From the IMG/VR virus record IMGVR_UViG_3300027659_000020, positions 1 to 64,000 of that record: a DNA stretch of 64,000 nucleotides; one strand, written 5' to 3'. A program made the translations under genes and the position numbers. The notes under the pieces are model-generated. The model worked only from the letters and a program-made list of their open reading frames with translations, was not told where the DNA came from and ran no database searches. Of this stretch, positions 1 through 64,000 are shown piece after piece. The stretch comes from a virus. Within the stretch, counting starts at the first letter, position 1; each line of letters opens with the position of its first letter.

Positions 1-255
1 GCTGAGTATCATAACGGCGAGGGCACGGTATCTGAGGGTACTGCCAAATCCAGCAAACCTTCGAGGAGTTCTCTAAGCGCAAAGGCCTGGACTGCCTCAG
101 AGAAGGCCGATGAAACCGGCGAGCGTGGTGATCACGACGCTGCTTTTGAACTTCATGCCAAAGCGGCGGAGGCCCACGAAGCGCATAATCCAAATGGTCG
201 CCTAGCTAGAGCCCACATGGATCAAGCCGAGTATCATAACGGCGAGGGCACGTAA
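1..255 (+). CDS. 3' end of His/Ala-rich repeat protein (partial), candidate capsid internal protein
   Basis: Frame +1 open to TAA at 253-255 (AEYHNGEGT...HAKAAEAHEAH...AEYHNGEGT*); 27-nt near-identical repeat at 1-27 and 226-252. Confidence 0.65.
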   Translation, partial: AEYHNGEGTVSEGTAKSSKPSRSSLSAKAWTASEKADETGERGDHDAAFELHAKAAEAHEAHNPNGRLARAHMDQAEYHNGEGT

Positions 256-285
256 TCTCTAAACTATTCAATAGAACATACTACT

Positions 286-621
286 ATGACAGATAACAAA
301 TCAATCAAAAACGTCGCCGAGTCTTATCGCGCAATGCAAATTGCTGAAGATAGCCAACACTCATATAATTGGGGGGCCCATCGTGGCGCCGATGCATATT
401 CCCCAGAACAGCAGAAAGCACATGCTCAACTAGTTAGTCATCTAAGCGGCGGAAAAGTTACAGTCAAATTTGGCGCCGGTAAAGCAGATGGTTCACACAG
501 CATGCACTGGCATGGACCTATAGGCGACATCAAGAAGACTATTGCTAAGTACCATACTGGAACATCAAACGAAAACGCTCCTGATTGGGTAAAGAAATTT
601 CACCCTAAGCTGTTCGCTTAA
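286..621 (+). CDS. His-rich hypothetical protein, candidate internal head protein
   Basis: 111-aa ORF; N-terminus VAESYRAMQIAE shared with 1470..1832. Confidence 0.6.
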   Translation: MTDNKSIKNVAESYRAMQIAEDSQHSYNWGAHRGADAYSPEQQKAHAQLVSHLSGGKVTVKFGAGKADGSHSMHWHGPIGDIKKTIAKYHTGTSNENAPDWVKKFHPKLFA

Positions 622-729
622 TATTGCGAAGTATCACGAGGGCAGGATGGAACACCACACAAATAGACGCTACGACTACGAGAACTAAGATTATACTAAA
701 TAATCGTCAAAACCACTAACTCATTTATC

Positions 730-1041
730 ATGACTACATTATTCCAAAAGATCAAGAAAGCGCTGGGGTTTTACACCAGATATCCATATTACTATAAGAT
801 CGAGGACACCACTGGTGAACCTGTAAAGGTCTCATATGCTCCCACAGCGTCTATTGCTGAACCAATTCCTGAGGAGTCAATTATTTCGCAGGAAGCTGCA
901 ATTGACACCAAAGATGATGGTATTGATCTGTCGCCCATGACAAAACCGGAATTGTTTAAGTATGGTCGCGCGCGTGGAATTGCCGTATCTATGCAAATGA
1001 GGAAACAAGAAATTATTGATAAGATCAATGCACATCATTGA
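730..1041 (+). CDS. hypothetical protein with C-terminal Rho-N/HeH-like helical motif
   Basis: LSPMTKPELFKYGRARGIAVSMQMRKQEIIDKI. Confidence 0.55.
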   Translation: MTTLFQKIKKALGFYTRYPYYYKIEDTTGEPVKVSYAPTASIAEPIPEESIISQEAAIDTKDDGIDLSPMTKPELFKYGRARGIAVSMQMRKQEIIDKINAHH

Positions 1042-1072
1042 TCTTTCATAGTGGTACCTCATAAATACCACT

Positions 1073-1441
1073 ATGAAGCTTTTTGATGAACTGACAGAGG
1101 ATAACTTTACGCTCTTTGCAGCCAAGCACTACAATAATCCACAGTGTCTGGACATTGCTGAATTTAAAGATGATCTTGCTCGTTTCAGGTATATCAAGCG
1201 GCTACTGCGCAGATATACTCAAACGGGCGAGCTTCAGGAACGACTAGTTCTGAACCATCTGATTATTATCTACAATGTCTTTGGAATCGAGGCCGCCAAC
1301 CGTATGTCCTTTTATCGAATTGAAGAAGAACTTTGGCCCGCGCTTAAAACGTTTCTGATCTATCTAAATTACCTACCAACAACTGAAAGAGTCGAGATAC
1401 CGCTCGACATGAAGATTGCCACAATACTCCGCCAAATATAA
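1073..1441 (+). CDS. conserved T4-like phage hypothetical protein
   Basis: LTEDNFTLFAAKHYNNPQC...RLVLNHLIIIYNVFG recalled from T4-like marine/freshwater myoviruses; ATAAATA at 1061-1067. Confidence 0.75.
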   Translation: MKLFDELTEDNFTLFAAKHYNNPQCLDIAEFKDDLARFRYIKRLLRRYTQTGELQERLVLNHLIIIYNVFGIEAANRMSFYRIEEELWPALKTFLIYLNYLPTTERVEIPLDMKIATILRQI

Positions 1442-1469
1442 ACAAATCCACAATTAAGAAAGTACTACT

Positions 1470-1832
1470 ATGTCTTCACATACCAAAACCGTTGCGGATT
1501 CCTACCGCGCAATGAATTCGTTAACAGAAGCTCGCTTTAACGCCGGTGATACTGTTGCCCATCATTTGGCTGGTACTATTCATCATTTGAGTAGCGCTGC
1601 CGAGCTAGACGGACGTGAAGCGCACGAGCATGCGGAATTAGCATCAGCGCACGCAGATACTGCGGGCAAATTTGCTAATTCTAGTCGTGAACATGCAGAT
1701 GCTGCTCATGCACATGAAATAATGCGCGATTACTTTAAAAGTGTTACCGCAGGCCCATTCAATGACTCTGCTAAGCAATTGGCTGTCCACCATCGTAAAC
1801 AAGCTAATTTTCATAATGACTATGGCAATTAA
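1470..1832 (+). CDS. His/Ala-rich hypothetical protein, candidate internal head protein
   Basis: VADSYRAMNSLTE N-terminus; HxxA-rich helices. Confidence 0.6.
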   Translation: MSSHTKTVADSYRAMNSLTEARFNAGDTVAHHLAGTIHHLSSAAELDGREAHEHAELASAHADTAGKFANSSREHADAAHAHEIMRDYFKSVTAGPFNDSAKQLAVHHRKQANFHNDYGN

Positions 1833-1859
1833 CGACCATAGTAATATACCACAACAATT

Positions 1860-2228
1860 ATGAACCAATACACAATAACCTCACTAGGTCAAGCATTTGC
1901 GGAAATTTCTGAGTCACTTCGCTTAAACCCAGACCATATTGTTCACCATGATGGCCAATCCGCGGATTTTGCAAAAGCTTATGTAGCTGCGCATAAAGGA
2001 GATTATTCGGCATCTGCGCCAAGTCCAAAGCATATTAAAGATCAAGAAGAATTCCACAACAACTATGATGTGACTCATGTCCATAGTGGATTTGCGGGCA
2101 CTGGCACAGATCAGTTTACTCACAAATTAACTGGTAATAAGTTCGAAGTTGCACGGCGCTCAAACGGCAGGGGGTTTTATGGCACAGACCATACTATTCG
2201 CAAGCTGCAACGTGATATTAAGCCGTAA
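1860..2228 (+). CDS. hypothetical protein
   Basis: 122-aa ORF, His-rich, AFAEISE near N-terminus. Confidence 0.55.
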   Translation: MNQYTITSLGQAFAEISESLRLNPDHIVHHDGQSADFAKAYVAAHKGDYSASAPSPKHIKDQEEFHNNYDVTHVHSGFAGTGTDQFTHKLTGNKFEVARRSNGRGFYGTDHTIRKLQRDIKP

Positions 2229-2233
2229 TCTCT

Positions 2234-2824
2234 ATGGGTCTGATCTCTCGTACAGCTGATCTCTACTACACATTCCGGTTTCTAAAGATTCTGGTGACAC
2301 CCTGGGAAGAGATGGATGCGTTTAAGCATGGCATCATTGATCGGGATGGAACTGTGCTGCGTAAGTCATCTGAGCTTAAGACTGATGCCGAGCGCTCATC
2401 ATACACCACATTCCACCGTCTGGTGTTCAATCTCAAGAAGCTACTCAATAAAGTACCTCTGGGAAAGACGCGGATTGCATCTTATGCAGCAGCGCTGTAT
2501 CTGCTGAAAGAAGAAACGGGCATGAGCGATAAGGGTATTCGCGCTATGCTCGAGAAGATCGAGGGAATTGACTTTGATCTTGCACTACAGGAAAACACAT
2601 GGTTTCTCAATGATAAGGGTTACCTGCAACCTGGCACTTACTCTTTGAGAAATAACTTACCATTACTCTCAACTGGCGAGGTTCGCGCTCACTCAGGCAC
2701 TAAGATTGATGTGACAGAGGCAGTCTCACCTGCTGGTAGTATTATAGGAATTCCGGTGTTCCATGTCAAGCATAGAAACACTCAGCAGCTAATCTGTATA
2801 ACCACCGAAGACATTACTCGCTAA
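2234..2824 (+). CDS. conserved T4-like phage hypothetical protein
   Basis: ADLYYTFRFLKILVTPW...YTTFHRLVFNLKKLL...SYAAALYLLKE. Confidence 0.75.
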   Translation: MGLISRTADLYYTFRFLKILVTPWEEMDAFKHGIIDRDGTVLRKSSELKTDAERSSYTTFHRLVFNLKKLLNKVPLGKTRIASYAAALYLLKEETGMSDKGIRAMLEKIEGIDFDLALQENTWFLNDKGYLQPGTYSLRNNLPLLSTGEVRAHSGTKIDVTEAVSPAGSIIGIPVFHVKHRNTQQLICITTEDITR

Positions 2825-3186
2825 TGAAGCCACTACGAAAACTCCGCGAGGATGGATCACCGGCCGCAGCCGTCAGTGCAACTCCTGCTGCACCTACCAA
2901 CCGTACAGGAGATACTGCTAGTATGTCAATGCCTACTACGGCACATCCTGGGCAAGTATTTCGTCGCTACAAACAATTTGATCTGGAACCAGAGACATTC
3001 AGAAAGTTTGAAAAGGGCAGAATGAAGTTTGAGCGTTGGTCTAAGTTTCTCAATATGGAAAATGAGAACCACAAAGCCATTTATGACTATGCTAACCAGA
3101 ATCGCAAAAACGATCATCTGATAGTGATTCGAGATATCAACACAGGAGCTCTTAGAGCTATTCGTCGTCGGCACCCAGTTGAGTAA
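2824..3186 (+). CDS. conserved T4-like phage hypothetical protein
   Basis: GRMKFERWSKFLN...DINTGALRAIR; TAATG coupling to upstream gene. Confidence 0.65.
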   Translation: MKPLRKLREDGSPAAAVSATPAAPTNRTGDTASMSMPTTAHPGQVFRRYKQFDLEPETFRKFEKGRMKFERWSKFLNMENENHKAIYDYANQNRKNDHLIVIRDINTGALRAIRRRHPVE

Positions 3187-3276
3187 GTTATTACCGCTAG
3201 CGGTGTTTCACTCTGGTGTAAAAACACCGGAGTATAGATATCTCACTGTGTTTTTGAGGCCACTGCGGTTTAAAGG

Positions 3277-3305
3277 TTTACAAGTACCTATGAATAGGAT
3301 ACAGT
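3277..3305 (+). promoter_or_regulatory. sigma70-like promoter
   Basis: TTTACA-17-TACAGT upstream of nrdB. Confidence 0.5.
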
Positions 3306-3334
3306 AATACTCTGTCATTTAAGACCTACCAACT

Positions 3335-4309
3335 ATGATTTTTGAAGAACAAATATCGCGCAAGCCGGATCATTATCCCTGGACTGAAGAGTTCATTACC
3401 GCCATGCACAATGGCTTTTGGTCCGACAAGGAGTTCAATTTTCAGAGTGATGTTCAGGACTTTAAGACTGAGTTAACTGAACAGGAGCGTGAGATGATCT
3501 CGCGCTGCTTATCTGCCATTGGTCAGATCGAAGTAGCAGTTAAGACTTTCTGGGCCAAGATTGGAGAGAATCTTCCACATCCATCTATTACAGATTTGGG
3601 TTATGTGATGGCCAATGTAGAGGTGATCCATAATAATGCATATGAGCGTCTGCTTAGAGTTCTTGAGATGGAGCATCTATTCGAGGAGAATCTTAAGCTC
3701 GACATCATTCAAGGGCGAGTGCAGTACCTAAGAAAGTATCTCAGGAAACACTACAAGGATTCGCGCAAACAGTATGTCTATTCGCTAATTCTGTTCACGC
3801 TCTATGTAGAGAATGTGTCGCTATTCAGCCAATTTTATACTATCAACTGGTTTAATCGCTTTCGGAATGTTCTCAAAGATACCGCTCAACAAGTTGCTTA
3901 TACCTCCCGCGAGGAGCTACTGCACGCTATGGTGGGCATTAAGCTGGTTAATGTGATCCGTGAGGAGCATCCTGAGCTATTCGATAACGAGCTCATCGAG
4001 CGTATCCGTCATGAGTGTAAAGAAGCATATAATGCAGAAGCTAAGATTATCGACTGGGCCGTTAATGGCTACAATGCAGAAGGTCTGAGCGCTGATATTC
4101 TAAAAGAGTTCATTAAGTTCCGCCTGAATGATTCATTAGTTCAGATTGGTATTGCACCGATATTTGAGAACCTAGACCAGAAACTCCTAGATAAGACTAC
4201 ATGGTTTGACGAGGATGTTCTGGGAAATAACTCGACAGACTTCTTCTTTAAGCGTCCGGTAGAATACGCAAAGAAATCGCAATCTTACCAAGCGTCCGAT
4301 CTATTTTAA
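3335..4309 (+). CDS. nrdB: ribonucleotide reductase class I beta subunit
   Basis: EVIHNNAY, ENVSLFSQF, REELLH di-metal ligands; DFFFKRPVEY C-terminus. Confidence 0.95.
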   Translation: MIFEEQISRKPDHYPWTEEFITAMHNGFWSDKEFNFQSDVQDFKTELTEQEREMISRCLSAIGQIEVAVKTFWAKIGENLPHPSITDLGYVMANVEVIHNNAYERLLRVLEMEHLFEENLKLDIIQGRVQYLRKYLRKHYKDSRKQYVYSLILFTLYVENVSLFSQFYTINWFNRFRNVLKDTAQQVAYTSREELLHAMVGIKLVNVIREEHPELFDNELIERIRHECKEAYNAEAKIIDWAVNGYNAEGLSADILKEFIKFRLNDSLVQIGIAPIFENLDQKLLDKTTWFDEDVLGNNSTDFFFKRPVEYAKKSQSYQASDLF

Positions 4310-4313
4310 TTGA

Positions 4314-5963
4314 ATGAACGACCGATATTATTGGCTCAATGAGGACTCGCGCCTCTTTCTTGAACGTGGATATCTGGCTACTGGCCAGACGCCTGAGCAT
4401 CGTATTCGGCATATTGCTGAGGCTGCAGAGGAAATTTTGCGAGTTCCTGGGTTTGCGAATAAGTTCGAGGATTATATGTCTAGAGGATGGTATTCACTGT
4501 CTAGTCCAATCTGGGCAAATTTCGGCATACCACGCGGCCTACCGATCTCATGCTTTGGATCATACATCTCCGACAAGCTTGAGTGTATTCTAGAGAAGAC
4601 AGCAGAGGTTGGAATGATGACAAAGATGGGTGGAGGCACGTCTGCATACTTTGGCGCACTTCGTCCTCGCGGCGCTGAGATCTCAACCGGTGGTAAATCT
4701 TCTGGCCCAGTTCATTTTATGGAGATGTTTGAGACTACCACAAATGTAGTCTCTCAATCAAATGTTCGCCGAGGATCTTTTGCTGCATATATGCCAATCG
4801 AGCATTCAGATATTCTGGAGTTCTTGCAGATTCGATCTGATGGCCATTCCATTCAGAATCTGTCTATTGGCGTAACTATCACAGATGAGTGGATGAAGTC
4901 GATGGTTGGAGGAGATGAAGGCAAGCGCAAGATCTGGAGTAAGGTTATTCAGAAGCGCTTTGAGTCTGGTTATCCCTACATCGTATTCTCGGATAATGTA
5001 AACAATAATGCCCCGCAGGTCTACAAAGACAAAGGCCGCAAGATTGTAGCCTCTAATCTGTGCTCTGAGATTGCGCTGTCCTCAAACGAGGAAGAATCAT
5101 TTGTCTGTAATCTGAGCAGCATGAACCTGCTGCACTACGATGAATGGAAGGATACCGATGCAGCTGAGACGCTAACGTGGTTTCTTGATGCAGTAATGAC
5201 AGAGTTTATTCGCAAAGTAGCAGGTCTGCCATTCATGGAAGCTCCGTATAAGTTTGCAGTATCTCAACGTGCTCTGGGCATCGGTGTGCTGGGATGGCAC
5301 TCATATCTACAGTCTAAGATGATTCCGTTTGAGTCATTCGAAGCTAAGCTACTGAATGTGCAGATTCATAGGCTACTACGAGATAAAACTCAGGCAGCAT
5401 CCCGTGAAATGGCTAAGGTATTTGGCGAGCCTGAGCTTTTACGCGGCTATGGTTTACGGAATGTCACTACATTAGCTATCGCTCCAACAACAAGCTCAAG
5501 CTTTATTCTTGGTCAGGTATCACCCTCCGTTGAGCCGCTGAACTCTAATTACTTCGTGAAGGATCTGTCAAAAGGCAAGTTCACTTACAAGAATCCTTAC
5601 CTTCAGGCGGTGCTCGAAAAACACGGCAAAAACGATAAGGCAGTATGGCAGACAATTTTAGTTAGAGGCGGAACAGTACAACATCTCGACTTCCTCTCCG
5701 AAAATGAAAAAGAAGTATTCAAGACCTTCGGCGAGATTTCACAAAAGGAAATCTTGATTCAGGCCTCTGCTCGTCAAAAGTACATTGATCAGAGCCAGTC
5801 AATCAATCTGATGATTCATCCTAAGACATTACCTAAGGACGTCAATCAGCTAATAATCTTTGCATGGGAGCAGGGAATTAAGAGTCTGTACTATCAGCGT
5901 GGCACCAACCCAGCACAGGAACTGGGGCGTAACCTACTCCACTGTGCATCATGTGAGGCATAA
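4314..5963 (+). CDS. nrdA: ribonucleotide reductase class I alpha subunit (no ATP cone)
   Basis: PISCFG, SNLCSEI, VCNLSS, APTTSSS, KSLYY, C-terminal CASCEA. Confidence 0.95.
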   Translation: MNDRYYWLNEDSRLFLERGYLATGQTPEHRIRHIAEAAEEILRVPGFANKFEDYMSRGWYSLSSPIWANFGIPRGLPISCFGSYISDKLECILEKTAEVGMMTKMGGGTSAYFGALRPRGAEISTGGKSSGPVHFMEMFETTTNVVSQSNVRRGSFAAYMPIEHSDILEFLQIRSDGHSIQNLSIGVTITDEWMKSMVGGDEGKRKIWSKVIQKRFESGYPYIVFSDNVNNNAPQVYKDKGRKIVASNLCSEIALSSNEEESFVCNLSSMNLLHYDEWKDTDAAETLTWFLDAVMTEFIRKVAGLPFMEAPYKFAVSQRALGIGVLGWHSYLQSKMIPFESFEAKLLNVQIHRLLRDKTQAASREMAKVFGEPELLRGYGLRNVTTLAIAPTTSSSFILGQVSPSVEPLNSNYFVKDLSKGKFTYKNPYLQAVLEKHGKNDKAVWQTILVRGGTVQHLDFLSENEKEVFKTFGEISQKEILIQASARQKYIDQSQSINLMIHPKTLPKDVNQLIIFAWEQGIKSLYYQRGTNPAQELGRNLLHCASCEA

Positions 5964-5966
5964 CCA

Positions 5967-6149
5967 ATGAAGATCGAAAAAGAATGTAACTGCTGTGGAG
6001 CCCTATACTCTATCGGGTTTGACCTGATCTCAAATGATCTGGATCCAGAGCAGGATACTAATGCTAACGATGGAGATGAATTCTATCCTGAGTTCTGTCC
6101 TTTCTGTGGCTCACATGAATCGGAAGAGGATACGATAGAGGATGATTGA
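5967..6149 (+). CDS. small acidic zinc-ribbon protein
   Basis: CNCC...CPFCG. Confidence 0.65.
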   Translation: MKIEKECNCCGALYSIGFDLISNDLDPEQDTNANDGDEFYPEFCPFCGSHESEEDTIEDD

Positions 6150-6175
6150 AGAAACTCTGATAGATACCATTAACT

Positions 6176-6592
6176 ATGTGGTACTATCAGAATGCGCTAT
6201 TTGATCCAGGGGAAGGCGAGCTCGATCCCAAGAAGGATATCGGGTTTGTCTACTGTATTACCAATCTGGTAAATGGCCGAAAGTATATCGGTAAGAAATT
6301 GTTCTTCAGCTCGAAGAGCAAGCAGATTAAGGGTAAGAAAAAGAAGTTCAAGATTGAGTCGGATTGGCGCAAGTACTACGGCTCAAACGCCGCAATCCAG
6401 CAGGATGTGAAGGACCTAGGTGCCGAAAGCTTTCGGCGCGAGATCCTTTATCTCTGTATCTCAAAATCAGAATGCAGTTACTGGGAGGCATATGAGCAGT
6501 TCACGCGCAAAGCTATCCTAGATAAGAACTATTACAATGATTGGCTAACCTGCAAGATCACGCGAAAACATTTGGCTAAATTGCAATTTTGA
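6176..6592 (+). CDS. GIY-YIG endonuclease (T4 endonuclease II-like)
   Basis: GFVYCITN...RKYIGKK, ESDWRKYYGS, YYN. Confidence 0.8.
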   Translation: MWYYQNALFDPGEGELDPKKDIGFVYCITNLVNGRKYIGKKLFFSSKSKQIKGKKKKFKIESDWRKYYGSNAAIQQDVKDLGAESFRREILYLCISKSECSYWEAYEQFTRKAILDKNYYNDWLTCKITRKHLAKLQF

Positions 6593-6594
6593 TG

Positions 6595-6623
6595 TTTACA
6601 AACCTGAGTGCTCGGTGTAGGGT
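6595..6623 (+). promoter_or_regulatory. sigma70-like promoter
   Basis: TTTACA-17-TAGGGT. Confidence 0.55.
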
Positions 6624-6632
6624 ATCGTTACT

Positions 6633-7490
6633 ATGATTATCGTAGATTATTCTGGTGTCGCTATTGCCAATCTGTTTGCAATGAAAGCGGAGGTGTCAGA
6701 ACACTTAGTGAGGCATATGATTCTGAACTCGCTTCGAATGTATAACGTCAAGTACCGACACGAGTATGGCCAGATGGTTGTAGCCTGCGACGGCGGCAAT
6801 ACCTGGCGTAAGCAACTCTATCCGCAGTATAAGGCACACCGCAAGAAGAACCGCGAAGACAGCGGCCTCGATTGGACAGAGTTCTTCCGCATTCTCGGCA
6901 CAGTGCGCGATGAGATTAAAGAAAATCTGCCGTTCAAGGTTGTCCACTTACACGGCATAGAGGCAGACGATGTTATTGCCACAATGGTGTATCAGACGCA
7001 AGAATTCGGTAAAGGCGAGCCCGTAATGATTATCTCGGCTGACAAGGATTTTGTGCAACTGCACCAGTATAAAAACGTCAAGCAGTTCAGTCCGATGACA
7101 AAGGGTCTTATTAAAGAAGGCGATCCGGTTGCATATCTCTATGAGCATATTTTTCGCGGAGATTCCGGCGATGGCATTCCGAATGTTCTGTCGCCAGATA
7201 ATACCTTTGTAGATAGTATCCGTCAAAAACCAGTCACCACCAAGAAGATTGACGAATGGGTTAAGAATATCTCCAATCTTCAATCTGTTATGGATCAGGA
7301 GACTTATCGCAATTATCAGCGCAACCGCGCTCTGATCGATTTGTCTGCTATTCCTCCTACCAAAAAGCTTGAGATCATAAATACATTCGAGGCAGTGAAA
7401 CCAGCTTCAAACACACTAAACTATCTGATTGGCAAACGTTGCGCTCAACTCATTGAGTGCGCCGCGGAATTTAATTCTATCACACTATGA
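6633..7490 (+). CDS. rnh: T4-type RNase H / 5'-3' exonuclease
   Basis: WRKQLYPQYKAHR, EADDVIA, SADKDFVQL, GDSGDGIPN. Confidence 0.92.
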   Translation: MIIVDYSGVAIANLFAMKAEVSEHLVRHMILNSLRMYNVKYRHEYGQMVVACDGGNTWRKQLYPQYKAHRKKNREDSGLDWTEFFRILGTVRDEIKENLPFKVVHLHGIEADDVIATMVYQTQEFGKGEPVMIISADKDFVQLHQYKNVKQFSPMTKGLIKEGDPVAYLYEHIFRGDSGDGIPNVLSPDNTFVDSIRQKPVTTKKIDEWVKNISNLQSVMDQETYRNYQRNRALIDLSAIPPTKKLEIINTFEAVKPASNTLNYLIGKRCAQLIECAAEFNSITL

Positions 7491-7921
7491 AATACCTGAA
7501 AATCTACGAGGTGCTTTACAAGGCCTCTAATGCCGCTGCTACTGAAGAAAAGATTGCAATTCTCAAGGAGAATGATTCGCTAGCTCTCCGTGATGTTCTG
7601 CGCGCATCATTTGATGACAGCATTATCTTCACGCTTCCTGCTGGTATTCCAGGATATAAATCTGCCCTTTCAAATGAAGGACTTGCTCCAACCGATCTTC
7701 GGCGCGTTACCACTCACTTTACTTACTTCGTCAAAGGCGGCGAGGGCGAGAAACTCAAGCCAGCAAAGCGCGAATCCATGTTTATGGCTATCCTTGAAGG
7801 CGTGCATCCAGAAGATGCAAATGTTGTCTGTCAAATGAAGGAAAAGACTCTAGGAACCAAGTTTCCCGGAATTACCAAAGATCTGGTAAAAACTGTCTGG
7901 CCAAAATTGATTGCCAAATAA
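7487..7921 (+). CDS. conserved T4-like hypothetical protein following rnh
   Basis: KRESMFMAILEGVHPEDA motif. Confidence 0.75.
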   Translation: MKYLKIYEVLYKASNAAATEEKIAILKENDSLALRDVLRASFDDSIIFTLPAGIPGYKSALSNEGLAPTDLRRVTTHFTYFVKGGEGEKLKPAKRESMFMAILEGVHPEDANVVCQMKEKTLGTKFPGITKDLVKTVWPKLIAK

Positions 7922-7979
7922 TTCTTTGATGGCACACCTTGTGCTCACTATATCATGGCTTAACCCGTAATAACAACCC

Positions 7980-8159
7980 ATGATTACAAACCAACTGGAA
8001 AGACTCAAGCAAGACTGTCTAGAACTCGATTATTTCGTTCAGCGCTTACAGAAAGAAGGCAATGAAAAACGAGTTCAGGCTTTACAGCGAAAACAGCAGT
8101 ATCTTGAGGAATATATCCAGTCAATGCAACTAAGCCCACCAGCCGAGTTTGCGGCCTGA
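7980..8159 (+). CDS. small helical hypothetical protein (59 aa, below ORF-track cutoff)
   Basis: MITNQLERLKQDCLELDYFVQRLQKEG...PAEFAA*. Confidence 0.6.
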   Translation: MITNQLERLKQDCLELDYFVQRLQKEGNEKRVQALQRKQQYLEEYIQSMQLSPPAEFAA

Positions 8160-8169
8160 GTATTTTTAG

Positions 8170-8198
8170 TTTACATCCTGCGCAAAGTAGGATAAAGT
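8170..8198 (+). promoter_or_regulatory. sigma70-like promoter
   Basis: TTTACA-17-TAAAGT. Confidence 0.5.
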
Positions 8199-8210
8199 AT
8201 AGTCTATATT

Positions 8211-8783
8211 ATGAATATCTTCGTGTTAGATTCAGACCCCGTGCTTGCCGCACAGTATCAGTGCAACAAGCACGTTGTCAAGATGATTGTCGAGTCTGCT
8301 CAGATGCTAAGCACAACTCATCGTTTGCTTGACGGACTGTGCATTCCACAGTCTGTCACTAGCGCAAGGACGGGCAAGATTCGCCTCAAGAAAACATGGC
8401 AACTTAAAGATCAAGAAGCCAATGCTATTCTTTACAATGTCACTCATCCTGGGCATCCATCGACTGTCTGGACGATGGAATCGCTAGCAAATTATACCTG
8501 GCACTACCAGCACTTCTGCGCGCTGTGCGATGAGTATACTCACCGCTATGGCAAGACACACAAGACAGATGCCAAACTCCGACCTGTTCTGTGTTGGGCT
8601 CCGCACAATATACCCAATATCCCACAAACTCAGTTTCGTCTAGCCATGGAGTCTCAGCCTCAATGCAAGAATCTTGCTGATCCTGTAGCTTCATACCGCG
8701 CCTTCTATCGCACCAAGCAAAGCCGATTCAAGATGGTCTGGTCAAAGCGTACCACTCCTGACTGGTTTACTGGCAATACATAA
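8211..8783 (+). CDS. pyrimidine-dimer DNA glycosylase (DenV)-like family protein
   Basis: MNIFVLD..P..AA...CNKHVVKMIVESAQML, HPSTVW, EYTHRYGKTH. Confidence 0.8.
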   Translation: MNIFVLDSDPVLAAQYQCNKHVVKMIVESAQMLSTTHRLLDGLCIPQSVTSARTGKIRLKKTWQLKDQEANAILYNVTHPGHPSTVWTMESLANYTWHYQHFCALCDEYTHRYGKTHKTDAKLRPVLCWAPHNIPNIPQTQFRLAMESQPQCKNLADPVASYRAFYRTKQSRFKMVWSKRTTPDWFTGNT

Positions 8784-8791
8784 TACCATCT

Positions 8792-9043
8792 ATGCCTAAC
8801 TACGATTTCAGCTGCAGCTCATGCGACCATGAGTTTGCAGAAAATGTTCCGATTGCTAACCGCGACGATGCTCGTGCTTGCCCTTCCTGTGGCAAGAATA
8901 CAGTTAAGCGCGGTGTATCAGCAGCAACAGTTTCTTATTCTGGCTTCAAGGATAACGTAACTCGCGCAGGCAGTGGATGGAATGATGTTCTCAATAAAGT
9001 AAAGAAAAAAGCAGGAAGTATAAACACTATCAAAACCCGCTAA
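8792..9043 (+). CDS. FmdB-family zinc-ribbon protein
   Basis: MPNYDFSCSSCDHEF...CPSCG. Confidence 0.8.
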   Translation: MPNYDFSCSSCDHEFAENVPIANRDDARACPSCGKNTVKRGVSAATVSYSGFKDNVTRAGSGWNDVLNKVKKKAGSINTIKTR

Positions 9044-9783
9044 TGGCTAAATTGAAAAAACAAAAACAGAAACAGCCTCAAGCTCCAGTAGTACTTCCAA
9101 GGTTTGAATCACTTAAAGTGATCGAGCCTCTGACTAAGTCTCAGGAGAAGGTATTTAAAGCATTTGAGAAAAACAACCACCTGTGCTTATCTGGCTGTGC
9201 CGGAACGGGCAAGACTTTTCTAGCCATGTATCTTGCGCTCGAGGAGGTTATGTCTGGTAAGTCAAAAGCCGAAAAGATTATTATTGTCCGCTCAATTGTT
9301 CCAACTCGTGACATTGGCTTCCTTCCGGGAGATCGCGCAGAGAAGGAATCTACATACTTATACCCTTACATTGCTATCTGCGCCGAGTTGTTTGGCGATC
9401 CTATGGCATGGGCAAAGCTGGTGGCTAAGAAACAAGTTGAGTTCCTGACAACCTCATTTGTCCGCGGTATCACTCTGCGTAACTCAATCGTCATTATCGA
9501 TGAGATGCAGAATCTTACATTCCATGAGCTTGACTCGATTATTACTCGTCTGGGTGATAACTGCCGTCTGATTATGTGCGGCGACTACTATCAGACTGAC
9601 CTCGAGAAAAAGAATGACAAGTGCGGTATTCTCGAGTTCATGGAGATCATCGAGCAGATGAAGTATTTCTATTCTATTGAGTTTGGCTGGCAGGATATCG
9701 TACGGTCCGGCCTAGTCCGAGATTACATTATGACAAAGGAAATCGTACAAAAAGACAAACACATTAAAGCTACGAAGACATGA
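9043..9783 (+). CDS. phoH: PhoH-family ATPase
   Basis: GCAGTGKT, IGFLPG, RGITL, DEMQN, GDYYQTD, DIVRSGLV. Confidence 0.93.
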   Translation: MAKLKKQKQKQPQAPVVLPRFESLKVIEPLTKSQEKVFKAFEKNNHLCLSGCAGTGKTFLAMYLALEEVMSGKSKAEKIIIVRSIVPTRDIGFLPGDRAEKESTYLYPYIAICAELFGDPMAWAKLVAKKQVEFLTTSFVRGITLRNSIVIIDEMQNLTFHELDSIITRLGDNCRLIMCGDYYQTDLEKKNDKCGILEFMEIIEQMKYFYSIEFGWQDIVRSGLVRDYIMTKEIVQKDKHIKATKT

Positions 9784-9974
9784 AATCAACTAGGGTAAAA
9801 CAGAAAGAATTCACTGGTAAATTTGATGATATTGACCGCTCTGCAAAACGGAGCTATTCAGCAAAGAAGTCAAAACGACCTCTGAACGAGGATGAAGAGA
9901 ATGAATTCCAGTCCTGGATGAATCGCCCCTCCGATGTCAGTAACTACCTGGAAGACAAAGAAGATATTAGCTGA
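9780..9974 (+). CDS. hypothetical protein
   Basis: 64-aa ORF overlapping both neighbours' start/stop codons. Confidence 0.55.
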   Translation: MKSTRVKQKEFTGKFDDIDRSAKRSYSAKKSKRPLNEDEENEFQSWMNRPSDVSNYLEDKEDIS

Positions 9975-10657
9975 TGAAGTTTAACCATATGCCGGTTAGT
10001 TTAGGTTATGACACTATTCTCTGTGAGAATGCGCTAACCGGCCGTACTTATGTTACGCCGCAGGGTAATCGCTATCCATCGATTACCTCTGTGCTGAGTA
10101 TTTTATCTAAAGAAAAGATTCAGGAATGGCGTACAGCAGTAGGAGAAGTGGAGGCAAATCGTGTGTCCCGTGTAGCTGCATCTCGTGGGACATCGGTACA
10201 CTCGTTAGTAGAAGACTATCTAAATAACAAACCGCTTGATCTGACGCGCGCTATGCCAAATAGCGCTGCTTCATTTCGCTCTATTCAGCCTATTCTAGAT
10301 GCGAGTATTACAGATATTCTGATTCAAGAAGCGCCACTATATTCCGATCATTTGCGCGTGGCTGGTCGATGTGATCTGATCGCTATGTTTGATGGTGTGC
10401 TGTCTGTAGTAGATATCAAGACTTCCTCGCGAGTGAAGACTGCAGATGATATTCATAACTACTTCATGCAGGAAGCAGCATATGCCATCATGTTCGAGGA
10501 GCGTACTAGAATTCCTATCGTCAACCTAGTGACAGTAATTGCAGTAGACTTTTCCAAACCGATTGTCCTTAAGGAGCACAGAGACAATTGGGCAAAACCG
10601 CTACTTGAAACAATCGAGGAACATCGTCGTAGAAAACTGCTCGAACCTAGTAAGTAA
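9974..10657 (+). CDS. PD-(D/E)XK exonuclease
   Basis: YPSITSVL, RGTSVH, AGRCD, DIKTS, YFMQEAAYA. Confidence 0.88.
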   Translation: MKFNHMPVSLGYDTILCENALTGRTYVTPQGNRYPSITSVLSILSKEKIQEWRTAVGEVEANRVSRVAASRGTSVHSLVEDYLNNKPLDLTRAMPNSAASFRSIQPILDASITDILIQEAPLYSDHLRVAGRCDLIAMFDGVLSVVDIKTSSRVKTADDIHNYFMQEAAYAIMFEERTRIPIVNLVTVIAVDFSKPIVLKEHRDNWAKPLLETIEEHRRRKLLEPSK

Positions 10658-10677
10658 AAAGTGGCATACATACTATA

Positions 10678-11286
10678 ATGAAACAAAACCATTCATCGTC
10701 TAATCCGTTACTCGAGCTGCTTAATCAAGAAAAGAAAGCACAGAATGCATTTGCTGGTAAGGAAATTGCTCATCTTCATGAGTACTATCTGACCGGCGAG
10801 ATTGAAGAAGCTAGTAAGTATACCGAATGGTTCAATGTAATTCGGCATGCTCCACCAACTGACCTAGTCAAGCTTTACATTAACTCAGAGGGCGGCAGCT
10901 TATGGACAGCAATTCAGTTTATGCGCGTGCTCAAGGAGTGCAAAGCACAGGTAGTTGCTTCGGTAGAAGGCGCGTGTATGAGTGCAGCAACGATTATCTT
11001 TTTGATGTCTGATAGTTATGAGATCTCGCCGCATTCCATGTTCATGTTCCATAATTACAGCGGAGGAATTATCGGTAAAGGCGGCGAGATGATCGACCAG
11101 ATCAATCATGAGCGCGACTGGTCGGAAAAACTGCTTAACGAGATCTATGAGAATTTCTTAACAAAAGACGAGATTCGAGCAATACTTGATAACAAAGACA
11201 TCTGGATGACATCCGAGCAAGTGGTCGTACGGCTGAATAAGAAAGCTAAGGCAAATAAGAAAGCTAAGCTGAACTCTAAGGAATAG
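10678..11286 (+). CDS. ClpP-like serine protease
   Basis: INSEGG, CMSAATIIF (catalytic Ser), FMFHN (His), KDIWM. Confidence 0.85.
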   Translation: MKQNHSSSNPLLELLNQEKKAQNAFAGKEIAHLHEYYLTGEIEEASKYTEWFNVIRHAPPTDLVKLYINSEGGSLWTAIQFMRVLKECKAQVVASVEGACMSAATIIFLMSDSYEISPHSMFMFHNYSGGIIGKGGEMIDQINHERDWSEKLLNEIYENFLTKDEIRAILDNKDIWMTSEQVVVRLNKKAKANKKAKLNSKE

Positions 11287-11360
11287 CACATCGAGTAGCG
11301 ATGGATTATAAGAATCCAGCGCAACAATTGCTACTCAACAAGTTATGTAATTCGTAGTAG

Positions 11361-11388
11361 TTTACTTTCTCATAGGATATTGTATGGT
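11361..11388 (+). promoter_or_regulatory. early promoter
   Basis: TTTACT-16-TATGGT with IHF-like site at 11333-11345. Confidence 0.5.
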
Positions 11389-11392
11389 TCTA

Positions 11393-11623
11393 ATGATGAA
11401 TAACACTACTAACATTGACACTAACGCTGCATTTAATTCTGAATGGAAACGCACAAATCACTATGCCTACCTTAGCGGCGAACTTCAGGGATTACTGAAG
11501 TATTGGATTAACGCCGGTATTGTGCCAGGAGTCAGTATCACTGACCGTGTCGCATACGACGCGTGGGTAGAGAAGGCGATTGCTCAGTCAAAGGCGAGTG
11601 CAGAAAAGTTCGCGCCACTTTAA
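11393..11623 (+). CDS. hypothetical protein
   Basis: ORF directly after promoter. Confidence 0.55.
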   Translation: MMNNTTNIDTNAAFNSEWKRTNHYAYLSGELQGLLKYWINAGIVPGVSITDRVAYDAWVEKAIAQSKASAEKFAPL

Positions 11624-11651
11624 GTGAATAAAGTCTTGCAATAAATTTTCC

Positions 11652-11864
11652 ATGACTAAAAACGAATACCAACGAAGCCTGCGCGAGTCAGCGCTTGCGC
11701 GATCTGATTTCCGACGCGAGCTATACGCCCGCTTTGCTACCATTGACTACGCCCCTGCACCGACTGTCGCTGCACGCGCTGTTAGCGCAGACGACAGATT
11801 ATCAGAGATTTACTCTGAGGGTCGCATTTACAAGCGGGGTCAATTTACATCCCATGAAATATAA
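11652..11864 (+). CDS. hypothetical protein
   Basis: 70-aa ORF in co-oriented run. Confidence 0.5.
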   Translation: MTKNEYQRSLRESALARSDFRRELYARFATIDYAPAPTVAARAVSADDRLSEIYSEGRIYKRGQFTSHEI

Positions 11865-12003
11865 ATTGTGCATTGAGTGCGGATACCGCGGCTTTCACCA
11901 TGCCAATTGTCCAGAGCGTCCCGATGATGATCTTGAGGATATTGAAATTGAAGTCACGAGCGATGTCGAAGACAACTTTGACCAACAAAATTTTATCCCA
12001 TAA
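11854..12003 (+). CDS. small Cys/His protein with acidic tail
   Basis: MKYKLCIECGYRGFHHANCPE... Confidence 0.5.
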   Translation: MKYKLCIECGYRGFHHANCPERPDDDLEDIEIEVTSDVEDNFDQQNFIP

Positions 12004-12010
12004 GAATATT

Positions 12011-12511
12011 ATGTTAATCTCTAAAAAGAAATCTGCTACATCAGACCTCGAGCATTACAAGAACGAATGTGCGCGGTTACGGAATCTGGTAACAAACTGT
12101 TTTTCTGTCAACCGAGTAGCTGCAACGGCAGCTACAAAGGACGATCAACGACTATACCGCAAAGTCGGTAAGAATAAGTTATTGGCGGTCAATGACCCAT
12201 ATGCGTATGATGGTCTCCGCAATGGCTTTTGGCTAATTCATGTTACTGACGGCAGCACTTCTATTCGTCAGCAGGTCTGGCCAGATAGGGCTGTTCAGAC
12301 TGCAGCTGCGCGTCTTGCAGAAGATGAGATTGTCGAAATCATCCGCAAAGCATCTGTAGCACGGCCAAGCAGTATACCACTTACTCCCGCAGAGAAAGCA
12401 GACTGGGATGCTCTTATTAAGAAGCATGGCGCCCGCTTTAGCACGCTACAGTATCCCTCATTTCAAGAAAATGCTGAGAAAATTGTAAAGGCACTGCTTG
12501 ACCATGAATAA
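12011..12511 (+). CDS. hypothetical protein
   Basis: ATG at 12011 within the 11873..12511 ORF. Confidence 0.6.
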   Translation: MLISKKKSATSDLEHYKNECARLRNLVTNCFSVNRVAATAATKDDQRLYRKVGKNKLLAVNDPYAYDGLRNGFWLIHVTDGSTSIRQQVWPDRAVQTAAARLAEDEIVEIIRKASVARPSSIPLTPAEKADWDALIKKHGARFSTLQYPSFQENAEKIVKALLDHE

Positions 12512-12770
12512 GAATAAAAGAGTTAAGAAAACTAATACGTATAGCAAAGTAGCTATTGAAATGGCTAAGGAGATAGCTAACCTGGTCAATTTTATTGGAA
12601 TGGAATCTCCCTCCGATCGTCTCCATGATATGGAAGAGATATTGGATAGCTATGTTAATCAGAAGCGCGCAGAAGTGCTTCGGAAAAAGATCAATGGCAT
12701 GGCCTATTCCAAAGTGAAGAAACTAGAGGAGAATGTGAATAATCTACTTAGTCGCGGCAACCGCAATTAA
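12504..12770 (+). CDS. hypothetical protein
   Basis: ORF in co-oriented run. Confidence 0.55.
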   Translation: MNKNKRVKKTNTYSKVAIEMAKEIANLVNFIGMESPSDRLHDMEEILDSYVNQKRAEVLRKKINGMAYSKVKKLEENVNNLLSRGNRN

Positions 12771-12795
12771 GCTTAATGAGTTTAAGGAAAATAAG

Positions 12796-13023
12796 ATGTA
12801 TACCGAATCAGAGATGACGCACCGGCTGCAATCAGCCGGTATTTTGACAGATCCTAACTTCGTGCCGCGAGAGACCTCGGTTAATCGCTTTGGAGTAATG
12901 ATCTGGGATCACAAGACTGGTGGCCATTGTCAGGTTCTCAACGGTGAAAGCTGGAAGACTGCCCGCAAATATAATGTCCCTCGCAAAGGATTCTCTTCTG
13001 TCGTCAAGTCTATTGTAGGATAA
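12796..13023 (+). CDS. hypothetical protein
   Basis: 75 aa, TAATG coupling to HNH gene. Confidence 0.55.
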   Translation: MYTESEMTHRLQSAGILTDPNFVPRETSVNRFGVMIWDHKTGGHCQVLNGESWKTARKYNVPRKGFSSVVKSIVG

Positions 13024-13676
13024 TGATTCCAGTAGATCCACACACTCGCACTACTCTGGTACTAAACAAGAACTACCAATCAAACGGTCGCTTCTTTACT
13101 GCACGAGCTGCAATTCGGCATTTGATGAATAGCCGAGTCAAGGGCATCGATGCAATGGGCAACTGTGTCTCATGGAACGGATCTGATGTGGAGAATCTGG
13201 AAGGTGTAGGAAGTTCTTTGAGTTGGGCCGATGGATCGGTTAACTTATATTCTGATCAGCCATGCCTGCGTTCCGCGCCAAATGCTATTACTGGGCTAGA
13301 AACTCAGTGGCCAGTGCCGACCATCGTGGTCTGTACCTATCACTTTGGTTATCGTCGCCGCTCTGGCCAGAATATCTCACTCAAGACGCTCTATCATCTC
13401 TGTAAAGGAGTGTGCCAATACTGCGTAGAGAAGATTCCATTTTCTGAGGCCACAAAGGATCATATTTACCCAAAGTCGTTAGGCGGGCCAAATGATCAGT
13501 CAAACATCGCTCTGGCCTGTCGGTCATGTAACTCAGCGAAAGAAGATACTTTTCCTTACCATGACGTGAATGGCCAGGAAGTGCGTTCGCGAGTGATTAA
13601 CCAACACACCGGTGTGCTGCCAGTGGGTATGTCATTCCGCGATGAGTGGAAACCGTATCTTTATATTAGCGAATAG
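13023..13676 (+). CDS. HNH endonuclease
   Basis: TLVLNKNY, CQYC, TKDHIYPKSLGG, NIALACRSCNSAK. Confidence 0.88.
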   Translation: MIPVDPHTRTTLVLNKNYQSNGRFFTARAAIRHLMNSRVKGIDAMGNCVSWNGSDVENLEGVGSSLSWADGSVNLYSDQPCLRSAPNAITGLETQWPVPTIVVCTYHFGYRRRSGQNISLKTLYHLCKGVCQYCVEKIPFSEATKDHIYPKSLGGPNDQSNIALACRSCNSAKEDTFPYHDVNGQEVRSRVINQHTGVLPVGMSFRDEWKPYLYISE

Positions 13677-13721
13677 CCTGTCGTAGATCAACGCTTATTG
13701 CACTTATTGTCCATTTAGATG

Positions 13722-13749
13722 TTTACTTTCCCACCATCTAATATAAGAT
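13722..13749 (+). promoter_or_regulatory. promoter of the tRNA/ncRNA array
   Basis: TTTACT-16-TAAGAT. Confidence 0.6.
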
Positions 13750-13766
13750 CTAGATAAATAAATGAC

Positions 13767-13850
13767 ATGGCATTTCAAATGCGGTCATTCTATAATAAAT
13801 TTCAATTTAACTGCCAGACGCCGGCTTTAAGGAGTCCAAACGACCGATAA
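13767..13850 (+). CDS. putative leader peptide (MAFQMRSFYNKFQFNCQTPALRSPNDR)
   Basis: 27-codon ORF between promoter and hairpin, stop abuts hairpin. Confidence 0.4.
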   Translation: MAFQMRSFYNKFQFNCQTPALRSPNDR

Positions 13851-13853
13851 GGG

Positions 13854-13913
13854 GATCCAATCCATAACATAAGTGTGTTATGAGAGGGATCGAATGTAAT
13901 TTGTTCTTTTTAG
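13854..13913 (+). promoter_or_regulatory. hairpin plus boxA-like/U-rich tract
   Basis: GATCC..CATAACAT-AAGT-GTGTTATG..GGATC, then TTGTTCTTTTTAG. Confidence 0.45.
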
Positions 13914-13959
13914 TTTTGACGGTCCCGGACGTCGTTAAATATTTGCCGGGCCCATTTTT

Positions 13960-14035
13960 GCCCTTGTAGCTCAGTTGGTAGAGCACCAGTTTTGTAAACT
14001 GGTTGTCGTCGGTTCAATCCCGTCCGAGGGCTCCA
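13960..14035 (+). tRNA. tRNA-Thr(TGT)
   Basis: cloverleaf, CCAGT-TT TGT AA-ACTGG, encoded CCA. Confidence 0.95.
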
Positions 14036-14039
14036 TTTT

Positions 14040-14110
14040 GCACTAGATTCATCTTCAAAGTGAATCAAAGATTCCGACCCAATAAAGTAAAGTCGAAACG
14101 GAGTGCACCA
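14040..14110 (+). ncRNA. tRNA-like element ending in CCA without canonical D/T loops
   Basis: GCACT/AGTGC-ACCA acceptor-like stem; GATTCAT/GTGAATC hairpin. Confidence 0.45.
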
Positions 14111-14115
14111 AATTT

Positions 14116-14212
14116 CCCTTCACGGTGTGAGGGTCTGATGCCAGCAAGCGATGCTTTCCGATTCGGTTGCGTTCTTCGTATCGCCCAAGAGCAAGATTCA
14201 GATAAAACCGTT
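14116..14212 (+). ncRNA. putative structured RNA
   Basis: CCCT(T)CAC/GTGAGGG, TCTGA/TCAGA, GCGATG/TATCGC. Confidence 0.4.
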
Positions 14213-14223
14213 ATTTATTTTCT

Positions 14224-14298
14224 GCACAGGAAGTCAACTGGTTAGACCGCAGCTTGCAAACCTGCTATTAGCGAGTTCGATTCTCGCCCTGTGCTCCA
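14224..14298 (+). tRNA. tRNA-Cys(GCA)
   Basis: GCACAGG/CCTGTGC, GCA anticodon, CCA. Confidence 0.88.
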
Positions 14299-14308
14299 TC
14301 GATTTTAC

Positions 14309-14398
14309 GGAGGAATGGCTGAGTCCGGTTTAAGGCAACTGACTTGAAATCAGTCGTGGGGCAACTCACCGTGGGTTCAAATCCTACTTCCTCCGCCA
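14309..14398 (+). tRNA. tRNA-Ser(TGA)
   Basis: long variable arm, ACTGA-CT TGA AA-TCAGT. Confidence 0.95.
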
Positions 14399-14404
14399 CT
14401 TTTC

Positions 14405-14490
14405 TGGCGCGTCGCATAGCGGCTATTGCAGGAGACTGTAAATCTCCCCTCTTCGGATACCCCTTGGTTCGAGTCCAAGCGTGCCCACCA
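14405..14490 (+). tRNA. tRNA-Tyr(GTA)
   Basis: GGAGA-CT GTA AA-TCTCC; apparent U1-C72 mismatch. Confidence 0.9.
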
Positions 14491-14503
14491 ATTTCATTGA
14501 TAA

Positions 14504-14579
14504 GCTGGGGTAGCTCAACGGTTTGAGCAGCGCGTTTACATCGCGAAGGCTGGGGGTTCAAATCCCTCCCTCAGCACCA
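14504..14579 (+). tRNA. tRNA-Val(TAC)
   Basis: cloverleaf, TAC anticodon, CCA. Confidence 0.92.
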
Positions 14580-14590
14580 TTTTATTTTTA

Positions 14591-14666
14591 GGGCTCATAT
14601 CTCAGTTGGTAGAGAAGCTGCTTTGCAAGCAGAAGGTCGCAGGTTCGATCCCTGTTGAGTCCACCA
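14591..14666 (+). tRNA. tRNA-Ala(TGC)
   Basis: G3-U70 pair, TGC anticodon. Confidence 0.95.
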
Positions 14667-14676
14667 TTTTTCTCAA

Positions 14677-14806
14677 TTTCCGCAAGGGAACAGGTGTATC
14701 TAGTGAATGGCACACGCCCAATGGGAGGCGCAAGCCGTTAGACCAAACCACTAGGATAACCACCACTGGGAAGGGGGCGGGGAGCGATCTCCTCCCCCAA
14801 CTTTTT
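14677..14806 (+). ncRNA. putative structured RNA with GNRA hairpins and terminator-like end
   Basis: TTTCC-GCAA-GGGAA; CTAGTG/CACTAG; AATGGC/GCCGTT; G-rich-GCGA-C-rich hairpin plus T-run. Confidence 0.5.
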
Positions 14807-14821
14807 TATTCTTTACTTTAT

Positions 14822-14896
14822 ACGGACGTGGTACATTAGTAGTGCAGCAGTCTCCAAAACTGCCTTATGAGGGTGCGATTCCCTCCGTCCGTGCCA
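14822..14896 (+). tRNA. tRNA-Trp(CCA)
   Basis: ACGGACG/CGTCCGT, GCAGT-CT CCA AA-ACTGC. Confidence 0.9.
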
Positions 14897-14898
14897 AT

Positions 14899-15120
14899 TT
14901 GCCAGAATCTGATGATTTGGATTTTCTCATGTATTAAATCCAGGGTAGGTTTAATTCCCCCCGGGCAATTCATTTTGCGGCAGCAAGGGACCCCGCTAAG
15001 TCGCGGATATTTGGCGCTGTCAGCTGGTATCAAGCCCAGCCTGCAATTCAATTTTTGATAGTTAGCACACCCTTAATGAGGTCAGCTTTAATAGACTTGG
15101 GTACGGAATCAACTATCAAA
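14899..15120 (+). ncRNA. three tandem tRNA-sized stem-closed elements
   Basis: closing stems TTGCC/GGCAA, TTGCGG/CTGCAA, TTTGATAGTT/AACTATCAAA separated by T-rich spacers. Confidence 0.4.
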
Positions 15121-15121
15121 T

Positions 15122-15333
15122 TTTGAATAGCAGCTCGGAGTGTAGAAGATTGTTTCCATCTTCGGTACGAGCACGGTCTCTAGCCGTCAGCGGAAAAACG
15201 CAGAATGTAACGAAAAGCCTCTGGGTTCATTAACGGCAAGTTTATTGGGAAACATTAAACTTGCCGGAATCTATGCGTAAATAGGAAACTCGCTGGAGTG
15301 TAGCCATATAAAGCAAAACTACACCTATTCAAA
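15122..15333 (+). ncRNA. ~210-nt structured RNA with loop-loop pairing
   Basis: TTTGAATAG/CTATTCAAA closing stem; 11-bp CGGCAAGTTTA/TAAACTTGCCG; loop TGTTTCC complementary to loop GGAAACA. Confidence 0.65.
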
Positions 15334-15341
15334 TAATTTTA

Positions 15342-15416
15342 GGGGTGGTAGCTTAATGGCGAAGCACCAGCTTGTCACGCTGTAGATTGCGAGTTCAAAT
15401 CTCGTCCATCCCGCCA
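15342..15416 (+). tRNA. tRNA-Asp(GTC)
   Basis: cloverleaf, GTC anticodon, GCCA end. Confidence 0.92.
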
Positions 15417-15425
15417 ATTTCATCT

Positions 15426-15845
15426 ATGAATACTCAAACTAAAAAAATAGTAGTTGCCAGCGGTTATTTTAACCCGATTCATGTCGGGCATATCGAATAC
15501 CTTGAAAGGGCTAAGGAACTTGGCGACAAACTAGTCGTCATTGTTAATACCGATGCACAAGTAAAGATCAAGGGTTCTGTTCCATTTCAGACCGAGCAAG
15601 ATAGATTGCGCATTGTTCAGTCACTAAAAGTGGTAGACCAAGCAATCTTATCCATCGATACCGATGGAAGCGTTTGCCGCTCACTTGTCTTTTTGAAGCC
15701 AAATATCTTTGCTAAAGGCGGAGATAGGCATTCTGGCGAAATTCCAGAAAAGGTAGTATGTGATGCTCACGGAATTGCTATCATAGATGGTCTTGGAGCT
15801 AAGATTCGATCTAGCTCTAGTATAATTTCTGCCGCCATCGTCTAA
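15426..15845 (+). CDS. cytidylyltransferase-family (HxGH) nucleotidyltransferase
   Basis: SGYFNPIHVGH, FAKGGDR, KIRSSS; stop lies within tRNA-Glu. Confidence 0.88.
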   Translation: MNTQTKKIVVASGYFNPIHVGHIEYLERAKELGDKLVVIVNTDAQVKIKGSVPFQTEQDRLRIVQSLKVVDQAILSIDTDGSVCRSLVFLKPNIFAKGGDRHSGEIPEKVVCDAHGIAIIDGLGAKIRSSSSIISAAIV

Positions 15846-15905
15846 CGGTTAGGACAACGGGTTTTCATCTCGTTAATCGGAGTTCGATTCTCCGTGGTGG
15901 TACCA
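15831..15905 (+). tRNA. tRNA-Glu(TTC)
   Basis: GCCGCCA/TGGTGGT, TTC anticodon. Confidence 0.92.
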
Positions 15906-15909
15906 CTTT

Positions 15910-15986
15910 CGGCGATTAGCTTAGTCTGGTAGAGCGCCTGGTTTGGGACCAGGAGGCCGCAGGTTCAAATCCTGCATCGCCGACCA
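15910..15986 (+). tRNA. tRNA-Pro(TGG)
   Basis: CGGCGAT/ATCGCCG, TGG anticodon. Confidence 0.95.
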
Positions 15987-15995
15987 CTTTTAGTC

Positions 15996-16003
15996 TATAA
16001 ATA
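15996..16003 (+). promoter_or_regulatory. T4-type late promoter
   Basis: TATAAATA ending 9 nt before ATG. Confidence 0.7.
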
Positions 16004-16012
16004 GCTGATACG

Positions 16013-16666
16013 ATGAAATCCTTTAAAGAATTCCTTAGAGAATCGCAATTCGCAAATAATACTCAGAAGACGCAGGTTGCCACGACCGGCGGTACCTATG
16101 AGAAGACTGGTGCTTTTCTGAAAGACAAACTGAAGCCACACTCAAAGATTGTCAGCATTGGAGCCGGGCTTGATCATACACGAGATGCAATGCACCGCGG
16201 CCTTGGACATAGTCATACAATCGACGATATGGAGCCAAATCCGGAAAAACGCAAGAATGCCCCTGAGTATACTAAGTCTGAACAGATTCCTCATAATCAT
16301 TATGACGCAGCGGTTTCGCACAATGTGCTAAATGTGGTTGAGCCTCATGTTCGCGATCACGTGATGCATTCAATTTTCAACTCAGTTAAGCCTGGCGGTC
16401 ATGCAGTAATTGGAGCCCGTAAGTGGACTGGTGATGTGGCCAAAAACAAAAACAAAACTTTGGCCTCTGAGCCAAAGGCTATGTGGGTTCACAAAGGAAC
16501 TGAGCATTCGTATCAAAAAGGATTTGACGGAGACGAACTTAAGAGTTATGTCGAAGGCTTTGCTGCAAAGCACGGTCACAAGGTCAAGGTGAGTAATCTA
16601 AAAGGCATTTCAGCCAATGGAGTTCATGTTCACATCCTTAGCAAGGGTAATCGTCCGGCTTCTTAA
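16013..16666 (+). CDS. class I SAM-dependent methyltransferase-like protein with capsid-targeting-like N-terminus
   Basis: MKSFKEFLRE; SIGAG, YDAAVSHNVLNVV, VKPGG. Confidence 0.75.
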   Translation: MKSFKEFLRESQFANNTQKTQVATTGGTYEKTGAFLKDKLKPHSKIVSIGAGLDHTRDAMHRGLGHSHTIDDMEPNPEKRKNAPEYTKSEQIPHNHYDAAVSHNVLNVVEPHVRDHVMHSIFNSVKPGGHAVIGARKWTGDVAKNKNKTLASEPKAMWVHKGTEHSYQKGFDGDELKSYVEGFAAKHGHKVKVSNLKGISANGVHVHILSKGNRPAS

Positions 16667-16679
16667 ACCATTTTCTGAT

Positions 16680-16755
16680 GGTAGTGTAGCTCAGCTGATA
16701 GAGCACGCGCTTGATAAGCGCGCGGTCCTCGGTTTGATCCCGAGCGCTACCACCA
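16680..16755 (+). tRNA. tRNA-Ile(GAT)
   Basis: CGCGC-TT GAT AA-GCGCG. Confidence 0.92.
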
Positions 16756-16764
16756 TATTTACTC

Positions 16765-16858
16765 GGAGGATTGGCAGAGCGGTTTAATGCAAGACTTTGC
16801 TAAAGTCTAGGATGATAAATAACTCGTCCCGCAGGTTCAAATCCTGCATCCTCCGCCA
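16765..16858 (+). tRNA. tRNA-Ser(GCT)
   Basis: long variable arm, GCT anticodon. Confidence 0.93.
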
Positions 16859-16865
16859 CTTTCGT

Positions 16866-16939
16866 TGACCCTTTGTGTAATGGTAGCACAGGAGACTTTG
16901 ACTCTCCTAGTCATGGTTCGAGCCCATGAGGGTCAGCCA
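16866..16939 (+). tRNA. tRNA-Gln(TTG)
   Basis: TGACCCT/AGGGTCA, TTG anticodon. Confidence 0.93.
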
Positions 16940-16949
16940 ATAGCTTTCT

Positions 16950-17369
16950 TTATAGTTCTCCGCGCTTGATCAGAATTGCTTTGTTAATCTGATGACTTTC
17001 TGCCACGAGTTCTTTGTTCTCACCCTGATAAGGAACAGCATAATTATTATTGATTAGCCAATGATTCAGATTAGTGCCGTCATCTAGAATAAACTCACCG
17101 AGGATACGACCAAATTTGTCGTCGTTATTATCCGGCTTGAGAGTGTTAACCTTGACCCAACTACCCGCAGGCAGTTTTTCGGCAAGCTTCTTCTTAGATA
17201 GAAGACCGCGCGGCTTCTCTTCCTTGTTGGATGTGCGTGATTCGGGAGTATCCACTCCAGCCATACGAACGCGCTGATTAGCTAGCACGATATTAAAACC
17301 GAGATCCAGATCGATGTCGACTGTATCGCCATCTAGAACCTTATTGACTTTGCATGAGTATTGGTACAT
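16950..17369 (-). CDS. thermonuclease (SNase)-family nuclease
   Basis: VLDGDTVD, RMAGVDTPESRT, KFGRILG; likely start MYQY. Confidence 0.88.
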   Translation of the reverse strand: MYQYSCKVNKVLDGDTVDIDLDLGFNIVLANQRVRMAGVDTPESRTSNKEEKPRGLLSKKKLAEKLPAGSWVKVNTLKPDNNDDKFGRILGEFILDDGTNLNHWLINNNYAVPYQGENKELVAESHQINKAILIKRGEL

Positions 17370-17458
17370 AGTTACAGTATTTATCGAATTATAAATATTC
17401 TTGCTATAAAGATTCATCAGCTTTCACAGTTCAATCTTAACTTTACTACTGTTAATAC

Positions 17459-17650
17459 ATGCTAGTGATCCGCAGAATGGTCGACAAGCATAGGTCTTAC
17501 ACCGCTATCTTTCTTAAAGGTGAGCAGCCTAAGATCTTTCCTACTTCGGATTACGAGCATGCTAGAATCCTAAAGATCTTCAAGCAGGATAAAGCTTATG
17601 AAGATGTTCTAAACGATTTTACAGATTATGGGCGAGTGGCGGAATGGTAG
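17459..17650 (+). CDS. hypothetical protein
   Basis: 63 aa; stop lies within tRNA-Leu. Confidence 0.6.
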   Translation: MLVIRRMVDKHRSYTAIFLKGEQPKIFPTSDYEHARILKIFKQDKAYEDVLNDFTDYGRVAEW

Positions 17651-17713
17651 ACGCGAAGGTCTTAGAAGCCTTTTCCTTTTGGAGTGCAGGTTCGATCCCT
17701 GTCTTGCCCACCA
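17630..17713 (+). tRNA. tRNA-Leu(TAG)
   Basis: GGCGGAATGGTAGACGC D-arm, TAG anticodon, variable arm. Confidence 0.94.
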
Positions 17714-17719
17714 TTTTAC

Positions 17720-17795
17720 GGTCCTGTAGCTCAACGGTTAGAGCAGAGGACTCATAATCCTTTGGTTGCGGGTTCAAATCCCGCTGGGACCACCA
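17720..17795 (+). tRNA. tRNA-CAT, probably Ile2 (lysidine-type)
   Basis: GACTCATAATC anticodon arm resembling bacterial Ile2; elongator Met not excluded. Confidence 0.85.
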
Positions 17796-17810
17796 TATAC
17801 ATATTTCTAT

Positions 17811-17886
17811 GCGGTAGTATCTCAGTTGGTAGAGAACGAGTTTTCCAAACTTGATGTCGCAGGTTCGATCCCTGTCTGCCGCACCA
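17811..17886 (+). tRNA. tRNA-Gly(TCC)
   Basis: GCG acceptor start, TCC anticodon. Confidence 0.92.
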
Positions 17887-17901
17887 ATTTCACATACATA
17901 T

Positions 17902-18411
17902 ATGAGCATTGCACATCTTCTAGGTAATGGTCCTTCCCGCAAGGACTTTGTAAATGACCCCAATGGGCCAGCATTTGGCTGTAATTTATCTGATTCTGCG
18001 TTACCACTAAAGGCAACGTTCATCATGGATAAAGTCTGCATTGGACATATCCATAATAATAAGTTGAAGCTAAACTTTCCGGTGATTGTGCCGCAGAATA
18101 TAACGCGGCTCGTGCAACAGTGCGATCCTGCACCAGTTATTCTAGATACTATCTTAAATAACGTTGAGAATGGAGAATCTACGGGACATAAAGCGGTCGA
18201 ATATCTGCTCAGCAAAGGCTTTACTGAGATTCATATGTGGGGCTTTGATTCGCTCTACCGCGAGACGATAGAATCTGATAGCCATACAAAGATGCCCGAG
18301 TGTCCAGCGTCTGCAAATAACTGGAAGAAATGGCGTAAGAACTGGCAAAGTATCTTCAATTCCGAGCTTGGTAAGAAGTGCAAGTTCGAGGTTCATGGGA
18401 AGCCCTTGTAG
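17902..18411 (+). CDS. GT29/Maf-like (GNGPS...GFD) Rossmann-like protein
   Basis: LLGNGPSR, GCN, STG..A, IHMWGFD; stop lies within tRNA-Arg. Confidence 0.65.
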   Translation: MSIAHLLGNGPSRKDFVNDPNGPAFGCNLSDSALPLKATFIMDKVCIGHIHNNKLKLNFPVIVPQNITRLVQQCDPAPVILDTILNNVENGESTGHKAVEYLLSKGFTEIHMWGFDSLYRETIESDSHTKMPECPASANNWKKWRKNWQSIFNSELGKKCKFEVHGKPL

Positions 18412-18478
18412 CTCAATTGGAAAGAGCACCGTTTTTCTAAATCGGCGGCTGTGGGTTCAAATCCCGCCGAGGGCACCA
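18402..18478 (+). tRNA. tRNA-Arg(TCT)
   Basis: GCCCTTG/CGAGGGC, TCT anticodon. Confidence 0.9.
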
Positions 18479-18481
18479 GAA

Positions 18482-18706
18482 TTATGCAAGCTGTTGCAGC
18501 ATCTTAATGATGTGCTCGGCTTTTGACCACTGGCCAGAATCGATAGCTGCAAGCAATTCTTTTTTTAGATTGTACACTATATCAGCTAGATCGGTACCAA
18601 GTATACTGTTTCCAATCGAGTGTGAAGCTTGAGGTGGAGTATGCTTGCCGTAAATGCTAGCAGCTTGCTTGATCCCTATGGAATTACTGATGGGGCTTAT
18701 TTCCAT
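18482..18706 (-). CDS. hypothetical protein
   Basis: 74 aa, minus-strand TATAAATA at 18713-18720. Confidence 0.6.
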   Translation of the reverse strand: MEISPISNSIGIKQAASIYGKHTPPQASHSIGNSILGTDLADIVYNLKKELLAAIDSGQWSKAEHIIKMLQQLA

Positions 18707-18864
18707 TTGAGCTATTTATAAAAAGCGTACTTTCTTCTGCTTGTCAGAAGTAATGGTGGAGGGCTTCATCTAAGAAGCCCCTCGCGACTGAGTAACCTGC
18801 GCAGTGGTTGCTCCTTATTTCTAACCGTCTGTTGGTAATCAATAGCTTAGGTAATTCAAAGTGC

Positions 18865-18892
18865 TTTACATTTTTAGTGGATGACGTAGGAT
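18865..18892 (+). promoter_or_regulatory. sigma70-like promoter
   Basis: TTTACA-16-TAGGAT; exact IHF consensus AATCAATAGCTTA at 18837-18849. Confidence 0.6.
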
Positions 18893-18898
18893 TATCCT

Positions 18899-19366
18899 AT
18901 GAATTCAATGCCTACCATCACCTTCACCGCTGGTTGCGGTGGTTCTGGCAAAAGTACAATGCTCAAGAAGAACTACCCCGGTTTGCCTGGCGTTGACTCG
19001 GATGCCATCAAGATGGCGATGCCGAACTACGATTCAGCTAATCCGCAGCTGGTGCACGATGCATCTACGACGATTGCCATGCGCGAATTCTACTCCCGGC
19101 TCGGCGCTGGCAAGGATTTCTTCTTCGATGGAACTGGCAAAAACGTCGAGAAATACATCAGCCTTATCACTGCTGCCAAGGCTGCTGGCTTCCAGACACG
19201 GATGTTCTTTGTTCGCGCTAAGATTGAAACCTGCCTTGCTCGGAATGCTGCTCGGACACGAGTGGTTCCAGCGGAGGTTATTCTTGAAACCTACCAAGCG
19301 CTTGAGGTTGCACAAAGCATTCTAAAGCACTACGTTGACTTCTATGAGGTTGTCAATAACGACTAA
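18899..19366 (+). CDS. P-loop kinase (AAA_33/zeta-toxin-like)
   Basis: AGCGGSGKST, DSDAIK, FDGTG, RNAARTRVVP. Confidence 0.82.
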   Translation: MNSMPTITFTAGCGGSGKSTMLKKNYPGLPGVDSDAIKMAMPNYDSANPQLVHDASTTIAMREFYSRLGAGKDFFFDGTGKNVEKYISLITAAKAAGFQTRMFFVRAKIETCLARNAARTRVVPAEVILETYQALEVAQSILKHYVDFYEVVNND

Positions 19367-19370
19367 TTTT

Positions 19371-19748
19371 GGGCGCGTTCTGGATTCTACTTAATGGTGG
19401 ACTTACTGGAAGCAAGCATGGTTGCTGGACCATTCAAAACCTGCAAAAACACAAACGGCATCAACAATGTCATCGCTGCAATCTTCGGTCAGACCGAGCA
19501 GCATCAGCTCGCTGCCTAATAACAGCGACCGATTCTAGTACCGATACTCGCTGAGTATTGGAATCGTCATCTAGCGAGTCTTGAGTGTTAGGTTTTTACT
19601 TGGTTAGTAGCACTCGAGTACACAAATCGAAGTTATGCTGAGATGAGAGCAAGTCCTCTTCTCAGAAGAACACAAATCTTGCTAAGCTTGTAGAAACTGG
19701 ATAGAAAAACTGCTAAGCACGCGGGTTCAACTCCCGCCGCGTCCACCA
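19371..19748 (+). ncRNA. ssrA: tmRNA; tag reading frame GINNVIAAIFGQTEQHQLAA** at 19457-19519
   Basis: GGGCGCG/CGCGTCC-ACCA with G3-U, GGATTC 5' motif, GGTTCAACTCC T-arm, tag ending LAA then TAA TAA. Confidence 0.93.
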
Positions 19749-19752
19749 ATTT

Positions 19753-19920
19753 ATGAGTATAGACAAAGCAATTAAACACAAAAAAGAAAAACGCAAAGAA
19801 TACCGTGGATCAAAGCGGTTTGATCGCACGTGCCGAAATCACGGGAGATGCCCTTACTGTGCTGGCGGCCGCCAACATAGGATGCGTCGGCAAGAACCAA
19901 TAGACCAGCTTTCTGAATGA
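19753..19920 (+). CDS. small basic Cys/His protein (55 aa, below track cutoff)
   Basis: MSIDKAIKHKKEKRKEYRGSKRFDRTCRNHGRCPYC. Confidence 0.7.
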   Translation: MSIDKAIKHKKEKRKEYRGSKRFDRTCRNHGRCPYCAGGRQHRMRRQEPIDQLSE

Positions 19921-19935
19921 TCTCGCTGGTTCTAT

Positions 19936-20124
19936 TTAACCAGAACCATTTATTTTCTTGAACTCAATCTTACCAGATTGAATGATGACCTCAAATGTGT
20001 CTCCATGCTGTACTCTCAAATGCTCAGGTCTGAGTTCGTCATCGAAGATGATAGAGTCATCCTCAGTAAGCTTAAAGCTGTAGTCTAGGAATGTAGTAGG
20101 AAACTTCTGCAGATCGTGATGCAT
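19936..20124 (-). CDS. hypothetical protein
   Basis: 62 aa ORF. Confidence 0.55.
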   Translation of the reverse strand: MHHDLQKFPTTFLDYSFKLTEDDSIIFDDELRPEHLRVQHGDTFEVIIQSGKIEFKKINGSG

Positions 20125-20157
20125 TTAGTTATCTATCTAAAATTTTCCATTTTATTG

Positions 20158-20212
20158 TTTACAGATGCACTAATCAATGTATGATCTAGTCTGTAATCTT
20201 CGTTCTTTAACA
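20158..20212 (+). promoter_or_regulatory. promoter plus boxA-like antitermination motif
   Basis: TTTACA-16-TATGAT then CGTTCTTTAACA (rrn boxA consensus TGCTCTTTAACA). Confidence 0.6.
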
Positions 20213-20215
20213 TTT

Positions 20216-20314
20216 TTCAAGTAGATACCCGTTTAATGAAAATAATCGCCCAATATGTCTGAGGCTGGTTACTACGGTGCGGAAATTGACAAATACACCG
20301 AGCATCTACTTGAA
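20216..20314 (+). ncRNA. putative structured RNA
   Basis: 11-bp TTCAAGTAGAT/ATCTACTTGAA closing stem; internal CGGTG/CACCG. Confidence 0.55.
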
Positions 20315-20317
20315 TCA

Positions 20318-20409
20318 TTTCACAGGTCGCTCTGTTGAAACTCTAAAGGTTATGTCGAGCGCTAGTGACCCTTGCCGGTATCACACAGGTTGACCTCTAA
20401 CCTTTAGAG
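20318..20409 (+). ncRNA. putative pseudoknotted RNA
   Basis: 12-bp CTCTAAAGGTTA/TAACCTTTAGAG; upstream GGTCGCT pairs with internal AGTGACC. Confidence 0.55.
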
Positions 20410-20417
20410 AATTTTTT

Positions 20418-20786
20418 CTCTGGATTGATCTCCGGAGGCTCCGTTCCTGAGGCAGGTTTTCTCGAACTTGTTGTCACCACGGGCGTAAGCAGTACTGGAA
20501 TCTTTGTGATAAGGAAACAAGCCTTGGCAAAGACTGCATTACGACGCCGATGGAACGGAGTAACTTTCATCATCATACTCGACTAGGCGAGTCTAAATAG
20601 AAGTATAGGCCTAGTGCGGCAGGGATAACCTCCCTGCGACTTGCCACGCCGCAGTCCGGTCGAGCTCCCGGTTAAAGCCAAAAGCGCTGCGTGAATAAAC
20701 GTGAGAACAAAAATCCGCTGGAGTATATCTCTCTGGAGTATAAATAAATCTCACTGCGATTTAGATATTCGCAAGCGTGGCGCCAC
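20418..20786 (+). ncRNA. large (~370 nt) multi-stem noncoding RNA candidate
   Basis: CTCCGTTCC/GGAACGGAG, ACTAGGC/GCCTAGT, TGCGGC/GCCGCA, GCAGGGA/TCCCTGC; no ORF of 60 aa or more within it. Confidence 0.55.
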
Positions 20787-20807
20787 ATTTTGTTCTTTTT
20801 ACATTTT

Positions 20808-20882
20808 TGCAGAGTAGATCAGTGGTAGATCGCTTGGCTCATAACCAAGAGGGCAGGGGTTCAATTCCCTTCTCTGCACCCA
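20808..20882 (+). tRNA. tRNA-Met(CAT), initiator-like
   Basis: GGCTCATAACC anticodon arm, A11-U24 D-stem pair. Confidence 0.88.
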
Positions 20883-20883
20883 A

Positions 20884-21268
20884 TTTTCTTAGACCACAAA
20901 TCGGCAATTGCGCCGTCAGTGGTCGTATTCATCGAAGTCAGCAACATCCGATAAGCAGAACAGCTATGGTTGCCGAGTGACTAATTGCGACGGATGGTAT
21001 GCGAAGCCCGGTTGTTAAGTCCTGCTGTTATCTATAACGGACTCAACCGGTGACAGTAATGTCTAGCAGAGCCCAGGACAACATCGATGAGCAGCGGTCT
21101 AAGAGAAAATGCAGATACTGCATCCCATGGGATACCGTGGGAAGCTTTCGTTAGGTCTAAACCTCACGCGGAATGTAGAACCGCGGTGTATTACTAGTTA
21201 AAATGTGTCTCGACTATGGAGACATCAGATATGAGGCTTTGAAAGTTCACAAAGACCAGCTTTTTTGA
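20884..21268 (+). ncRNA. structured noncoding region (one or two RNAs)
   Basis: TCTTAGACC/GGTCTAAGA, TCATCGA/TCGATGA, CCGGTTG/CAACCGG, GACA-GTAA-TGTC, CCCATGG/CCGTGGG, TGTCTC/GAGACA. Confidence 0.55.
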
Positions 21269-21289
21269 AGGTGTATATATAATTTTCCT

Positions 21290-23203
21290 ATGCATAATAC
21301 AAACAACCGAATAAACCTGAAGAACAAATTGCTTTCTAGCATTCTTTTCTTCTTTTTTGCAGTCACAGCGTTTGCCCTTCCCGGCACCAGCGCTACTAAT
21401 CTGCAGACAACTACCGGAGTTTCCGCCACAGCTAGTGGCGCAACCCTCTCTATCGCAGCTCCAAACAAATCAGTTTTGACATGGCAGAATTTTGGAAGTG
21501 GTGCTGATGCTATCGCTGCAGGCGATACTATCAATTTTGCACTTCCTTCTATCTCGTCATCTGTTCTGAATATTGTTGCTGGCGGTGCTCGTTCCACGAT
21601 TGATGGAACAATTACCTCTAACGGTAACGTATTCTTGCTGAATGGCAGCGGTGTACTTATTGGCAATGGCGCACGCATTGAAACCAACTCGCTTTGCATC
21701 AGCACTTCCGACAATGCAGCATTCGCGAATTACTACTTTCAACAAAGCGGAAAGCTTCCTTCTCAGGACAGTCTAGTTCTTGCTGCTGGATCAACGCAGA
21801 TCAATTCTGGATCGGTTATTACCGTGACAGAGAATATCTCGCTTTACACGAAAAACCTCGAGCTTGGTGGTGCAGTTATCAATGGCAATCTGCGCGTTAA
21901 TGCAGATGGCATTGTTAACCTGGGTTCATCTGGTTTGACATTCGTTAATGGTAATATCGCAGTTACAAATCCAACGGGTCTAACGACTCTTGGCTCAAGT
22001 GGCAATAATCTGCTCTTTAGCAATGCAATTACTATCGATGGCGGCGCAGTCAATCAGCCAATCAACTCATCTGTCTCTGCAAAGAGTCTGACGATTGAGG
22101 CAGGGACCAACAATGTCTCATTGGCACGAGTCACTGTTCCAGCTATTGTAGCAAATGGAAATAACGTGAGCGTGACTTTTGGCGCTGTCGTCAATCCTAC
22201 CTTTAGCTCAAATGCCACCGGGAACATTGCAGTGGTATCTCCAACCTCTCTGGCTGTCAATAATTTGAAGAATAGCACAGGCACCACAAGTGTTCTGGCA
22301 TCCGGTGCACTAACTCTCGGCAATATCCATGTGGATTCTGCAGCCGCTACTACATTCACTGGCTCTTCAGTTTCTGATTCACGGGCTAATTCCTTTGTCT
22401 ATGGTCCAGTGACATTTGCTGCTACTGCAGGCGATGTCAGTCTGACCAAAGAAGGACATAGCTTTGGCCCTGTCAGTGTTACTGCCACCGGCAATGCCAC
22501 TATTACTGAATCAGCCGCGCTGAATCTAAATGTAGTTAATGCTGCAAGCTTGGTAGCGAAGTCGAATGAATTTATCTTTCAGACGCCCGCTACCGGTGTA
22601 TTGACAACTCAATCCGCAACCATTACTACTGCTGGCAATGTCACGCTAAATGCAGTTACGAATAACATCGGAAATCTTACTGTCTCCGGCGCTAACATCG
22701 CAGTGACCACCAGCTCTGCAATTGCTCTGGGCAATACTGATACTGGTGGTACATTGACTCTCGGCACCTCGGGTGCAATCACTCAAAGTGCTGATACGAA
22801 GATCAATGTCTTTGGCACAACTACTCTAACTACAATAGATAATGCAATCACTCTGACCAATGCCGGTAATCGATTCGGTGGGCTGAATTTTGATACCGGT
22901 CTGGGCGGCACGATCCTTGTAACCGAGGATACCACTCTGAATGTAAGCGCCCTTCGTGCCAATACAGTTACTCTTAAGAGTCTCGATAGTGTTATCACTA
23001 CCGGAACAAATGCAGTAACCGCGAATCTCGTTAATGTCCTGGCTGGAAAAGACTTCATTCCTGCAGCCAACTTCCGCGCTAATAATGGTCTGACTGTTCT
23101 GGCAAGTGGAACCGCAGATCTCAGCCTACTGAGCCTATCGGCTAATCTGAACAATCGTATGCCAAGCATCATTGCCACAGCATTCAAGACACCAACTCCG
23201 TAA
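21290..23203 (+). CDS. secreted beta-helical protein with filamentous-haemagglutinin N-terminal (TPS-like) domain
   Basis: signal peptide ..TAFA|LP; LTWQNF, SSVLNIV, IDGTITSNGNVFLLNGSGVLIG; repeated beta-rung motifs. Confidence 0.82.
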   Translation: MHNTNNRINLKNKLLSSILFFFFAVTAFALPGTSATNLQTTTGVSATASGATLSIAAPNKSVLTWQNFGSGADAIAAGDTINFALPSISSSVLNIVAGGARSTIDGTITSNGNVFLLNGSGVLIGNGARIETNSLCISTSDNAAFANYYFQQSGKLPSQDSLVLAAGSTQINSGSVITVTENISLYTKNLELGGAVINGNLRVNADGIVNLGSSGLTFVNGNIAVTNPTGLTTLGSSGNNLLFSNAITIDGGAVNQPINSSVSAKSLTIEAGTNNVSLARVTVPAIVANGNNVSVTFGAVVNPTFSSNATGNIAVVSPTSLAVNNLKNSTGTTSVLASGALTLGNIHVDSAAATTFTGSSVSDSRANSFVYGPVTFAATAGDVSLTKEGHSFGPVSVTATGNATITESAALNLNVVNAASLVAKSNEFIFQTPATGVLTTQSATITTAGNVTLNAVTNNIGNLTVSGANIAVTTSSAIALGNTDTGGTLTLGTSGAITQSADTKINVFGTTTLTTIDNAITLTNAGNRFGGLNFDTGLGGTILVTEDTTLNVSALRANTVTLKSLDSVITTGTNAVTANLVNVLAGKDFIPAANFRANNGLTVLASGTADLSLLSLSANLNNRMPSIIATAFKTPTP

Positions 23204-23291
23204 TAAAACCTAATTTTTGATTTCAACGGCCGGCAAAGTAAAATCTTGCTGGCCGTTTTTATCGATAAAACAGAAAACAAACCTAAACTAC

Positions 23292-23963
23292 ATGAAGAAA
23301 ATTCTCTTCGCTCTAATCGCACTTATTGCAACAGCTGCTTCTGCCGCTCCAACCAATGGAGGATCCGTTTACCTCGGATATCGCGAGAAAGATATCACGT
23401 TTGGCAAGCTATCTTCGCCATTGGCTGCCTATGTAGCTGATGCTAATTATCGTCTCGGAAGCTTTCGAGTTGGTACAGTAATTCAGAATAACCTATCGCT
23501 CAAAGACTCGTCAATGTACCAGGCTGATCTGATTGGTGGGTACACTTTCTTTTCTACTCTGGCCGATGTTGAAATTGGCACGCAGTATGTCACGAAGTTC
23601 AAGACTGAAACTCTTGATAAGAAGAACCACAATCGCCCATTTGTGCTAGTCACTAAGGGCTGGTTTTCAGTCAGAGGAACTGTTGACCTCGAGTCACAGA
23701 CCACTAACATCGAAGGTGCTTTCACTAAGACAACTCCGCTCTTCTTTGGTGTGGGATTGCTTACCTCGATTCATGCCGGATATACTGATGCAAATGATGC
23801 AATTCCGCGCACTGTTAAAGAGATCAAATATACCAACGCGTACTATGGCGGTTCTGCCGATCTTGTATACCGCATCTTCAATGCGGGAATCTACACGGTG
23901 CACACCGGCCTTACTAGCAAGTATACCACTGGATGGCGAGTAGGAACAACTCTGAAGTTCTAA
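23292..23963 (+). CDS. putative outer-membrane beta-barrel protein
   Basis: signal peptide MKKILFALIALIATAASA; alternating beta pattern; C-terminal GWRVGTTLKF. Confidence 0.7.
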   Translation: MKKILFALIALIATAASAAPTNGGSVYLGYREKDITFGKLSSPLAAYVADANYRLGSFRVGTVIQNNLSLKDSSMYQADLIGGYTFFSTLADVEIGTQYVTKFKTETLDKKNHNRPFVLVTKGWFSVRGTVDLESQTTNIEGAFTKTTPLFFGVGLLTSIHAGYTDANDAIPRTVKEIKYTNAYYGGSADLVYRIFNAGIYTVHTGLTSKYTTGWRVGTTLKF

Positions 23964-23985
23964 CCAGTTATAGTTAATTCCCTAT

Positions 23986-24019
23986 TAGTGGCTAAGTCGA
24001 AAGGTTTAGCCACTTTTTT
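23986..24019 (+). terminator. Rho-independent terminator
   Basis: AGTGGCTAA..GAAA..TTAGCCACT followed by T-run. Confidence 0.8.
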
Positions 24020-24020
24020 G

Positions 24021-24049
24021 TTTACAAATGCGCAGACTAATGGTAGGAT
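24021..24049 (+). promoter_or_regulatory. sigma70-like promoter
   Basis: TTTACA-17-TAGGAT. Confidence 0.65.
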
Positions 24050-24058
24050 AGTATCTGT

Positions 24059-24625
24059 ATGAAATACATCTTTGTAGATCTCGATGAGTGTTTGTTTTGT
24101 GCCCGTGCTCTGTACTCAGCATTAGACATCACTGAAGCTCAGCTGCTTCTCAAGCCAAATGAGAAACTAATAAATGCCGTAGGTCCGCTTCAGGATGATA
24201 CTGATGACTTCTATGCATCTGCGCTGCGCCCAGGAGCACTCGAGCTGCTGAAAGCTCTGCGCGAGATTCCAGATTCCAAGGTTTGTGTTCTCACGTCTTC
24301 AATTCAATGCTACGCACGAGCTAATAACATTGCGCATGGCCTTGGCTTTAGCAATACCGATATCTATACTCGAGAGGATCTGAAGTATGGGGCATTGAAT
24401 CCAGAGCTATTCGGATCTGGGCCAGTCTACTTGATCGATAATCTACCTCGCTATGAGAACGGGTTAAAGTTGAAGTTTCTCAGGGATATTGCACAGCCTG
24501 CAAAGTATATCAACTATATCCAGGTTCGGGAATACCGGGCAATGGACGATATGGGCGATATGCCGTTTTCTGCAGAAAGTATCGCTGATATTCTACAGGC
24601 TATCAACGACTTAGGTGTTTCTTAA
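24059..24625 (+). CDS. HAD-superfamily (NIF/FCP1-like) phosphatase
   Basis: IFVDLDECL, LRPGA, VLTSS, LIDN. Confidence 0.75.
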   Translation: MKYIFVDLDECLFCARALYSALDITEAQLLLKPNEKLINAVGPLQDDTDDFYASALRPGALELLKALREIPDSKVCVLTSSIQCYARANNIAHGLGFSNTDIYTREDLKYGALNPELFGSGPVYLIDNLPRYENGLKLKFLRDIAQPAKYINYIQVREYRAMDDMGDMPFSAESIADILQAINDLGVS

Positions 24626-24648
24626 ATCGTTAGTACTTAACTCATTAT

Positions 24649-24891
24649 ATGACCAAATCTGTTCAATCTTATGGCTTCGACCGTTACTATGCGAAAGCGC
24701 GTGCAACCACCGTGAAACGACGCGAGGCGGGCGCTAGCTCGATCTCTGATGATCAGACCTATCGTGCAGCGCTAGCATTAGATCAAATGCAATGGAAGAT
24801 CAACGGGTTACGTCTTACACAAGAAGAGTACAGAGAATGGAGCGGGTTTATTGACGATCTCTCAAAGCTTTTACCGCAATTGCCCAAGTAA
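24649..24891 (+). CDS. hypothetical protein
   Basis: 80 aa ORF. Confidence 0.5.
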   Translation: MTKSVQSYGFDRYYAKARATTVKRREAGASSISDDQTYRAALALDQMQWKINGLRLTQEEYREWSGFIDDLSKLLPQLPK

Positions 24892-24973
24892 TTATTTGGC
24901 CGTTGCTTGATCACCAACAACTTACACAATTTTCTATTATATCTATTTTTCTAAAACGTGTTAGGATTTATAC

Positions 24974-25270
24974 ATGATGAATACTACTAAAGCATCGAAC
25001 ACAGTTAAGCGCAAGCTGCTTATTAAAAAAATCGAGGAAGAAGTCAAGAAAGCAAAAAAGCCTATTAAGGAGCCAGCGGTCGAAAAGACCGAAAAGTCAG
25101 ATCGTGCCTGGAAAGGCACGAACATTCTCGATGGTACTACTTCCGAGAAAGAAACGCCCAATACCGCTGGCAACTACGGCACTGTCTATGCTGAGCGGGA
25201 TGGCGTTGGTTACTGCTACCAAAACGGCGAGGTGGTTAGCAGCAATAACTACAACAGCCGCAAAGCCTAA
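24974..25270 (+). CDS. hypothetical protein
   Basis: 98 aa, Lys-rich N-terminus. Confidence 0.55.
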   Translation: MMNTTKASNTVKRKLLIKKIEEEVKKAKKPIKEPAVEKTEKSDRAWKGTNILDGTTSEKETPNTAGNYGTVYAERDGVGYCYQNGEVVSSNNYNSRKA

Positions 25271-25275
25271 TCACC

Positions 25276-25503
25276 ATGAATCTTAATAACTATTCTCTGC
25301 TTGAGGTGCTCGGCATAGCTGTTACTGCAGTGTGTGCAGTATTCGTTATCTCAGTTGTTCTAGCGCTGCCCATCTTGTGGCTTTGGAACAGCACGATGCC
25401 TGAACTTTTTGGTCTCCGTGACATCAGCTGGTGGATGGCCTGGAAGATTTCTATGCTGACCAGTTTCCTATTTAAGATCAATATTGGCGCTAAGAAAGAC
25501 TAA
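25276..25503 (+). CDS. small membrane protein
   Basis: hydrophobic; WLWNSTMPELFGL motif. Confidence 0.7.
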   Translation: MNLNNYSLLEVLGIAVTAVCAVFVISVVLALPILWLWNSTMPELFGLRDISWWMAWKISMLTSFLFKINIGAKKD

Positions 25504-25505
25504 CT

Positions 25506-26603
25506 GTGAAACTTCCCACACTTTATTCACGCACCTCTACGGGTGCAGTTCAAGAATGGACCATCGAGATTCAAGGCGATAAGTACCGCACAACTCATGG
25601 TCAAACTGATGGCAAGAAGCAGACTACTGAATGGACTGTAGTCACGCCCACCAACGTTGGGCGCTCTAATGAGCGCGAGGGCGACCAGCAAGCCGACTTT
25701 GAGGCCCGTGCTGTCTGGAAGAAGCGTACCGAGCGGGGTTACTATGAGAATCTCAAGGACATTGACAAGCCACCGTTCATTGAGCCAATGCTTGCTCAGA
25801 AGTACGAGGACCGCAAGGATGAAATCACATTCCCTCTCTGGAGTCAGCCAAAGCTAGATGGAATTCGCTGTATCTGTACCCGTCAGGGTATGTTCAGCCG
25901 TAATGGCAAGAAGATTGTTTCTGCGCCACATATCTATGCATCGCTGCAGCGTTTCTTTGAGAAGAATCCAGATATCACTTTGGATGGCGAGTTGTATGCC
26001 GACAAGCTTGCTAATGACTTTAATAAGATCTGCTCGCTCGTCAAGAAACAGAAGCCATCGCCCGATGAACTCGAGGAATCAAAGCAAAAGATTGAGTATC
26101 ACATCTACGATGTACTTGATATTACGCTTAAGTTTTCTGAGCGCATCGATTGGCTTTGGAAGAATATAACCCATGACGGGTCAATCAAGTTGGTCACCAC
26201 GCATCATGTAGAGAATACCACTAAACTGGATACTCTCTATGAATTGTATCTTGCCGAAAGCTTCGAAGGCCAGATGATTCGCGTAGATGCTCCTTATGAG
26301 CAGAAACGCAGCAAGAACCTTCTGAAGCGCAAGGAGTTTCAGGATGCTGAGTATCGTATCGTCGGTATTGGCGAGGGCCTCGGTAACCGATCATCTATGG
26401 CTGGATATGCAATCATGGAAAATAAAGACGGCACTAGTTTCCGATCAAATATCAAAGGTACCCATGAGTTCCTGACAGAACTTTGGAAAAACCGTTCCAG
26501 CGAAGAAGTTATGGGCGCATACGCTACCGTCCAGTTCTTTAACCTAACTCCAGATGGAGTTCCACGCTTTCCGTATATCACTGCAATCCGGAATTACGAA
26601 TAA
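25506..26603 (+). CDS. ATP-dependent DNA ligase
   Basis: PMLA, QPKLDGIR, LDGELY, EGQMIR, LLKRK, PRFP. Confidence 0.93.
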   Translation: MKLPTLYSRTSTGAVQEWTIEIQGDKYRTTHGQTDGKKQTTEWTVVTPTNVGRSNEREGDQQADFEARAVWKKRTERGYYENLKDIDKPPFIEPMLAQKYEDRKDEITFPLWSQPKLDGIRCICTRQGMFSRNGKKIVSAPHIYASLQRFFEKNPDITLDGELYADKLANDFNKICSLVKKQKPSPDELEESKQKIEYHIYDVLDITLKFSERIDWLWKNITHDGSIKLVTTHHVENTTKLDTLYELYLAESFEGQMIRVDAPYEQKRSKNLLKRKEFQDAEYRIVGIGEGLGNRSSMAGYAIMENKDGTSFRSNIKGTHEFLTELWKNRSSEEVMGAYATVQFFNLTPDGVPRFPYITAIRNYE

Positions 26604-26644
26604 GAAACCTTGCATTCTATCATACTCTCAATAAGATCTATACT

Positions 26645-26887
26645 ATGACTAACGATAATCCTATCACCGACACGCCCTCAATTACTAAACAGGATGTCTT
26701 TCGCCCTGAAATGATTCGACTTGTCTCTATGGAAGATATCAACTACGCTAAGAGCGCATTATATGCTGCGCTCTTAAAGCGCGATCTTCATTTTGCCTCT
26801 GTTGAGGAAGACGATAAATTCCATGATAGCTTGAGCTTGTTCCTCGAAGAAAGCTTTAACTGGCCTGACTATAATAACTTTAATTAA
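26645..26887 (+). CDS. hypothetical protein
   Basis: 80 aa after TTGCAT-16-TAAGAT promoter-like site. Confidence 0.55.
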   Translation: MTNDNPITDTPSITKQDVFRPEMIRLVSMEDINYAKSALYAALLKRDLHFASVEEDDKFHDSLSLFLEESFNWPDYNNFN

Positions 26888-26942
26888 AACTAGACTTATT
26901 ATAATAATTTTATCACAGCTATAACAGTTTTAACTAATATAT

Positions 26943-27155
26943 ATGAAAATGAAAATGGAAATTGACGGAGACACAGCGGATCGGATCGTGATTTGTTCTC
27001 TTGCAGATAGTATGGCTAATCTTAAGGAAGATATAGCTCAGCTCAAACGTAAGAAGAAACTTATGGCTTATGAAAAAGAGACTATGGCGGATTGTGTTCA
27101 TAATCTCCATGCTATGGAATTAGTATATGATTACTTTGGAGGAAATCTAAAATGA
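26943..27155 (+). CDS. hypothetical protein
   Basis: 70 aa ORF. Confidence 0.6.
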   Translation: MKMKMEIDGDTADRIVICSLADSMANLKEDIAQLKRKKKLMAYEKETMADCVHNLHAMELVYDYFGGNLK

Positions 27156-27769
27156 GCCCAGAACTCGATAAACAGCTTTGTGAGAAATACCCTAAGATAT
27201 TTGTTAATCGTAATGCAAGCCCGCAAGAGTCATGTATGTACTGGGGGCTTGAAATTGGTGATGGCTGGTATAATCTGATCGATCTTCTTTGTGAGGCAGT
27301 GACATACACCTACAGTACAGCGGTTGAGATCGATGAGGAAGATGCCAAACGTCTCGGTATAGAAGGTTATGCCTTGGGCGGCGACACTCAAAAGCGATAC
27401 TTTTTTAATGTCAAAGCTCCTCAGGTTATAGCTGATCAAGTGAAGGAGAAGTTTGGAACACTTCGCTTTTACCACCATTTAGAGTACGATCCGCAGAACC
27501 TTGAGTTAGTCAAGTCCGGCAAGTATCCGAAACTTGCTGAGGCCAATGATCGCTATGCCAACTATATCGATGGCATCGTTCATTTTGCAGATATTGCATC
27601 CGCTCATTTTTGTGAAGTATCTGGTTCTCGAGGCGAACTTCATAAGCGAGGCGGCAAGGGAGGCGGCGGCTGGTTCAAAACGCTTAGCAAAGAGGTCGTA
27701 GAGCAAGAAGAAACGCTTAAAGGCTATAAGACTACTATTACCGAAGTAAAGAAAGATATCATACCATGA
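27152..27769 (+). CDS. conserved phage hypothetical protein (QVKEKFGTLRFY family)
   Basis: GDGWYNLI, QVKEKFGTLRFY, CEVSG. Confidence 0.75.
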   Translation: MSPELDKQLCEKYPKIFVNRNASPQESCMYWGLEIGDGWYNLIDLLCEAVTYTYSTAVEIDEEDAKRLGIEGYALGGDTQKRYFFNVKAPQVIADQVKEKFGTLRFYHHLEYDPQNLELVKSGKYPKLAEANDRYANYIDGIVHFADIASAHFCEVSGSRGELHKRGGKGGGGWFKTLSKEVVEQEETLKGYKTTITEVKKDIIP

Positions 27770-27975
27770 ATACTCTAAAAATTGAAAAGAAGCACATTCC
27801 AGCTATTATGACAGCCAGGCTTGTAATTGAGAGTCATCAGAAGTGCCAAGACAATCTAATAAAGCAGATTGCAAAACGCATGGGCGTAAAGACGGCAGAG
27901 GAAGAAGAAATCCTCTGGGACTATATTTGCAATGATAGCGAATGGATGGTCGAGATTGTGCAAGATACTAAATAG
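27766..27975 (+). CDS. hypothetical protein
   Basis: start overlaps upstream stop. Confidence 0.55.
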   Translation: MNTLKIEKKHIPAIMTARLVIESHQKCQDNLIKQIAKRMGVKTAEEEEILWDYICNDSEWMVEIVQDTK

Positions 27976-27982
27976 ATCACAT

Positions 27983-28318
27983 ATGAGTGATTACCGCGAT
28001 CCATCTATCATCTGGCAAGAGTTCCGTCAGGAGCTTGATACACTCAAAGCTGAGAATGCTTCTTTACAAAAAGAAGTCACCGATCTTAAGCAACAGCAGC
28101 CAAAATATCCAGAAGGAGTTGATGCCGAAACGATGGACGCACTTGCCGAGCTTGATGCTGATTTAGCTATCAATAGCGATCAGGAAGGTGCCAAGAAACA
28201 ATTGTTGGGATTACTCGATGACCTCGAGGAAATGATCGGATCCCTTAATGCTGGCACGGGCATGGGCTTAAAAGTGCCAGACAAACTTAACGAGATCAGA
28301 AATTCACTAACTGCATGA
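27983..28318 (+). CDS. coiled-coil hypothetical protein
   Basis: ATG at 27983. Confidence 0.55.
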   Translation: MSDYRDPSIIWQEFRQELDTLKAENASLQKEVTDLKQQQPKYPEGVDAETMDALAELDADLAINSDQEGAKKQLLGLLDDLEEMIGSLNAGTGMGLKVPDKLNEIRNSLTA

Positions 28319-28494
28319 CCAATGGAAAAGGATCTAAGCCTCGACCCCTTTCAGTTCCGTTTGATGCTTTTGCGTCTAACTGGGAAAGAATATTTGCGCC
28401 GAAAGAAGAAACGTCTGCTATTTCGGTACCACACACAAACACACAGACACCACAGAAAAAGAAAAGGAAATCATATGAACCAATGCAACGGTAA
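28315..28494 (+). CDS. small phage protein (GKGSKPRP...NWERIF family), below track cutoff
   Basis: MTNGKGSKPRPLSVPFDAFASNWERIF; ATGA overlap with upstream stop. Confidence 0.7.
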   Translation: MTNGKGSKPRPLSVPFDAFASNWERIFAPKEETSAISVPHTNTQTPQKKKRKSYEPMQR

Positions 28495-28717
28495 AAACGC
28501 CTACGAGATTCGTCTCGAGGTTCTCAGTATCGCAGTCAGCCAAGCTGACGGCGCATACTACAATCAGGTTGATCTTGCCCGCACCACTGCAGGTGAAGGC
28601 AAAGTATACCAGCTGCCAGAGGATAAGCGCACCCGCGAAGCACTCAAGACTGCCAAGAAGCTTTATGCTTTTGTAGAAGGCGAAGGTAGAGATTCTGACT
28701 CAGAAGGCGCAGAATAA
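28475..28717 (+). CDS. conserved T4-like small protein
   Basis: KNAYEIRLEVL...AKKLYAFV. Confidence 0.7.
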   Translation: MNQCNGKNAYEIRLEVLSIAVSQADGAYYNQVDLARTTAGEGKVYQLPEDKRTREALKTAKKLYAFVEGEGRDSDSEGAE

Positions 28718-28737
28718 TCTGCGCTAGTTTATAGATC

Positions 28738-28778
28738 ATTGATGGCCAATGCCTTATAATAGGTGTTGGCCATCAATA
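28738..28778. terminator. long hairpin (terminator-like)
   Basis: ATTGATGGCCAA/TTGGCCATCAAT. Confidence 0.6.
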
Positions 28779-28872
28779 CTTTACGCTATTTACATTTTCT
28801 GCGTATTTGTTAGGATTGTGGCATGATTGATACTAACCACCGTTTTACTTCTGAGCAATAACTAATTTTATT

Positions 28873-29088
28873 ATGAATACTGAATCCGATACCATCAATA
28901 TTGAATCTCATACTTCCGGCGAAAATTACCGGAAATTTCTACAAAGCATAGCTGACGATGTTAAACGCACATCAATTGAAATTGGAATTACGCCATCCGA
29001 TGCTCTACAGAATATCATTGAATGCATTCATGAAGATGCTGAAGAACTTATCCAGTTGTCAATTGACAATATTAACGAATTTAACTAA
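28873..29088 (+). CDS. hypothetical protein
   Basis: downstream of TTTACA-16-TAGGAT (28789-28816). Confidence 0.55.
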   Translation: MNTESDTINIESHTSGENYRKFLQSIADDVKRTSIEIGITPSDALQNIIECIHEDAEELIQLSIDNINEFN

Positions 29089-29240
29089 TGAACGATCTCA
29101 TCCTCAACATTCGATACATCAAGTGGCATCTTCAAATCACCGAAGGATTTCGGGTTCGAATCTTTCGCAATGATTATCACTGCTGGTCAGTTAAACCAAT
29201 TGTAAAAGTCTATCAATTTGGAGAATACTTCTCCGGATGA
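29088..29240 (+). CDS. hypothetical protein (50 aa)
   Basis: TAATG coupling; MNDLILNIRYIKWHLQI. Confidence 0.45.
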   Translation: MNDLILNIRYIKWHLQITEGFRVRIFRNDYHCWSVKPIVKVYQFGEYFSG

Positions 29241-29269
29241 ACCGGTAAGAATAACGGCAAGGATAGCAA

Positions 29270-30259
29270 CTACGCAGATGGTAAAGTTGTAGGCGGAGGT
29301 GCCAATGGTGGCGCTTCCGCCTTTTTCTTGGCAAAATGCGGGCGGCCTTTTGGATCAAGCAACACCATCGCAAGTACTCCCAATCCCATTACTGTGGCAA
29401 CAACCCAGAATGGGATAGTAGCAGCTACATAAGACAGTCCGAGCATTGAAATACCAGAAATAATGAATGTTGGTGACTTCATTAAGAAGCCCACGAGCAA
29501 GAGCAAAACTCCTACTGCAAGTAACGACTTGACGATCCATCCGACCATCTCTAGACGTTGCTTTTCCTTTGCGATCTCAACAGCATCCCGAGCTTCCTTG
29601 AGCATACGCTCGCGCACGACAGCCTGTTCTTCCTGAAGTTTATTGAGCGCGATAGCCTGATCGTTGCGCAGCTTTGATTTCTCAGCTTCTTTCTTTTTGA
29701 CTGAAGCATCAGCTTCCTCATAGCGTTTAGCTGCAGCCTGAGCTTCCTTGGCGCGTGTCTCGTAAATCTTAGCGATTTCAGCTGCTTCCTTTTTTGCGGC
29801 AGCATCGATGTCAGCAGCAATTGCTTTCTTTCTATCCTCCGGCACGGGCATGAGCATTTCTGCATTTTCCTTAGACTTCAGATTTGCAATCAGCACGCGT
29901 TTGTCGAGCCCAACGACTTCCTCAGTTGCAACCATAATACCATAGTTGATCTCAGAGATCTTGTCAAAGTTCTCGTTATCCACCTTCTCACGATTTGCAT
30001 ATGCTGCAGCAAGTTCTTGGCGAAACTTTTCATACTGTGCCTCAAGCGCTTTGCGTGCATCTGACTCACGACGAGCAATTTCTGTCATCCTATCAACAGC
30101 GCCAGCAGTAGCTGTAGCACCTGCTACTGTGCCCGAGGTATCCCCGCCTTTATTGTTCAATCTGTCGCCCAGACTACCTATCTTGCTACCCAGGCCCATC
30201 ATCATTTGACATCCTGTAAGCAGCGCCAGCATAGGTAATACTATAAGCAATCGCTTCAT
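29270..30259 (-). CDS. lipoprotein with long coiled coil and C-terminal TM helices (spanin-like topology)
   Basis: lipobox LLTGC; heptad-rich middle; hydrophobic C-terminal segments; late promoter at 30267-30274 (-). Confidence 0.7.
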   Translation of the reverse strand: MKRLLIVLPMLALLTGCQMMMGLGSKIGSLGDRLNNKGGDTSGTVAGATATAGAVDRMTEIARRESDARKALEAQYEKFRQELAAAYANREKVDNENFDKISEINYGIMVATEEVVGLDKRVLIANLKSKENAEMLMPVPEDRKKAIAADIDAAAKKEAAEIAKIYETRAKEAQAAAKRYEEADASVKKKEAEKSKLRNDQAIALNKLQEEQAVVRERMLKEARDAVEIAKEKQRLEMVGWIVKSLLAVGVLLLLVGFLMKSPTFIISGISMLGLSYVAATIPFWVVATVMGLGVLAMVLLDPKGRPHFAKKKAEAPPLAPPPTTLPSA

Positions 30260-30317
30260 TTGTTCCTATTTATACTTAGTTAGGTGCCAAGTCATGATTG
30301 CTATAAATAGCAATACT

Positions 30318-30572
30318 ATGGTATCACCAATTCTAAAAGTACTAGGCCAAGAAGTTGCTGTCGGCACTGGCGGTAATAATTTCAACGGAAGCACTCTCAT
30401 CAGAGTATACAATAACACTGCTTCGGATGTTTCGGTTCTTGTAAAAGATGCTGAAGCAGTTACTACTGGTAGTTTTACCCTTCGTTCATACGAAACGGTA
30501 TTTGTCAGAAAACTACCAGCAGAAAGCATGTTTAGTACCGCTACCATCCGCATGGTTCCTATTGCTTTCTAA
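30318..30572 (+). CDS. hypothetical late protein
   Basis: TATAAATA at 30302-30309 before ATG 30318. Confidence 0.6.
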   Translation: MVSPILKVLGQEVAVGTGGNNFNGSTLIRVYNNTASDVSVLVKDAEAVTTGSFTLRSYETVFVRKLPAESMFSTATIRMVPIAF

Positions 30573-30575
30573 TAT

Positions 30576-31166
30576 ATGTCCGCTGATAAGAATTACGAAT
30601 CCCATGTTGCAGCAATTGGCACAGTAGTCGAGGGCCGAGCAATTCCTCAGATTGGGGTTAGCCCGCTCGATTACTCAGACATTCTGAAGTTTTCAAACTG
30701 CACCAATATCCTGGTCAATAGATGCACCATTCAGGGCGGCAAGGAAGACTGCATCGATGCAGTGCGCGGATCAAACTATACTATTATGAATACCAAGCTG
30801 ATTCCAAGTCAAAATGGAATCACGCTTAAAGGATCTATTGATGGGGCGCTAATCGAAAACGTAGAGTTCGATGGGCACGGAGCGGATTGCGACATTGACA
30901 TCGGCCAGTTTGATAATTACTGGTGGACTGGCCGAGCGCCCACGCGCAATGTGGTAATCCGAAATGTCTACTGTGCAAATGGTTCTCCGATAAAGGTTCG
31001 CCTATGGGATGCTGCTAATCCAGTAATCGAAAAATCGAATGTCCAGATTATTCGTGTTCCAAAGATTATCTGGTGGCCATACTTTGTATTCCGCGCTGCT
31101 CAGACTCGTGGAATTAGGAATGTCGCTAAGCCAGTCAATCCAACTATGTTTATCACTACCAAGTAA
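30576..31166 (+). CDS. right-handed beta-helix (pectin-lyase-like) protein
   Basis: NILVNRCTIQGGKEDCIDAVRGSNYTI. Confidence 0.65.
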   Translation: MSADKNYESHVAAIGTVVEGRAIPQIGVSPLDYSDILKFSNCTNILVNRCTIQGGKEDCIDAVRGSNYTIMNTKLIPSQNGITLKGSIDGALIENVEFDGHGADCDIDIGQFDNYWWTGRAPTRNVVIRNVYCANGSPIKVRLWDAANPVIEKSNVQIIRVPKIIWWPYFVFRAAQTRGIRNVAKPVNPTMFITTK

Positions 31167-31326
31167 TGCAATCGCCTGAGGAAAAGAAGAATTGGAAGTA
31201 TGCTCTTGATTCGATTGGTAATCGAATCTGGTGTAATACAGATATGTACCTCGCAATGACGTGTGGCGGTATATGCGGATTTTGGCTTGGAATGATTGTC
31301 TGGATACTCGTCAAGCATAGATAAAA

Positions 31327-31587
31327 ATGGCTGCTGCACCGAAAGACTTATTTGACTTCGGATTCACTGCAGTAGCAGAGCAAGATCTTGATGCCACGAA
31401 GCAAGTTGATGTGGCATACAAGCAAGCTGCAAAACACGAGGACAAGCTCGCCAAACTATATGATGCGATCCTTCCTTTGCTGCAGAATTTAAAGAAGAAT
31501 CCTGAGAAGGAATACATTAAATGGCCTAACCGAGTGAAGAAGGTCGAAGAATTTGAGAAGATGATTTCGGAGATTGTCAATGGATGA
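31327..31587 (+). CDS. conserved T4-like hypothetical protein
   Basis: FDFGFTAV...LLQNLKKNPEKEYIKWPNR. Confidence 0.75.
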   Translation: MAAAPKDLFDFGFTAVAEQDLDATKQVDVAYKQAAKHEDKLAKLYDAILPLLQNLKKNPEKEYIKWPNRVKKVEEFEKMISEIVNG

Positions 31588-31868
31588 ATCTAGATACATT
31601 CAAATCAATCATGGATCTGGGCTTCTCAGTTGCAGCCGTGACTGTTGGCGGCGTTTTCATTGTTATCCTACTTAAGTATATTTTGGCAGGAGTTGTTTCT
31701 GATGTAAAGTCTATCAGCGGTCTAGCAGGAATGCTGAATAACCGCGTGCGCACAATGAACAACGATCTGGTCCGGATCGATGCTCTAATTTCTTCTCGAT
31801 TTGGGTTGCGCGTCGATCTTGAGCGGCTATCGCGCACTGATGGCAAGACCGATGCTCGAAAGGACTGA
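31584..31868 (+). CDS. small single-TM membrane protein
   Basis: TM segment; NRVRTMNNDLVRID...DARKD. Confidence 0.7.
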   Translation: MNLDTFKSIMDLGFSVAAVTVGGVFIVILLKYILAGVVSDVKSISGLAGMLNNRVRTMNNDLVRIDALISSRFGLRVDLERLSRTDGKTDARKD

Positions 31869-31870
31869 CC

Positions 31871-32212
31871 GTGATGGAGGAGATCAATACATTCAAGACG
31901 ATGGTCAACCAGTATGGCCTACCGATTATGGCAGCTGGTGGAATGGGCTACTTTATTTACTTTGTCTGGAAATTTGTAACTGAGAATATCAATGTAGAGC
32001 TCTCGAACGCGAAGAAAATAATGATTGAGCTAATCGATAGAATTAGAATGCTAGATAACGATTTAATACGTCTCGAGCAGAAGATCAATACTGCTATCGA
32101 GGTTAAACGTGTAGAGAATCCGCTTAAAGCTAACCCCGAACGGCCTGCTGGAACAACTTCGCCATTTAATCTACCTCCTACCGATGGACAATCACAGCCG
32201 AAACAGCTATAA
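31871..32212 (+). CDS. small single-TM membrane protein, paralogous to upstream gene
   Basis: YGLPIMAAGGMGYFIYFVW; DRIRMLDNDLIRL. Confidence 0.7.
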   Translation: MMEEINTFKTMVNQYGLPIMAAGGMGYFIYFVWKFVTENINVELSNAKKIMIELIDRIRMLDNDLIRLEQKINTAIEVKRVENPLKANPERPAGTTSPFNLPPTDGQSQPKQL

Positions 32213-32693
32213 GGCCGCCGATACTGGATTCCTATTACTAGTAGGAATTTTGCTATTCCTGTGTGTATTGCAGTCGTGTGGCCGGGCCTCGGATATGGTA
32301 CATTCATTTAAGTCGCCGGCATTTAGCGGAATTGGCTACTCCTCGCATATATTTACTCAGGAGAATTTAGCACGCACTCGCAAGCAAACAATCAAAGATG
32401 TTGCTAAAGCAGAGGCAGAAAATCTAAAGCTTGCAAGCCAGAATACTCCTCTGAATAGCTTCATTGTGAATCTGCAGGCGCGTATTTACTCGCAGCTTGC
32501 ATCTCAGGTAACAGATCAGATCTTCAATGCATCTGGTGCAACTTTTGGTGTCATTAACTTGCAAGGTGGATCAACAGTAACATGGAATCGAGCGGGTGAC
32601 TTTGTCACTCTATACATTACTGATCCTTCCACCGGCAACATTACTTCAATTCAGGTGCCGGTAGGATCTCTATCGCCGCCTCCATCTAGCTGA
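32184..32693 (+). CDS. csgF: CsgF-like curli assembly protein
   Basis: MVHSFKSPAFSG, FIVNLQARIYSQL, TDPSTGNITSIQVP. Confidence 0.7.
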   Translation: MDNHSRNSYKAADTGFLLLVGILLFLCVLQSCGRASDMVHSFKSPAFSGIGYSSHIFTQENLARTRKQTIKDVAKAEAENLKLASQNTPLNSFIVNLQARIYSQLASQVTDQIFNASGATFGVINLQGGSTVTWNRAGDFVTLYITDPSTGNITSIQVPVGSLSPPPSS

Positions 32694-33502
32694 TGAAAGT
32701 AATTGCCATGAGCCTACTCGCGCTGTCTTTAGTTGGCTGCGCTTCAATACCTCGCTCGCCGAGTATTCTTGAGATGCCACGCAGCCAAGTATCTCCGCTT
32801 GAGAAGCAATTGATCGGGGTTCCACCAATTGATGGTAACCGGATCACTGTTGCTATCTACGGTTTCGCAGATAAGACAGGTCAGCGCAAGACTCAGGATG
32901 CTTATGCTTCATTCTCATCAGCGGTCACACAAGGAGCAGATTCTTGGCTAATTGACTCACTGCGCACTGCTGGATCAGGTAGGTGGTTTCAGGTGCTAGA
33001 GCGAACATCCTTGGACAATCTAATTAAGGAACGGCAGCTTATTGCACAGACGCGCGAGTCGTTTCTGGGCAGAGATGCTGAAAAACTTTCTCCGATGCTA
33101 TTCGCCGGTATCATTGCTGAGGGCGGGATTATCGGATACGATACTAACATTTTGACTGGAGGTGCCGGAGCTAGTCTCTTAGGTATATCCGGAAATACAC
33201 AATACCGAAAAGATGTCGTGACAGTCTCCTTGAGATTTGTCTCGGTTCAGACTGGAGAAGTACTGCTTTCTGTAGCAGTTACAAAAACAATCACAAGTGT
33301 GAGCGTCTCTGGAAATCTTTTCAAGTTCTATGAACACGGTACAACGCCCGCAGAATCTGAATTGGGCCTGACAGCTAATGAGCCGAATACTATCGCGGTT
33401 CGTAGCGCAATTGATCAGGCTGTTATAGAGATCATACATCAAGGGGCGAAGACTGGATTATGGAAATTCGTCACGACACTACCACTAACCACAAATCCTT
33501 AA
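32693..33502 (+). CDS. csgG: CsgG-family curli secretion channel lipoprotein
   Basis: lipobox LVGC; FADKTGQRK, SSAVTQG, WFQVLER, EGGIIGYDTN, YRKDVVTVSLR. Confidence 0.9.
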   Translation: MKVIAMSLLALSLVGCASIPRSPSILEMPRSQVSPLEKQLIGVPPIDGNRITVAIYGFADKTGQRKTQDAYASFSSAVTQGADSWLIDSLRTAGSGRWFQVLERTSLDNLIKERQLIAQTRESFLGRDAEKLSPMLFAGIIAEGGIIGYDTNILTGGAGASLLGISGNTQYRKDVVTVSLRFVSVQTGEVLLSVAVTKTITSVSVSGNLFKFYEHGTTPAESELGLTANEPNTIAVRSAIDQAVIEIIHQGAKTGLWKFVTTLPLTTNP

Positions 33503-33514
33503 GATAATTGCACT

Positions 33515-34327
33515 ATGAAAACTCTCATTAAGCTAATAATCGGATTTGCACTGATCGGATTGTTCCTCACCGCAGCATATGCGCAGAACCAGATCTATGT
33601 AAATCAAGTTACTACAGGCGGAAATACCACCTTAGTCCAAGTCGGAAGCCTCAATAAAGTCGGGACCTCACAAACTCCGAGTGACATCACCGGAGATAAT
33701 ATCGTGTTTGAAATGCGTCAGATTGGCGACAGCAATGACACCAAGTTTTCCATTGCTAGCGCAAACAACCTGAAGCTGCTTACTGTTGCTACCGGCAATA
33801 GCAATGCCCAGCAGTATTACTTCTCTGGTGCTAGCAATAATGTAAATATACTACTGAATGGAAACTCAAATAAGTTCTTACTCAACGGAGACACTACCGT
33901 GGATCACACATCGAGCACAGATACAGCTAAGGCTACCTTTACCAATTCGGACCTGTTGTTCGACGTTCAAGGTAACTCGAATGACATCCGTCTTGGAATT
34001 AGTTCAGGTAAATACAACTATCTGGACTACAAAGTCACTGGTAACTCCAATACTATCAAATCAACTCAAATCGGAAACACGGCGGGTTCTGCTGCAAAGG
34101 CTGGCCATGAACAGACCGTTGTGCTTACCGGATCTTCCAATGACTTGACAATCTATCAGGGCGGACTCGAAAAGCAACTGTTCAACTACACACTGGCCGG
34201 ATCAACCAATACGGTGCGCATTGTGCAGACCACGACCGGTTATGCTCCGGTGATGACTACATCCGGAACAAATGGCCCAGCAGGTCCTGCCACTACCACC
34301 AATTCAATCGTTCCTCCTTCACTTTAA
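33515..34327 (+). CDS. secreted curlin-like repeat protein
   Basis: signal peptide; recurring QxGxxN/GxSN rungs (QVGSLN, QIGDSN, VQGNSN, TGNSN, GSSN). Confidence 0.65.
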   Translation: MKTLIKLIIGFALIGLFLTAAYAQNQIYVNQVTTGGNTTLVQVGSLNKVGTSQTPSDITGDNIVFEMRQIGDSNDTKFSIASANNLKLLTVATGNSNAQQYYFSGASNNVNILLNGNSNKFLLNGDTTVDHTSSTDTAKATFTNSDLLFDVQGNSNDIRLGISSGKYNYLDYKVTGNSNTIKSTQIGNTAGSAAKAGHEQTVVLTGSSNDLTIYQGGLEKQLFNYTLAGSTNTVRIVQTTTGYAPVMTTSGTNGPAGPATTTNSIVPPSL

Positions 34328-34330
34328 TCC

Positions 34331-35494
34331 GTGAATATTAAAGCCGCTATTGCTATTAGCTTAGCGGCTTTTTCGTCTGCGTATGGGTCGATTGGAAAGA
34401 TGCTAGAGGTAACTGGGCCTACTCAGATTGTTCGTGGGAAAGATAAGATTGAGGGCAAAGTCAATGTAGAAGTTGAGATGAACGATTCAGTGGAAACGCT
34501 TAAGTCTCGTGTCTCGATTACATTCGAGGATAATACCCGGATGCAGGTTACAGAATTCTCAAAGCTAAAAATTGATGAATTTGTATATGACTCAAAGACT
34601 GGTAAAGGTAGTCTGGGTATAAAAGCTGCATTTGGCACTGTGCGGTATGCTTCTGGAGCAATCGCCAAGAACAGCCGTGAAAACGTCAAGGTGCAGACAC
34701 CTACCGCAAAAGTATCGGTGCGTGGCACTGACTTTTCAATGACAGTATCTGAAGATGGCAAGAGTCTGATTGTACTTCTACCATCAATTCCTAACGCCGC
34801 TGGCGAAAAAGCAATAGTAGGAGAGATTGAGGTCTCGAATATGAGCGGCACTGTGCTAATGACTAAAGCATATCAGGCAACATTCGTATCCTCGGCAAAT
34901 ACCGCTCCCACTCCTCCCATCATTCTAGACTTTCAGGATGAGTCTAAGATCAACAATATGCTAATGGTCGAGACACCTAAGCAAGTCACGCAGGCAGTGA
35001 AAGAACAGAAGAAAGACAAACAATCACAATCCACAAGCGACAATGAAGATAATAAGCCAAAAAAATCTGCTGCGAAAGCAGATGCTAAGGTTGCAGTTTC
35101 TCAGATTGATACGCCAGCAAATAATGAACCAGTGGCTAAAGCAGAAGATATACCTGCCGTCGAGACTAAGTTAGATCTAAGCTCTATACAGCCACAGGTG
35201 ATGCAAGCGGTTGCTGAGGCAATTTCAAAGACTATTGCTCCAGCAGCTCCAGCAGTTTCAGTTATAGCAGTGGAGCCACCTACTAATATGATAGTGTCTG
35301 CAACAGTAAATACTGGCTGGTCAACTGATGGAGTTAACGCCACGCTGTATATCGATAGTAGCGGAAATATCATTCGGTATAGCACTAAAGCAAATATCAG
35401 CGCTACAGTTGAAGTCACTAACGGTGAGGGAGCCAAGACATATCCTCTCAACTTCGGTGATAAATTAAATGTGAAGATCATACAAAAGAAATAA
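34331..35494 (+). CDS. FecR-domain secreted protein
   Basis: FEDNT, LKIDEFVYD, GTVRYASG, TPTAKVSVRGTDF. Confidence 0.85.
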   Translation: MNIKAAIAISLAAFSSAYGSIGKMLEVTGPTQIVRGKDKIEGKVNVEVEMNDSVETLKSRVSITFEDNTRMQVTEFSKLKIDEFVYDSKTGKGSLGIKAAFGTVRYASGAIAKNSRENVKVQTPTAKVSVRGTDFSMTVSEDGKSLIVLLPSIPNAAGEKAIVGEIEVSNMSGTVLMTKAYQATFVSSANTAPTPPIILDFQDESKINNMLMVETPKQVTQAVKEQKKDKQSQSTSDNEDNKPKKSAAKADAKVAVSQIDTPANNEPVAKAEDIPAVETKLDLSSIQPQVMQAVAEAISKTIAPAAPAVSVIAVEPPTNMIVSATVNTGWSTDGVNATLYIDSSGNIIRYSTKANISATVEVTNGEGAKTYPLNFGDKLNVKIIQKK

Positions 35495-35496
35495 TT

Positions 35497-37539
35497 ATGA
35501 AGAAACATATGCTCAAGACTCTTGCTGTGGGATTTGGCGTGCTTGCAGCCGCGGCCATTCTGCGAATCTTGGATCCATACCCAATTGAAGTACTTCGTCT
35601 AAAAGGTCTAGATTACTACCAACGAGCGCAAGAAAAGAAGCTATCCGAGAATATCGCGGTTATTGAGATCGACGAGAATGCTCTAGAAGCAAATGGGCAA
35701 TGGCCCTGGAAACGCGATGTACTTGCTGCCGGTATACAACGCGCCGCAGACGCAGGAGCAACAGCAGTAGTTCTGCCCGTCATCTTTGCAGAGCCTGACC
35801 GGCTTGGCGGAGATGTTCAGTTCGTAGAGCAGCTTAATAAAACAGCAGTAATCATTTCTCAGTCTGCATCCCAAAAGGGCAAAGGATATCCAGTGCCTCG
35901 GGGCCTAGCTACTATCGGTGGAGCAGCAGAGGATTGGCTGTTCGACTATCCTGCTGCAATTGGGCCGATTGATGAAATTGGCAAAGCCGCAGCAGGTGTC
36001 GGTATGCTGCTAACAGCACCTGAACTTGATGGCGTGGTACGTCGCCTTCCGCTAATCATACAAGTCAAAGGTGAGAAGTATCCTACTTTACCACTCGAGG
36101 TGCTGCGCGTCTTTGGCGGTGAGGCGAGTAATCAGGCAAAAGTCACAGAAGCTGGTATTGCGGCAGTGCGCGTGGCAGGTATTGCGCCAATTAAGACTGA
36201 TGCTAATGCCAGAGTCTGGCTTAACTTTAAGTATACCTTTTCTTCAGTATCTTACACTGATAAAGACTGGAGCAGTCTAAAGGGTCGTATTGCTATTATT
36301 GCACCGACGGCAGAAGGTCTGGCAAATACTGTAGCATCACCTCTGGGTACTACATACGGTTATGAGGTCAATCTTCATGCATTGCAGATGCTGATTGATG
36401 AGGCGCGTTTGGAACGGCCAGCGGAATTTGATCTTTATGAGCTTGCTGCAGGTGTGCTGATTTGCGCAATAGCAGTAGTGACTATCTGCTATCTGAGTTA
36501 TAAACTTGCCGGGCTGATCTTTGTGCTACTTGCTGCAATTCCCATCGGTATAGGATTCTACCTATTTCACCTCGGATTGCTAGCCGACTATACATGGCTG
36601 ATAATCGCGTTGACAGCAAGCTGGGGATCTGCGCTGTTCATGCGATTCGTGATGGAATTTAAGTTAAAGCAGCAGATTAAAAAGCAGTTTGAGACATACC
36701 TATCGCCAGATCAGGTTGCGCAGTTACAGAAGAATCCAGATGCACTCAAACTCGGAGGTGAGGAACGCGAGCTTTCCATCATGTTCACCGATGTCCGTGG
36801 GTTTACCGCAATCTCTGAGCACTACGGAAAGAACGTCCAGGGACTGACTCAGATCATGAATCGCTACATGACAGCAATGACTAGGTCAATCATTGAGAAG
36901 AAAGGTACTCTCGACAAGTACATCGGCGATGCTCAGATGGCATTCTGGAATGCTCCTCTCGATGACAATTCTCATGCCATTCATGCGGTTGAAACTGGTC
37001 TGGAGATGATGAGAAGTCTGAAGGCTTTTAATGCAGAGATCACTCAGGAAGGTGTCCCGGCTTTTGGTATGGGTCTGGGTATCAACACCGGAACTGTGGT
37101 GGTAGGCAATATGGGATCTGAGCAGCGATTTGACTACACCTGCCTGGGCGATCATGTCAATCTTGCATCACGCCTAGAAGGACAGTCAAAACCGTACGGT
37201 GTGAAGATCGTTCTGGGACCACTTACTCGTGAGCGCGTGAAGGATGTCTATCCTACGCTAGAGCTTGATTGCATCGCAGTAAAAGGTAAGAAAGAAGGCG
37301 TGCGAATCTACACCGTCTTTGACAAAGGCACTCATATCTATCCGGTGAGCCATGATAGCTTTCTGGATCTATATCGTACTCGCGAATGGAATGAAGCAAT
37401 CAGGCTGGCAAAGCACCTTGCTGCTAGTATGGACTTCATGGCTGGATACTACGAGATGATGGTCGAGCGGATTGAGTATCTGCGCGATAATGATCCCGGA
37501 ACAAGTTGGGATACTATTTTTAGAGCCACCTCGAAATAA
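35497..37539 (+). CDS. CHASE2-domain membrane adenylate/guanylate cyclase (class III)
   Basis: GQWPWKR, DGVVRRLP, TM helices, FTDVRGFT, DKYIGDA, GNMGS..RFDYT, GDHVNLASRLE. Confidence 0.93.
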   Translation: MKKHMLKTLAVGFGVLAAAAILRILDPYPIEVLRLKGLDYYQRAQEKKLSENIAVIEIDENALEANGQWPWKRDVLAAGIQRAADAGATAVVLPVIFAEPDRLGGDVQFVEQLNKTAVIISQSASQKGKGYPVPRGLATIGGAAEDWLFDYPAAIGPIDEIGKAAAGVGMLLTAPELDGVVRRLPLIIQVKGEKYPTLPLEVLRVFGGEASNQAKVTEAGIAAVRVAGIAPIKTDANARVWLNFKYTFSSVSYTDKDWSSLKGRIAIIAPTAEGLANTVASPLGTTYGYEVNLHALQMLIDEARLERPAEFDLYELAAGVLICAIAVVTICYLSYKLAGLIFVLLAAIPIGIGFYLFHLGLLADYTWLIIALTASWGSALFMRFVMEFKLKQQIKKQFETYLSPDQVAQLQKNPDALKLGGEERELSIMFTDVRGFTAISEHYGKNVQGLTQIMNRYMTAMTRSIIEKKGTLDKYIGDAQMAFWNAPLDDNSHAIHAVETGLEMMRSLKAFNAEITQEGVPAFGMGLGINTGTVVVGNMGSEQRFDYTCLGDHVNLASRLEGQSKPYGVKIVLGPLTRERVKDVYPTLELDCIAVKGKKEGVRIYTVFDKGTHIYPVSHDSFLDLYRTREWNEAIRLAKHLAASMDFMAGYYEMMVERIEYLRDNDPGTSWDTIFRATSK

Positions 37540-37738
37540 GTATTGTGACATAAGCAGAACGGCTTACTGGTTTAAGCGCGTATTTCATTAGAAAACAATG
37601 TCAGTTTTTGCTAAAAGCACAGTATTTTAAGTCGTTGCTAGTGTGCAACTTAGGAAAATAGCAGCACAAATGCTTATTTTGTTATTTACATTGGTTGGTA
37701 GCCGCAATTGAATATGCGAGTCAGGTGGACAACGCAAA

Positions 37739-38027
37739 ACCAACTTAAACAAAAAACAAAATGAAAATACATCTATCTACTACTCATAGCGACGGCAGCA
37801 TTATTTCGTATTCAGCCAAGGTTGTTAGAGCTTCGGGGGAATACGCCCAACCCAACCTAACATGGGTTGAGATTCCAGCTAGAGTTAGAGCTCTCCGTTT
37901 CCCACCTTACGGCGGGCGACGGTATGTCGCTTTCAAAACATCGACGATCGCGACGCGACGCGACGCGGCGCTCGCCTGATAGCGCAAATAACCCAACGAC
38001 CAACTTAAACAAAAAACAAAATGAAAA
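37739..38027 (+). repeat. 29-bp direct repeat covering two start codons
   Basis: ACCAACTTAAACAAAAAACAAAATGAAAA at 37739-37767 and 37999-38027. Confidence 0.85.
37761..37979 (+). CDS. hypothetical protein
   Basis: starts in repeat copy 1. Confidence 0.55.
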   Translation: MKIHLSTTHSDGSIISYSAKVVRASGEYAQPNLTWVEIPARVRALRFPPYGGRRYVAFKTSTIATRRDAALA

Positions 38028-38290
38028 CCCTAACTCCAGCCTCCCTCAACTTGCTGCTCAATCTCATCGCCGACTCCGGCAATTGGTCAAACATGCCAAT
38101 GCTTGACCTCTCGCCCAGCGAGAAGGGGAATTACACTGACCTAAAGAAACACGGCCTAGTTAAATCTCACCGTGACGAGGGAATTGACTGGTGTAACTTC
38201 AAGTTTACTACCGGGACCATCGTCACTGATGGAACGCGCACCTTTATCCTTGAGGATCACGGTGATTTTTCAGAGTCAAGGGTTGCGTGA
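38021..38290 (+). CDS. hypothetical protein
   Basis: starts in repeat copy 2. Confidence 0.6.
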   Translation: MKTLTPASLNLLLNLIADSGNWSNMPMLDLSPSEKGNYTDLKKHGLVKSHRDEGIDWCNFKFTTGTIVTDGTRTFILEDHGDFSESRVA

Positions 38291-38315
38291 ATCATCATTC
38301 TCTATCTCAATCAAC

Positions 38316-38510
38316 ATGAAAGCTAATCAACTCACTTCCATCAAAATGAATAATACCCAAGTGCTCGCTCCTGCAAATGACGGTAAAATCGGCGAGCCGC
38401 TCGGCGTTTGGCTTCGCCGACTGAATGATAAGGTTATGAGTACCCCGTCCGACCTTGAGGAGATGCTGGCAGTTAAATCTTCAGGCGCGACAGGAATTCT
38501 TTGGAAATAA
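38316..38510 (+). CDS. hypothetical protein
   Basis: ATG at 38316. Confidence 0.45.
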   Translation: MKANQLTSIKMNNTQVLAPANDGKIGEPLGVWLRRLNDKVMSTPSDLEEMLAVKSSGATGILWK

Positions 38511-38521
38511 TAAAACGCAAC

Positions 38522-38992
38522 ATGAAAACACGCACGCGCATGATCCTCAACCGTACCAAGACTTTACTGCTCCTTGGATCAATGCTCGCCGTGGGTTCCT
38601 TTGCTCGCGCTCAGGATACTGACAGAATGATCGTTGCTCTGGCGAAAGTCGAGTCAAATGGCAATGCTGCCGCGGTTGGAGATAACGGTAAGGCCTTCGG
38701 TATCCTCCAGATTCATCTCTCGATGGTACTCGACGCTAACCGCATCGCTAGCACACACTTCACACACCGTGAGATGCTTGATCCAGTAAAAGCTCGTTCT
38801 GTAGCGAAGATTGTGCTAACCTATTACTCTAAACACATTAGTAAAACCACTGGCCGCAATGCAACCAACAAGGAGCTCGCGTTCATCTGGAACGGCGGTG
38901 CGGGCGCATGGAAGCGAGCTAGCGTCCCTATCGATGATGCGAAACAGCGCAACCTCGAGGTATACTGGAACAAGGTCGCTAAAGCCCTCTAA
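38522..38992 (+). CDS. secreted lysozyme-like / lytic transglycosylase
   Basis: signal peptide; VESNGN..AVGDNGKAFGILQI; WNGG; YWNKV. Confidence 0.78.
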   Translation: MKTRTRMILNRTKTLLLLGSMLAVGSFARAQDTDRMIVALAKVESNGNAAAVGDNGKAFGILQIHLSMVLDANRIASTHFTHREMLDPVKARSVAKIVLTYYSKHISKTTGRNATNKELAFIWNGGAGAWKRASVPIDDAKQRNLEVYWNKVAKAL

Positions 38993-38999
38993 TTACATT

Positions 39000-39197
39000 A
39001 TGAATAAAATAATTGTCGGTGATAAAACCGAGAAAACCACGCCCACCTGCCAACAGGAGCTAGCATATGCACGAGCCAAGAAGCTTTCCGAGGCAAGTAA
39101 TGCGCAACTTTCTCTAATCTGCGGAGAACTTACTGCCAAAGAATTCAGGACTATCCGAGCTATTCTAAGCTATATCCTTTTAACTCAATCCGCTTAA
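39000..39197 (+). CDS. hypothetical protein
   Basis: LICGELTAKEFRTIRAIL. Confidence 0.5.
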   Translation: MNKIIVGDKTEKTTPTCQQELAYARAKKLSEASNAQLSLICGELTAKEFRTIRAILSYILLTQSA

Positions 39198-39325
39198 ATG
39201 AAAAAACCAACACCCAGCCTTCGTCTGCCCCTCTGCCACAGTGCCGCGAAAAATATCTTAGTCGAAGAAGTCAGCCGGCGCTGAATACCCACGGGCGCAA
39301 AACCTCTAAATAATAAATACGTTTG

Positions 39326-39466
39326 TTCTTTCAGATGAGCCTACTTCTAGTAAGTAGATCTAGATTATACACCCCGGCCCTCGTTTCATCCATATGCTGA
39401 ACACTATTGGCCTAACTAAAATAAAGCATACTTCAACTCAAATTGAAGTAGGTTCATTTGAAAGAA
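39326..39466 (+). ncRNA. ~140-nt RNA closed by a 22-bp stem
   Basis: TTCTTTCAGATGAGCCTACTTC/GAAGTAGGTTCATTTGAAAGAA with two G-U pairs on + strand; ATAAATA just upstream. Confidence 0.55.
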
Positions 39467-39474
39467 TTTTTTGA

Positions 39475-39502
39475 TTTACATTCCGCCAATTTAAGGTAGA
39501 AT
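39475..39502 (+). promoter_or_regulatory. sigma70-like promoter
   Basis: TTTACA-16-TAGAAT. Confidence 0.6.
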
Positions 39503-39513
39503 GATTCTACATT

Positions 39514-39798
39514 ATGACTAAGACCAAATATGATCGCGAGCAATTGCTCGAACTCCTGCGTGCCAAAGATCCGGTAGTGGTGACATTCACCAAGATCGAC
39601 GGAACTGTTCGTGACCTATACTGCACGCTTAACTTACAACTGATTCCTAAGGATAAAGTTCCGAAGAACACTAAGAAGATCAAGGAGAATCTTACAGTGA
39701 TTCGTGCCTTTGATCTTGGCGAGGCAGATGAATGGCGCTCATTCCGCGTGGATTCTGTCACTGCACACAGCGTCATTCCTCTCATCGAGGCTAGCTAA
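39514..39798 (+). CDS. SH3/Sm-like (WYL_2-type) conserved phage protein
   Basis: VTFTKIDGTVR..CTL...WRSFRVDSV. Confidence 0.8.
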   Translation: MTKTKYDREQLLELLRAKDPVVVTFTKIDGTVRDLYCTLNLQLIPKDKVPKNTKKIKENLTVIRAFDLGEADEWRSFRVDSVTAHSVIPLIEAS

Positions 39799-39808
39799 TA
39801 CTATCAAT

Positions 39809-41002
39809 ATGGCGCGCAACGCAAAAGTTCCGAATACTAGCTACAAGATCCGTGCAACTGATAGCCGCTACACTGGTGATGAGCCAGTGTGGGATGGATG
39901 GTCAAGCTGGGATCTCGAGAAGTTCAAGAACGAGCGCTCTCGCGCCTTTAACTTCTATAACTACTATCTGGATGCAGTACAGACCAAAAGTGCTGTCTCC
40001 GAGTGGATGGAGCACAATGGTTACTCTGCTGACGCTGTTGCTGCTGTAAAGGCTGCTCCAGGTTACTTGCCGGGTATTACTGCTGGCACGCTCTGCATCT
40101 GTATGAATCGCGGCATGCCAGCCGTTCATCCGGATCTGAGTGCCACGCAGATGCCTGATAACTTATTTGTACGCGATGCTCTGGCCGCTGCAATTGCTGC
40201 TGGCCAGAATGCTGAGAAGCAACAGAGCATTCCACAGGCTGAATCTGCACCTGCAGTATCACCCATGGTTTTGCTGCAGGCCAAGGCACAGCGTACTGTC
40301 ATCCTCGATCTAGATGTTCTACTTGATGTCTGGATCAAGACTAAAGGCGAGAAAGTGCAACGCATTGATCTGTATGAGGCAATGAAGCGGCATGATCTAT
40401 CTGCACTAGCTTGCCCAATGGCTGAACGCTGGCTGACACGTCTGCTTGGTGAAATGTTGGCAGCTCGCGATAAAACCGATCCTGACTGCGTGGAAGGTTA
40501 TCGCCTCCTTACTGGCGCCGAGTTGCGCGATAGAATTGCTGCAATTGAGCAGATGCTGGCTGATCTAGGCCGTTATTCCCATGCTGCAAAGGCTACACGA
40601 GCGCCACGCAAGAAGCGAGTCAAGCCTGCAGATAAGCAGATCACCAAGCTCAAGTATCTCAAGGAAGACACTGACTTCAAGATTGCATCGATCAATCCAA
40701 CGCGAGTGGTGGGCGCATATCGTCTGCTTGCATTTAATACAAAGAGGCGCATACTACTTGACTATGTTGCTCAATCCGCTGAAGGTTTCTCGATCAAGGG
40801 TAGTTCCCTGAAGAATGTCGATGAAACGAACAGCCGATGCACTCGTCTCCGTAAACCCAATGAGTTTCTAGAGATCGCATTAAATAATACCGCTAAGCAG
40901 ATTGAAAAGGCATGGGAAAAGCTGACGACCAAGGAAAGCAAACCTAAGGTACGAATCAATGAGGACGTGGTATTGCTGCGCGTCTTTGATAAGAAAGACT
41001 AA
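39809..41002 (+). CDS. conserved T4-like hypothetical protein preceding gp33
   Basis: AFNFYNYY, KLKYLKED, SINPTRVVGA, LRKPNEFL, RINED. Confidence 0.8.
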   Translation: MARNAKVPNTSYKIRATDSRYTGDEPVWDGWSSWDLEKFKNERSRAFNFYNYYLDAVQTKSAVSEWMEHNGYSADAVAAVKAAPGYLPGITAGTLCICMNRGMPAVHPDLSATQMPDNLFVRDALAAAIAAGQNAEKQQSIPQAESAPAVSPMVLLQAKAQRTVILDLDVLLDVWIKTKGEKVQRIDLYEAMKRHDLSALACPMAERWLTRLLGEMLAARDKTDPDCVEGYRLLTGAELRDRIAAIEQMLADLGRYSHAAKATRAPRKKRVKPADKQITKLKYLKEDTDFKIASINPTRVVGAYRLLAFNTKRRILLDYVAQSAEGFSIKGSSLKNVDETNSRCTRLRKPNEFLEIALNNTAKQIEKAWEKLTTKESKPKVRINEDVVLLRVFDKKD

Positions 41003-41078
41003 ATACATCGATCACCGACTATTTTATTATTTACAAGTTCCGCACTATGATGTATTATCTATATTCTTGAAACTACTA

Positions 41079-41306
41079 ATGTTAGACAATATTTTAACTA
41101 AAACCACATTAACTCAACGAGTAGAAGAACTTGTTTCTCTTGAGAAGATGTCCTATATCGAAGCTATGCTTTATGTCTGCAATGAGCATGGAATAGATCC
41201 TGCTGACATCAGTAAGCTAATTGTTCCTTCGATCAAATCTAAAATTGAAGCTGAAGCAATGGCTGTCAATCTTCTTCCTAAGTCAAACTCTCTGAAATTT
41301 TCCTGA
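41079..41306 (+). CDS. 33: late transcription coactivator gp33
   Basis: SYIEAMLYVC..GID..LIVPSIKSKIEAEA..NLLP; synteny with 59 and 32. Confidence 0.85.
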   Translation: MLDNILTKTTLTQRVEELVSLEKMSYIEAMLYVCNEHGIDPADISKLIVPSIKSKIEAEAMAVNLLPKSNSLKFS

Positions 41307-41315
41307 TAAGCGGGT

Positions 41316-41942
41316 ATGATCGTGAAACCTTTTGAGGCATATCAAATATATACAGCGGTAAAGCTGCATTTTGAGTCCGAATCATATGATGCTCTAAAGT
41401 ACAACTTCAGGACTAATGCTACGCAGAAGTCGTTTCTTAACAGACGGGATCGCTTTCACTTTGCTAAGCTTGCGAAGAAGTATCCCGAACAAAAAACCTT
41501 GGTCAACTTTCTAGTTGCTAATTTCGTCAAACACGGAAAAGGCAAATGGGCTGGTGACCTTCTTGACGGCACAGCGGAGGAAGTATACCGAGACTGGCTT
41601 AAAAGGCGAGACTCGTTCTCATATTACTTCACTGAGCAAGTCAATGTCATTGCGGCATTCAGTGAGAAAAACAATTACTCATTTGAGCAGTTATTTGCTC
41701 GAATTGGTAATCGCACTTATCCCACAATCGTCTTCCTGGCGGAGAGTGGATCGATCTCAATCGACACACTCACCGTCTTTGACGAGCTACTCAACTTTAT
41801 GAAGCATCAGAACGTAACAGAGACGATCTTCTGGCCGGAGTTTGAGAAGTCAATTCGCAAGTATAGGCCTTTCCTGCGTCAAAACGTGGACCTCAAAAAG
41901 TGTAAACAAATTGCACTAAAAAGGTTTGCAAACGCCGGATGA
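41316..41942 (+). CDS. 59: helicase loader gp59
   Basis: YQIYTAVKLHF..YDALKYN..FLNRRDRFHFAKL. Confidence 0.88.
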   Translation: MIVKPFEAYQIYTAVKLHFESESYDALKYNFRTNATQKSFLNRRDRFHFAKLAKKYPEQKTLVNFLVANFVKHGKGKWAGDLLDGTAEEVYRDWLKRRDSFSYYFTEQVNVIAAFSEKNNYSFEQLFARIGNRTYPTIVFLAESGSISIDTLTVFDELLNFMKHQNVTETIFWPEFEKSIRKYRPFLRQNVDLKKCKQIALKRFANAG

Positions 41943-41981
41943 TAGCATACAATACGTTAACCATACTAAACACATACTAAA

Positions 41982-42920
41982 ATGTCATTCGCAGATCTAA
42001 AAAATAATCGCTCAGCAAATAACATCGCGCACCTGCAATCGCAGGCGGCTAAAGCGGTCGGAAACGGTGAGAAGTCCTATAAGGACGACACACTCTGGGC
42101 TCCAACGGTGGACAAAGCTGGTAACGGCTATGCAGTGATCCGCTTTCTTCCTGCTGGTAAAGGCGAGGAACTTCCATGGGTTCGTTACTGGAATCATGGA
42201 TTCAAGGGTTCCACTGGTAAGTGGTACATCGAGAATTCATTAACATCCATCGGTCAAAAGGATCCAGTTGCCGAGCTTAATTCAAAGCTTTGGAACTCAG
42301 GCCTTGATTCCGATAAGGAGCTTGCTCGCGAGCGCAAACGTCGGTTACACTATGTCGCCAATATCATGGTGATCTCTGATCCTTCAAACCCGAGTAATGA
42401 TGGAAAGGTGTTCCGCTACAAGTTCGGTAAGAAGATCTTTGATAAGATCCTGGACTTGATGCAGCCACAATTCCAGGACGAGAAACCAGTTAATCCGTTT
42501 GACTTCTGGACGGGTGCTGACCTTAAACTCAAGATTCGTAATGTTGAGGGATACCGCAACTACGACAAATCTGAGTTCTCGGCTCCCACGCAGTTGTTTG
42601 CAGGCGATGAAGCCAAGCTCGAGGCAGTTTACAATCAACTGCATCCTTTGGCTGAGTTTATTGACCCTAAGAGCTACAAGTCATACGATGAGCTTTCTCG
42701 TAAGCTCAGTGATGTGCTGGGTGAATCGGGCCAGGTGCTCAGCACTGCTGAACGCACTCAACTCGATGAGACTACACCTGCTCCGCGCAAAGCCGCTGCT
42801 GACGCTTCTGCACCTCGCGAGGCTGCTCCTGCTCATAAGGCTGCAGTTCAGGCAGACAGTGATGAAGCTGGCGATGAGGATACACTGAGTTACTTCGCTA
42901 AGCTTGCGAAGGAAGACTGA
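41982..42920 (+). CDS. 32: single-stranded DNA-binding protein gp32
   Basis: DKAGNGYAVIRFLP, WYIENS, FGKKIFDKI, NPFDFW, YRNYDKSEF. Confidence 0.96.
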   Translation: MSFADLKNNRSANNIAHLQSQAAKAVGNGEKSYKDDTLWAPTVDKAGNGYAVIRFLPAGKGEELPWVRYWNHGFKGSTGKWYIENSLTSIGQKDPVAELNSKLWNSGLDSDKELARERKRRLHYVANIMVISDPSNPSNDGKVFRYKFGKKIFDKILDLMQPQFQDEKPVNPFDFWTGADLKLKIRNVEGYRNYDKSEFSAPTQLFAGDEAKLEAVYNQLHPLAEFIDPKSYKSYDELSRKLSDVLGESGQVLSTAERTQLDETTPAPRKAAADASAPREAAPAHKAAVQADSDEAGDEDTLSYFAKLAKED

Positions 42921-42949
42921 TCCTAACTAAAAACAGTTAACTCAATACT

Positions 42950-42977
42950 GAGTGGATCTTAATTGATCCACTCTTTT
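42950..42977. terminator. terminator between convergent genes
   Basis: GAGTGGATC-TTAATT-GATCCACTC-TTTT. Confidence 0.75.
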
Positions 42978-45618
42978 AGTATCCAAACGCAGGCATCATA
43001 AAGTTCTGCGTTCGATCCGGCATATTGGTATTATTAACAGTTGTCGAATTTACAGTTGAGCTATTGACGATTGGAGCAGAAGCAGCAGGCGCCACCACAT
43101 TACTCGTGGTGGCTGAAGTATTCAGCTCATTCGTTTGATTCTGATATGCTGCCATTTCAGCACCAGTATTGTTAGCAGTAGATAGATTTGCTTGCGGGCT
43201 AACAATTCGCATTTCTGGCGTTGGCAAATCTGTACGGCCGCGTTGAATACGCTCTTTCAATTGAGGCAGTGACTCGCCCTCGATCATTTGGATCGGCCCG
43301 TTTGTTGGCCCAATCTCTTTACTTATCCGAGCCATTGTAGTTGCTGTATCTTCACCTTCAAGCGCAAGGCCGCGAATGGTGGCTGCGCTGCTGAGAAGCT
43401 TCTCAGGCTTGCTATCACCATCTGTCTTAGCCGCATCAGTATTCGGTACGGCTGAATCTGCAATTTTAGCCGCATCAGTATTCGGTACGGCTGAATCTGC
43501 AATTTTAGCCACAGTAGTAGCACCGGATCCAGTCTTTGGTAATCCTAGGAGGTCAAGTACTTTATCGGTTATATTAAATCCAGCAAGTTTAGCAATAAAA
43601 TTAAATGGCGCGAGCAGTGAAGTAAGGACTCCCGCAAGCGCTTTTTTGACAAAGGTCAATAAGTCAATTTTTCCAGAGAATAGATCTTTAATTCCCCCAA
43701 CAATCTCGGTTATTGCTGCAAAATATTCGGTGAAATATCCAATCAGATTATCAAAAAGGCTCGACACCATTTCAGTAATAACATCTTTGATTGAGAAACT
43801 ATCCAGTGCTGCCGCAACGCCATCGAATCCAAATGCTTTTGCCAACCACGATATGCCGTCTTTCAATAGGTCTAGCAAGCCTCCAATTAGACCGTTGATA
43901 ACTCCAGAGACCATTCCTTTCAGCCCTCCTACAATCTTATCAAGCAGAGATCCTTCTGTTTTCGTAAATCCATCAATAAAGCCAGTGATTCCATCAAATA
44001 CTGACAACAGGATTGTAAGCGGCAATGCAATTTTTCCAATAACAGTTTTGAATAGGTTGAATACTTTTGGCAGGAATTTTAGCAGTGAAAACGTTTCTCC
44101 TAATTTTCCCATTGCTTGCAAGACCATTGGCAGAAATTTTAGCATCGGCGCAAAGATTACTTTTCCACCATCCACAATAGCGCTGATCGTTTTTGCAATT
44201 ATCTCTACAAACGAGAAACTGTCTAAGAATGTTTCAATTTTCTTGCCAGTTTCGCCAAAGAAACTAGCAAACCATGAAATCAAACTTTTAAGCAAATCGG
44301 CCGGTGCACCAATTAGACCTTGTAGTAACTTAATAATTCCGCCTTTCAGGCCACCGATCAGTTTTTGCACAATATTTCCAGAAGTTTTTGTGAAGCCATC
44401 GATTGCTCCAGTAATCGAATCCCATACTGACATGATGATAGTAAGCGGTGCCGCAAGTTTTGCAATAGTACGACCGATCGTCTTGCCAACATTGAAGGCG
44501 GTCTTCAGACCACTTATCCAGTTGCCAATTGCGGCGGGAAATGTTGCAAGTTTCTTGGCAAAAGTCTTGATCGCTGTTGCTACTGGATCAGTTTTCCCCA
44601 ATAGGTCTGGGAATGCTTTAAGGAAAGATCGGTAAAGCTTTTCTGGGCGTAGGTCGGTTAGTGTAGTCCAGAACGCCTTCATTTCGGTGAAGAATCCTCC
44701 GAACGCTGTCTTCAAGGGTTTTGCCCATTCTGCAGTAGAGGCTACAGCCTTAGAAAAGGCAGAGGATACTGATCCGAATAGACCTTTTACCGCTACACCA
44801 ATACTAGAAGATATCACTTTTGCTTCAGCCTTTATGATATTAAATGAGTCTAATATCGGATCTAGATATTTACCAAGCTTTGCTGCAAGCATCATTTTTC
44901 CAGCAAGCTGAATTGACTTAAACCACTTAATGATCGGGGCAAGCAATGGCCCCATCTTGAATTCCACTAATCGTCCGAGAGCTTTAAACTTAGACGATAC
45001 TGCTTCAAAGGCTCCAGCAATCTTTGTTGTTACTACACCTAATAGGTTCTTTAATGGACCTGCTACAATAGCTAGCGCAGATTTTATCATTTTGGTTAGC
45101 TCAATTATCAATCCGGTAACAAATCCAACTAGCATACCGCCAATCATTGCCACTGTCTTTCCAAAATCCATATTCCCTACATTTACTTTAATTTTTGTCT
45201 GCTTTTGTACCTCTGAGGTTGCTGTCTTCTTAGACTCCGCCGTATTCTCCATGCCTTGTAGTTTCTTAAGGCCGGCGCCGCGCCGTGACTCCAAAAATTC
45301 ATCTCTTAACCCCATCAGATTATTTCTGATATCCTGCAGAACCGCGTTTGAATCGCCTGCAGATTTTACTAGGTATTCTAGACTATCTGCCATATTCTGG
45401 GCACTTGCCAAAATCTGTGAGCAGCAATCTGATAGCTGTAGTTGTGAGCTTTCGCTGTTACCGGTCTCTTTTAGCTCATTCTGTGGCTCTTTTGCAGCTG
45501 TTAGAACTGAATCTAGCAAGGGAAGCAAAGACGAGGAATTCTTCTCAATTTTTTCTAAGGTCTCGTTTGCGACCATCAACTCGAGTAGAATATCCTGAAA
45601 TGTAGCGTCTTTGTCCAT
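42976..45618 (-). CDS. tape-measure-like / baseplate hub protein (gp29 position)
   Basis: 880 aa amphipathic helical, internal duplication (PLTI..DG(F)TKT), adjacent to gp51/gp26. Confidence 0.7.
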   Translation of the reverse strand: MDKDATFQDILLELMVANETLEKIEKNSSSLLPLLDSVLTAAKEPQNELKETGNSESSQLQLSDCCSQILASAQNMADSLEYLVKSAGDSNAVLQDIRNNLMGLRDEFLESRRGAGLKKLQGMENTAESKKTATSEVQKQTKIKVNVGNMDFGKTVAMIGGMLVGFVTGLIIELTKMIKSALAIVAGPLKNLLGVVTTKIAGAFEAVSSKFKALGRLVEFKMGPLLAPIIKWFKSIQLAGKMMLAAKLGKYLDPILDSFNIIKAEAKVISSSIGVAVKGLFGSVSSAFSKAVASTAEWAKPLKTAFGGFFTEMKAFWTTLTDLRPEKLYRSFLKAFPDLLGKTDPVATAIKTFAKKLATFPAAIGNWISGLKTAFNVGKTIGRTIAKLAAPLTIIMSVWDSITGAIDGFTKTSGNIVQKLIGGLKGGIIKLLQGLIGAPADLLKSLISWFASFFGETGKKIETFLDSFSFVEIIAKTISAIVDGGKVIFAPMLKFLPMVLQAMGKLGETFSLLKFLPKVFNLFKTVIGKIALPLTILLSVFDGITGFIDGFTKTEGSLLDKIVGGLKGMVSGVINGLIGGLLDLLKDGISWLAKAFGFDGVAAALDSFSIKDVITEMVSSLFDNLIGYFTEYFAAITEIVGGIKDLFSGKIDLLTFVKKALAGVLTSLLAPFNFIAKLAGFNITDKVLDLLGLPKTGSGATTVAKIADSAVPNTDAAKIADSAVPNTDAAKTDGDSKPEKLLSSAATIRGLALEGEDTATTMARISKEIGPTNGPIQMIEGESLPQLKERIQRGRTDLPTPEMRIVSPQANLSTANNTGAEMAAYQNQTNELNTSATTSNVVAPAASAPIVNSSTVNSTTVNNTNMPDRTQNFMMPAFGY
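43427..43510. repeat. 39-bp in-frame tandem duplication (AKIADSAVPNTDA x2)
   Basis: TTAGCCGCATCAGTATTCGGTACGGCTGAATCTGCAATT twice. Confidence 0.9.
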
Positions 45619-45630
45619 AGCTATATTGTG

Positions 45631-45825
45631 TTACTTTCGTGCTCGCGCTTTCGCCTTTTCGTTTTCTTCCTTGATATGCTGTACCAATAACGAAACATAG
45701 ATTTCCCTCTCCCAAGGCATCATCTCATTCAATTCAGACAAACTGTATTTATGATGCTGCATCATAGCAAAATTTGTCTGAAAGTGATTAGCCAGGTTGT
45801 CATGCGAGAGGGCTAGGCGAAAAAA
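45631..45825 (-). CDS. 51: gp51-like baseplate hub assembly protein; -1 frame relative to gp26 (first ATG at 45765)
   Basis: DNLANHFQTNFAMMQHHKYSLSELNEMMPWEREIY. Confidence 0.8.
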   Translation of the reverse strand, partial: FFRLALSHDNLANHFQTNFAMMQHHKYSLSELNEMMPWEREIYVSLLVQHIKEENEKAKARARK

Positions 45826-46529
45826 CTGGCCATCCCAGAGATCGTCAGCACATTGTGGTGCTTACAATCTTTATTCGTGCAATCAAATTCTATAGTATGC
45901 TCAAGCTTAGGCATCTTCTCGATATACTCCTGAATCTTAGCAAATTGAGATTGATTGAGCGAATCCAGGAATTGAACTAGTTCCTCGCGAGTCTGTTCAT
46001 CTGCTGGGTAAACCTTTTTGTCATCGAAGATATTGTCAATGCAGGATAGCACAATGTCAGTGATGTTATTCAGCTTGCTGTCTTTATTAGCTCCCTCAAG
46101 CTGGTCAATTAGCTTTACCTTAGGCCATGTCATCGTCACTCCGATTGTTTCCGTCAGCTTGATCTTGCTGTCCGGCAAGTCATCCGTCTTTACCGCAATC
46201 TCATCGAGATTGACATCAACTGTGGTGGCTTTCTCGCACTTTTCACATTTCAGACCGACCTTGCTGATCTCTCCGACTGATTTTGCTCGAAGCTTGAGAA
46301 AAAGATACTCCAGATCAAATGTGCATAGCTTGTCAGGCTCGATCTTATCGAAGGTACATGCTTTAACGACATCCTTGATAGCCTGCAATATCTGTGCTTG
46401 GTTCTCAGATTCCATGGCAATCATTAGAATCTTTTCCTCGCCGACGAGGTATGGTCGATACTGAAATGTCTTTCCAGTAGACGGAATTTTTACGCTGTAT
46501 TTTGGAGCTTCAATCCTTGGTAGTGCCAT
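45813..46529 (-). CDS. 26: baseplate hub assembly protein gp26
   Basis: MALP..P.Y, YRPYLVGEEKIL, FDLEYLFLKLRAKSVGE, C-terminal SFF. Confidence 0.9.
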   Translation of the reverse strand: MALPRIEAPKYSVKIPSTGKTFQYRPYLVGEEKILMIAMESENQAQILQAIKDVVKACTFDKIEPDKLCTFDLEYLFLKLRAKSVGEISKVGLKCEKCEKATTVDVNLDEIAVKTDDLPDSKIKLTETIGVTMTWPKVKLIDQLEGANKDSKLNNITDIVLSCIDNIFDDKKVYPADEQTREELVQFLDSLNQSQFAKIQEYIEKMPKLEHTIEFDCTNKDCKHHNVLTISGMASFFA

Positions 46530-46551
46530 AATGCAATAATAATTTAATGGT

Positions 46552-47085
46552 TTATGCTATAACTTCAAAATTCTCATATGTCATCACAACTAACAACTTC
46601 TGAATACTATTTTCTGCGGTATTATCTAGATTTATCCCACCAATAGTAACGGGAAATGCATTCCTTAGAACAACGCCATAGACAGTATTATCGTCCTTTT
46701 CACCTTTTGATGTCTGAAATACTCGCACATCAGCGACGTGTTTGTCTAGATACTTTGCTCTATATGTCTTAAAGTCAATAATTGCTTCAGCCCATGCATC
46801 GAAGACTTTCTTGATATAGTAATCATTCGTTAGTAAGAAAGTGAATGTCACATCCTCATTCAAAAATCCATATGGCACCTTGATTGATTGCTTCTGTGCC
46901 TGATAATCCAAAGTGGCGATTTGACGCCCGGGCAAGCTAGTAGCATCACAAAGAAGGTTCAGAACGCGCATATCACTATTATACGGTATGGAGTCTGGTA
47001 TACTCATCTCAATCCGATACCGATTTGCCATGGCAAGACCTTCTCTGTTTTTCAGCTGTCCTACGAAATCAGTGATAGATGGCAT
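46552..47085 (-). CDS. tail-tube-initiator gp54-like protein
   Basis: LLCDATSLPGRQI, NAFPVTIG; tube-protein-like motifs. Confidence 0.7.
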   Translation of the reverse strand: MPSITDFVGQLKNREGLAMANRYRIEMSIPDSIPYNSDMRVLNLLCDATSLPGRQIATLDYQAQKQSIKVPYGFLNEDVTFTFLLTNDYYIKKVFDAWAEAIIDFKTYRAKYLDKHVADVRVFQTSKGEKDDNTVYGVVLRNAFPVTIGGINLDNTAENSIQKLLVVMTYENFEVIA

Positions 47086-47092
47086 AGTTGTA

Positions 47093-47695
47093 TTAGCGCT
47101 GCTTGAGATATTGTTTCCTAGACTCAGCCCAGACTTTCGTCTTTGATGCTCCGCTAAAGTGTTCAGTGGGCAAGAAGATAGCAATGTCCCATTCTGCGGC
47201 AGGAACTAGCGATGCTCGAGTCTTCATGTGATCAAAAAGATAATGCTTAAAACATGGGGCAAACTCTCGATATTTTTTAACGCCTTTAAGAATCTGATAT
47301 CTTAAGCGGATACGACTGCGCTCAGTAAGAATATCGTCCGTGACCATTGTATTGACTAACCTATCTAGAAAAAGCGCACGAATGTTGGGCGCCAGATAAT
47401 GCAAATTAAGCCCATAGAATCCGCCAGGAGCTTTGTCGACCATTATGATAAGCGGAAACTTATCATAATACGGCATATCTTCCTTTGTTTTGGGATCATA
47501 TGCAAACATATACATATATCCCCACATAGGTGTCTTCTTTATTTTTAGAGCTTCGTCCCTTAGCAAAACATTTCGGTTGATTCTGCCGGTCAAGCTCTTG
47601 ACGCGATCTGTAAACCAGAGCCGTGAGCGCCTAGAACGTTCCTCTAGGCCATATTTGGCCAGTTCGTCGTGCAGCTTTTGAAAAAGTGAAGCCAT
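47093..47695 (-). CDS. 2: DNA end protector gp2
   Basis: YDPKTK..PYYDKFPL, GLNLHYL, CFKHYL; late promoter 47703-47710 (-). Confidence 0.9.
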   Translation of the reverse strand: MASLFQKLHDELAKYGLEERSRRSRLWFTDRVKSLTGRINRNVLLRDEALKIKKTPMWGYMYMFAYDPKTKEDMPYYDKFPLIIMVDKAPGGFYGLNLHYLAPNIRALFLDRLVNTMVTDDILTERSRIRLRYQILKGVKKYREFAPCFKHYLFDHMKTRASLVPAAEWDIAIFLPTEHFSGASKTKVWAESRKQYLKQR

Positions 47696-47719
47696 AAACA
47701 TCTATTTATAGGCAATTTC

Positions 47720-48166
47720 TTACCCTGTCAGTATCTTAATACCCATAGCTTTGAGTGTGTCCTCATGCCAGATCTGAAAGGACCAGCCTCGATCTGCAGC
47801 ATACTCTTCTGCCGCTTCCCACTTACTGATGTTCTTAACATACGTCATAACTTCCGTGATAAAGCGCTTAGTCTTGCGCCCAGGATTGACTGGCGGAATC
47901 GTCTCTTTCTTAGGTTTGATCTCGATAATGAATGTCTTGCCATCAGCAAGAGTCATCTTAACATCCACGAAATAGCGATGCATTTTGCCATCTGTCTTGC
48001 AGCGATACGGGACTACAACTTCCTCGGATGACCATGAGTGCACATTGGATTGCTCGTCCAGCCAGCGAAATACCTGCCTTTCCCAGAGTGATCGATAGAC
48101 TATATTCGTGACATCGCCACGATATTTAGATGGATTGCGCGGCGAGAATTTACCTTGGTAAGTCAT
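47720..48166 (-). CDS. 4: head completion protein gp4
   Basis: PRNPSKYRGD..IVYRSLWE, WSSEE, HRYFVD, EIKP, KWEAA. Confidence 0.92.
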   Translation of the reverse strand: MTYQGKFSPRNPSKYRGDVTNIVYRSLWERQVFRWLDEQSNVHSWSSEEVVVPYRCKTDGKMHRYFVDVKMTLADGKTFIIEIKPKKETIPPVNPGRKTKRFITEVMTYVKNISKWEAAEEYAADRGWSFQIWHEDTLKAMGIKILTG

Positions 48167-48197
48167 ATAAATAGGTACTTATCTAAGCTCCACGATT

Positions 48198-48968
48198 ATG
48201 CTCGTCTTCCCCAAAGATTTCAGACAGTCAGTAGCAGGCAAGCAATATCCTGCTATTTGCTTTGCGTATTGTTCAAAAGACCGAGTTCCGGGGGAAAAGA
48301 TCTTTCTGCCGATGCCGCCCGGTTTAGAAATCAGCGATTCAATGCAATACAGCCCGATTGAGTTGGGACAGATCGGTGGAATAGTCGATGAAGCAGTTAA
48401 GGGTGGCACAGAAGCTGGCCTGGGCAAAGCAATTACTGCAGGATCTGCAAAGTCATTGGAAAAGATCAAAACCATGAATGCCGCTGCAGCACTTTCAATT
48501 GCTGCTAAAGCATTGCCCACCATAGATTCATCCTCATCTATATCTGGTATAGTTGACTTTGGTGCTAAGCAATTACTCGCGCCAAATTCAAATACCAATT
48601 TTCAAAACTCGAATATTCGATCTTTTTCATTCAGGTTTAAGCTAGTTTCTCGCTCTGAGGATGAATCTGAGACAATTACCTCTATCGTCGAAGCATTCCG
48701 CGAAAATATGTATCCCGGAGGTAATGAAACTATCATGGAATATCCCGGTACATGGTATATCAGTTTTCTGGATAACGGCGGCCGCAATATATGGATTCCC
48801 GCAATCTATGAGTCATACTTGACTTCTTTTAGCTCAACATATAATTCATCCTCTAATATGTTCCATGAGGACGGAAGCCCAGTTGAGGTTGATGTCTCGA
48901 TGGCATTCCAGGAAGTTAAAGCGCTGAACAGATCGCAGATCGAGAAACTAAATCAAGGTATAATCTAA
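48198..48968 (+). CDS. 48: baseplate tail-tube cap gp48-like
   Basis: IFLPMP, RSFSFRFKL, FQEV; TATAAATA at 48166-48173. Confidence 0.7.
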   Translation: MLVFPKDFRQSVAGKQYPAICFAYCSKDRVPGEKIFLPMPPGLEISDSMQYSPIELGQIGGIVDEAVKGGTEAGLGKAITAGSAKSLEKIKTMNAAAALSIAAKALPTIDSSSSISGIVDFGAKQLLAPNSNTNFQNSNIRSFSFRFKLVSRSEDESETITSIVEAFRENMYPGGNETIMEYPGTWYISFLDNGGRNIWIPAIYESYLTSFSSTYNSSSNMFHEDGSPVEVDVSMAFQEVKALNRSQIEKLNQGII

Positions 48969-48980
48969 TAATCTCTCACA

Positions 48981-49796
48981 ATGTCATTCTTCCGACAATT
49001 TCCTAAGACTGTTTATGACTTTCAGAGTGATGGTATTGACACACAAGTTGTAGATCTTTTTCGATCTGTAAAAGTTCAGAATTTATACTCTGATGATTTA
49101 TCGATATATACCTATTACAATATCAATAATGGCGAGAGGCCAGATATTCTGTCTAATACGCTATATGGAACACCTGAGTATTACTGGACATTCTTTGTGG
49201 TAAATGACAAACTTAAGTCTGGGCTGTCGGAATGGCCAATGAGCGCTGGCGAGTTTGATGCCTATATGGATCAGGAATATGCTGGCACTGTTATTCAGAC
49301 ATATCCTCAACTTGGTCTGGCGGCAAACGGAGTCTCTATTTTATACACAAATTCGCTAGCCGGGCCGGATATGTTTCACCCAGGAGATCGCGTGCAAGGA
49401 GTACGATCTGGTGCAAATGGATTTGTAGTATCCACTGATGTTCAGCTCAGCCAGTTGCTTTTAAGAGATGTAACAGATGGATCTGGTGGCGCGTTTTTCA
49501 AAGAGAATGGAACGGAAAATCTTGTATACTATACTGGTACTAACGATAGATCGGTAACAATTGCTAAAGTTTTTAGCCATAGAGATGCACCACACCACTA
49601 TGAAGATGCAGATGGGCTTATTACATATACTAGTTTATCGATAAATGAGGGAGTATCACCGTCACGGGTATTAACTACTGTTTCAAATTACGAGTACGAG
49701 ATGCAGCTCAATGATGAGCGAGCAAATCTTCGAATAGTTCGTCCTGAAGCAATTTACAATTTTGCAAAGACATTTCGAGAACTGATCAATGCCTAA
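48981..49796 (+). CDS. 53: baseplate wedge gp53
   Basis: FFRQFP, GERPD..LYGTPEYYW, HHYE, NYEYE..LN. Confidence 0.85.
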   Translation: MSFFRQFPKTVYDFQSDGIDTQVVDLFRSVKVQNLYSDDLSIYTYYNINNGERPDILSNTLYGTPEYYWTFFVVNDKLKSGLSEWPMSAGEFDAYMDQEYAGTVIQTYPQLGLAANGVSILYTNSLAGPDMFHPGDRVQGVRSGANGFVVSTDVQLSQLLLRDVTDGSGGAFFKENGTENLVYYTGTNDRSVTIAKVFSHRDAPHHYEDADGLITYTSLSINEGVSPSRVLTTVSNYEYEMQLNDERANLRIVRPEAIYNFAKTFRELINA

Positions 49797-51144
49797 GAAT
49801 ATCAATGTCAGTTTGCGCGGAGATACAGTTCCGTATCCCACAGCATACAGAGTACATGAAATGGTTCTTACCAACCATGCTGGGCGTAAATATGATATTT
49901 ATCCGCTAGTCACAGATTTCACGATCACCGAGAGCATATACACTCCTTCGCTGCTTCTAAGTGTCAGCATCAAGGATCCAATCAATATGCTGGAAGAACT
50001 AGAGCTATCTGGCCAGGAAAAGATAACTGTCAGTATTTGGAAAAAGCGGAGTACTGGTGAAGAAGAACATATTCAGCATGAGTTTCTGATATCCGAGTAC
50101 CCAGTATACGGAAAGTTCAAGAATTATTTGCAGGTCTATACTGTCAAAGGTATCTCGCCTCATGTCTTTTACAATAAGTTTAAGATTATATCTCGAGCAT
50201 GGAGCGGAACAATTCAGGACTTTGTCTTTAGTGTTCTGACCAAAGATCTTGGATATAATCCTGACTTTATTGAAAAGTCAGAAAAGCAAACCGCTAACAT
50301 CTCTTTCATTGTTCCTGCTCTCAATCCAATCGATGCAATTGCATGGGCGCTACGCCGAGCATATGACGAGACTGGAAGCCCATGGTATTGCTACGAATCA
50401 TTGCAAGAAGGAGGATCAGTTCCGGGCGGTACAATCTGGATACTGCCGCAGTCTGACCTATCTTCTTACTATGACTCGTACTCAGAGTATGAGCAAGCAG
50501 TAGCATTTACATATGCGCCAAATACTCCAGAAGACTATGAACAGCGCCGTAAGCGTATTCTTTCAATTTCGAGCAGATTCAATATGTCAAAGTATATCTC
50601 CGGAGGAAATGGCGCATACGGAGCAACTACCGAATATGTGGATATTGCTACAAAAAGCCGAGTAATCAAGAAGTTTAATTACTTACAGGAATTTTCTCAA
50701 ATGCGCTGGAGTAATAAAGGCGTCAATCTAGCCAGCGACTTTAAGCTAGATGATCAGACATTAGCATCTTTGCCTGATGCTAAGATCAATTATATTCCAA
50801 TCAATAGTAAAGCATTTTCTAGTGGTAGTGGCAACTATCACTCACCTACACAGAATGGCATGCTAAATCGCGCTAATTCCTATGTGGAGAATCTTGAGAA
50901 TATCATTCATGATCTGACATTGGCGGGTGACTTTTATATGAACGCAGGCAATAAACTTGAGCTAAAACTGCCGAAAGCAATTGATCCTAGCGCAAATGTA
51001 AAGCGAAGTAAACATTCTGATGGCGATTATGATCTATTGCTATCTGGGCAGTATATTGCTACCACCGTAGTACACAATTTTAGCGAAGAACATACCTGCG
51101 AGGTGCGTGTAAAGAGAGACTCAATGTCAGAGAAGTTTACCTAA
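49789..51144 (+). CDS. baseplate hub protein (gp27-like position)
   Basis: ITESIY, LSGQEKI, LSGQY..HNF; synteny between 53 and 5. Confidence 0.6.
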   Translation: MPKNINVSLRGDTVPYPTAYRVHEMVLTNHAGRKYDIYPLVTDFTITESIYTPSLLLSVSIKDPINMLEELELSGQEKITVSIWKKRSTGEEEHIQHEFLISEYPVYGKFKNYLQVYTVKGISPHVFYNKFKIISRAWSGTIQDFVFSVLTKDLGYNPDFIEKSEKQTANISFIVPALNPIDAIAWALRRAYDETGSPWYCYESLQEGGSVPGGTIWILPQSDLSSYYDSYSEYEQAVAFTYAPNTPEDYEQRRKRILSISSRFNMSKYISGGNGAYGATTEYVDIATKSRVIKKFNYLQEFSQMRWSNKGVNLASDFKLDDQTLASLPDAKINYIPINSKAFSSGSGNYHSPTQNGMLNRANSYVENLENIIHDLTLAGDFYMNAGNKLELKLPKAIDPSANVKRSKHSDGDYDLLLSGQYIATTVVHNFSEEHTCEVRVKRDSMSEKFT

Positions 51145-52253
51145 TGAATACAGTAGATGATTTAATCAGTCAGAACTTCGCATGGTTTACCGGTGTAGTA
51201 GAGGACGTAAAAGATCCCATGCAAATGGGACGAGTACGCGTCCGGTGTATCGGTTATCATACTGAGGACAGGAACGAGATTCCCACAGATTCGTTGCCAT
51301 GGTCTATTGTCATGACTTCGATTCAGTCAGCATCTATGTCTGGTATCGGCCAGTCAGCTACTGGTATTCTGCCTGGATCATGGGTGATTGGATTCTTTCG
51401 CGATGGTCGTTCTGCACAAGATCCAATTGTGCTAGGCACTATTCCATCATACTCGTCACCGGCAGATAAGAGTAAGGGATTCAGCGATCCATCTGGTAAG
51501 TATCCCGCCAGAGAAGGAATCGATACTCCCAGAGAGGCAACAGCAAATTATGGAAGTGCAGAATCGCTAATCAAGAGAGAATCACTAACAGAAAATGGTA
51601 TCAAACTTGCATCTGTTCCAGCAATGAGCGCTGGATCTGCAACTGCATCGCCCGAGCAGGCCTGGGATATGAAGAGCCGCTATGATATAGTAGCTCCGCA
51701 ATATCCCAAGAATCAAGTATTCAGATCAGAATCTGGCCATGTGCGTGAGGTCGATGACACTCCCGGATCTGAGCGTACTCTGGATATGCACAGAACTGGC
51801 ACTTATGTTGAGGTCGATGCAGCGGGCGATAAAACAACTGTAGTGACAGGCGATAACTACGAGGTGCTTATCAAGGACAATAACGTCTATATTAAGGGTG
51901 AATGTAACCTAACTGTGGAAGGTAACCTACGCACCTATGTGAAGGGCAATTACATTCTGGAGGTCGATGGCGATAAGTTTGAGAAAATCAAGGGTAGCCG
52001 ATTCTCCAGTGTTGCTAAATTTGATCAGATGGACAGCAAGCAATCAGTGACTGCAGTTGATAGCACTATCACCCTTGCTCTAAAATCAAAAATATCTGAT
52101 TTAGAAGGTTTATCTGGCATTTCATTCGTTCATCCTCAGATTGATGCTTTTGGGAACTTTGCGTGCGATATTGCTCCGAATTCTAATTTTACTACAACTG
52201 ATGGAAAGAACATTACTGTGGTCAAAGGCATTGTTACTAATATCTCACCTTAA
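51144..52253 (+). CDS. 5: baseplate spike gp5 (OB fold plus beta-helix, no lysozyme domain)
   Basis: WFTGVVED..DP..GRVRVR, GFFRDG, YPKN..SESGH..EVDDTPG.ER. Confidence 0.88.
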   Translation: MNTVDDLISQNFAWFTGVVEDVKDPMQMGRVRVRCIGYHTEDRNEIPTDSLPWSIVMTSIQSASMSGIGQSATGILPGSWVIGFFRDGRSAQDPIVLGTIPSYSSPADKSKGFSDPSGKYPAREGIDTPREATANYGSAESLIKRESLTENGIKLASVPAMSAGSATASPEQAWDMKSRYDIVAPQYPKNQVFRSESGHVREVDDTPGSERTLDMHRTGTYVEVDAAGDKTTVVTGDNYEVLIKDNNVYIKGECNLTVEGNLRTYVKGNYILEVDGDKFEKIKGSRFSSVAKFDQMDSKQSVTAVDSTITLALKSKISDLEGLSGISFVHPQIDAFGNFACDIAPNSNFTTTDGKNITVVKGIVTNISP

Positions 52254-52271
52254 CCATCGACCAACTAAATT

Positions 52272-53180
52272 ATGGCTGATATAAACACTCAATGGCTTAA
52301 AAACCTTAAAGAGCAGATCGAAGCAATTCCAGATTGCAAATCTCTAAATAAGCTGATTGCCTGGCTAAAAGAGATGTTTATGGAACTCATCGAGGATATT
52401 CTTGAGCAGATTGCCAAGCTCGTGGGCATGGTTCTTCCACCCACAAGCCTGGCAAAGATCATCAAGTACCTCAAGAATTTGGCTACACAGTACCTTGGGC
52501 CGTATCTGGCTGCTATTCGTCAAATGGTTATAATGATTAAAGCATTTGCAGAGGTGCTTAAAGCTATTCAGGATAAACTTGCTAATCTGCGTTGCTCAAT
52601 TTCTGCGTCTTCCATTATCAATCAGCTAAAGATTGATATGCAAAGTAAAGCATATCAGAAGCTATATTCCGGAAACTCGTCGTTATCGCAGCTGCTAGAC
52701 ATTGCAACTAAGCTTAAAAATGGAGTGCCTCCTCTCTCAGTGATTGCATCTGGATTGGGCGTGAATATAGATGGTCTGCCAGCCTTAGCAAATCAATACG
52801 GCGGTACACTTCCGTTTATGTCAAAGATGCTTGACAAATATCAGCCAGCAGTTGTTCCGGATGTACCCGCTATACCCACATTTGTATCACCCACGGATAT
52901 TATATTGGAAAATCCTGCACCGACTATTGATGAAGATGGTATTGCCCCCAGTTTTGGGAGATATCAGACGCCAATCATTATCACTGGCTCTGGATTTCTC
53001 GAAGGTGTTACAGTTACGATGGGCGATGTCGAGTGTGGCAATATTGAGATCATTAACGGCCGTATTCAATGTACTGTACCGGGACTGGTCACAGGCTTTC
53101 CATACGCAATCACTGTTACTAATACCGATGGCCAAAGCGCTACGCTAGATCAGGCCTTCGCATACACCGGCCGTAGCTAA
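52272..53180 (+). CDS. hypothetical virion protein with C-terminal IPT/TIG Ig-like domain
   Basis: IIITGSGF..VTMG..IQCTVP..ITVTNTDGQSA..AFAY. Confidence 0.65.
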   Translation: MADINTQWLKNLKEQIEAIPDCKSLNKLIAWLKEMFMELIEDILEQIAKLVGMVLPPTSLAKIIKYLKNLATQYLGPYLAAIRQMVIMIKAFAEVLKAIQDKLANLRCSISASSIINQLKIDMQSKAYQKLYSGNSSLSQLLDIATKLKNGVPPLSVIASGLGVNIDGLPALANQYGGTLPFMSKMLDKYQPAVVPDVPAIPTFVSPTDIILENPAPTIDEDGIAPSFGRYQTPIIITGSGFLEGVTVTMGDVECGNIEIINGRIQCTVPGLVTGFPYAITVTNTDGQSATLDQAFAYTGRS

Positions 53181-53208
53181 AACAATATAAATAGTCATTA
53201 CCTAACAG

Positions 53209-53649
53209 ATGAGCACCGGCCTTCTTTCAGATAAAAATGTCTATGAAAAACAGGCCTTAATAGTTTCTAGACGACAGCAGTACTCTGATCTGGATCTTAG
53301 CCTGGTGCGTACTAGCAAGAAAGACATTGTACCGCTGACAGATCTAGATGCAGTTAAGACATCTGTGCGAAATATACTGCTGACAAATCATGGAGATAGG
53401 CCGTTTCAGCCTTATCTGGGCGCTAACCTGCGCGCACTGCTTTTTGAGCCAGCAGATCAGTTCACGATCTTTGCAATCCATGAGGACATTAGATTTGCCA
53501 TTACTAAATTTGAGCCCAGAATAGATCAGGTCAGAATCAGAGTTGACTTCAATGATAGCAGCAGTCAATACAACGTCTCACTGGCATTCCGAGTAATTGC
53601 TCAAAATCAGAGTGCAGATATGATTGTCAGACTAGAGCGGATCAGGTAA
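53209..53649 (+). CDS. 25: baseplate wedge gp25
   Basis: YSDLDL, AVKTSVRN, RPFQP.LG, LLFE, FEPRI; TATAAATA 53186-53193. Confidence 0.92.
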   Translation: MSTGLLSDKNVYEKQALIVSRRQQYSDLDLSLVRTSKKDIVPLTDLDAVKTSVRNILLTNHGDRPFQPYLGANLRALLFEPADQFTIFAIHEDIRFAITKFEPRIDQVRIRVDFNDSSSQYNVSLAFRVIAQNQSADMIVRLERIR

Positions 53650-53668
53650 TTTTAGAAATACTCACCCA

Positions 53669-55525
53669 ATGGCACAATTCAATGTTACTGAACTCGACTT
53701 TGATAAGATCAAAGCATCGATCAAAGCTCACTTTCGTTCTCAAACTAAGTATAGCGATTGGGACTTTGACGGCGCGGGCCTATCGACTGTGGTAGATATT
53801 CTAGCATACAATACGCACTACAATGCAATGGTGGCGCATTTCTCGCTAAATGAGACATTCTTGGATTCAGCGCAGATTCGCGGTAATGTAGTGTCTCATG
53901 CTAAGCTGATAGGATATACGCCCAAGTCTGTCAATGCACCTACTGCAGTACTTGATATTACCGTTACTGCACCTGCTATCAGCCCACCGAGCACACTTAA
54001 CATTCCTCGCGGAACTCGATTTAATACACAAATCGATAATATACTATATCCATTTGTGACTATTTCCTCGGCTGAAGCTAGTCTGAGCGGCGGCACACAT
54101 TATCTGTTCGATGCTGAGCACCTAAATCAGCTTCATATCAAGCAAGGTGTATTAAAGAGAATGATCTATCGCGTAGATACATCAATTGAAAATCAGAAAT
54201 TTATTATTCCTGAGGAAAATGTGGACATATCTACTCTACGAGTGCGCGTGAAGCCAACTGAGACCTCTACTGATTATATCACATATAGCAAATTCTACAC
54301 ACTGACTGCAGTTACATCTACATCAGCCATTTACTTTACTCAAGAAAATTCTTCAGGCAAATTTGAGGTATACTTCGGTGATAACTACATAGGAAAGAAG
54401 CCTACGTCGAATAGCATTGTTGAATTAGAGTATGTCTATGGTAATGGCGAGTTTGCAAACGGCGCAAGTGTATTCACTGCTGTAGATCGAGTTAACTCGC
54501 TTGAGCTTAATGCTACTACTGCCACCATCGCTAGCGGTGGATCAGCACGTGAGTCTATTGAATCTATTCGCTATAATGCACCACTTACTTTTGCATCGCA
54601 GAATCGCGCAGTAACTGCTGATGACTATAAGGCGATCATTTCAAAAGAATTCAGTGGAATTGATTCGATCTCTGTCTGGGGCGGCGAGAATGCGGTTGAA
54701 CCTGACTTTGGAAAAGTGTTTATCTCTATTAAAAAATCTAACACCAACCTTTTACTAACTGCTGAAGATAAACAAGTGATTCTGAATACTATTCTAGCAG
54801 GAAAGAATGTAGTATCAATTCGCCCGTATATCGTCGATCCAGAATACACCTATCTTGAGCTTGATGTATTCTTTAAGTATAATCCAAATTTGACAGATGA
54901 ACTCAAATTTGAGTTACAGAGGAAAGTGCGAGCAACTATTCAGACCTATGCTGATGATAATCTAAAGAGGTTCGACGGCGTGTTTCGTTACTCAAATCTG
55001 CTCAAGAATATTGATCAGACTGATCGATCTATATTGAACTCAGATTTGCGCGTTTATATGCACAAGTATGCAATTCCGCGCGCTAGTGGAATAAATTACT
55101 TTGATCTTTTGTTCTCCTCACCGATCTATCAGACATCCTCAAGCAGCCCAGTATTGAGCTCTAGTATCTTTCAGATTGCGGCGGTTGACCATGAAATTGG
55201 AGATATTCCCATTGTCGGATCAGTCAACCGCACAGTATTCTTATATAAGTATATCGGCGGCGTCAAAACTGCAGTTCGCGCGGTGGGCACAATTTATACT
55301 GCTGATGGCCGAGTAGTTATCAATGGAGTTCAGCCAGATACTACTGCTCGTATTCGTATTACTGTAACTCCGAATTCGCATGATCTCGCACCGAAGAGAA
55401 ATCAGCTTCTAGATATTGATTTTAACTTTGTCTCAATTACTGGAGAGGTTGATAGTATCGCTGTTGGCGGATCTTCTGGCGGAATTACATATACCACTCC
55501 TTCGCGTCACCGCGCAGGATCATAA
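53669..55525 (+). CDS. 6: baseplate wedge gp6
   Basis: ELDFD.IK, LAYNTHYN, FLDSA, QNRAVTADDY, WGGE. Confidence 0.93.
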   Translation: MAQFNVTELDFDKIKASIKAHFRSQTKYSDWDFDGAGLSTVVDILAYNTHYNAMVAHFSLNETFLDSAQIRGNVVSHAKLIGYTPKSVNAPTAVLDITVTAPAISPPSTLNIPRGTRFNTQIDNILYPFVTISSAEASLSGGTHYLFDAEHLNQLHIKQGVLKRMIYRVDTSIENQKFIIPEENVDISTLRVRVKPTETSTDYITYSKFYTLTAVTSTSAIYFTQENSSGKFEVYFGDNYIGKKPTSNSIVELEYVYGNGEFANGASVFTAVDRVNSLELNATTATIASGGSARESIESIRYNAPLTFASQNRAVTADDYKAIISKEFSGIDSISVWGGENAVEPDFGKVFISIKKSNTNLLLTAEDKQVILNTILAGKNVVSIRPYIVDPEYTYLELDVFFKYNPNLTDELKFELQRKVRATIQTYADDNLKRFDGVFRYSNLLKNIDQTDRSILNSDLRVYMHKYAIPRASGINYFDLLFSSPIYQTSSSSPVLSSSIFQIAAVDHEIGDIPIVGSVNRTVFLYKYIGGVKTAVRAVGTIYTADGRVVINGVQPDTTARIRITVTPNSHDLAPKRNQLLDIDFNFVSITGEVDSIAVGGSSGGITYTTPSRHRAGS

Positions 55526-55540
55526 TTTTCTTATCATCAT

Positions 55541-57358
55541 ATGCCGAACTCAATAGAGTTACTCGCTAGCACGCGCAAGAAAACTAGAGAAGTAGCTCGT
55601 GTTGAGCAATTACTACCCGAGGGGCTGAGAGATAAATCTGCCAATTTAATTGAGCTGCTACAAGATTACTACACTTTTATCAATAAAAGCGGTGAGGCAA
55701 GTTATGCGCTCAATTCTATTAGCCCTGCTCGAGACATAGATCAAGCAGATTCAATCTTCTTGGATAAGCTTCAGCAAGAAATCGCGGTATCGATTCCTCG
55801 GACAACTATTGCAAACCGAGTGAATCTTTATAAGAATATTGTTCGGTACTACACCACTCGCGGATCGCCAGAATCAATTGAGCTATTTTTCCGAATTATA
55901 TTCAATGATTCCGCAGAGGTATATTATCCACGCAATGATATGCTCATTGCTAGCGATGGAGTATGGGATGCAACCGCTAACCGCTCAATATATGCTACTG
56001 CTCCTGAAGTAATTATTGAAGGCGCCGGAAAAGGTGCTAGAGCTCGAGCAATAATGACGCGCGGCGCGCTGTATCGAATTGCAATCGTCAATGGCGGATC
56101 TGGATACATATCTGCGCCCACGCTGACAGTTACTGGAGACTCTTCGGTAACTGCTACAGCTACTGCGACAATTAGCAATGGCCAAATAAACCGTATAGAG
56201 GTGACAACAGGCGGATCTCATTATGCATATCCTGCTACAGTGGCAATTGTCGGTAATGGTACGGGCGCGACAGCCGAAGTACATTTAAGGCAGGATGGCG
56301 GAATTGCATATATTGAAATTACTAATCAAGGATCTGGATATACATCTGCAACTGCAAGTATCACTTGTGCATCTCATGTTAGTGGTGCAGGCGTGGTTGA
56401 TGCGGTATTATCAGTTATACCTGATACTATTGGAGTAATTACTAGAGTAAATATTACTAATTTTGGAGCGGATTACGATACAGCCGCTATTACCGTTACT
56501 GGTGGCGGTGGGAGCGGAGCAAATCTAAATGCATATATTGGCGATAGTATCACGAGTATTGCACCTGTTAATTTTGGGTCTGGATACAACAATGTTGTGC
56601 CTGGATATTATGCTGGCGCCAAAGTAACTATTCCGATGTATGACGCTCCCAGTAATTGGGAGCCAGCACGCGTAATTCCAAACATTACTGATGGCGAGAT
56701 TCGATCATACAATCTAGTATATCCTGGAGCAAATTATACATCTGAAACTACTTTTCCAGGCACTTTAATCGGTGATCAATCTGGCGTTTATATTGATAAT
56801 AAAGGATTTCTCTCAGATACTAGTAAACTGCAGGATTCATTGTTCTATCAGAAGTTCTCGTATGTTATTCGTACTGGAAACAATGTAGATCTATGGCAGG
56901 ATAGCTTTAACAAGCTAGTACATCCTGCAGGATTCAAATTCTTTGGGCAGATTCTCATATTCCTTGAGTTTCTGAAAGATAAGGCTAAGATGCCAGACTT
57001 TTCTCCTGGGTTTGTAGATAGCACGCAATTGGCTCAGGTTTACATATTTCAGGATATAATCAATAGCCTTGCACCGTCTATTCCACTATATCTAGATAGT
57101 GGGATCGAAAACCCACGCGTTAAGATAACTTCACAGATTTCGAGTGCTATCGATACAAGCGAGCTTATGCACTTTCATAACGGATGGCCGATGAATCTTT
57201 GGTCTCATCTGACGATACAGCAGGCAGATGACAATGGCGGTTCAAATCCGCGGTATCCTCATGGAAATTATACCATTAACTATATGATAAATAACACTAT
57301 CGTATACTCGGATAATAATTCTACTACAACTCTGGGAGTCGAACTCATTTCTTCCTAA
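55541..57358 (+). CDS. baseplate wedge gp7-like protein with G-S-G-Y repeats
   Basis: LQDSLFYQKFSYVI, LVHPAGFKFFG; synteny between 6 and 8. Confidence 0.7.
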   Translation: MPNSIELLASTRKKTREVARVEQLLPEGLRDKSANLIELLQDYYTFINKSGEASYALNSISPARDIDQADSIFLDKLQQEIAVSIPRTTIANRVNLYKNIVRYYTTRGSPESIELFFRIIFNDSAEVYYPRNDMLIASDGVWDATANRSIYATAPEVIIEGAGKGARARAIMTRGALYRIAIVNGGSGYISAPTLTVTGDSSVTATATATISNGQINRIEVTTGGSHYAYPATVAIVGNGTGATAEVHLRQDGGIAYIEITNQGSGYTSATASITCASHVSGAGVVDAVLSVIPDTIGVITRVNITNFGADYDTAAITVTGGGGSGANLNAYIGDSITSIAPVNFGSGYNNVVPGYYAGAKVTIPMYDAPSNWEPARVIPNITDGEIRSYNLVYPGANYTSETTFPGTLIGDQSGVYIDNKGFLSDTSKLQDSLFYQKFSYVIRTGNNVDLWQDSFNKLVHPAGFKFFGQILIFLEFLKDKAKMPDFSPGFVDSTQLAQVYIFQDIINSLAPSIPLYLDSGIENPRVKITSQISSAIDTSELMHFHNGWPMNLWSHLTIQQADDNGGSNPRYPHGNYTINYMINNTIVYSDNNSTTTLGVELISS

Positions 57359-57373
57359 CACACATACAGATAT

Positions 57374-58819
57374 ATGGCAGCTACAATCACAACCAAGTTT
57401 CGCCTGGAGAATGCTAACACATTCATCAAATCCATAGCCAATGACAGCGTGTATATTATGCTGGGCAAGTCAGATGCGTGGTCAGCCAATAAAGATACTA
57501 GCCAAGATAGCCCTGCTCCTACTCCACTGGATGTTCAGCTTGAGGAGAATGATATGTGGCAGAACGCAATTGCGCTGAAGAAGCTTGGAGCATCTGATGC
57601 AATCAATGTAGTTCCTCGCTATAACTGGGTTAGCGGTACTAGGTATGTTGGCTGGGATGATTTTGATGCAGCAATTTTTACTAAAAGGTTTTATGTGCTG
57701 AATGAGAACTACGATCTTTTTAAGTGTCTAAAAGCGCCACTCGACCCTCTTATTACTTCTACTAATGCACCGGCCATTACGGCATCTCCGCACGCATTTA
57801 GTACCCCGGACGGATATATCTGGAAGTATATGGGTAAGATTTCCACACCGAATGTCACGAAGTTCATGACAGTCAATTATATGCCGGTTAAGACAATCAC
57901 TCTTCTGCCCGGCGTTGACGCCAGCTCGTTGAGTGCTGATGAAGCAACACAATATGCTTATCAGACAAGTTGTGCTACTGATACTTCTGGAAAGATTTAC
58001 CGTTATGTAGTAACTAACGGAGGAAGTGGATATAGTACGCAGAATCCACCTACTGTTACTATATCTGGAAATGGCAGTGGCGCTGCAGCAACAGCAGTTG
58101 TTGTTAATGGTATAATTACTGCCATAAATGTGACGGGAGAAAGTGCTATGATGGATGCCACCGGCAACGGCCCACAAACATATAGAAACAATTGTGGAAT
58201 TGGATATACTAGTGCATATGTTACGATTGCAAGCCCCGTGGCCGGTGTTACGGCGACCGCTCGTGCAATTCTTTCACCTAAGAATGGGCATGGAACTGAT
58301 CAGACGCGGGAGCTTGGCGGATTCTATGTAGAAACAAATGTGACATTGACAGGAGCAGAAGGAGCAGGCGCCGACTTTATCACCGGTGCTAATTTCCGTC
58401 AGATTGCGCTTGTTAAGAATCCACTTAACTTTAATACAGCTGTTATCTCAAACACAGCCACACTATCCGCACTAAAAACAATGAGATTGACCGCCGCCCC
58501 CAGCGGTGGTACACTTGCATCTGGCGATTATATCACTGGCAGTTCAAGCACTGCGTGTGCATTTGTGGATTCATATGCCCTAGAAGATACAACTCATATT
58601 ATCCGTTACCATCAGAATGATAAGACTGGATATGGCACATTTTCTAGCGGCGAGGCAATTACCTCATTCGGCGATCAAAGCGCTACAATTGCTTCTGGTG
58701 GCTTAGGTAATCCTGAAGTTAAGCCGTGTTCTGGTGATATTATGTTTATTGAAAACCGCGCGCCGATTACTCGAGCAATATCGCAGATTGAAGATATTCG
58801 TTTGGTCATTGAATTCTAA
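57374..58819 (+). CDS. 8: baseplate wedge gp8
   Basis: PRYNW, FYV, KCL, DGYIWKYM, GHG..ELG, ENR..QIEDIRLVIEF. Confidence 0.85.
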   Translation: MAATITTKFRLENANTFIKSIANDSVYIMLGKSDAWSANKDTSQDSPAPTPLDVQLEENDMWQNAIALKKLGASDAINVVPRYNWVSGTRYVGWDDFDAAIFTKRFYVLNENYDLFKCLKAPLDPLITSTNAPAITASPHAFSTPDGYIWKYMGKISTPNVTKFMTVNYMPVKTITLLPGVDASSLSADEATQYAYQTSCATDTSGKIYRYVVTNGGSGYSTQNPPTVTISGNGSGAAATAVVVNGIITAINVTGESAMMDATGNGPQTYRNNCGIGYTSAYVTIASPVAGVTATARAILSPKNGHGTDQTRELGGFYVETNVTLTGAEGAGADFITGANFRQIALVKNPLNFNTAVISNTATLSALKTMRLTAAPSGGTLASGDYITGSSSTACAFVDSYALEDTTHIIRYHQNDKTGYGTFSSGEAITSFGDQSATIASGGLGNPEVKPCSGDIMFIENRAPITRAISQIEDIRLVIEF

Positions 58820-58827
58820 GAAAACCC

Positions 58828-61800
58828 ATGTCAATTACAACTTACAACGTTCCTCCTTACTACGACGACTTCGATCCAGAGAAGAATTATCTTCGTGTGC
58901 TATTTCGTCCTGGGTATGCAGTACAGGCACGCGAGCTGACGCAGCTTCAGACTGCAATTCAATCTCAGATTGAACGTTTCGGTAACCATGTATTTCAGAA
59001 TGGTTCTCAAGTTATGGGCGGTCAGGCCTCGCTGGATACGTCCTATGCTTATATTAAGCTAGAGACATCATTTAATTATACAGCTGCAGATTTAGTTGGG
59101 CCGACTACCAATTATCCACAGGGAAATACTGGTACAGGTGCTACCGAATATCTGACTGCTTCAGTAGGCGAAACTCTTAAGCTTATTACCGATACAGGTA
59201 TTGGAAGTCCAACTGGTATTACTGCCACAATTCTAGAGTTTCTGCCCAGCACAACATCAGATTATCTGACAGCTTATGTTAAGTATACTGCCGCCAATGA
59301 AACCGCCCATGTCTTTTCTGCCGGGGCAATCTTAAATACTGTTGAAACCCCAGTGTATATCCCCGCCAACGGCACCACCCCGGCTGTGTACGCTCATAGA
59401 TTCAAGGTTGTTGCAGCTAGCGCAACAGGATATGGAACTCGTGTAGCAGTAAACGATGGTGTGTACTACATCAATGGCAATTTTGTCTATACACCTGCTT
59501 CTTCCATTATTGTCTCGAAGTATAGTTCATATCCTTCAGCACGTGTGGTCTATAAGATCTCAGAGAATATCGTCACATCTGCAGAAGATCCATCATTGGT
59601 CGACAATGCTCTAGGCACTCCAAATGATTCTGCTCCTGGTGCACATCGCTATCAGATTGCATTAGATCTAGCAGTTGAATCTCTAGATCTGCCTAAACGC
59701 GTTGAAGATGATATTATCAATGTTCTATCGATTCGCAACGGAGCAATCATTGGTAAAGCGCGCACAGAATATTCTGAGCTAGCAAATACTCTAGCTACTC
59801 GTACTTATGAGGAGTCTGGAAATTACACAGTTCGCGCATTTCAGCTCAATGTCCGTGAGTACTACAATGATGGCACAAATGGCGGGCTGTATACTGCATT
59901 ACAGATTGTTTCAAAAGATGGAGTGGCAGCAGCGCAAGCTATTACTTATGGTGGTAATCGCTTAGCAGTAGGTCTTGAGCCCGCTGTTGCATATGTCAAT
60001 GGATACCGAATAGAAACACTAGACACTACATATGTTCCAGTACTGAAGGCGCGGGATATTGCAATTTCTAATTCTGCAGTGCTGTCATGCGAGCTTGGAG
60101 GATATGTCTATATTGACACGCTTGTGGGTATACCAAATATCACCACTTATTCTGTAATTACACTAAAGAAAGCTGACGCTGTCTCAATCGGTACTGCGCG
60201 CGCTCGTGGTCTTCAATATGTTTCGGGGACAAGATACAAGCTTTATCTATTCGATATTAACATTCCTGCAACATCTTATAATTATACATTTGCGGACGTT
60301 CGTACTCTCGTTGATAGCAATTTGCCTGTTCCCTTCAGCGCCGCCATTAGCGATATTAGTACTGGTATTAGTGATGCAGTGCTATACAACACATCCACGA
60401 GTTCTTTGTTGTATAAGTTGCCTTCAACCGCAACTAAAACACTTCGCGATCTAAATAATTCAGTTGATCTAGTTTACAATGTTCGACGTAAGTTTGATAG
60501 CATTACTGCCAGTAGCGGCATTGTTCAGCTTGACACCGGATCGTCGAATAAGGTCTTCACCTCAAATAATGCTGCAGATTTTATCTGTGTGAATAACACC
60601 AGCAACGGTGCAGTAGCAACACCGATGACTATTACTTCTGCCGGCTTACAAACAATTTCCCTAACATTCGCGGGTAGTGCATCTAATTCGTTTACGATTA
60701 TTGCTCCGGTGACACACAGCAATATCAGTGAGAAATCCAAGACACTAACGGTAAATTCACAAATCACGCTTTCTACTCCAAATACTACTTTAGGTAATTA
60801 TGATGTTCTGGGCAAAACTGATGTGCTGCGTATAAAGGGCATCTATATGTCTGCTAATCGTAATACTGTTCCAGATATTGCTAATGATCCAGATATATCT
60901 GGTCGTTACGAACTAGATAATGGACAACGCGAGAATTTCTATGATCTTGCTCGTATTCGTCTTAAACCAGGAAGTTCTGCACCAACTGGCCAAATAACAG
61001 TTGTGTTTGATTATTTCGCACACGGAGCTGGTGATTACTTCTCGGTTAACTCTTATGATTCAACACTGTATAGTCTAATTCCTTCCTTCGATTCTATCAA
61101 GGGTAAGATTGAGCTACGGGATGCTCTTGACTTTCGCCCCACAAAGGATACTACAGGAACTGCATTTACTGGTACCGGCGGCAATACCTCACATACAATT
61201 GTTCCAGGATCATTGATTATCACTGATATTCAGTATTACCTTCCGCGCACCGATAAGATCTATGTCAATAAGACTGGCACATTCGGCGTGCAATACGGTA
61301 TCTCAGATGCTAAACCGGCTGCTCCATCTAATCCTACAGATTCTATGGTGCTATACGCGCTCTCGCTGGGTGCATATACCTTCGGTAAATCTGATCTAAC
61401 TGCTACTGCAGTCGATAACCGCCGCTACACTATGCGCGACATCGGTCGTCTTGAACAGCGCATTGCAAATGTAGAATACTACACCTCGCTATCGCTGCTT
61501 GAAAAAGAAACTGCCTCAAAGCAGATCATGGATGGCACGAACCAACGGTACAAGAATGGATTTGTAGTAGATTCTTTTGTGGGTCATGGCATTGGCGCTA
61601 TCAGCCATCCAGATTACCATTGTTCTGTGGATATTGATAAAGGTATTCTGCGTCCAGAATTCTATCAGGACAATACTGCGCTGGTTGTTAATCTAACCGA
61701 TAGCGGTACAAGTAGAGTGAGGAAGACTGGGCCGCTTATTACTCTCGACTATACTGAGGTACCCGCAATTACTCAGCCCTATGCATCTGGCTCAGAAATC

Positions 61801-63045
61801 GTGAATCCTCATGCTATCTGGGGATGGCGTGGAGAAATCAGATTATCTCCTCCAGGTGATGACTGGAAGGAAACACAGATTGCACCTGCTCTTGCTGCAA
61901 ATGCCGATCCTCAACTTAGCTGGTTCTCTGATATTAGTGAAAATTCCAGCAATAAAGTCATTTATAATGCATGGACTGGCAATTGGTATGGATCCCCGCC
62001 AGTATCTGGTACAACTGCAGGTGGAACAGAACTACAAGTAAATTCTATATCCTCGCTAACTGCCCAGCAATCTGGCAGCAGCACATTGAGCGGAACAGCA
62101 TATCTCAATAGCGGAACATACAACTTTACTACTACACAAACATATAGTGACTTAATTGTAAGCACATCGCTGGTGTCGTATATTCGCTCGCGCAAGGTAT
62201 ACTTCAGTGTATCTGGATTAAAGCCCAATTCTCGTCTATATGCTTTCTTTGATGGAATTCAGATTGCAGATTACATCAACTCTACAGATACATTTGTAGA
62301 CTACACAACTGCGGCAGATAATACCAATTATCTAGATTATACTGTGCACCCATCTCCATCTGGCGCTAGCACATTGACAACAGATGCTAGCGGAAATATC
62401 GCTGGATCGTTCATTATTCCAAATAATTCTACTCTCAAATTCCTAACAGGTAGCCGAGTGTTTCGTCTGATAGATAATGTAACCAATAATATCAATGCTG
62501 CGTACACTTATGCAGATATTACTTATACTGCCTCTGGAATTCTTGAGACACATCAGACTAGCGTGGCAAATAATACAGTGGTTTCTACTGTTCCAGCTAT
62601 AGTGCGGCCAGTTGCTCAGATAGTTCAGCCGCAATATTCTAGACCAGCTGAACCATCTGTGCTTATGTATACCCCAGGAGCTGAATTGAATTATTCGGGC
62701 TTTCTGGCCCAGCGGGCTCGGGGTCCGGCAACGGGATATCTTGGAAGTCCGATCGACCTGAAAATAGGTCTAAATGACGGAATGCAATACTCTTACAATG
62801 AAGCCGATAAGATTACTTCCGTCATCGTGCGAGGACGTTCTGGAGCAACATCATCGAGCGAGGGAAATTGGGTGCCGGTAGCAACTAACCTACAACCGCC
62901 GGAGCGTGGCGAGGCGGTCTACACAGTGTCCTACACCGGGCCTGTAGGCTTGCAAGGGCAGTATGAATGGGAAGTAATTGCTACAACTGCGAGCGGTAAA
63001 ACAGTAACTTCTAACCTCATACAGAATTTGGTTAATCCACCGTAA
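58828..63045 (+). CDS. large virion structural protein (DUF4815-like), N-terminal portion
   Basis: PYYDDFD, LFRPG.AVQARELTQLQ, RTYEESGNY, DNGQR, NRRYTMRDIG.LE.RI. Confidence 0.85.
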   Translation: MSITTYNVPPYYDDFDPEKNYLRVLFRPGYAVQARELTQLQTAIQSQIERFGNHVFQNGSQVMGGQASLDTSYAYIKLETSFNYTAADLVGPTTNYPQGNTGTGATEYLTASVGETLKLITDTGIGSPTGITATILEFLPSTTSDYLTAYVKYTAANETAHVFSAGAILNTVETPVYIPANGTTPAVYAHRFKVVAASATGYGTRVAVNDGVYYINGNFVYTPASSIIVSKYSSYPSARVVYKISENIVTSAEDPSLVDNALGTPNDSAPGAHRYQIALDLAVESLDLPKRVEDDIINVLSIRNGAIIGKARTEYSELANTLATRTYEESGNYTVRAFQLNVREYYNDGTNGGLYTALQIVSKDGVAAAQAITYGGNRLAVGLEPAVAYVNGYRIETLDTTYVPVLKARDIAISNSAVLSCELGGYVYIDTLVGIPNITTYSVITLKKADAVSIGTARARGLQYVSGTRYKLYLFDINIPATSYNYTFADVRTLVDSNLPVPFSAAISDISTGISDAVLYNTSTSSLLYKLPSTATKTLRDLNNSVDLVYNVRRKFDSITASSGIVQLDTGSSNKVFTSNNAADFICVNNTSNGAVATPMTITSAGLQTISLTFAGSASNSFTIIAPVTHSNISEKSKTLTVNSQITLSTPNTTLGNYDVLGKTDVLRIKGIYMSANRNTVPDIANDPDISGRYELDNGQRENFYDLARIRLKPGSSAPTGQITVVFDYFAHGAGDYFSVNSYDSTLYSLIPSFDSIKGKIELRDALDFRPTKDTTGTAFTGTGGNTSHTIVPGSLIITDIQYYLPRTDKIYVNKTGTFGVQYGISDAKPAAPSNPTDSMVLYALSLGAYTFGKSDLTATAVDNRRYTMRDIGRLEQRIANVEYYTSLSLLEKETASKQIMDGTNQRYKNGFVVDSFVGHGIGAISHPDYHCSVDIDKGILRPEFYQDNTALVVNLTDSGTSRVRKTGPLITLDYTEVPAITQPYASGSEIVNPHAIWGWRGEIRLSPPGDDWKETQIAPALAANADPQLSWFSDISENSSNKVIYNAWTGNWYGSPPVSGTTAGGTELQVNSISSLTAQQSGSSTLSGTAYLNSGTYNFTTTQTYSDLIVSTSLVSYIRSRKVYFSVSGLKPNSRLYAFFDGIQIADYINSTDTFVDYTTAADNTNYLDYTVHPSPSGASTLTTDASGNIAGSFIIPNNSTLKFLTGSRVFRLIDNVTNNINAAYTYADITYTASGILETHQTSVANNTVVSTVPAIVRPVAQIVQPQYSRPAEPSVLMYTPGAELNYSGFLAQRARGPATGYLGSPIDLKIGLNDGMQYSYNEADKITSVIVRGRSGATSSSEGNWVPVATNLQPPERGEAVYTVSYTGPVGLQGQYEWEVIATTASGKTVTSNLIQNLVNPP

Positions 63046-63089
63046 TCCACCGACAGGGACATTCGGTTAATCCACCGACGGGCACATTC
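63030..63089 (+). repeat. three imperfect TAATCCACCG repeats at gene junction
   Basis: GGTTAATCCACCG, TAATCCACCGACAGGGACATTC, GGTTAATCCACCGACGGGCACATTC. Confidence 0.75.
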
Positions 63090-63128
63090 AACACCTTACC
63101 TTAACATTACCATTACTCTGTCAAAAAT

Positions 63129-64000
63129 ATGAGCAACGTTTCCCTAACATCAGCACAGATATCAACTGCTACACAAACCGTTAGCTCGATATATCCGCTG
63201 GCACAGACATTTGTAATAGATACTCCCGGCGGGGCCTTTGTAACATCACTTGATCTTTTCTTTAAACAGAAAGACACTATTGATAGCATGCCAGTGACTG
63301 TGCGTCTACGGACTATTGAGAATGGCACACCAACCTCTGTTATCATTCCTTTCTCAACAGTAACAGTATCTGCAGCAAACATTGCAGTATCTGCTGCTGC
63401 AGCAACCCCAACTCGATTCACATTTGAGGCTCCTATATTTCTGCGTGATACCACTGAGTATTGCTTTGAAATCACGGCCAATTCTGGGCTATACAAACTA
63501 TGGTGTGCAAATATTGGCGGAAGAGATGTTATAAACCCATCATTCTTGATTGACAAGCAGCCATATAGCGGAGTGATGTTTAAGTCACAGAATGCATCAA
63601 CCTGGACTCCGGAGCTCACCAAGGATATTAAGTTCACGATGTACCGTGCAAACTTTTTGACATCCGGATCTGTTGTGCTAAATGAGGCAACGATTCCTCC
63701 TGTTACACTGGATGCTAATCCGCTTGAGACATATACCACCACTCTTGCTGTAACTGGCATGGATATTATCGCTGGCACCACTGGCGGCGATGCTGGATAC
63801 AAAGTAATTACTGTTACGTTATCCAATATATCGCCGAATACCGGTAATACCGGCTTGGCGGTAAACGATTCGATCACTATCTCCGGTGCTACCAATGCAC
63901 CAAATGGAACATGGCTCATTACCTCTATTCCAGTCGGTTCCGGAACCGACTTCGTATTTCGTGTTCCATCTACAAACACTGTTGCTATTCCGTCGCCGCG
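63129..64000 (+). CDS. virion structural protein (partial), resembling the C-terminal part of DUF4815-type proteins
   Basis: YPLAQTF, FVTSLDLFF, GVMFKSQNASTWT, DIKFTMYRA; runs off window. Confidence 0.8.
   Translation, partial: MSNVSLTSAQISTATQTVSSIYPLAQTFVIDTPGGAFVTSLDLFFKQKDTIDSMPVTVRLRTIENGTPTSVIIPFSTVTVSAANIAVSAAAATPTRFTFEAPIFLRDTTEYCFEITANSGLYKLWCANIGGRDVINPSFLIDKQPYSGVMFKSQNASTWTPELTKDIKFTMYRANFLTSGSVVLNEATIPPVTLDANPLETYTTTLAVTGMDIIAGTTGGDAGYKVITVTLSNISPNTGNTGLAVNDSITISGATNAPNGTWLITSIPVGSGTDFVFRVPSTNTVAIPSP

Follow-up and report, generated by a model that had tools for sequence, protein, structure and literature searches.

The tRNA genes of this freshwater T4-like phage, a T4-type myovirus, are gathered in one region of the 64,000-nucleotide stretch analysed here (the window). 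ARAGORN and Rfam agree on 18 tRNAs and one tmRNA, all on the plus strand within 13960–20882, and these tRNAs are the full complement of the whole 89.5-kb record. Non-coding, mostly stem-closed blocks are interleaved with them (Table 1), as had been described from the letters of the DNA, and no ORF with a family match was found in the named blocks. The coding sequences in between specify HNH, cytidylyltransferase, methyltransferase, SNase and P-loop kinase proteins, and the HNH gene (13023–13676) adjoins array 1. The original prediction that the blocks are unrecognised structured RNAs holds in part: many appear to be genuine RNA genes, but one contains a catalogued ribozyme and about five are unsupported. 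Sequence similarity to isolate phages was not found.

Table 1 Features of the tRNA/tmRNA region, with folding z-scores against dinucleotide shuffles.
Feature	Position	Strand	z	Basis or remark
boxA-like motif TTGTTCTTTTTA	13901..13912	+		head of tRNA array 1
r1, short weak block	13916..13954	+	−0.55	overlaps sigma-70-like promoter match
r2, 71-nt stem-closed unit, 3' end ACCA	14040..14110	+	−3.05	after tRNA-Thr
r3, unsupported block	14116..14212	+	−1.0	
r4, hairpin domain and terminator-like hairpin/T-run	14677..14806	+	−2.3	
r5a, stem-closed, this phage only	14899..14974	+		other sequence in relatives
r5b, conserved structured RNA, short form	14975..15046	+		homologues, compensatory pairs
r5c, conserved hairpin-in-stem unit	15054..15120	+		10-bp closing stem
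r6, 212-nt multi-helix RNA	15122..15333	+	−4.3	L033 homologue
Promoter-like site TTTACA-16-TATGAT	20158..20185	+		heads second RNA unit; consensus match only, 10/12
r7, ultra-conserved ~105-nt RNA	20214..20318	+	−2.3	homologues, covariation
r8, ultra-conserved ~100-nt RNA	20318..20417	+	−3.2	homologues in six loci
r9a, long imperfect hairpin, variable	20418..20576	+		upstream of Pistol
Pistol self-cleaving ribozyme	20577..20643	+		RF02679, full model 1–68
r9c, variable	20644..20786	+		downstream of Pistol; replaced in relative
Second boxA-like motif	20790..20801	+		directly ahead of tRNA-Met
tRNA-Met	20808..20882	+		ARAGORN, Rfam; within RNA-only unit
r10+r11, one abundant discrete ~360-nt RNA	20897..21259	+	−1.33	metatranscriptome contigs

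In an Rfam search of the blocks with E up to 5, the Pistol ribozyme apart, just chance-level weak matches were obtained. Folding against dinucleotide shuffles was significant for r2, r4, r6, r7, r8, r9 (−3.6), r10 (−2.1) and r11 (−3.0), and not significant for r1, r3 and r5 as a whole (−0.63). The comparative evidence is stronger than these uneven z-scores. Compensatory changes in predicted base pairs are shown by r5b, r5c, r6 and r7 but not by r8, the counts being drawn from 2–10 sequences. No indel within the conserved units is a multiple of three, which marks them as non-coding; specifically, single-base indels exclude coding for r6, as do indels of 1, 2 and 5 nt for r7.

The closest relative, locus L033, has a matching bead-on-string layout with 26 tRNAs. 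The proposed division of r5 into three units was borne out, with r5a replaced in relatives and r5b and r5c conserved. r5b is nearly identical in L033 on reading of the alignment and shares 81–84% identity over 61–64 nt with four other loci (L021, L023, L024 and L038), with two compensatory and three one-sided compatible pairs; by inspection, the sequence of its closing helix differs between the two forms and the pairing is kept. The sole differences from L033 within r5c, T15082A and A15095T, together preserve one base pair. r6 is 89% identical to its L033 counterpart, and its 63 predicted pairs include three compensatory and six one-sided compatible changes with none broken; the pair 15239–15261 takes three forms, A-U in this phage, C-G in L033 and U-A in a variant contig from run X20. 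Both sides of a predicted loop-loop contact in r6, formed by complementary UGUUUCC (15151–57) and GGAAACA (15248–54), are unchanged in L033.

The second array opens with two ultra-conserved units. r7 occurs in about 20 other contigs as 11 sequence variants with 88–98% identity (88% in L043), and usually starts 0–1 nt past a tRNA 3' end. Its 25 pairs include two compensatory and four compatible changes, and 99.2% of the cells pair versus 22–35% when slid. Because the variation is confined to few columns, and columns 98 and 104 of alignment A11 carry all four allele combinations, the pattern indicates long divergence of r7 under strong constraint and not a very recent spread. r8 is found with 94–98% identity in six loci (L021, L024, L029, L032, L035 and L040), and in each of them it follows tRNA-Glu at a varying distance. 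Its structure is mostly invariant (no compensatory, three compatible and three broken pairs), and a pseudoknot proposed earlier is disrupted in one homologue, with no compensating change. A possible HDV-like ribozyme fold of r8 failed on inspection. The borders first drawn for r7 (20216–20314) and r8 (20318–20409) lie within a few bases of the borders of 94–98% identity. The tRNAs common to the contigs that bear r7 or r8 are about 67–94% identical, exceeding 90% in two matches only, and the flanks of the two units are unrelated among contigs. These comparisons support a stronger conservation of r7 and r8 than of the tRNAs, across unrelated contexts.

Block r9, previously taken as one closed 370-nt domain, resolves into a Pistol ribozyme between two variable parts, and the statement that no block is a catalogued ribozyme was thus wrong for this one. 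The covariance model places 20577–20643 in the Pistol family (score 54.5 bits, gathering threshold 34.5, E 3.6e-07). P1, the 6-bp pseudoknot (ACUAGG 20582–87 with CCUAGU 20610–15, covarying relative to the consensus), P3 and the conserved junction residues are all present, and P2 is weak, with three pairs plus G.G. The ribozyme is probably active in this phage, with a predicted cut between G20638 and A20639. Where this A follows the scissile bond the consensus has U; a conserved U normally forms a U.U wobble (PMC6795133), and the A could pair with that conserved U. Pistol ribozymes are reported to occur often near phage genes (PMC6154101). The family has been described mainly from Firmicutes, whereas this freshwater myophage carries its member within a tRNA/ncRNA operon. 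In a relative with swapped flanks, 20545–20649, including the ribozyme, is unchanged. r9a has no homologue among the loci and is skipped in relatives (joint 20359>20545, X20 and X3), and a relative has 20 nt in place of 20650–20754 in r9c (X3 joint).

The last two blocks, r10 and r11, accumulate massively as a discrete species and behave as one RNA. In RNA run X19 a contig spans 20897–21259 at a depth of 656 with adapter immediately after 21259, and in run X20 a contig spans 20900–21086 at a depth of 959 with adapter immediately before 20900. Neighbouring phage mRNA contigs have depths of 3–12 and the phage tmRNA 10–26, and the DNA runs are flat over the region (6–9). The RNA thus stands 50–90 fold above neighbouring phage mRNAs in assembled contigs from two lake metatranscriptomes, which permit no fine expression ranking. 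Units of ~100 nt are under-sampled by standard libraries, and such contigs miss their ends. The 14-bp stem thought to close r10 falls outside the mature RNA because the 5' end (~20897–20900) is the inner edge of that stem. The full RNA folds no better than shuffles, so that its structure is a prediction only; it has no Rfam match, no homologue was found, and three exact 21–23-mers from it are without a match in IMG/VR.

The remaining blocks are less well supported, and signals lie among them. r1, r3, r5a, r9a and r9c lack both homologues and significant folding, no homologue of r4 was found, and no conservation was found for r1, r3, r4, r5a or the Pistol flanks; L033 carries a stretch similar to r1 by eye, without covariation. 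r5a is replaced in L033 and, in DNA runs X3 and X5, by a 38-nt stretch (joint 14902>14981), and some of the unconserved blocks are exchanged or lost as cassettes in relatives. A promoter-like match (TTGACG-16-AATATT, 13916–13943) overlaps r1, and a terminator-like hairpin with T-run (14779–14797) closes r4. r1, r3, r4, r5a, r9a and r9c could be plain spacers or signals. That all blocks are no more than this, namely tRNA-folding insulators, RNase entry sites, promoters or terminators with no function as free RNA, is unlikely. The swapped or deleted r5a, r9a and r9c, the signals in r1 and r4 and the non-significant z of r1, r3 and r5 as a whole speak for it, but a spacer needs no constraint such as the ~90% invariance of r7 and r8, which includes unpaired stretches, the units stay recognisable next to different tRNAs, and r10+r11 is a discrete RNA in large excess over mRNAs.

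The position of the abundant RNA suggests another reading, in which it is a terminated cis-regulatory leader (riboswitch-like or an attenuator) and not trans-acting. Its 3' end abuts a T-run followed 30 nt on by the ATG (21290) of a 637-aa TPS/FHA-like gene, an mRNA contig begins only at 21310, and terminated leaders commonly exceed full-length mRNAs. However, the RNA follows a tRNA within an RNA-only unit, its 5' end is apparently processed and has no promoter match near it, Rfam gives no riboswitch match, the hairpin ahead of the T-run looks weak, and the fold excess would be extreme. We regard a leader as quite unlikely.

The sharp identity borders of r7, r8 and similar units, their identity above that of the flanking tRNAs and their unrelated contexts would also fit selfish mobile DNA cassettes (MITE-like or borne by a homing endonuclease) that spread recently among co-infecting phages. 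Closing stems that resemble terminal inverted repeats, unit swapping in relatives and the HNH gene beside array 1 point the same way. Each locus nevertheless holds one copy, the covariance model finds no extra copies, and no target-site duplications were seen. The units are always sense-oriented within tRNA arrays, stem changes are compensatory or wobble-compatible, and substitutions recur in the same few columns, two of them with all four allele combinations, so that this origin appears very unlikely.

Decayed or remodelled tRNA genes are a most improbable source of the blocks: the units are tRNA-sized, r2 has an acceptor-like stem and the third arm of r5b resembles a T-arm with one extra A (GCTGG-TATCGAGT-CCAGC in L033), but none is called as a tRNA by Rfam (E up to 5) or ARAGORN (85% thresholds, introns allowed), compensatory changes show ongoing selection on non-tRNA structures, and r6 and r10–11 are far too long. 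r2 itself, likewise not called by relaxed ARAGORN, had been proposed as a CCA-ending tRNA mimic; the L033 unit at its position has a comparable layout and is ~63% alike, and it lacks the ACCA.

The inter-tRNA blocks are thus probably, for the most part, genuine phage genes for small and mid-sized structured non-coding RNAs that are shuffled among freshwater phages. Two stable-RNA transcription units are envisaged, one beginning near 13.9 kb and one running from the promoter at ~20160 to the T-run at ~21260, in which these units would be strung with the tRNAs and tmRNA like beads and co-transcribed with them. The two ends of each unit would pair, with A/U-rich spacers lying between units, and host tRNA-maturing enzymes (possibly RNase P, RNase E and 3' trimming activities) would cut the precursor into discrete RNAs, with a single Pistol cut in array 2. 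The units would be modular cassettes: r5b, r5c, r6, r7 and r8 are present in other freshwater phages in other orders and beside other tRNAs, phage-specific units fill other positions, and the last unit builds up far above phage mRNAs and tmRNA. The idea of a shared RNA toolkit transcribed with tRNAs fits this recurrence. Of the extra small structured RNA genes packed into the cluster, several match no Rfam family and are nearly letter-identical in contigs of other lake phages. The role first suggested for the RNAs, as decoys or antitoxin mimics against anticodon nucleases, is speculative. Since r7 and r8 are invariant at ~90% of positions across phages whose tRNAs differ by 10–30%, our best guess is that the RNAs work at the RNA level during host take-over and bind or mimic conserved components of host translation or RNA processing.

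Several known systems resemble this arrangement. In T4, the small stable species 1 and species 2 RNAs (rnaC and rnaD), whose function is unknown, lie between tRNA genes and are co-transcribed and matured with them. The phage described here, also a T4-type myovirus, differs in having many more units, cassettes common to different phages, a ribozyme and an abundant RNA of 360 nt. In bacterial rrn operons, boxA is an antitermination element and stable RNAs including tRNAs are excised from one precursor. An untranslated multi-RNA transcript with tRNAs, end-pairing stems and a boxA-like motif near its head would be similar, without rRNA. The 12-mer has exactly two copies in the 64 kb, both on the plus strand and each preceding a tRNA, and is found unchanged within the arrays of nine related loci. 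By its resemblance to rrn boxA it may act in antitermination of the untranslated transcript, as a putative Nus-factor site with two differences from E. coli boxA.

Phages likewise encode GOLLD and ROOL RNAs close to tRNA islands; these RNAs can reach extreme abundance and have no known function. A tRNA-Met precedes GOLLD env-38, and in some GOLLDs a linker contains tRNAs (PMC12286853). Similarly, tRNA-Met lies within the ~1 kb RNA-only unit, whose 3' part reaches high abundance. The abundant RNA is, however, ~360 nt long, compared with 580–800 nt or more, the units strung along the 5' part can be separated and turn up on their own in other phages, and no ROOL match was obtained with E up to 10. 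Theta (minimal HDV-like) ribozymes, which also lie inside phage tRNA transcription units, were proposed to spare host RNases in processing (PMC10879173). They come from the gut and are positioned at tRNA 3' ends, whereas the freshwater ribozyme is of the Pistol class and lies ~165 nt upstream of a tRNA.

The sequence covers positions 1 to 64,000 of an IMG/VR virus record of 89.5 kb that is estimated to be ~54% complete. On its gene content, which includes a ribonucleotide reductase along with baseplate and tail genes of the T4 type, the phage is a myovirus. Among isolates, Methylophilales phage Melnitz and Pelagibacter phage HTVC008M come nearest (~42% amino-acid identity in one protein), and the public runs that contain this stretch are freshwater and lake metagenomes. 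ARAGORN and Rfam concordantly placed 18 tRNAs and one tmRNA, all on the plus strand, between 13960 and 20882, and no further tRNAs were found elsewhere in the 89.5-kb record. Five small coding sequences share the region with the non-coding blocks r1 to r11. The cytidylyltransferase among them has homologues that are 94–97% identical.

Features of the RNA region. Identities were obtained by BLAST of the whole region against the loci containing r7; L033 is a closer relative with 26 tRNAs.
Feature	Coordinates	Strand	Identity (aligned stretch)
HNH	13023-13676		
r1	13916-13954		
r2	14040-14110		
r3	14116-14212		
r4	14677-14806		
r5a	14899-14974		
r5b	14975-15046		81-84% in five loci (14981-15041); nearly identical in L033 by alignment
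r5c	15054-15120		nearly identical in L033 by alignment
r6	15122-15333		89% in L033
Cytidylyltransferase	15426-15845		
Methyltransferase	16013-16666		
SNase	16950-17417	minus	
Zeta/PNK-like P-loop kinase	18899-19366		
r7	20214-20318		92.5-98% in all loci, 88.7% in L043 (20214-20320); 92.5% in L033
r8	20318-20417		94-98% in six loci, at a site separate from r7
r9a	20418-20576		
Pistol	20577-20643		
r9c	20644-20786		
r10+r11	20897-21259		

The organization of the region is best explained by stable-RNA operons, in which tRNAs, tmRNA and other structured RNAs derive from common precursors. The units would be separated by tRNA-type processing, plus one cut by a Pistol ribozyme. A sigma-70-like promoter, matched by consensus (TTTACA-16-TATGAT, 20158–20185), heads the second RNA unit. 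Two copies of the 12-mer TTGTTCTTTTTA, at 13901–13912 and 20790–20801, are the only ones in the window, and each lies just upstream of a tRNA. The motif recurs inside related tRNA arrays (L021:2226-2237 and eight other loci), often a few bases past promoter-like sites. It resembles the rrn boxA, and a boxA-like role would suit long untranslated transcripts.

The original prediction described the blocks as structured RNAs not recognisable as RNase P RNA, 6S, SRP or a catalogued ribozyme, and this description held only in part. A cmscan of 13600–21400 against 4227 Rfam families (E up to 5) identified a catalogued RNA, Pistol, within r9, while the other blocks gave no match beyond chance-level weak hits and neither GOLLD nor ROOL was among the matches. 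A search of the whole record for ROOL at E up to 10 also gave no match, as was the case for the control genomes. No tRNA cloverleaf was detected in the blocks by RF00005 (E up to 5) or by ARAGORN (85% threshold, introns allowed), and no Rfam family other than tRNA was found in 19 related loci. Folding energy by itself would give a mixed verdict: compared with dinucleotide shuffles, the z-scores of r6 (−4.3), r9 (−3.6), r8 (−3.2), r2 (−3.05) and r11 (−3.0) are significant, and those of r1 (−0.55), r3 (−1.0) and r5 as a whole (−0.63) are not.

The Pistol ribozyme (RF02679) scored 54.5 bits against a gathering score of 34.5 and spans model positions 1–68 of 68. In the covariance-model alignment, P1 is formed by ACUCG and CGAGU, P3 has 7 bp, and P2 is weak (GAAG with CUUG, including one G·G). 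The 6-bp pseudoknot from the P1 loop to the P2/P3 internal loop is formed by ACUAGG (20582–20587) and CCUAGU (20610–20615); both strands depart from the consensus, and all six pairs are kept. The dinucleotide at the predicted cleavage site is G20638-A20639, in which the G is conserved and the +1 position is A instead of the consensus U. In the Pistol crystal structures, the +1 U makes a U·U wobble with a conserved U (PMC6795133). Because the partner of the +1 position is this conserved U, A20639 could form a Watson-Crick pair with it. The stretch containing the ribozyme (20545–20649) is free of any change in relatives in which 20359–20545 and 20649–20755 are skipped or replaced. As far as our search went, this is the first Pistol found inside a tRNA operon.

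Expression was assessed over 12500–22500 using Logan contigs, that is, assembled contigs and not reads, of two lake metatranscriptome runs from different studies (X19 and X20) and two DNA runs (X3 and X5). In X19, a 384-nt contig covered 20897–21259 at a depth of 656, with the Illumina adapter immediately 3′ of 21259. In X20, a contig covered 20900–21086 at a depth of 959, with the adapter immediately 5′ of 20900. Same-strain contigs of the neighbouring genes had depths of 3–12 and the phage tmRNA 10.5–26.5, whereas the same bin was flat in the DNA runs (6–9), which rules out DNA carry-over as the source of the signal. The contig depths, the adapters at the ends and the flat DNA profile establish r10+r11 as a single discrete RNA of ~360 nt, far above the other phage transcripts seen. 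The adapter types on both sides are consistent with plus-strand RNA in a dUTP-type library, the library type being deduced. The 5′ end of the ~360-nt RNA lies 15–18 nt past tRNA-Met and its 3′ end one base short of the T-run at 21260–21266. The 14-bp stem proposed earlier to close r10 (20884–20897 with 21096–21109) is absent from this RNA, and the whole molecule folds no better than shuffles (z −1.33). Three exact 21–23-mers from r10/r11 had no match in IMG/VR, the first of them spanning a site that varies. Four natural variants (21023, 21095, 21213 and 21218) all fall at predicted unpaired positions and carry no structural information. Contigs of r7 and r6 variants in the RNA runs had an mRNA-like depth of 3–10, which is uninformative for RNAs of 100–200 nt, and stretches that no contig covered were not counted as evidence. 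The high depths at 14504–14837 in the RNA runs (508 and 1994) were rejected as phage expression; they come from other organisms, in tRNA-Ala-like contigs that continue at their loose ends into sequence unrelated to the window.

Homologues of the smaller units were found in other uncultured phages. An exact 21-mer of r7 occurred in 4 IMG/VR contigs, and a 20-mer in 18 genuine contigs from JGI/ENA and in a single MAG contig; the 20-mer matches in L039 and L044 lie within coding sequence and were discarded as chance. The tRNAs that these contigs share with the window mostly have 67–89% identity, and only two matches exceed 90% (tRNA-Tyr with L033, 94%; tRNA-Glu with L040, 92%). The flanks of the shared units gave no alignment between the window and these loci. 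In the window r7 is preceded by its own promoter-like site. In relatives among the Logan contigs it directly adjoins other tRNAs at their 3′ ends, with tRNA-Glu next in line. In the homologous loci it stands directly after tRNA-Lys(UUU) in most contigs and tRNA-Met in two, and 125–300 nt past a tRNA in others. The r8 unit is always 3′ of tRNA-Glu, 14 to 287 nt away, with other units in between. Relatives carry 38 other letters in place of the r5a stretch 14902–14981, and one relative lacks 15052–15337 (r5c and r6). In these comparisons the non-tRNA units behave as exchangeable cassettes among freshwater phages. Only tRNAs matched in isolate phages. G001 and G003, the nearest kin by protein (67% amino-acid identity) in IMG/VR searches that exclude close relatives of the window, have tRNA arrays with gaps, and homologues of the units were absent from them by BLAST and an r7 covariance model.

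Two side observations concern these relatives. L033 (5846–11231) has at least ten more stem-closed non-coding units between its 26 tRNAs (for example 6353–6694, 6781–6966, 7042–7255 and 7332–7556), for which no Rfam match was found, and a ~190-nt unit is inserted between its r5c and r6. L043 is a 3.2-kb contig from a Flavobacteriales MAG bin and contains tRNA-Lys, the most diverged r7 (88.7%), tRNA-Thr, r5b and tRNA-Glu. This contig probably comes from a phage, and with only 3 kb of sequence its binning is at best a faint host indicator, too weak to name a host.

Covariation among homologues, counted on few sequences per unit, backed the predicted structures of r6, r5b, r5c and r7 and gave no compensatory pair for r8. 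For r6, comparison with L033 showed that among 63 predicted pairs three had both-sided changes with pairing kept, six had one-sided compatible changes and none was broken. The pair 15239-15261 is A-U in the window, C-G in L033 and U-A in a variant contig of X20, and 15271-15284 changes from C-G to U-A in both. The motif GGAGUGUAG occurs twice in r6 (15137–15145 and 15296–15304), and either copy can pair with CUACAC (15320–15326) near the 3′ end. The L033 sequence carries G>A in the first copy together with C>U in the 3′ strand; with the first copy this combination is fully compensatory, with the second it is wobble-compatible, so alternative pairings are possible.

The r5c unit differs from that of L033 at only two internal positions, T15082A and A15095T, which restore one pair. 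In r5b (six sequences), two compensatory and three compatible pairs were found, and most relatives have an extra 5′ hairpin that the window does not. The third arm of r5b resembles a tRNA T-arm with one inserted A, and r5b is the only block with such a hairpin; this suggests a tRNA-derived origin, yet tRNA models do not recognise the unit. For r7, ten distinct sequences gave 25 pairs with two compensatory changes, one in the closing stem (from L043) and one in an inner helix (from L033), and four one-sided compatible changes. The cells of the alignment were paired in 99.2% of cases, compared with 22–35% when the partners were slid, and the observed covariation was reached in 16 of 500 shuffles. 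Approximately 90% of the r7 columns never vary, including long unpaired stretches. All four allele combinations occur at columns 98 and 104 of the r7 alignment (A11), a pattern that speaks against one very recent spread. The r8 unit is almost invariant, with three compatible and three broken pairs, and the pseudoknot proposed for it is broken in L040.

Because r7 usually starts 0–1 nt past a tRNA CCA, in a ribozyme-bearing neighbourhood, it could, in a rather unlikely reading, be a new 5′-end-cleaving ribozyme that frees the tRNA 3′ end. An HDV-like or theta ribozyme was considered for r8, taking as criterion a nested double pseudoknot in which a 3-bp P3 and L3 immediately precede the 3′ strand of P1. 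On inspection, P3/L3 cannot form from the 11 nt (20353–20363) that separate the candidate P2 from P1′, and an uncompensated A>C in L040 breaks the candidate P1 (GGUCGCU with AGUGACC). Small protein-coding genes are ruled out on either strand by non-triplet indels in r7 (1, 2 and 5 nt), r8 (a 1-nt insertion in L024) and r6 (two 1-nt indels relative to L033); the only ATG frame of r7 also has a premature stop in L033.

The remaining blocks differ in support. The r10-11, r2, r3 and r4 units are without homologues usable for covariation. The r2 unit has a good z-score and a counterpart of similar layout at the same place in L033, only ~63% identical; the tRNA-mimic features once ascribed to r2 do not extend to this counterpart, which lacks both the 7-nt loop and the ACCA end. 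For r4, a moderate z-score and a 3′ terminator-like hairpin with a T-run were observed, and no homologue was found. A promoter-like match overlaps the r1 block, and for r3 the fold is not significant and no homologue was found; r5a, r9a and r9c are particular to this phage and variable in relatives. The complementarity of the r7 loop with the r4 head (15 of 16 nt) is conserved in no other locus and was taken as chance.

The T4 species 1 and 2 RNAs are a precedent for non-tRNA RNAs in tRNA islands. Together with GOLLD and ROOL near tRNA islands and the theta ribozymes, they are the closest precedents for the RNAs described here. ROOL has been reported to equal 16S rRNA in abundance, and both GOLLD and ROOL occur near tRNA islands (PMC12286853), theta ribozymes adjoin gut-phage tRNAs (PMC10879173), and ~10,000 candidate structured RNAs from IMG/VR have been catalogued (PMC10690425). 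Several small families without an Rfam match, two of them more conserved than tRNAs, appear to be new, as do the Pistol inside a tRNA/ncRNA operon and the 360-nt RNA, whose abundance was gauged in situ. Annotations of phage tRNA islands usually list tRNAs and “intergenic” DNA; here much of the latter encodes RNAs under selection at least equal to that on the tRNAs. Lake phages that have not been cultured share these RNAs, one of which far exceeds every other phage transcript detected in the region in situ. They provide concrete candidates for new functional RNA classes (ribozymes, mimics or sponges) and extend the problem of tRNA-island RNAs to small, tractable molecules with defined borders. 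We regard as rather unlikely the fullest reading, in which at least one of r7 and r8 is a new catalytic or target-mimicking RNA class, the 360-nt RNA adds a further highly abundant phage RNA to the kind represented by ROOL and GOLLD, and jointly they form a toolkit of exchangeable RNAs that is widespread in the tRNA islands of freshwater phages.

Several other features were observed. The 420 nt between tRNA-Arg and the kinase gene (18479–18898), absent from the original prediction, contain only tiny ORFs (folding z −2.7) and may hold further RNA units. The P-loop kinase (155 aa), located inside the RNA array directly 5′ of the tmRNA, matches zeta-toxin/AAA_33 in Pfam and polynucleotide kinase in PHROGs; speculatively, a 5′-OH kinase could process ribozyme or nuclease products. 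Directly 3′ of the abundant RNA, 21290–23203 encodes a filamentous-haemagglutinin-like protein of 637 aa, with DUF5649 repeats and a TPS secretion domain, for which a pattern search found no IMG/VR relative. A 680-aa protein (35497–37539) matches phrog_35576 end to end, and Melnitz and HTVC008M have homologues of it (42% identity) that carry the annotation adenylate/guanylate cyclase.

Follow-up and report, generated by a model that had tools for sequence, protein, structure and literature searches.

Cleavage by RNase P at position +1 of tRNAs and trans-translation of stop-less messages are established biochemistry, and processing that deprives a message of its stop is likewise known—in E. coli, the stop-less arfA message is made by RNase III, and the truncated product is active. 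In mitochondria, flanking tRNAs delimit the messages contained in one precursor. The idea that tRNA maturation itself could remove the stop codon of a gene has been published for phages and bacteria alike. For bacteriophage T4, maturation of tRNA-Arg was proposed in 2008 to sever the segB message after its final sense codon, just ahead of the stop, and so to reduce expression; the authors mentioned the endonuclease ORFs of the T5 tRNA region likewise (PMC2330249). A study of Carsonella smpB-ssrA combined with a bacterial survey (2014) described the removal of a stop codon by t(m)RNA maturation, counted 250 overlaps with an upstream CDS per 115,660 t(m)RNA genes (phage genomes lie outside these counts), and found the C-terminal extensions to be 'apparently random' and set by the depth of the CDS intrusion (PMC4131195).

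The window analyzed here is a stretch of 64,000 nt from a lake virus, a member of a freshwater T4-like clade. The initial annotation had claimed that three CDSs in it have their stop codons inside the next tRNA, and the ORF list, the sequence itself, ARAGORN and Rfam confirmed this arrangement (Table 1). The 5' ends proposed for tRNA-Glu, tRNA-Leu and tRNA-Arg were placed identically by ARAGORN and by the Rfam tRNA model RF00005. All three ORFs are real genes supported by homology and lie on the same strand as the tRNA; with a tRNA detected by two methods and a homology-supported upstream CDS stopping within it, the junctions belong to the class of same-strand CDS/t(m)RNA overlaps (Hudson et al. 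2014). The overlapping ORFs begin 9–26 nt past the preceding tRNA and finish at the following one, with every stop falling in the D-arm. No function is common to the three genes. The protein cores finish at tRNA +1 or shortly ahead of it, and the tRNA-coded tails of 4, 6 and 3 residues (nucleotidyltransferase, 63-aa and 169-aa ORF, respectively) lie outside these conserved cores and are not themselves conserved. Upon cleavage, the messages are predicted to end in ...TCT, ...TAT (a complete codon) and ...AA.

Table 1. Features of the window discussed in the text. The gathering score of the Rfam tRNA model is 29.
Feature	Positions	Strand	Start; stop	Remarks
ClpP-family protease homologue, 202 aa	10678..11286	+		Pfam, 45 bits; nucleotide-metabolism/PhoH module
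Nucleotidyltransferase gene, 139 aa	15426..15845	+	ATG 15426; TAA 15843-15845	RfaE domain II / cytidylyltransferase-like
tRNA-Glu(UUC)	15831..15905	+		ARAGORN and Rfam (56.8 bits); CCA encoded; TAA at 13-15 is the stop of the upstream gene
Methyltransferase-like gene	16013..16666	+		own stop 13 nt ahead of tRNA-Ile; internal non-overlapping comparison
TATAAATA	17390..17397	+		T4-late-promoter-like motif, 61 nt upstream of ORF63
ORF63, 63 aa	17459..17650	+	ATG 17459; TAG 17648-17650	conserved small protein
tRNA-Leu(UAG)	17630..17713	+		ARAGORN and Rfam (55.8 bits); D-loop TAG at 19-21 used as stop
ORF169, 169 aa	17902..18411	+	ATG 17902; TAG 18409-18411	sialyltransferase (CstII)/MptE-like fold
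tRNA-Arg(UCU)	18402..18478	+		ARAGORN and Rfam (65.5 bits); U8-A9-G10 used as TAG stop
P-loop kinase gene	18899..19366	+		Zeta-toxin/AAA_33 type; own stop 4 nt ahead of tmRNA; internal non-overlapping comparison
tmRNA	19371..19748	+		ARAGORN and Rfam (105.6 bits); tag GINNVIAAIFGQTEQHQLAA

The nucleotidyltransferase gene shares 15 nt with tRNA-Glu, such that its final four codons (AAIV) and the TAA lie inside the tRNA, while the domain match (Pfam CTP_transf_like, 1.8e-14; NCBIfam rfaE_dom_II, 1.6e-25) covers residues 3–134. In L001, the homologue has a different C-terminus (...SSSWLLSRKD), a stop of its own and no neighbouring tRNA. The overlap of ORF63 with tRNA-Leu spans 21 nt: the conserved core of the protein closes at ...NDFTDY, precisely at tRNA +1, and the GRVAEW tail and the TAG come from the tRNA. 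At least 175 homologues of this protein exist, the best 120 of which are ~69–90% identical, and their tails are variable—some continue into tRNA-Leu-like sequence (...VAEWQTRRS), and many end directly after the core. The 63-aa protein is acidic-tailed. ORF169, with 47 homologues, enters tRNA-Arg by 10 nt; in its predicted structure (pLDDT 93.5) the final strand runs to residue 165, and the GKPL tail and TAG overlap the tRNA. The 'GT29-like' label originally given to this protein is defensible at the level of the fold only. The top Foldseek matches of the model were CstII (E 6e-5, TM 0.50; ORF169 is ~100 residues shorter) and GT29 enzymes, together with MptE-like HPPK and thiamine pyrophosphokinase; searches with Pfam, NCBIfam and tblastn against cultured phages returned no match, leaving the sequence outside GT29 and GT42 by family membership.

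The orthologue comparison suggested by the initial annotation uncovered ordinary stops for all three genes, and among them only ORF169 retains its overlap across several lineages. The same tRNA-Arg position serves as stop in the orthologous junctions of L007/47/49/50/52/65 and L061/62/64; L059 uses this position as well, but the tRNA there is tRNA-Arg(CCG). With lineages counted as identity groups, four lineages have the stop of the ORF169 orthologue at tRNA position 8, three have it 1–4 nt before the tRNA, and the rest >130 nt before it; in most of these far-stop lineages, tRNA-Arg reads TCG at positions 8–10, which leaves no TAG to use there. This overlap is found in orthologues whose protein identity falls from 87% to 52%, alongside changes in the acceptor stem (GCCCTTG, GTCCTCG, GCCTACG); selection, and not inertia, could lie behind such persistence. 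In the closest ORF169 homologues (P0001–P0006, 67–87% identity), the C-termini ...KPL, ...KPS and ...KPSS look tRNA-coded, judging by the protein ends alone.

Placed against the described systems, the three junctions share the logic of the bacterial overlaps, in which a CDS entering a same-strand t(m)RNA gene would yield a stop-less message upon maturation, but the frequencies differ. Overlaps are very rare in bacteria (PMC4131195), whereas here they affect three of the 19 t(m)RNAs of the phage (about 16%) and, across phage arrays, about half of the ORF–tRNA junctions. Among relatives, 11 of about 20 tRNA-packed ORFs end within a tRNA, and in five unrelated cultured phages including T5—a small control sample restricted to ORFs of 100 aa or more—6/12 junctions overlap. 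The rate in this phage is thus far above the bacterial rate and not above that of other phage tRNA arrays. The T5 record annotates four such cases (hegC, hegD, T5.057 and T5.069), which, like those described here, are same-strand genes of a tRNA cluster, their stops falling 6–24 nt into the tRNA that follows. For T4, the RefSeq record has segB stopping 5 nt ahead of the annotated tRNA and not within it. The T4 and T5 genes encode homing endonucleases, unlike the nucleotidyltransferase, sialyltransferase-fold protein and small protein of this locus, and both phages (T5: in the stretch examined) are without tmRNA, unlike the present phage. Likewise, ARAGORN detected no tmRNA in the examined stretches of the five cultured phages, including T5, Hena1 and pEa_SNUABM_47. 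As with arfA, a specific cleavage is predicted to deprive the message of its stop; for arfA, however, RNase III cuts at a hairpin, whereas the predicted enzyme here is RNase P, acting at a tRNA. Moreover, the products are unrelated enzymes outside the ArfA family, nothing suggests that a truncated form is active, and the conserved lack of an own stop typical of arfA contrasts with the ordinary-stop orthologues found here. As in mitochondria, flanking tRNAs would delimit messages within one precursor, but there is no T or TA at the cut to be completed, and addition of A to any of the three predicted ends yields no stop.

Several features of the arrays bear on how such junctions may arise. Across this phage and its relatives, the spacing between ORF and tRNA varies continuously, from +13 to −24 nt. 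Cassettes are mobile: a SNase-like gene is inverted here with respect to L060/L063, and ORF169 precedes tRNA-Arg(CCG) in L059 and tRNA-Leu in L060/L063. In relatives, HNH and endonuclease VII genes, typical mobile elements, account for many of the overlapping ORFs; such domains occur in overlapping ORFs of L011, L060, L061, L082 and Hena1, and the three overlapping ORFs of the window contain no HNH, GIY-YIG or endonuclease VII domain. Two further candidate overlaps were set aside, i.e., a 139-aa ORF ending in tRNA-Trp (L047/49/50) with no family match and an 88-aa ORF ending in tRNA-Glu (L011) that runs through another tRNA. Searching cultured phages with the tRNA array by blastn gave tRNA matches only, the tmRNA gave no match, and no cultured relative was found. 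Finally, a stop occurs within the first 24 nt in 48% of tRNA frames, compared with 37% for random sequence; positions 8, 13 and 20/21 are the hot spots, and the three stops used here are the commonest stop triplets of tRNA D-arms.

Protein cores that end at or before tRNA +1, unconserved tails, the continuum of distances, ordinary-stop orthologues, mobile cassettes, an equal frequency of overlaps without tmRNA and the stop triplets of the D-arm together lead us to read the overlaps as a by-product of the packing and exchange of cassettes between tRNA genes in phage arrays, to which we assign a probability of roughly 65%. This is close to the fallback explanation of the initial annotation—a by-product of genes inserting at tRNA 5' ends—which is in best agreement with the comparisons. 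When a gene is pressed up to the 5' boundary of a tRNA or inserts there, it could lose its own stop harmlessly; about half of the frames entering the tRNA would reach a stop within eight codons, at D-arm positions 8–10, 13–15 or 19–22, and the protein would gain 3–6 tRNA-coded residues beyond its folded core. If the ORFs are co-transcribed with the tRNAs, translation would proceed from the unprocessed precursor, most easily during ongoing transcription, until cleavage by RNase P at +1 leaves an upstream message without a stop and without a protective 3' structure. The ribosomes remaining on it would be freed by trans-translation, using tmRNA of the host or the phage, with degradation of the message to follow. 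The messages are therefore probably stop-less and short-lived after cleavage, and the net effect is likely a low or short-lived expression of array-embedded genes—an outcome tolerated by selection rather than built as a circuit. To this extent, the earlier proposal that tRNA maturation removes the stops follows from the biochemistry of RNase P and trans-translation, provided that ORFs and tRNAs share a transcript, and the same proposal had already been made for other systems (PMC2330249, PMC4131195).

The more ambitious claim, that protein levels are coupled to tRNA processing and to the phage's own tmRNA and ClpP, finds no support in the comparative data. Such a circuit would have the in-tRNA stops maintained by selection, with RNase P generating stop-less messages, the phage tmRNA tagging their products, and the ClpP-like protease degrading them together with a host unfoldase, so that protein levels follow tRNA processing and rescue capacity. 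All of the parts are indeed present, as the initial annotation had noted for the tmRNA in the same cluster and for the protease: besides the three overlaps, there is a tmRNA with a tag ending in LAA and a ClpP homologue whose catalytic Ser, His and Asp align with those of solved ClpPs. A link is possible in that every close relative examined has a tmRNA (tags of 20–24 residues, LAA at the end), and the conservation of the ORF169 overlap in several lineages would agree with selection. However, ordinary stops are seen among the orthologues of every one of the three genes, and overlaps are equally frequent in the stretches of T5, Hena1 and pEa_SNUABM_47, where no tmRNA was found; the stops coincide with the commonest D-arm triplets, the genes share no function, and clpP lies in a distant module. 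Neither SmpB nor ArfA was found in the 89.5-kb record (~54% complete), with no match to the ArfA family PF03889 even at E <= 10. Moreover, a message whose stop lies a few nucleotides ahead of the tRNA would be left equally unprotected at its 3' end once RNase P has cut. We consider a dedicated circuit very unlikely on these grounds, and we are similarly skeptical of its extension to phage tRNA arrays as a class, in which RNase P 'punctuation' would deliberately strip the messages of embedded genes of their stops and the freshwater T4-like clade would have recruited its own long-tag tmRNA, and perhaps the ClpP homologue, to handle or exploit stalled ribosomes and tagged proteins. A small basic ORF (14060-14245, GTG start), the only such ORF ending in a tRNA (tRNA-Cys), was inspected as an ArfA-like candidate and found no support.

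The overlaps could also be without consequence, if ORFs and tRNAs reside on different molecules or are transcribed at different times, or if translation and decay outpace processing, such that stop-less messages are rare. Separate late promoters ahead of some array ORFs are suggested by the TATAAATA motifs, which occur nine times against 3.5 expected (nine were reached in 2/100 shuffles). The copy upstream of ORF63 is a possible start of a transcript that would span ORF63, tRNA-Leu/Met/Gly, ORF169 and tRNA-Arg; a sigma-70 scan gave 12 promoter-like sites against 14.7 expected. Bacterial transcription and translation are coupled, and the first ribosome may therefore reach the stop before the 3' half of the tRNA has been transcribed. 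Two lake metatranscriptome contigs (15678-15852 and 15594-15852), for which DNA carry-over is possible, run from the nucleotidyltransferase gene 22 nt into tRNA-Glu, too short for bridging at a cut-off of 31 nt. Seven lake-water metatranscriptome runs cover small shares of the stretch; three of them, plus one run of unrecorded type, were aligned, all as assembled contigs, which do not resolve RNA ends. Against an absence of consequences stands the lack of any terminator-like hairpin between the three ORFs and their tRNAs, by which ORF transcripts should include the tRNA, and phage tRNA precursors are generally processed efficiently by RNase P, as established for T4; we regard this explanation as unlikely. 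Control might instead run in the reverse direction, with a ribosome terminating in the D-arm keeping the 5' half of the tRNA unfolded, so that upstream translation delays or gates its maturation. The geometry would permit this, as a ribosome terminating 8–21 nt inside the tRNA would sit over the D-arm and the 5' strand of the acceptor, yet the affected tRNAs (Glu, Leu and Arg here; Thr, Pro, Ala, Asn and Trp elsewhere) have no common theme and orthologous junctions without overlap exist, which makes gating of this kind extremely improbable.

Packing of cassettes remains our preferred reading, and the arrangement matters little for this window: it is commonplace in phage tRNA arrays, and what it probably entails is already published. 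The presence of the same feature in cultured T5, Hena1 and pEa_SNUABM_47 makes stop-less messages and protein levels approachable at the bench without the uncultured phage. Examples are hegC at tRNA-Ser and T5.069 at tRNA-Asn in T5, an HNH gene at tRNA-Lys in Hena1, and phrog_22577 at tRNA-Cys and phrog_27499 at tRNA-Lys in pEa_SNUABM_47. The summed depth of the metatranscriptome contigs, which is no measure of expression, peaks over the tmRNA. Additionally, phage annotation can miss genes that end in tRNAs: in Erwinia phage pEa_SNUABM_47, two real and conserved genes at such junctions are unannotated.

Three protein-coding genes of the tRNA array end inside the tRNA that follows them, as the initial annotation had claimed. 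ARAGORN and the Rfam tRNA model agreed on the 5' ends of the tRNAs concerned (tRNA-Glu at 15831, tRNA-Leu at 17630 and tRNA-Arg at 18402), with Rfam scores of 55.8–65.5 bits that are typical for the rest of the array, and homology supports all three as real genes. Residues 3–134 of the RfaE-II-like nucleotidyltransferase (NT) match RfaE domain II, and the protein also matches Pfam CTP_transf_like. The conserved 63-aa gene, ORF63, has no match in Pfam, NCBIfam or PHROG and at least 175 homologues, drawn from metagenomes and from some NCBI assemblies; identity over a 57-residue core is ~69–90% for the best 120 listed, and the aligned family pattern is MLVIRRMVDKHRSYTAIFLKGE.PKIFPTSDYEHARIL.I.KQDK...NDF. 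ORF169, encoding a 169-aa protein with 47 homologues, is predicted to adopt a sialyltransferase (CstII, GT42/GT29)/MptE-like fold, minimal in size, with a GNGPS motif (pLDDT 93.5; last strand ending at residue 165). All three proteins have a conserved or folded part that stops at tRNA position +1 or shortly before it, followed by unconserved extra residues coded by the tRNA. A terminator scan found no terminator-like hairpin between any of the three ORFs and its tRNA.

Coordinates of the tRNA array, its genes and other features of the window
Feature	Position	Strand	Details
ClpP-family protease	10678-11286	+	Ser, His, Asp triad aligned with solved ClpPs
tRNA array	13960-20882	+	18 tRNAs and one tmRNA, all on the same strand (ARAGORN, Rfam)
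NT	15426-15845		TAA stop at 13-15 of tRNA-Glu; tRNA-coded tail AAIV
SNase-like (staphylococcal-nuclease-like) gene	16950-17417	-	strand opposite to tRNAs
ORF63	17459-17650		TAG stop at 19-21 of tRNA-Leu; tRNA-coded tail GRVAEW
ORF169	17902-18411		TAG stop at 8-10 of tRNA-Arg; tRNA-coded tail (K)PL
P-loop kinase	18899-19366	+	Zeta_toxin/AAA_33; weak PSTK and Pnkp-kinase matches; ends 4 nt upstream of tmRNA
tmRNA	19371-19748	+	Rfam, 105.6 bits
Pistol ribozyme match	20577-20643	+	full-length; Rfam RF02679, 54.5 bits (gathering score 34.5)
TPS-domain protein, 637 aa	21290-23203	+	two-partner-secretion (TPS) domain and DUF5649 repeats
TATAAATA copies	15996, 17390, 18713(-), 20739, 30267(-), 30302, 47703(-), 48166, 53186

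Among related loci, the overlap recurs for ORF169, whereas ordinary stops exist for orthologues or homologues of all three genes. ORF169 almost always has tRNA-Gly on one side and tRNA-Arg on the other, and its stop falls on U8-A9-G10 of the tRNA in the present phage, in the L007 group (61% identity; acceptor GTCCTCG), in the L061 group (52%) and in L059, where the tRNA entered is tRNA-Arg(CCG). It has its own stop 1–4 nt before the tRNA in L053, L055 and L060/63, and more than 130 nt away in L008–L011, L046, L048 and L051, whose tRNA-Arg carries TCG at positions 8–10 and therefore has no stop on offer there. In L057, the ORF63 orthologue uses a stop of its own 8 nt ahead of a different tRNA, many ORF63 homologues stop directly after the core, and NT homologues (36–67% identity) have their own stops with no tRNA nearby. 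Other ORFs of the relatives end inside tRNAs as well, several of them HNH or endonuclease VII genes: a 157-aa ORF in tRNA-Pro (L011), a 199-aa ORF in tRNA-Thr (L011/L046), a 164-aa ORF in tRNA-Arg (L060/63), ORFs of 146 and 193 aa in tRNA-Asn and tRNA-Ala (L061/62), and a 94-aa ORF in tRNA-Glu (L063). With duplicates removed, ~11 of 20 ORF–tRNA junctions in the clade overlap, and the ORF-to-tRNA distances are continuous from +13 to -24 nt. Cassettes are also rearranged within the clade; the SNase-like gene, whose orthologue in L060/L063 (~80% identity) lies on the tRNA strand with its stop 3 nt before tRNA-Gln, looks like the product of a cassette inversion.

tRNAs are, in fact, safe places for ORFs to run into. 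In each of three sets of distinct tRNAs (18 from the window, 171 from metagenome loci and 70 from cultured phages), 48% of entering frames ran into a stop in the first 24 nt, compared with 37% in random sequence of the same composition. The commonest first-stop positions were 8, 13 and 20/21, reflecting the conserved U8-A9-G10 and D-loop triplets—essentially those used here (8, 13 and 19). For an outside comparison, the same annotation-independent ORF scan was run on tRNA arrays from five cultured, unrelated phages. Of the 12 ORFs of at least 100 aa that lay no more than 60 nt from a tRNA on the same strand, 6 ended inside that tRNA. The curated T5 record holds four annotated overlaps (T5.057, hegD, hegC and T5.069). 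In Erwinia phage pEa_SNUABM_47 (MT939487.1), conserved genes at 7268-7879 (phrog_22577, 1.3e-99) and 7899-8324 (phrog_27499, 3.6e-67) extend into tRNA-Cys by 14 nt and into tRNA-Lys by 10 nt, respectively; both are absent from the deposited annotation and may have been dropped by gene calling because they overlap tRNAs. ARAGORN found no tmRNA in the examined stretches of the five phages. Taken together, these comparisons show that such overlaps are common to phage tRNA arrays in general and independent of a phage tmRNA.

The initial annotation had further proposed that tRNA maturation creates stop-less messages, and that a circuit involving the phage tmRNA and the ClpP-like protease couples protein level to tRNA processing. 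The former is reasonable: ORFs and tRNAs would be co-transcribed, possibly from the TATAAATA motif at 17390, and translated on the unprocessed precursor until RNase P cleavage at +1 leaves a stop-less, unprotected message subject to trans-translation rescue and fast decay. This idea is already published: Brok-Volchanskaya et al. 2008 (PMC2330249) placed the segB mRNA of T4 within the tRNA precursor, and Hudson et al. 2014 (PMC4131195) described a stop-less smpB message arising from the smpB–ssrA overlap of Carsonella. In the T4 RefSeq record, however, segB stops 5 nt before the annotated tRNA, unlike the stops inside tRNAs seen here. What sets phage arrays apart is how frequent the overlaps are; in bacteria, Hudson et al. 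counted only 250 same-strand overlaps with an upstream CDS among 115,660 t(m)RNA genes.

A dedicated circuit is, by comparison, very unlikely. Its proposed components, a tmRNA and a ClpP homologue, are indeed both present, but orthologous junctions are variable, the cultured phages show overlaps just as often in stretches in which ARAGORN detected no tmRNA, the three genes serve unrelated functions, and a stop a few nt before a tRNA would entail the same loss of 3' protection after RNase P cleavage. The ClpP-family gene neighbors PhoH, PD-(D/E)XK nuclease and RNase H genes, outside the head module, which makes a role as prohead protease improbable. Searches found neither SmpB nor ArfA in the 89.5-kb IMG/VR record, which is estimated to be ~54% complete and whose first 64 kb form the window, and a check for ArfA-like micro-proteins ending in tRNAs gave no supported candidate.

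The window encodes T4-type baseplate wedge genes, T4 RNase H, PhoH and ribonucleotide reductase. blastn with the tRNA array found no cultured relative at the DNA level, and sequence searches gave no match among cultured phages for the tmRNA or the ORF169 protein; related contigs derive from freshwater metagenomes, those of lakes included. A CCA end is encoded in all 18 tRNAs and the tmRNA, and a T-rich motif (e.g., CCA-ATTT) lies just 3' of most of them. Protein ORFs begin 4–26 nt beyond the CCA of the t(m)RNA before them, with no visible Shine-Dalgarno sequence, so processed messages would be almost leaderless. The P-loop kinase could be an RNA or tRNA 5'-kinase tied to the array, and the TPS-domain protein is unusual cargo for a phage. 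The T4 late-promoter consensus TATAAATA occurs 9 times in the window against 3.5 expected, with most copies close upstream of ORFs in matching orientation, and the Pistol ribozyme match falls within an RNA-only stretch from the tmRNA to the last tRNA-Met. Clade tmRNA tags (window, L007, L008 and L063) are unusually long, at 20–24 residues, with a Gly-Ile start and an LAA end. In lake metatranscriptome contigs, the tmRNA has the highest summed depth of the array (33–866), a depth that is not a measure of expression.
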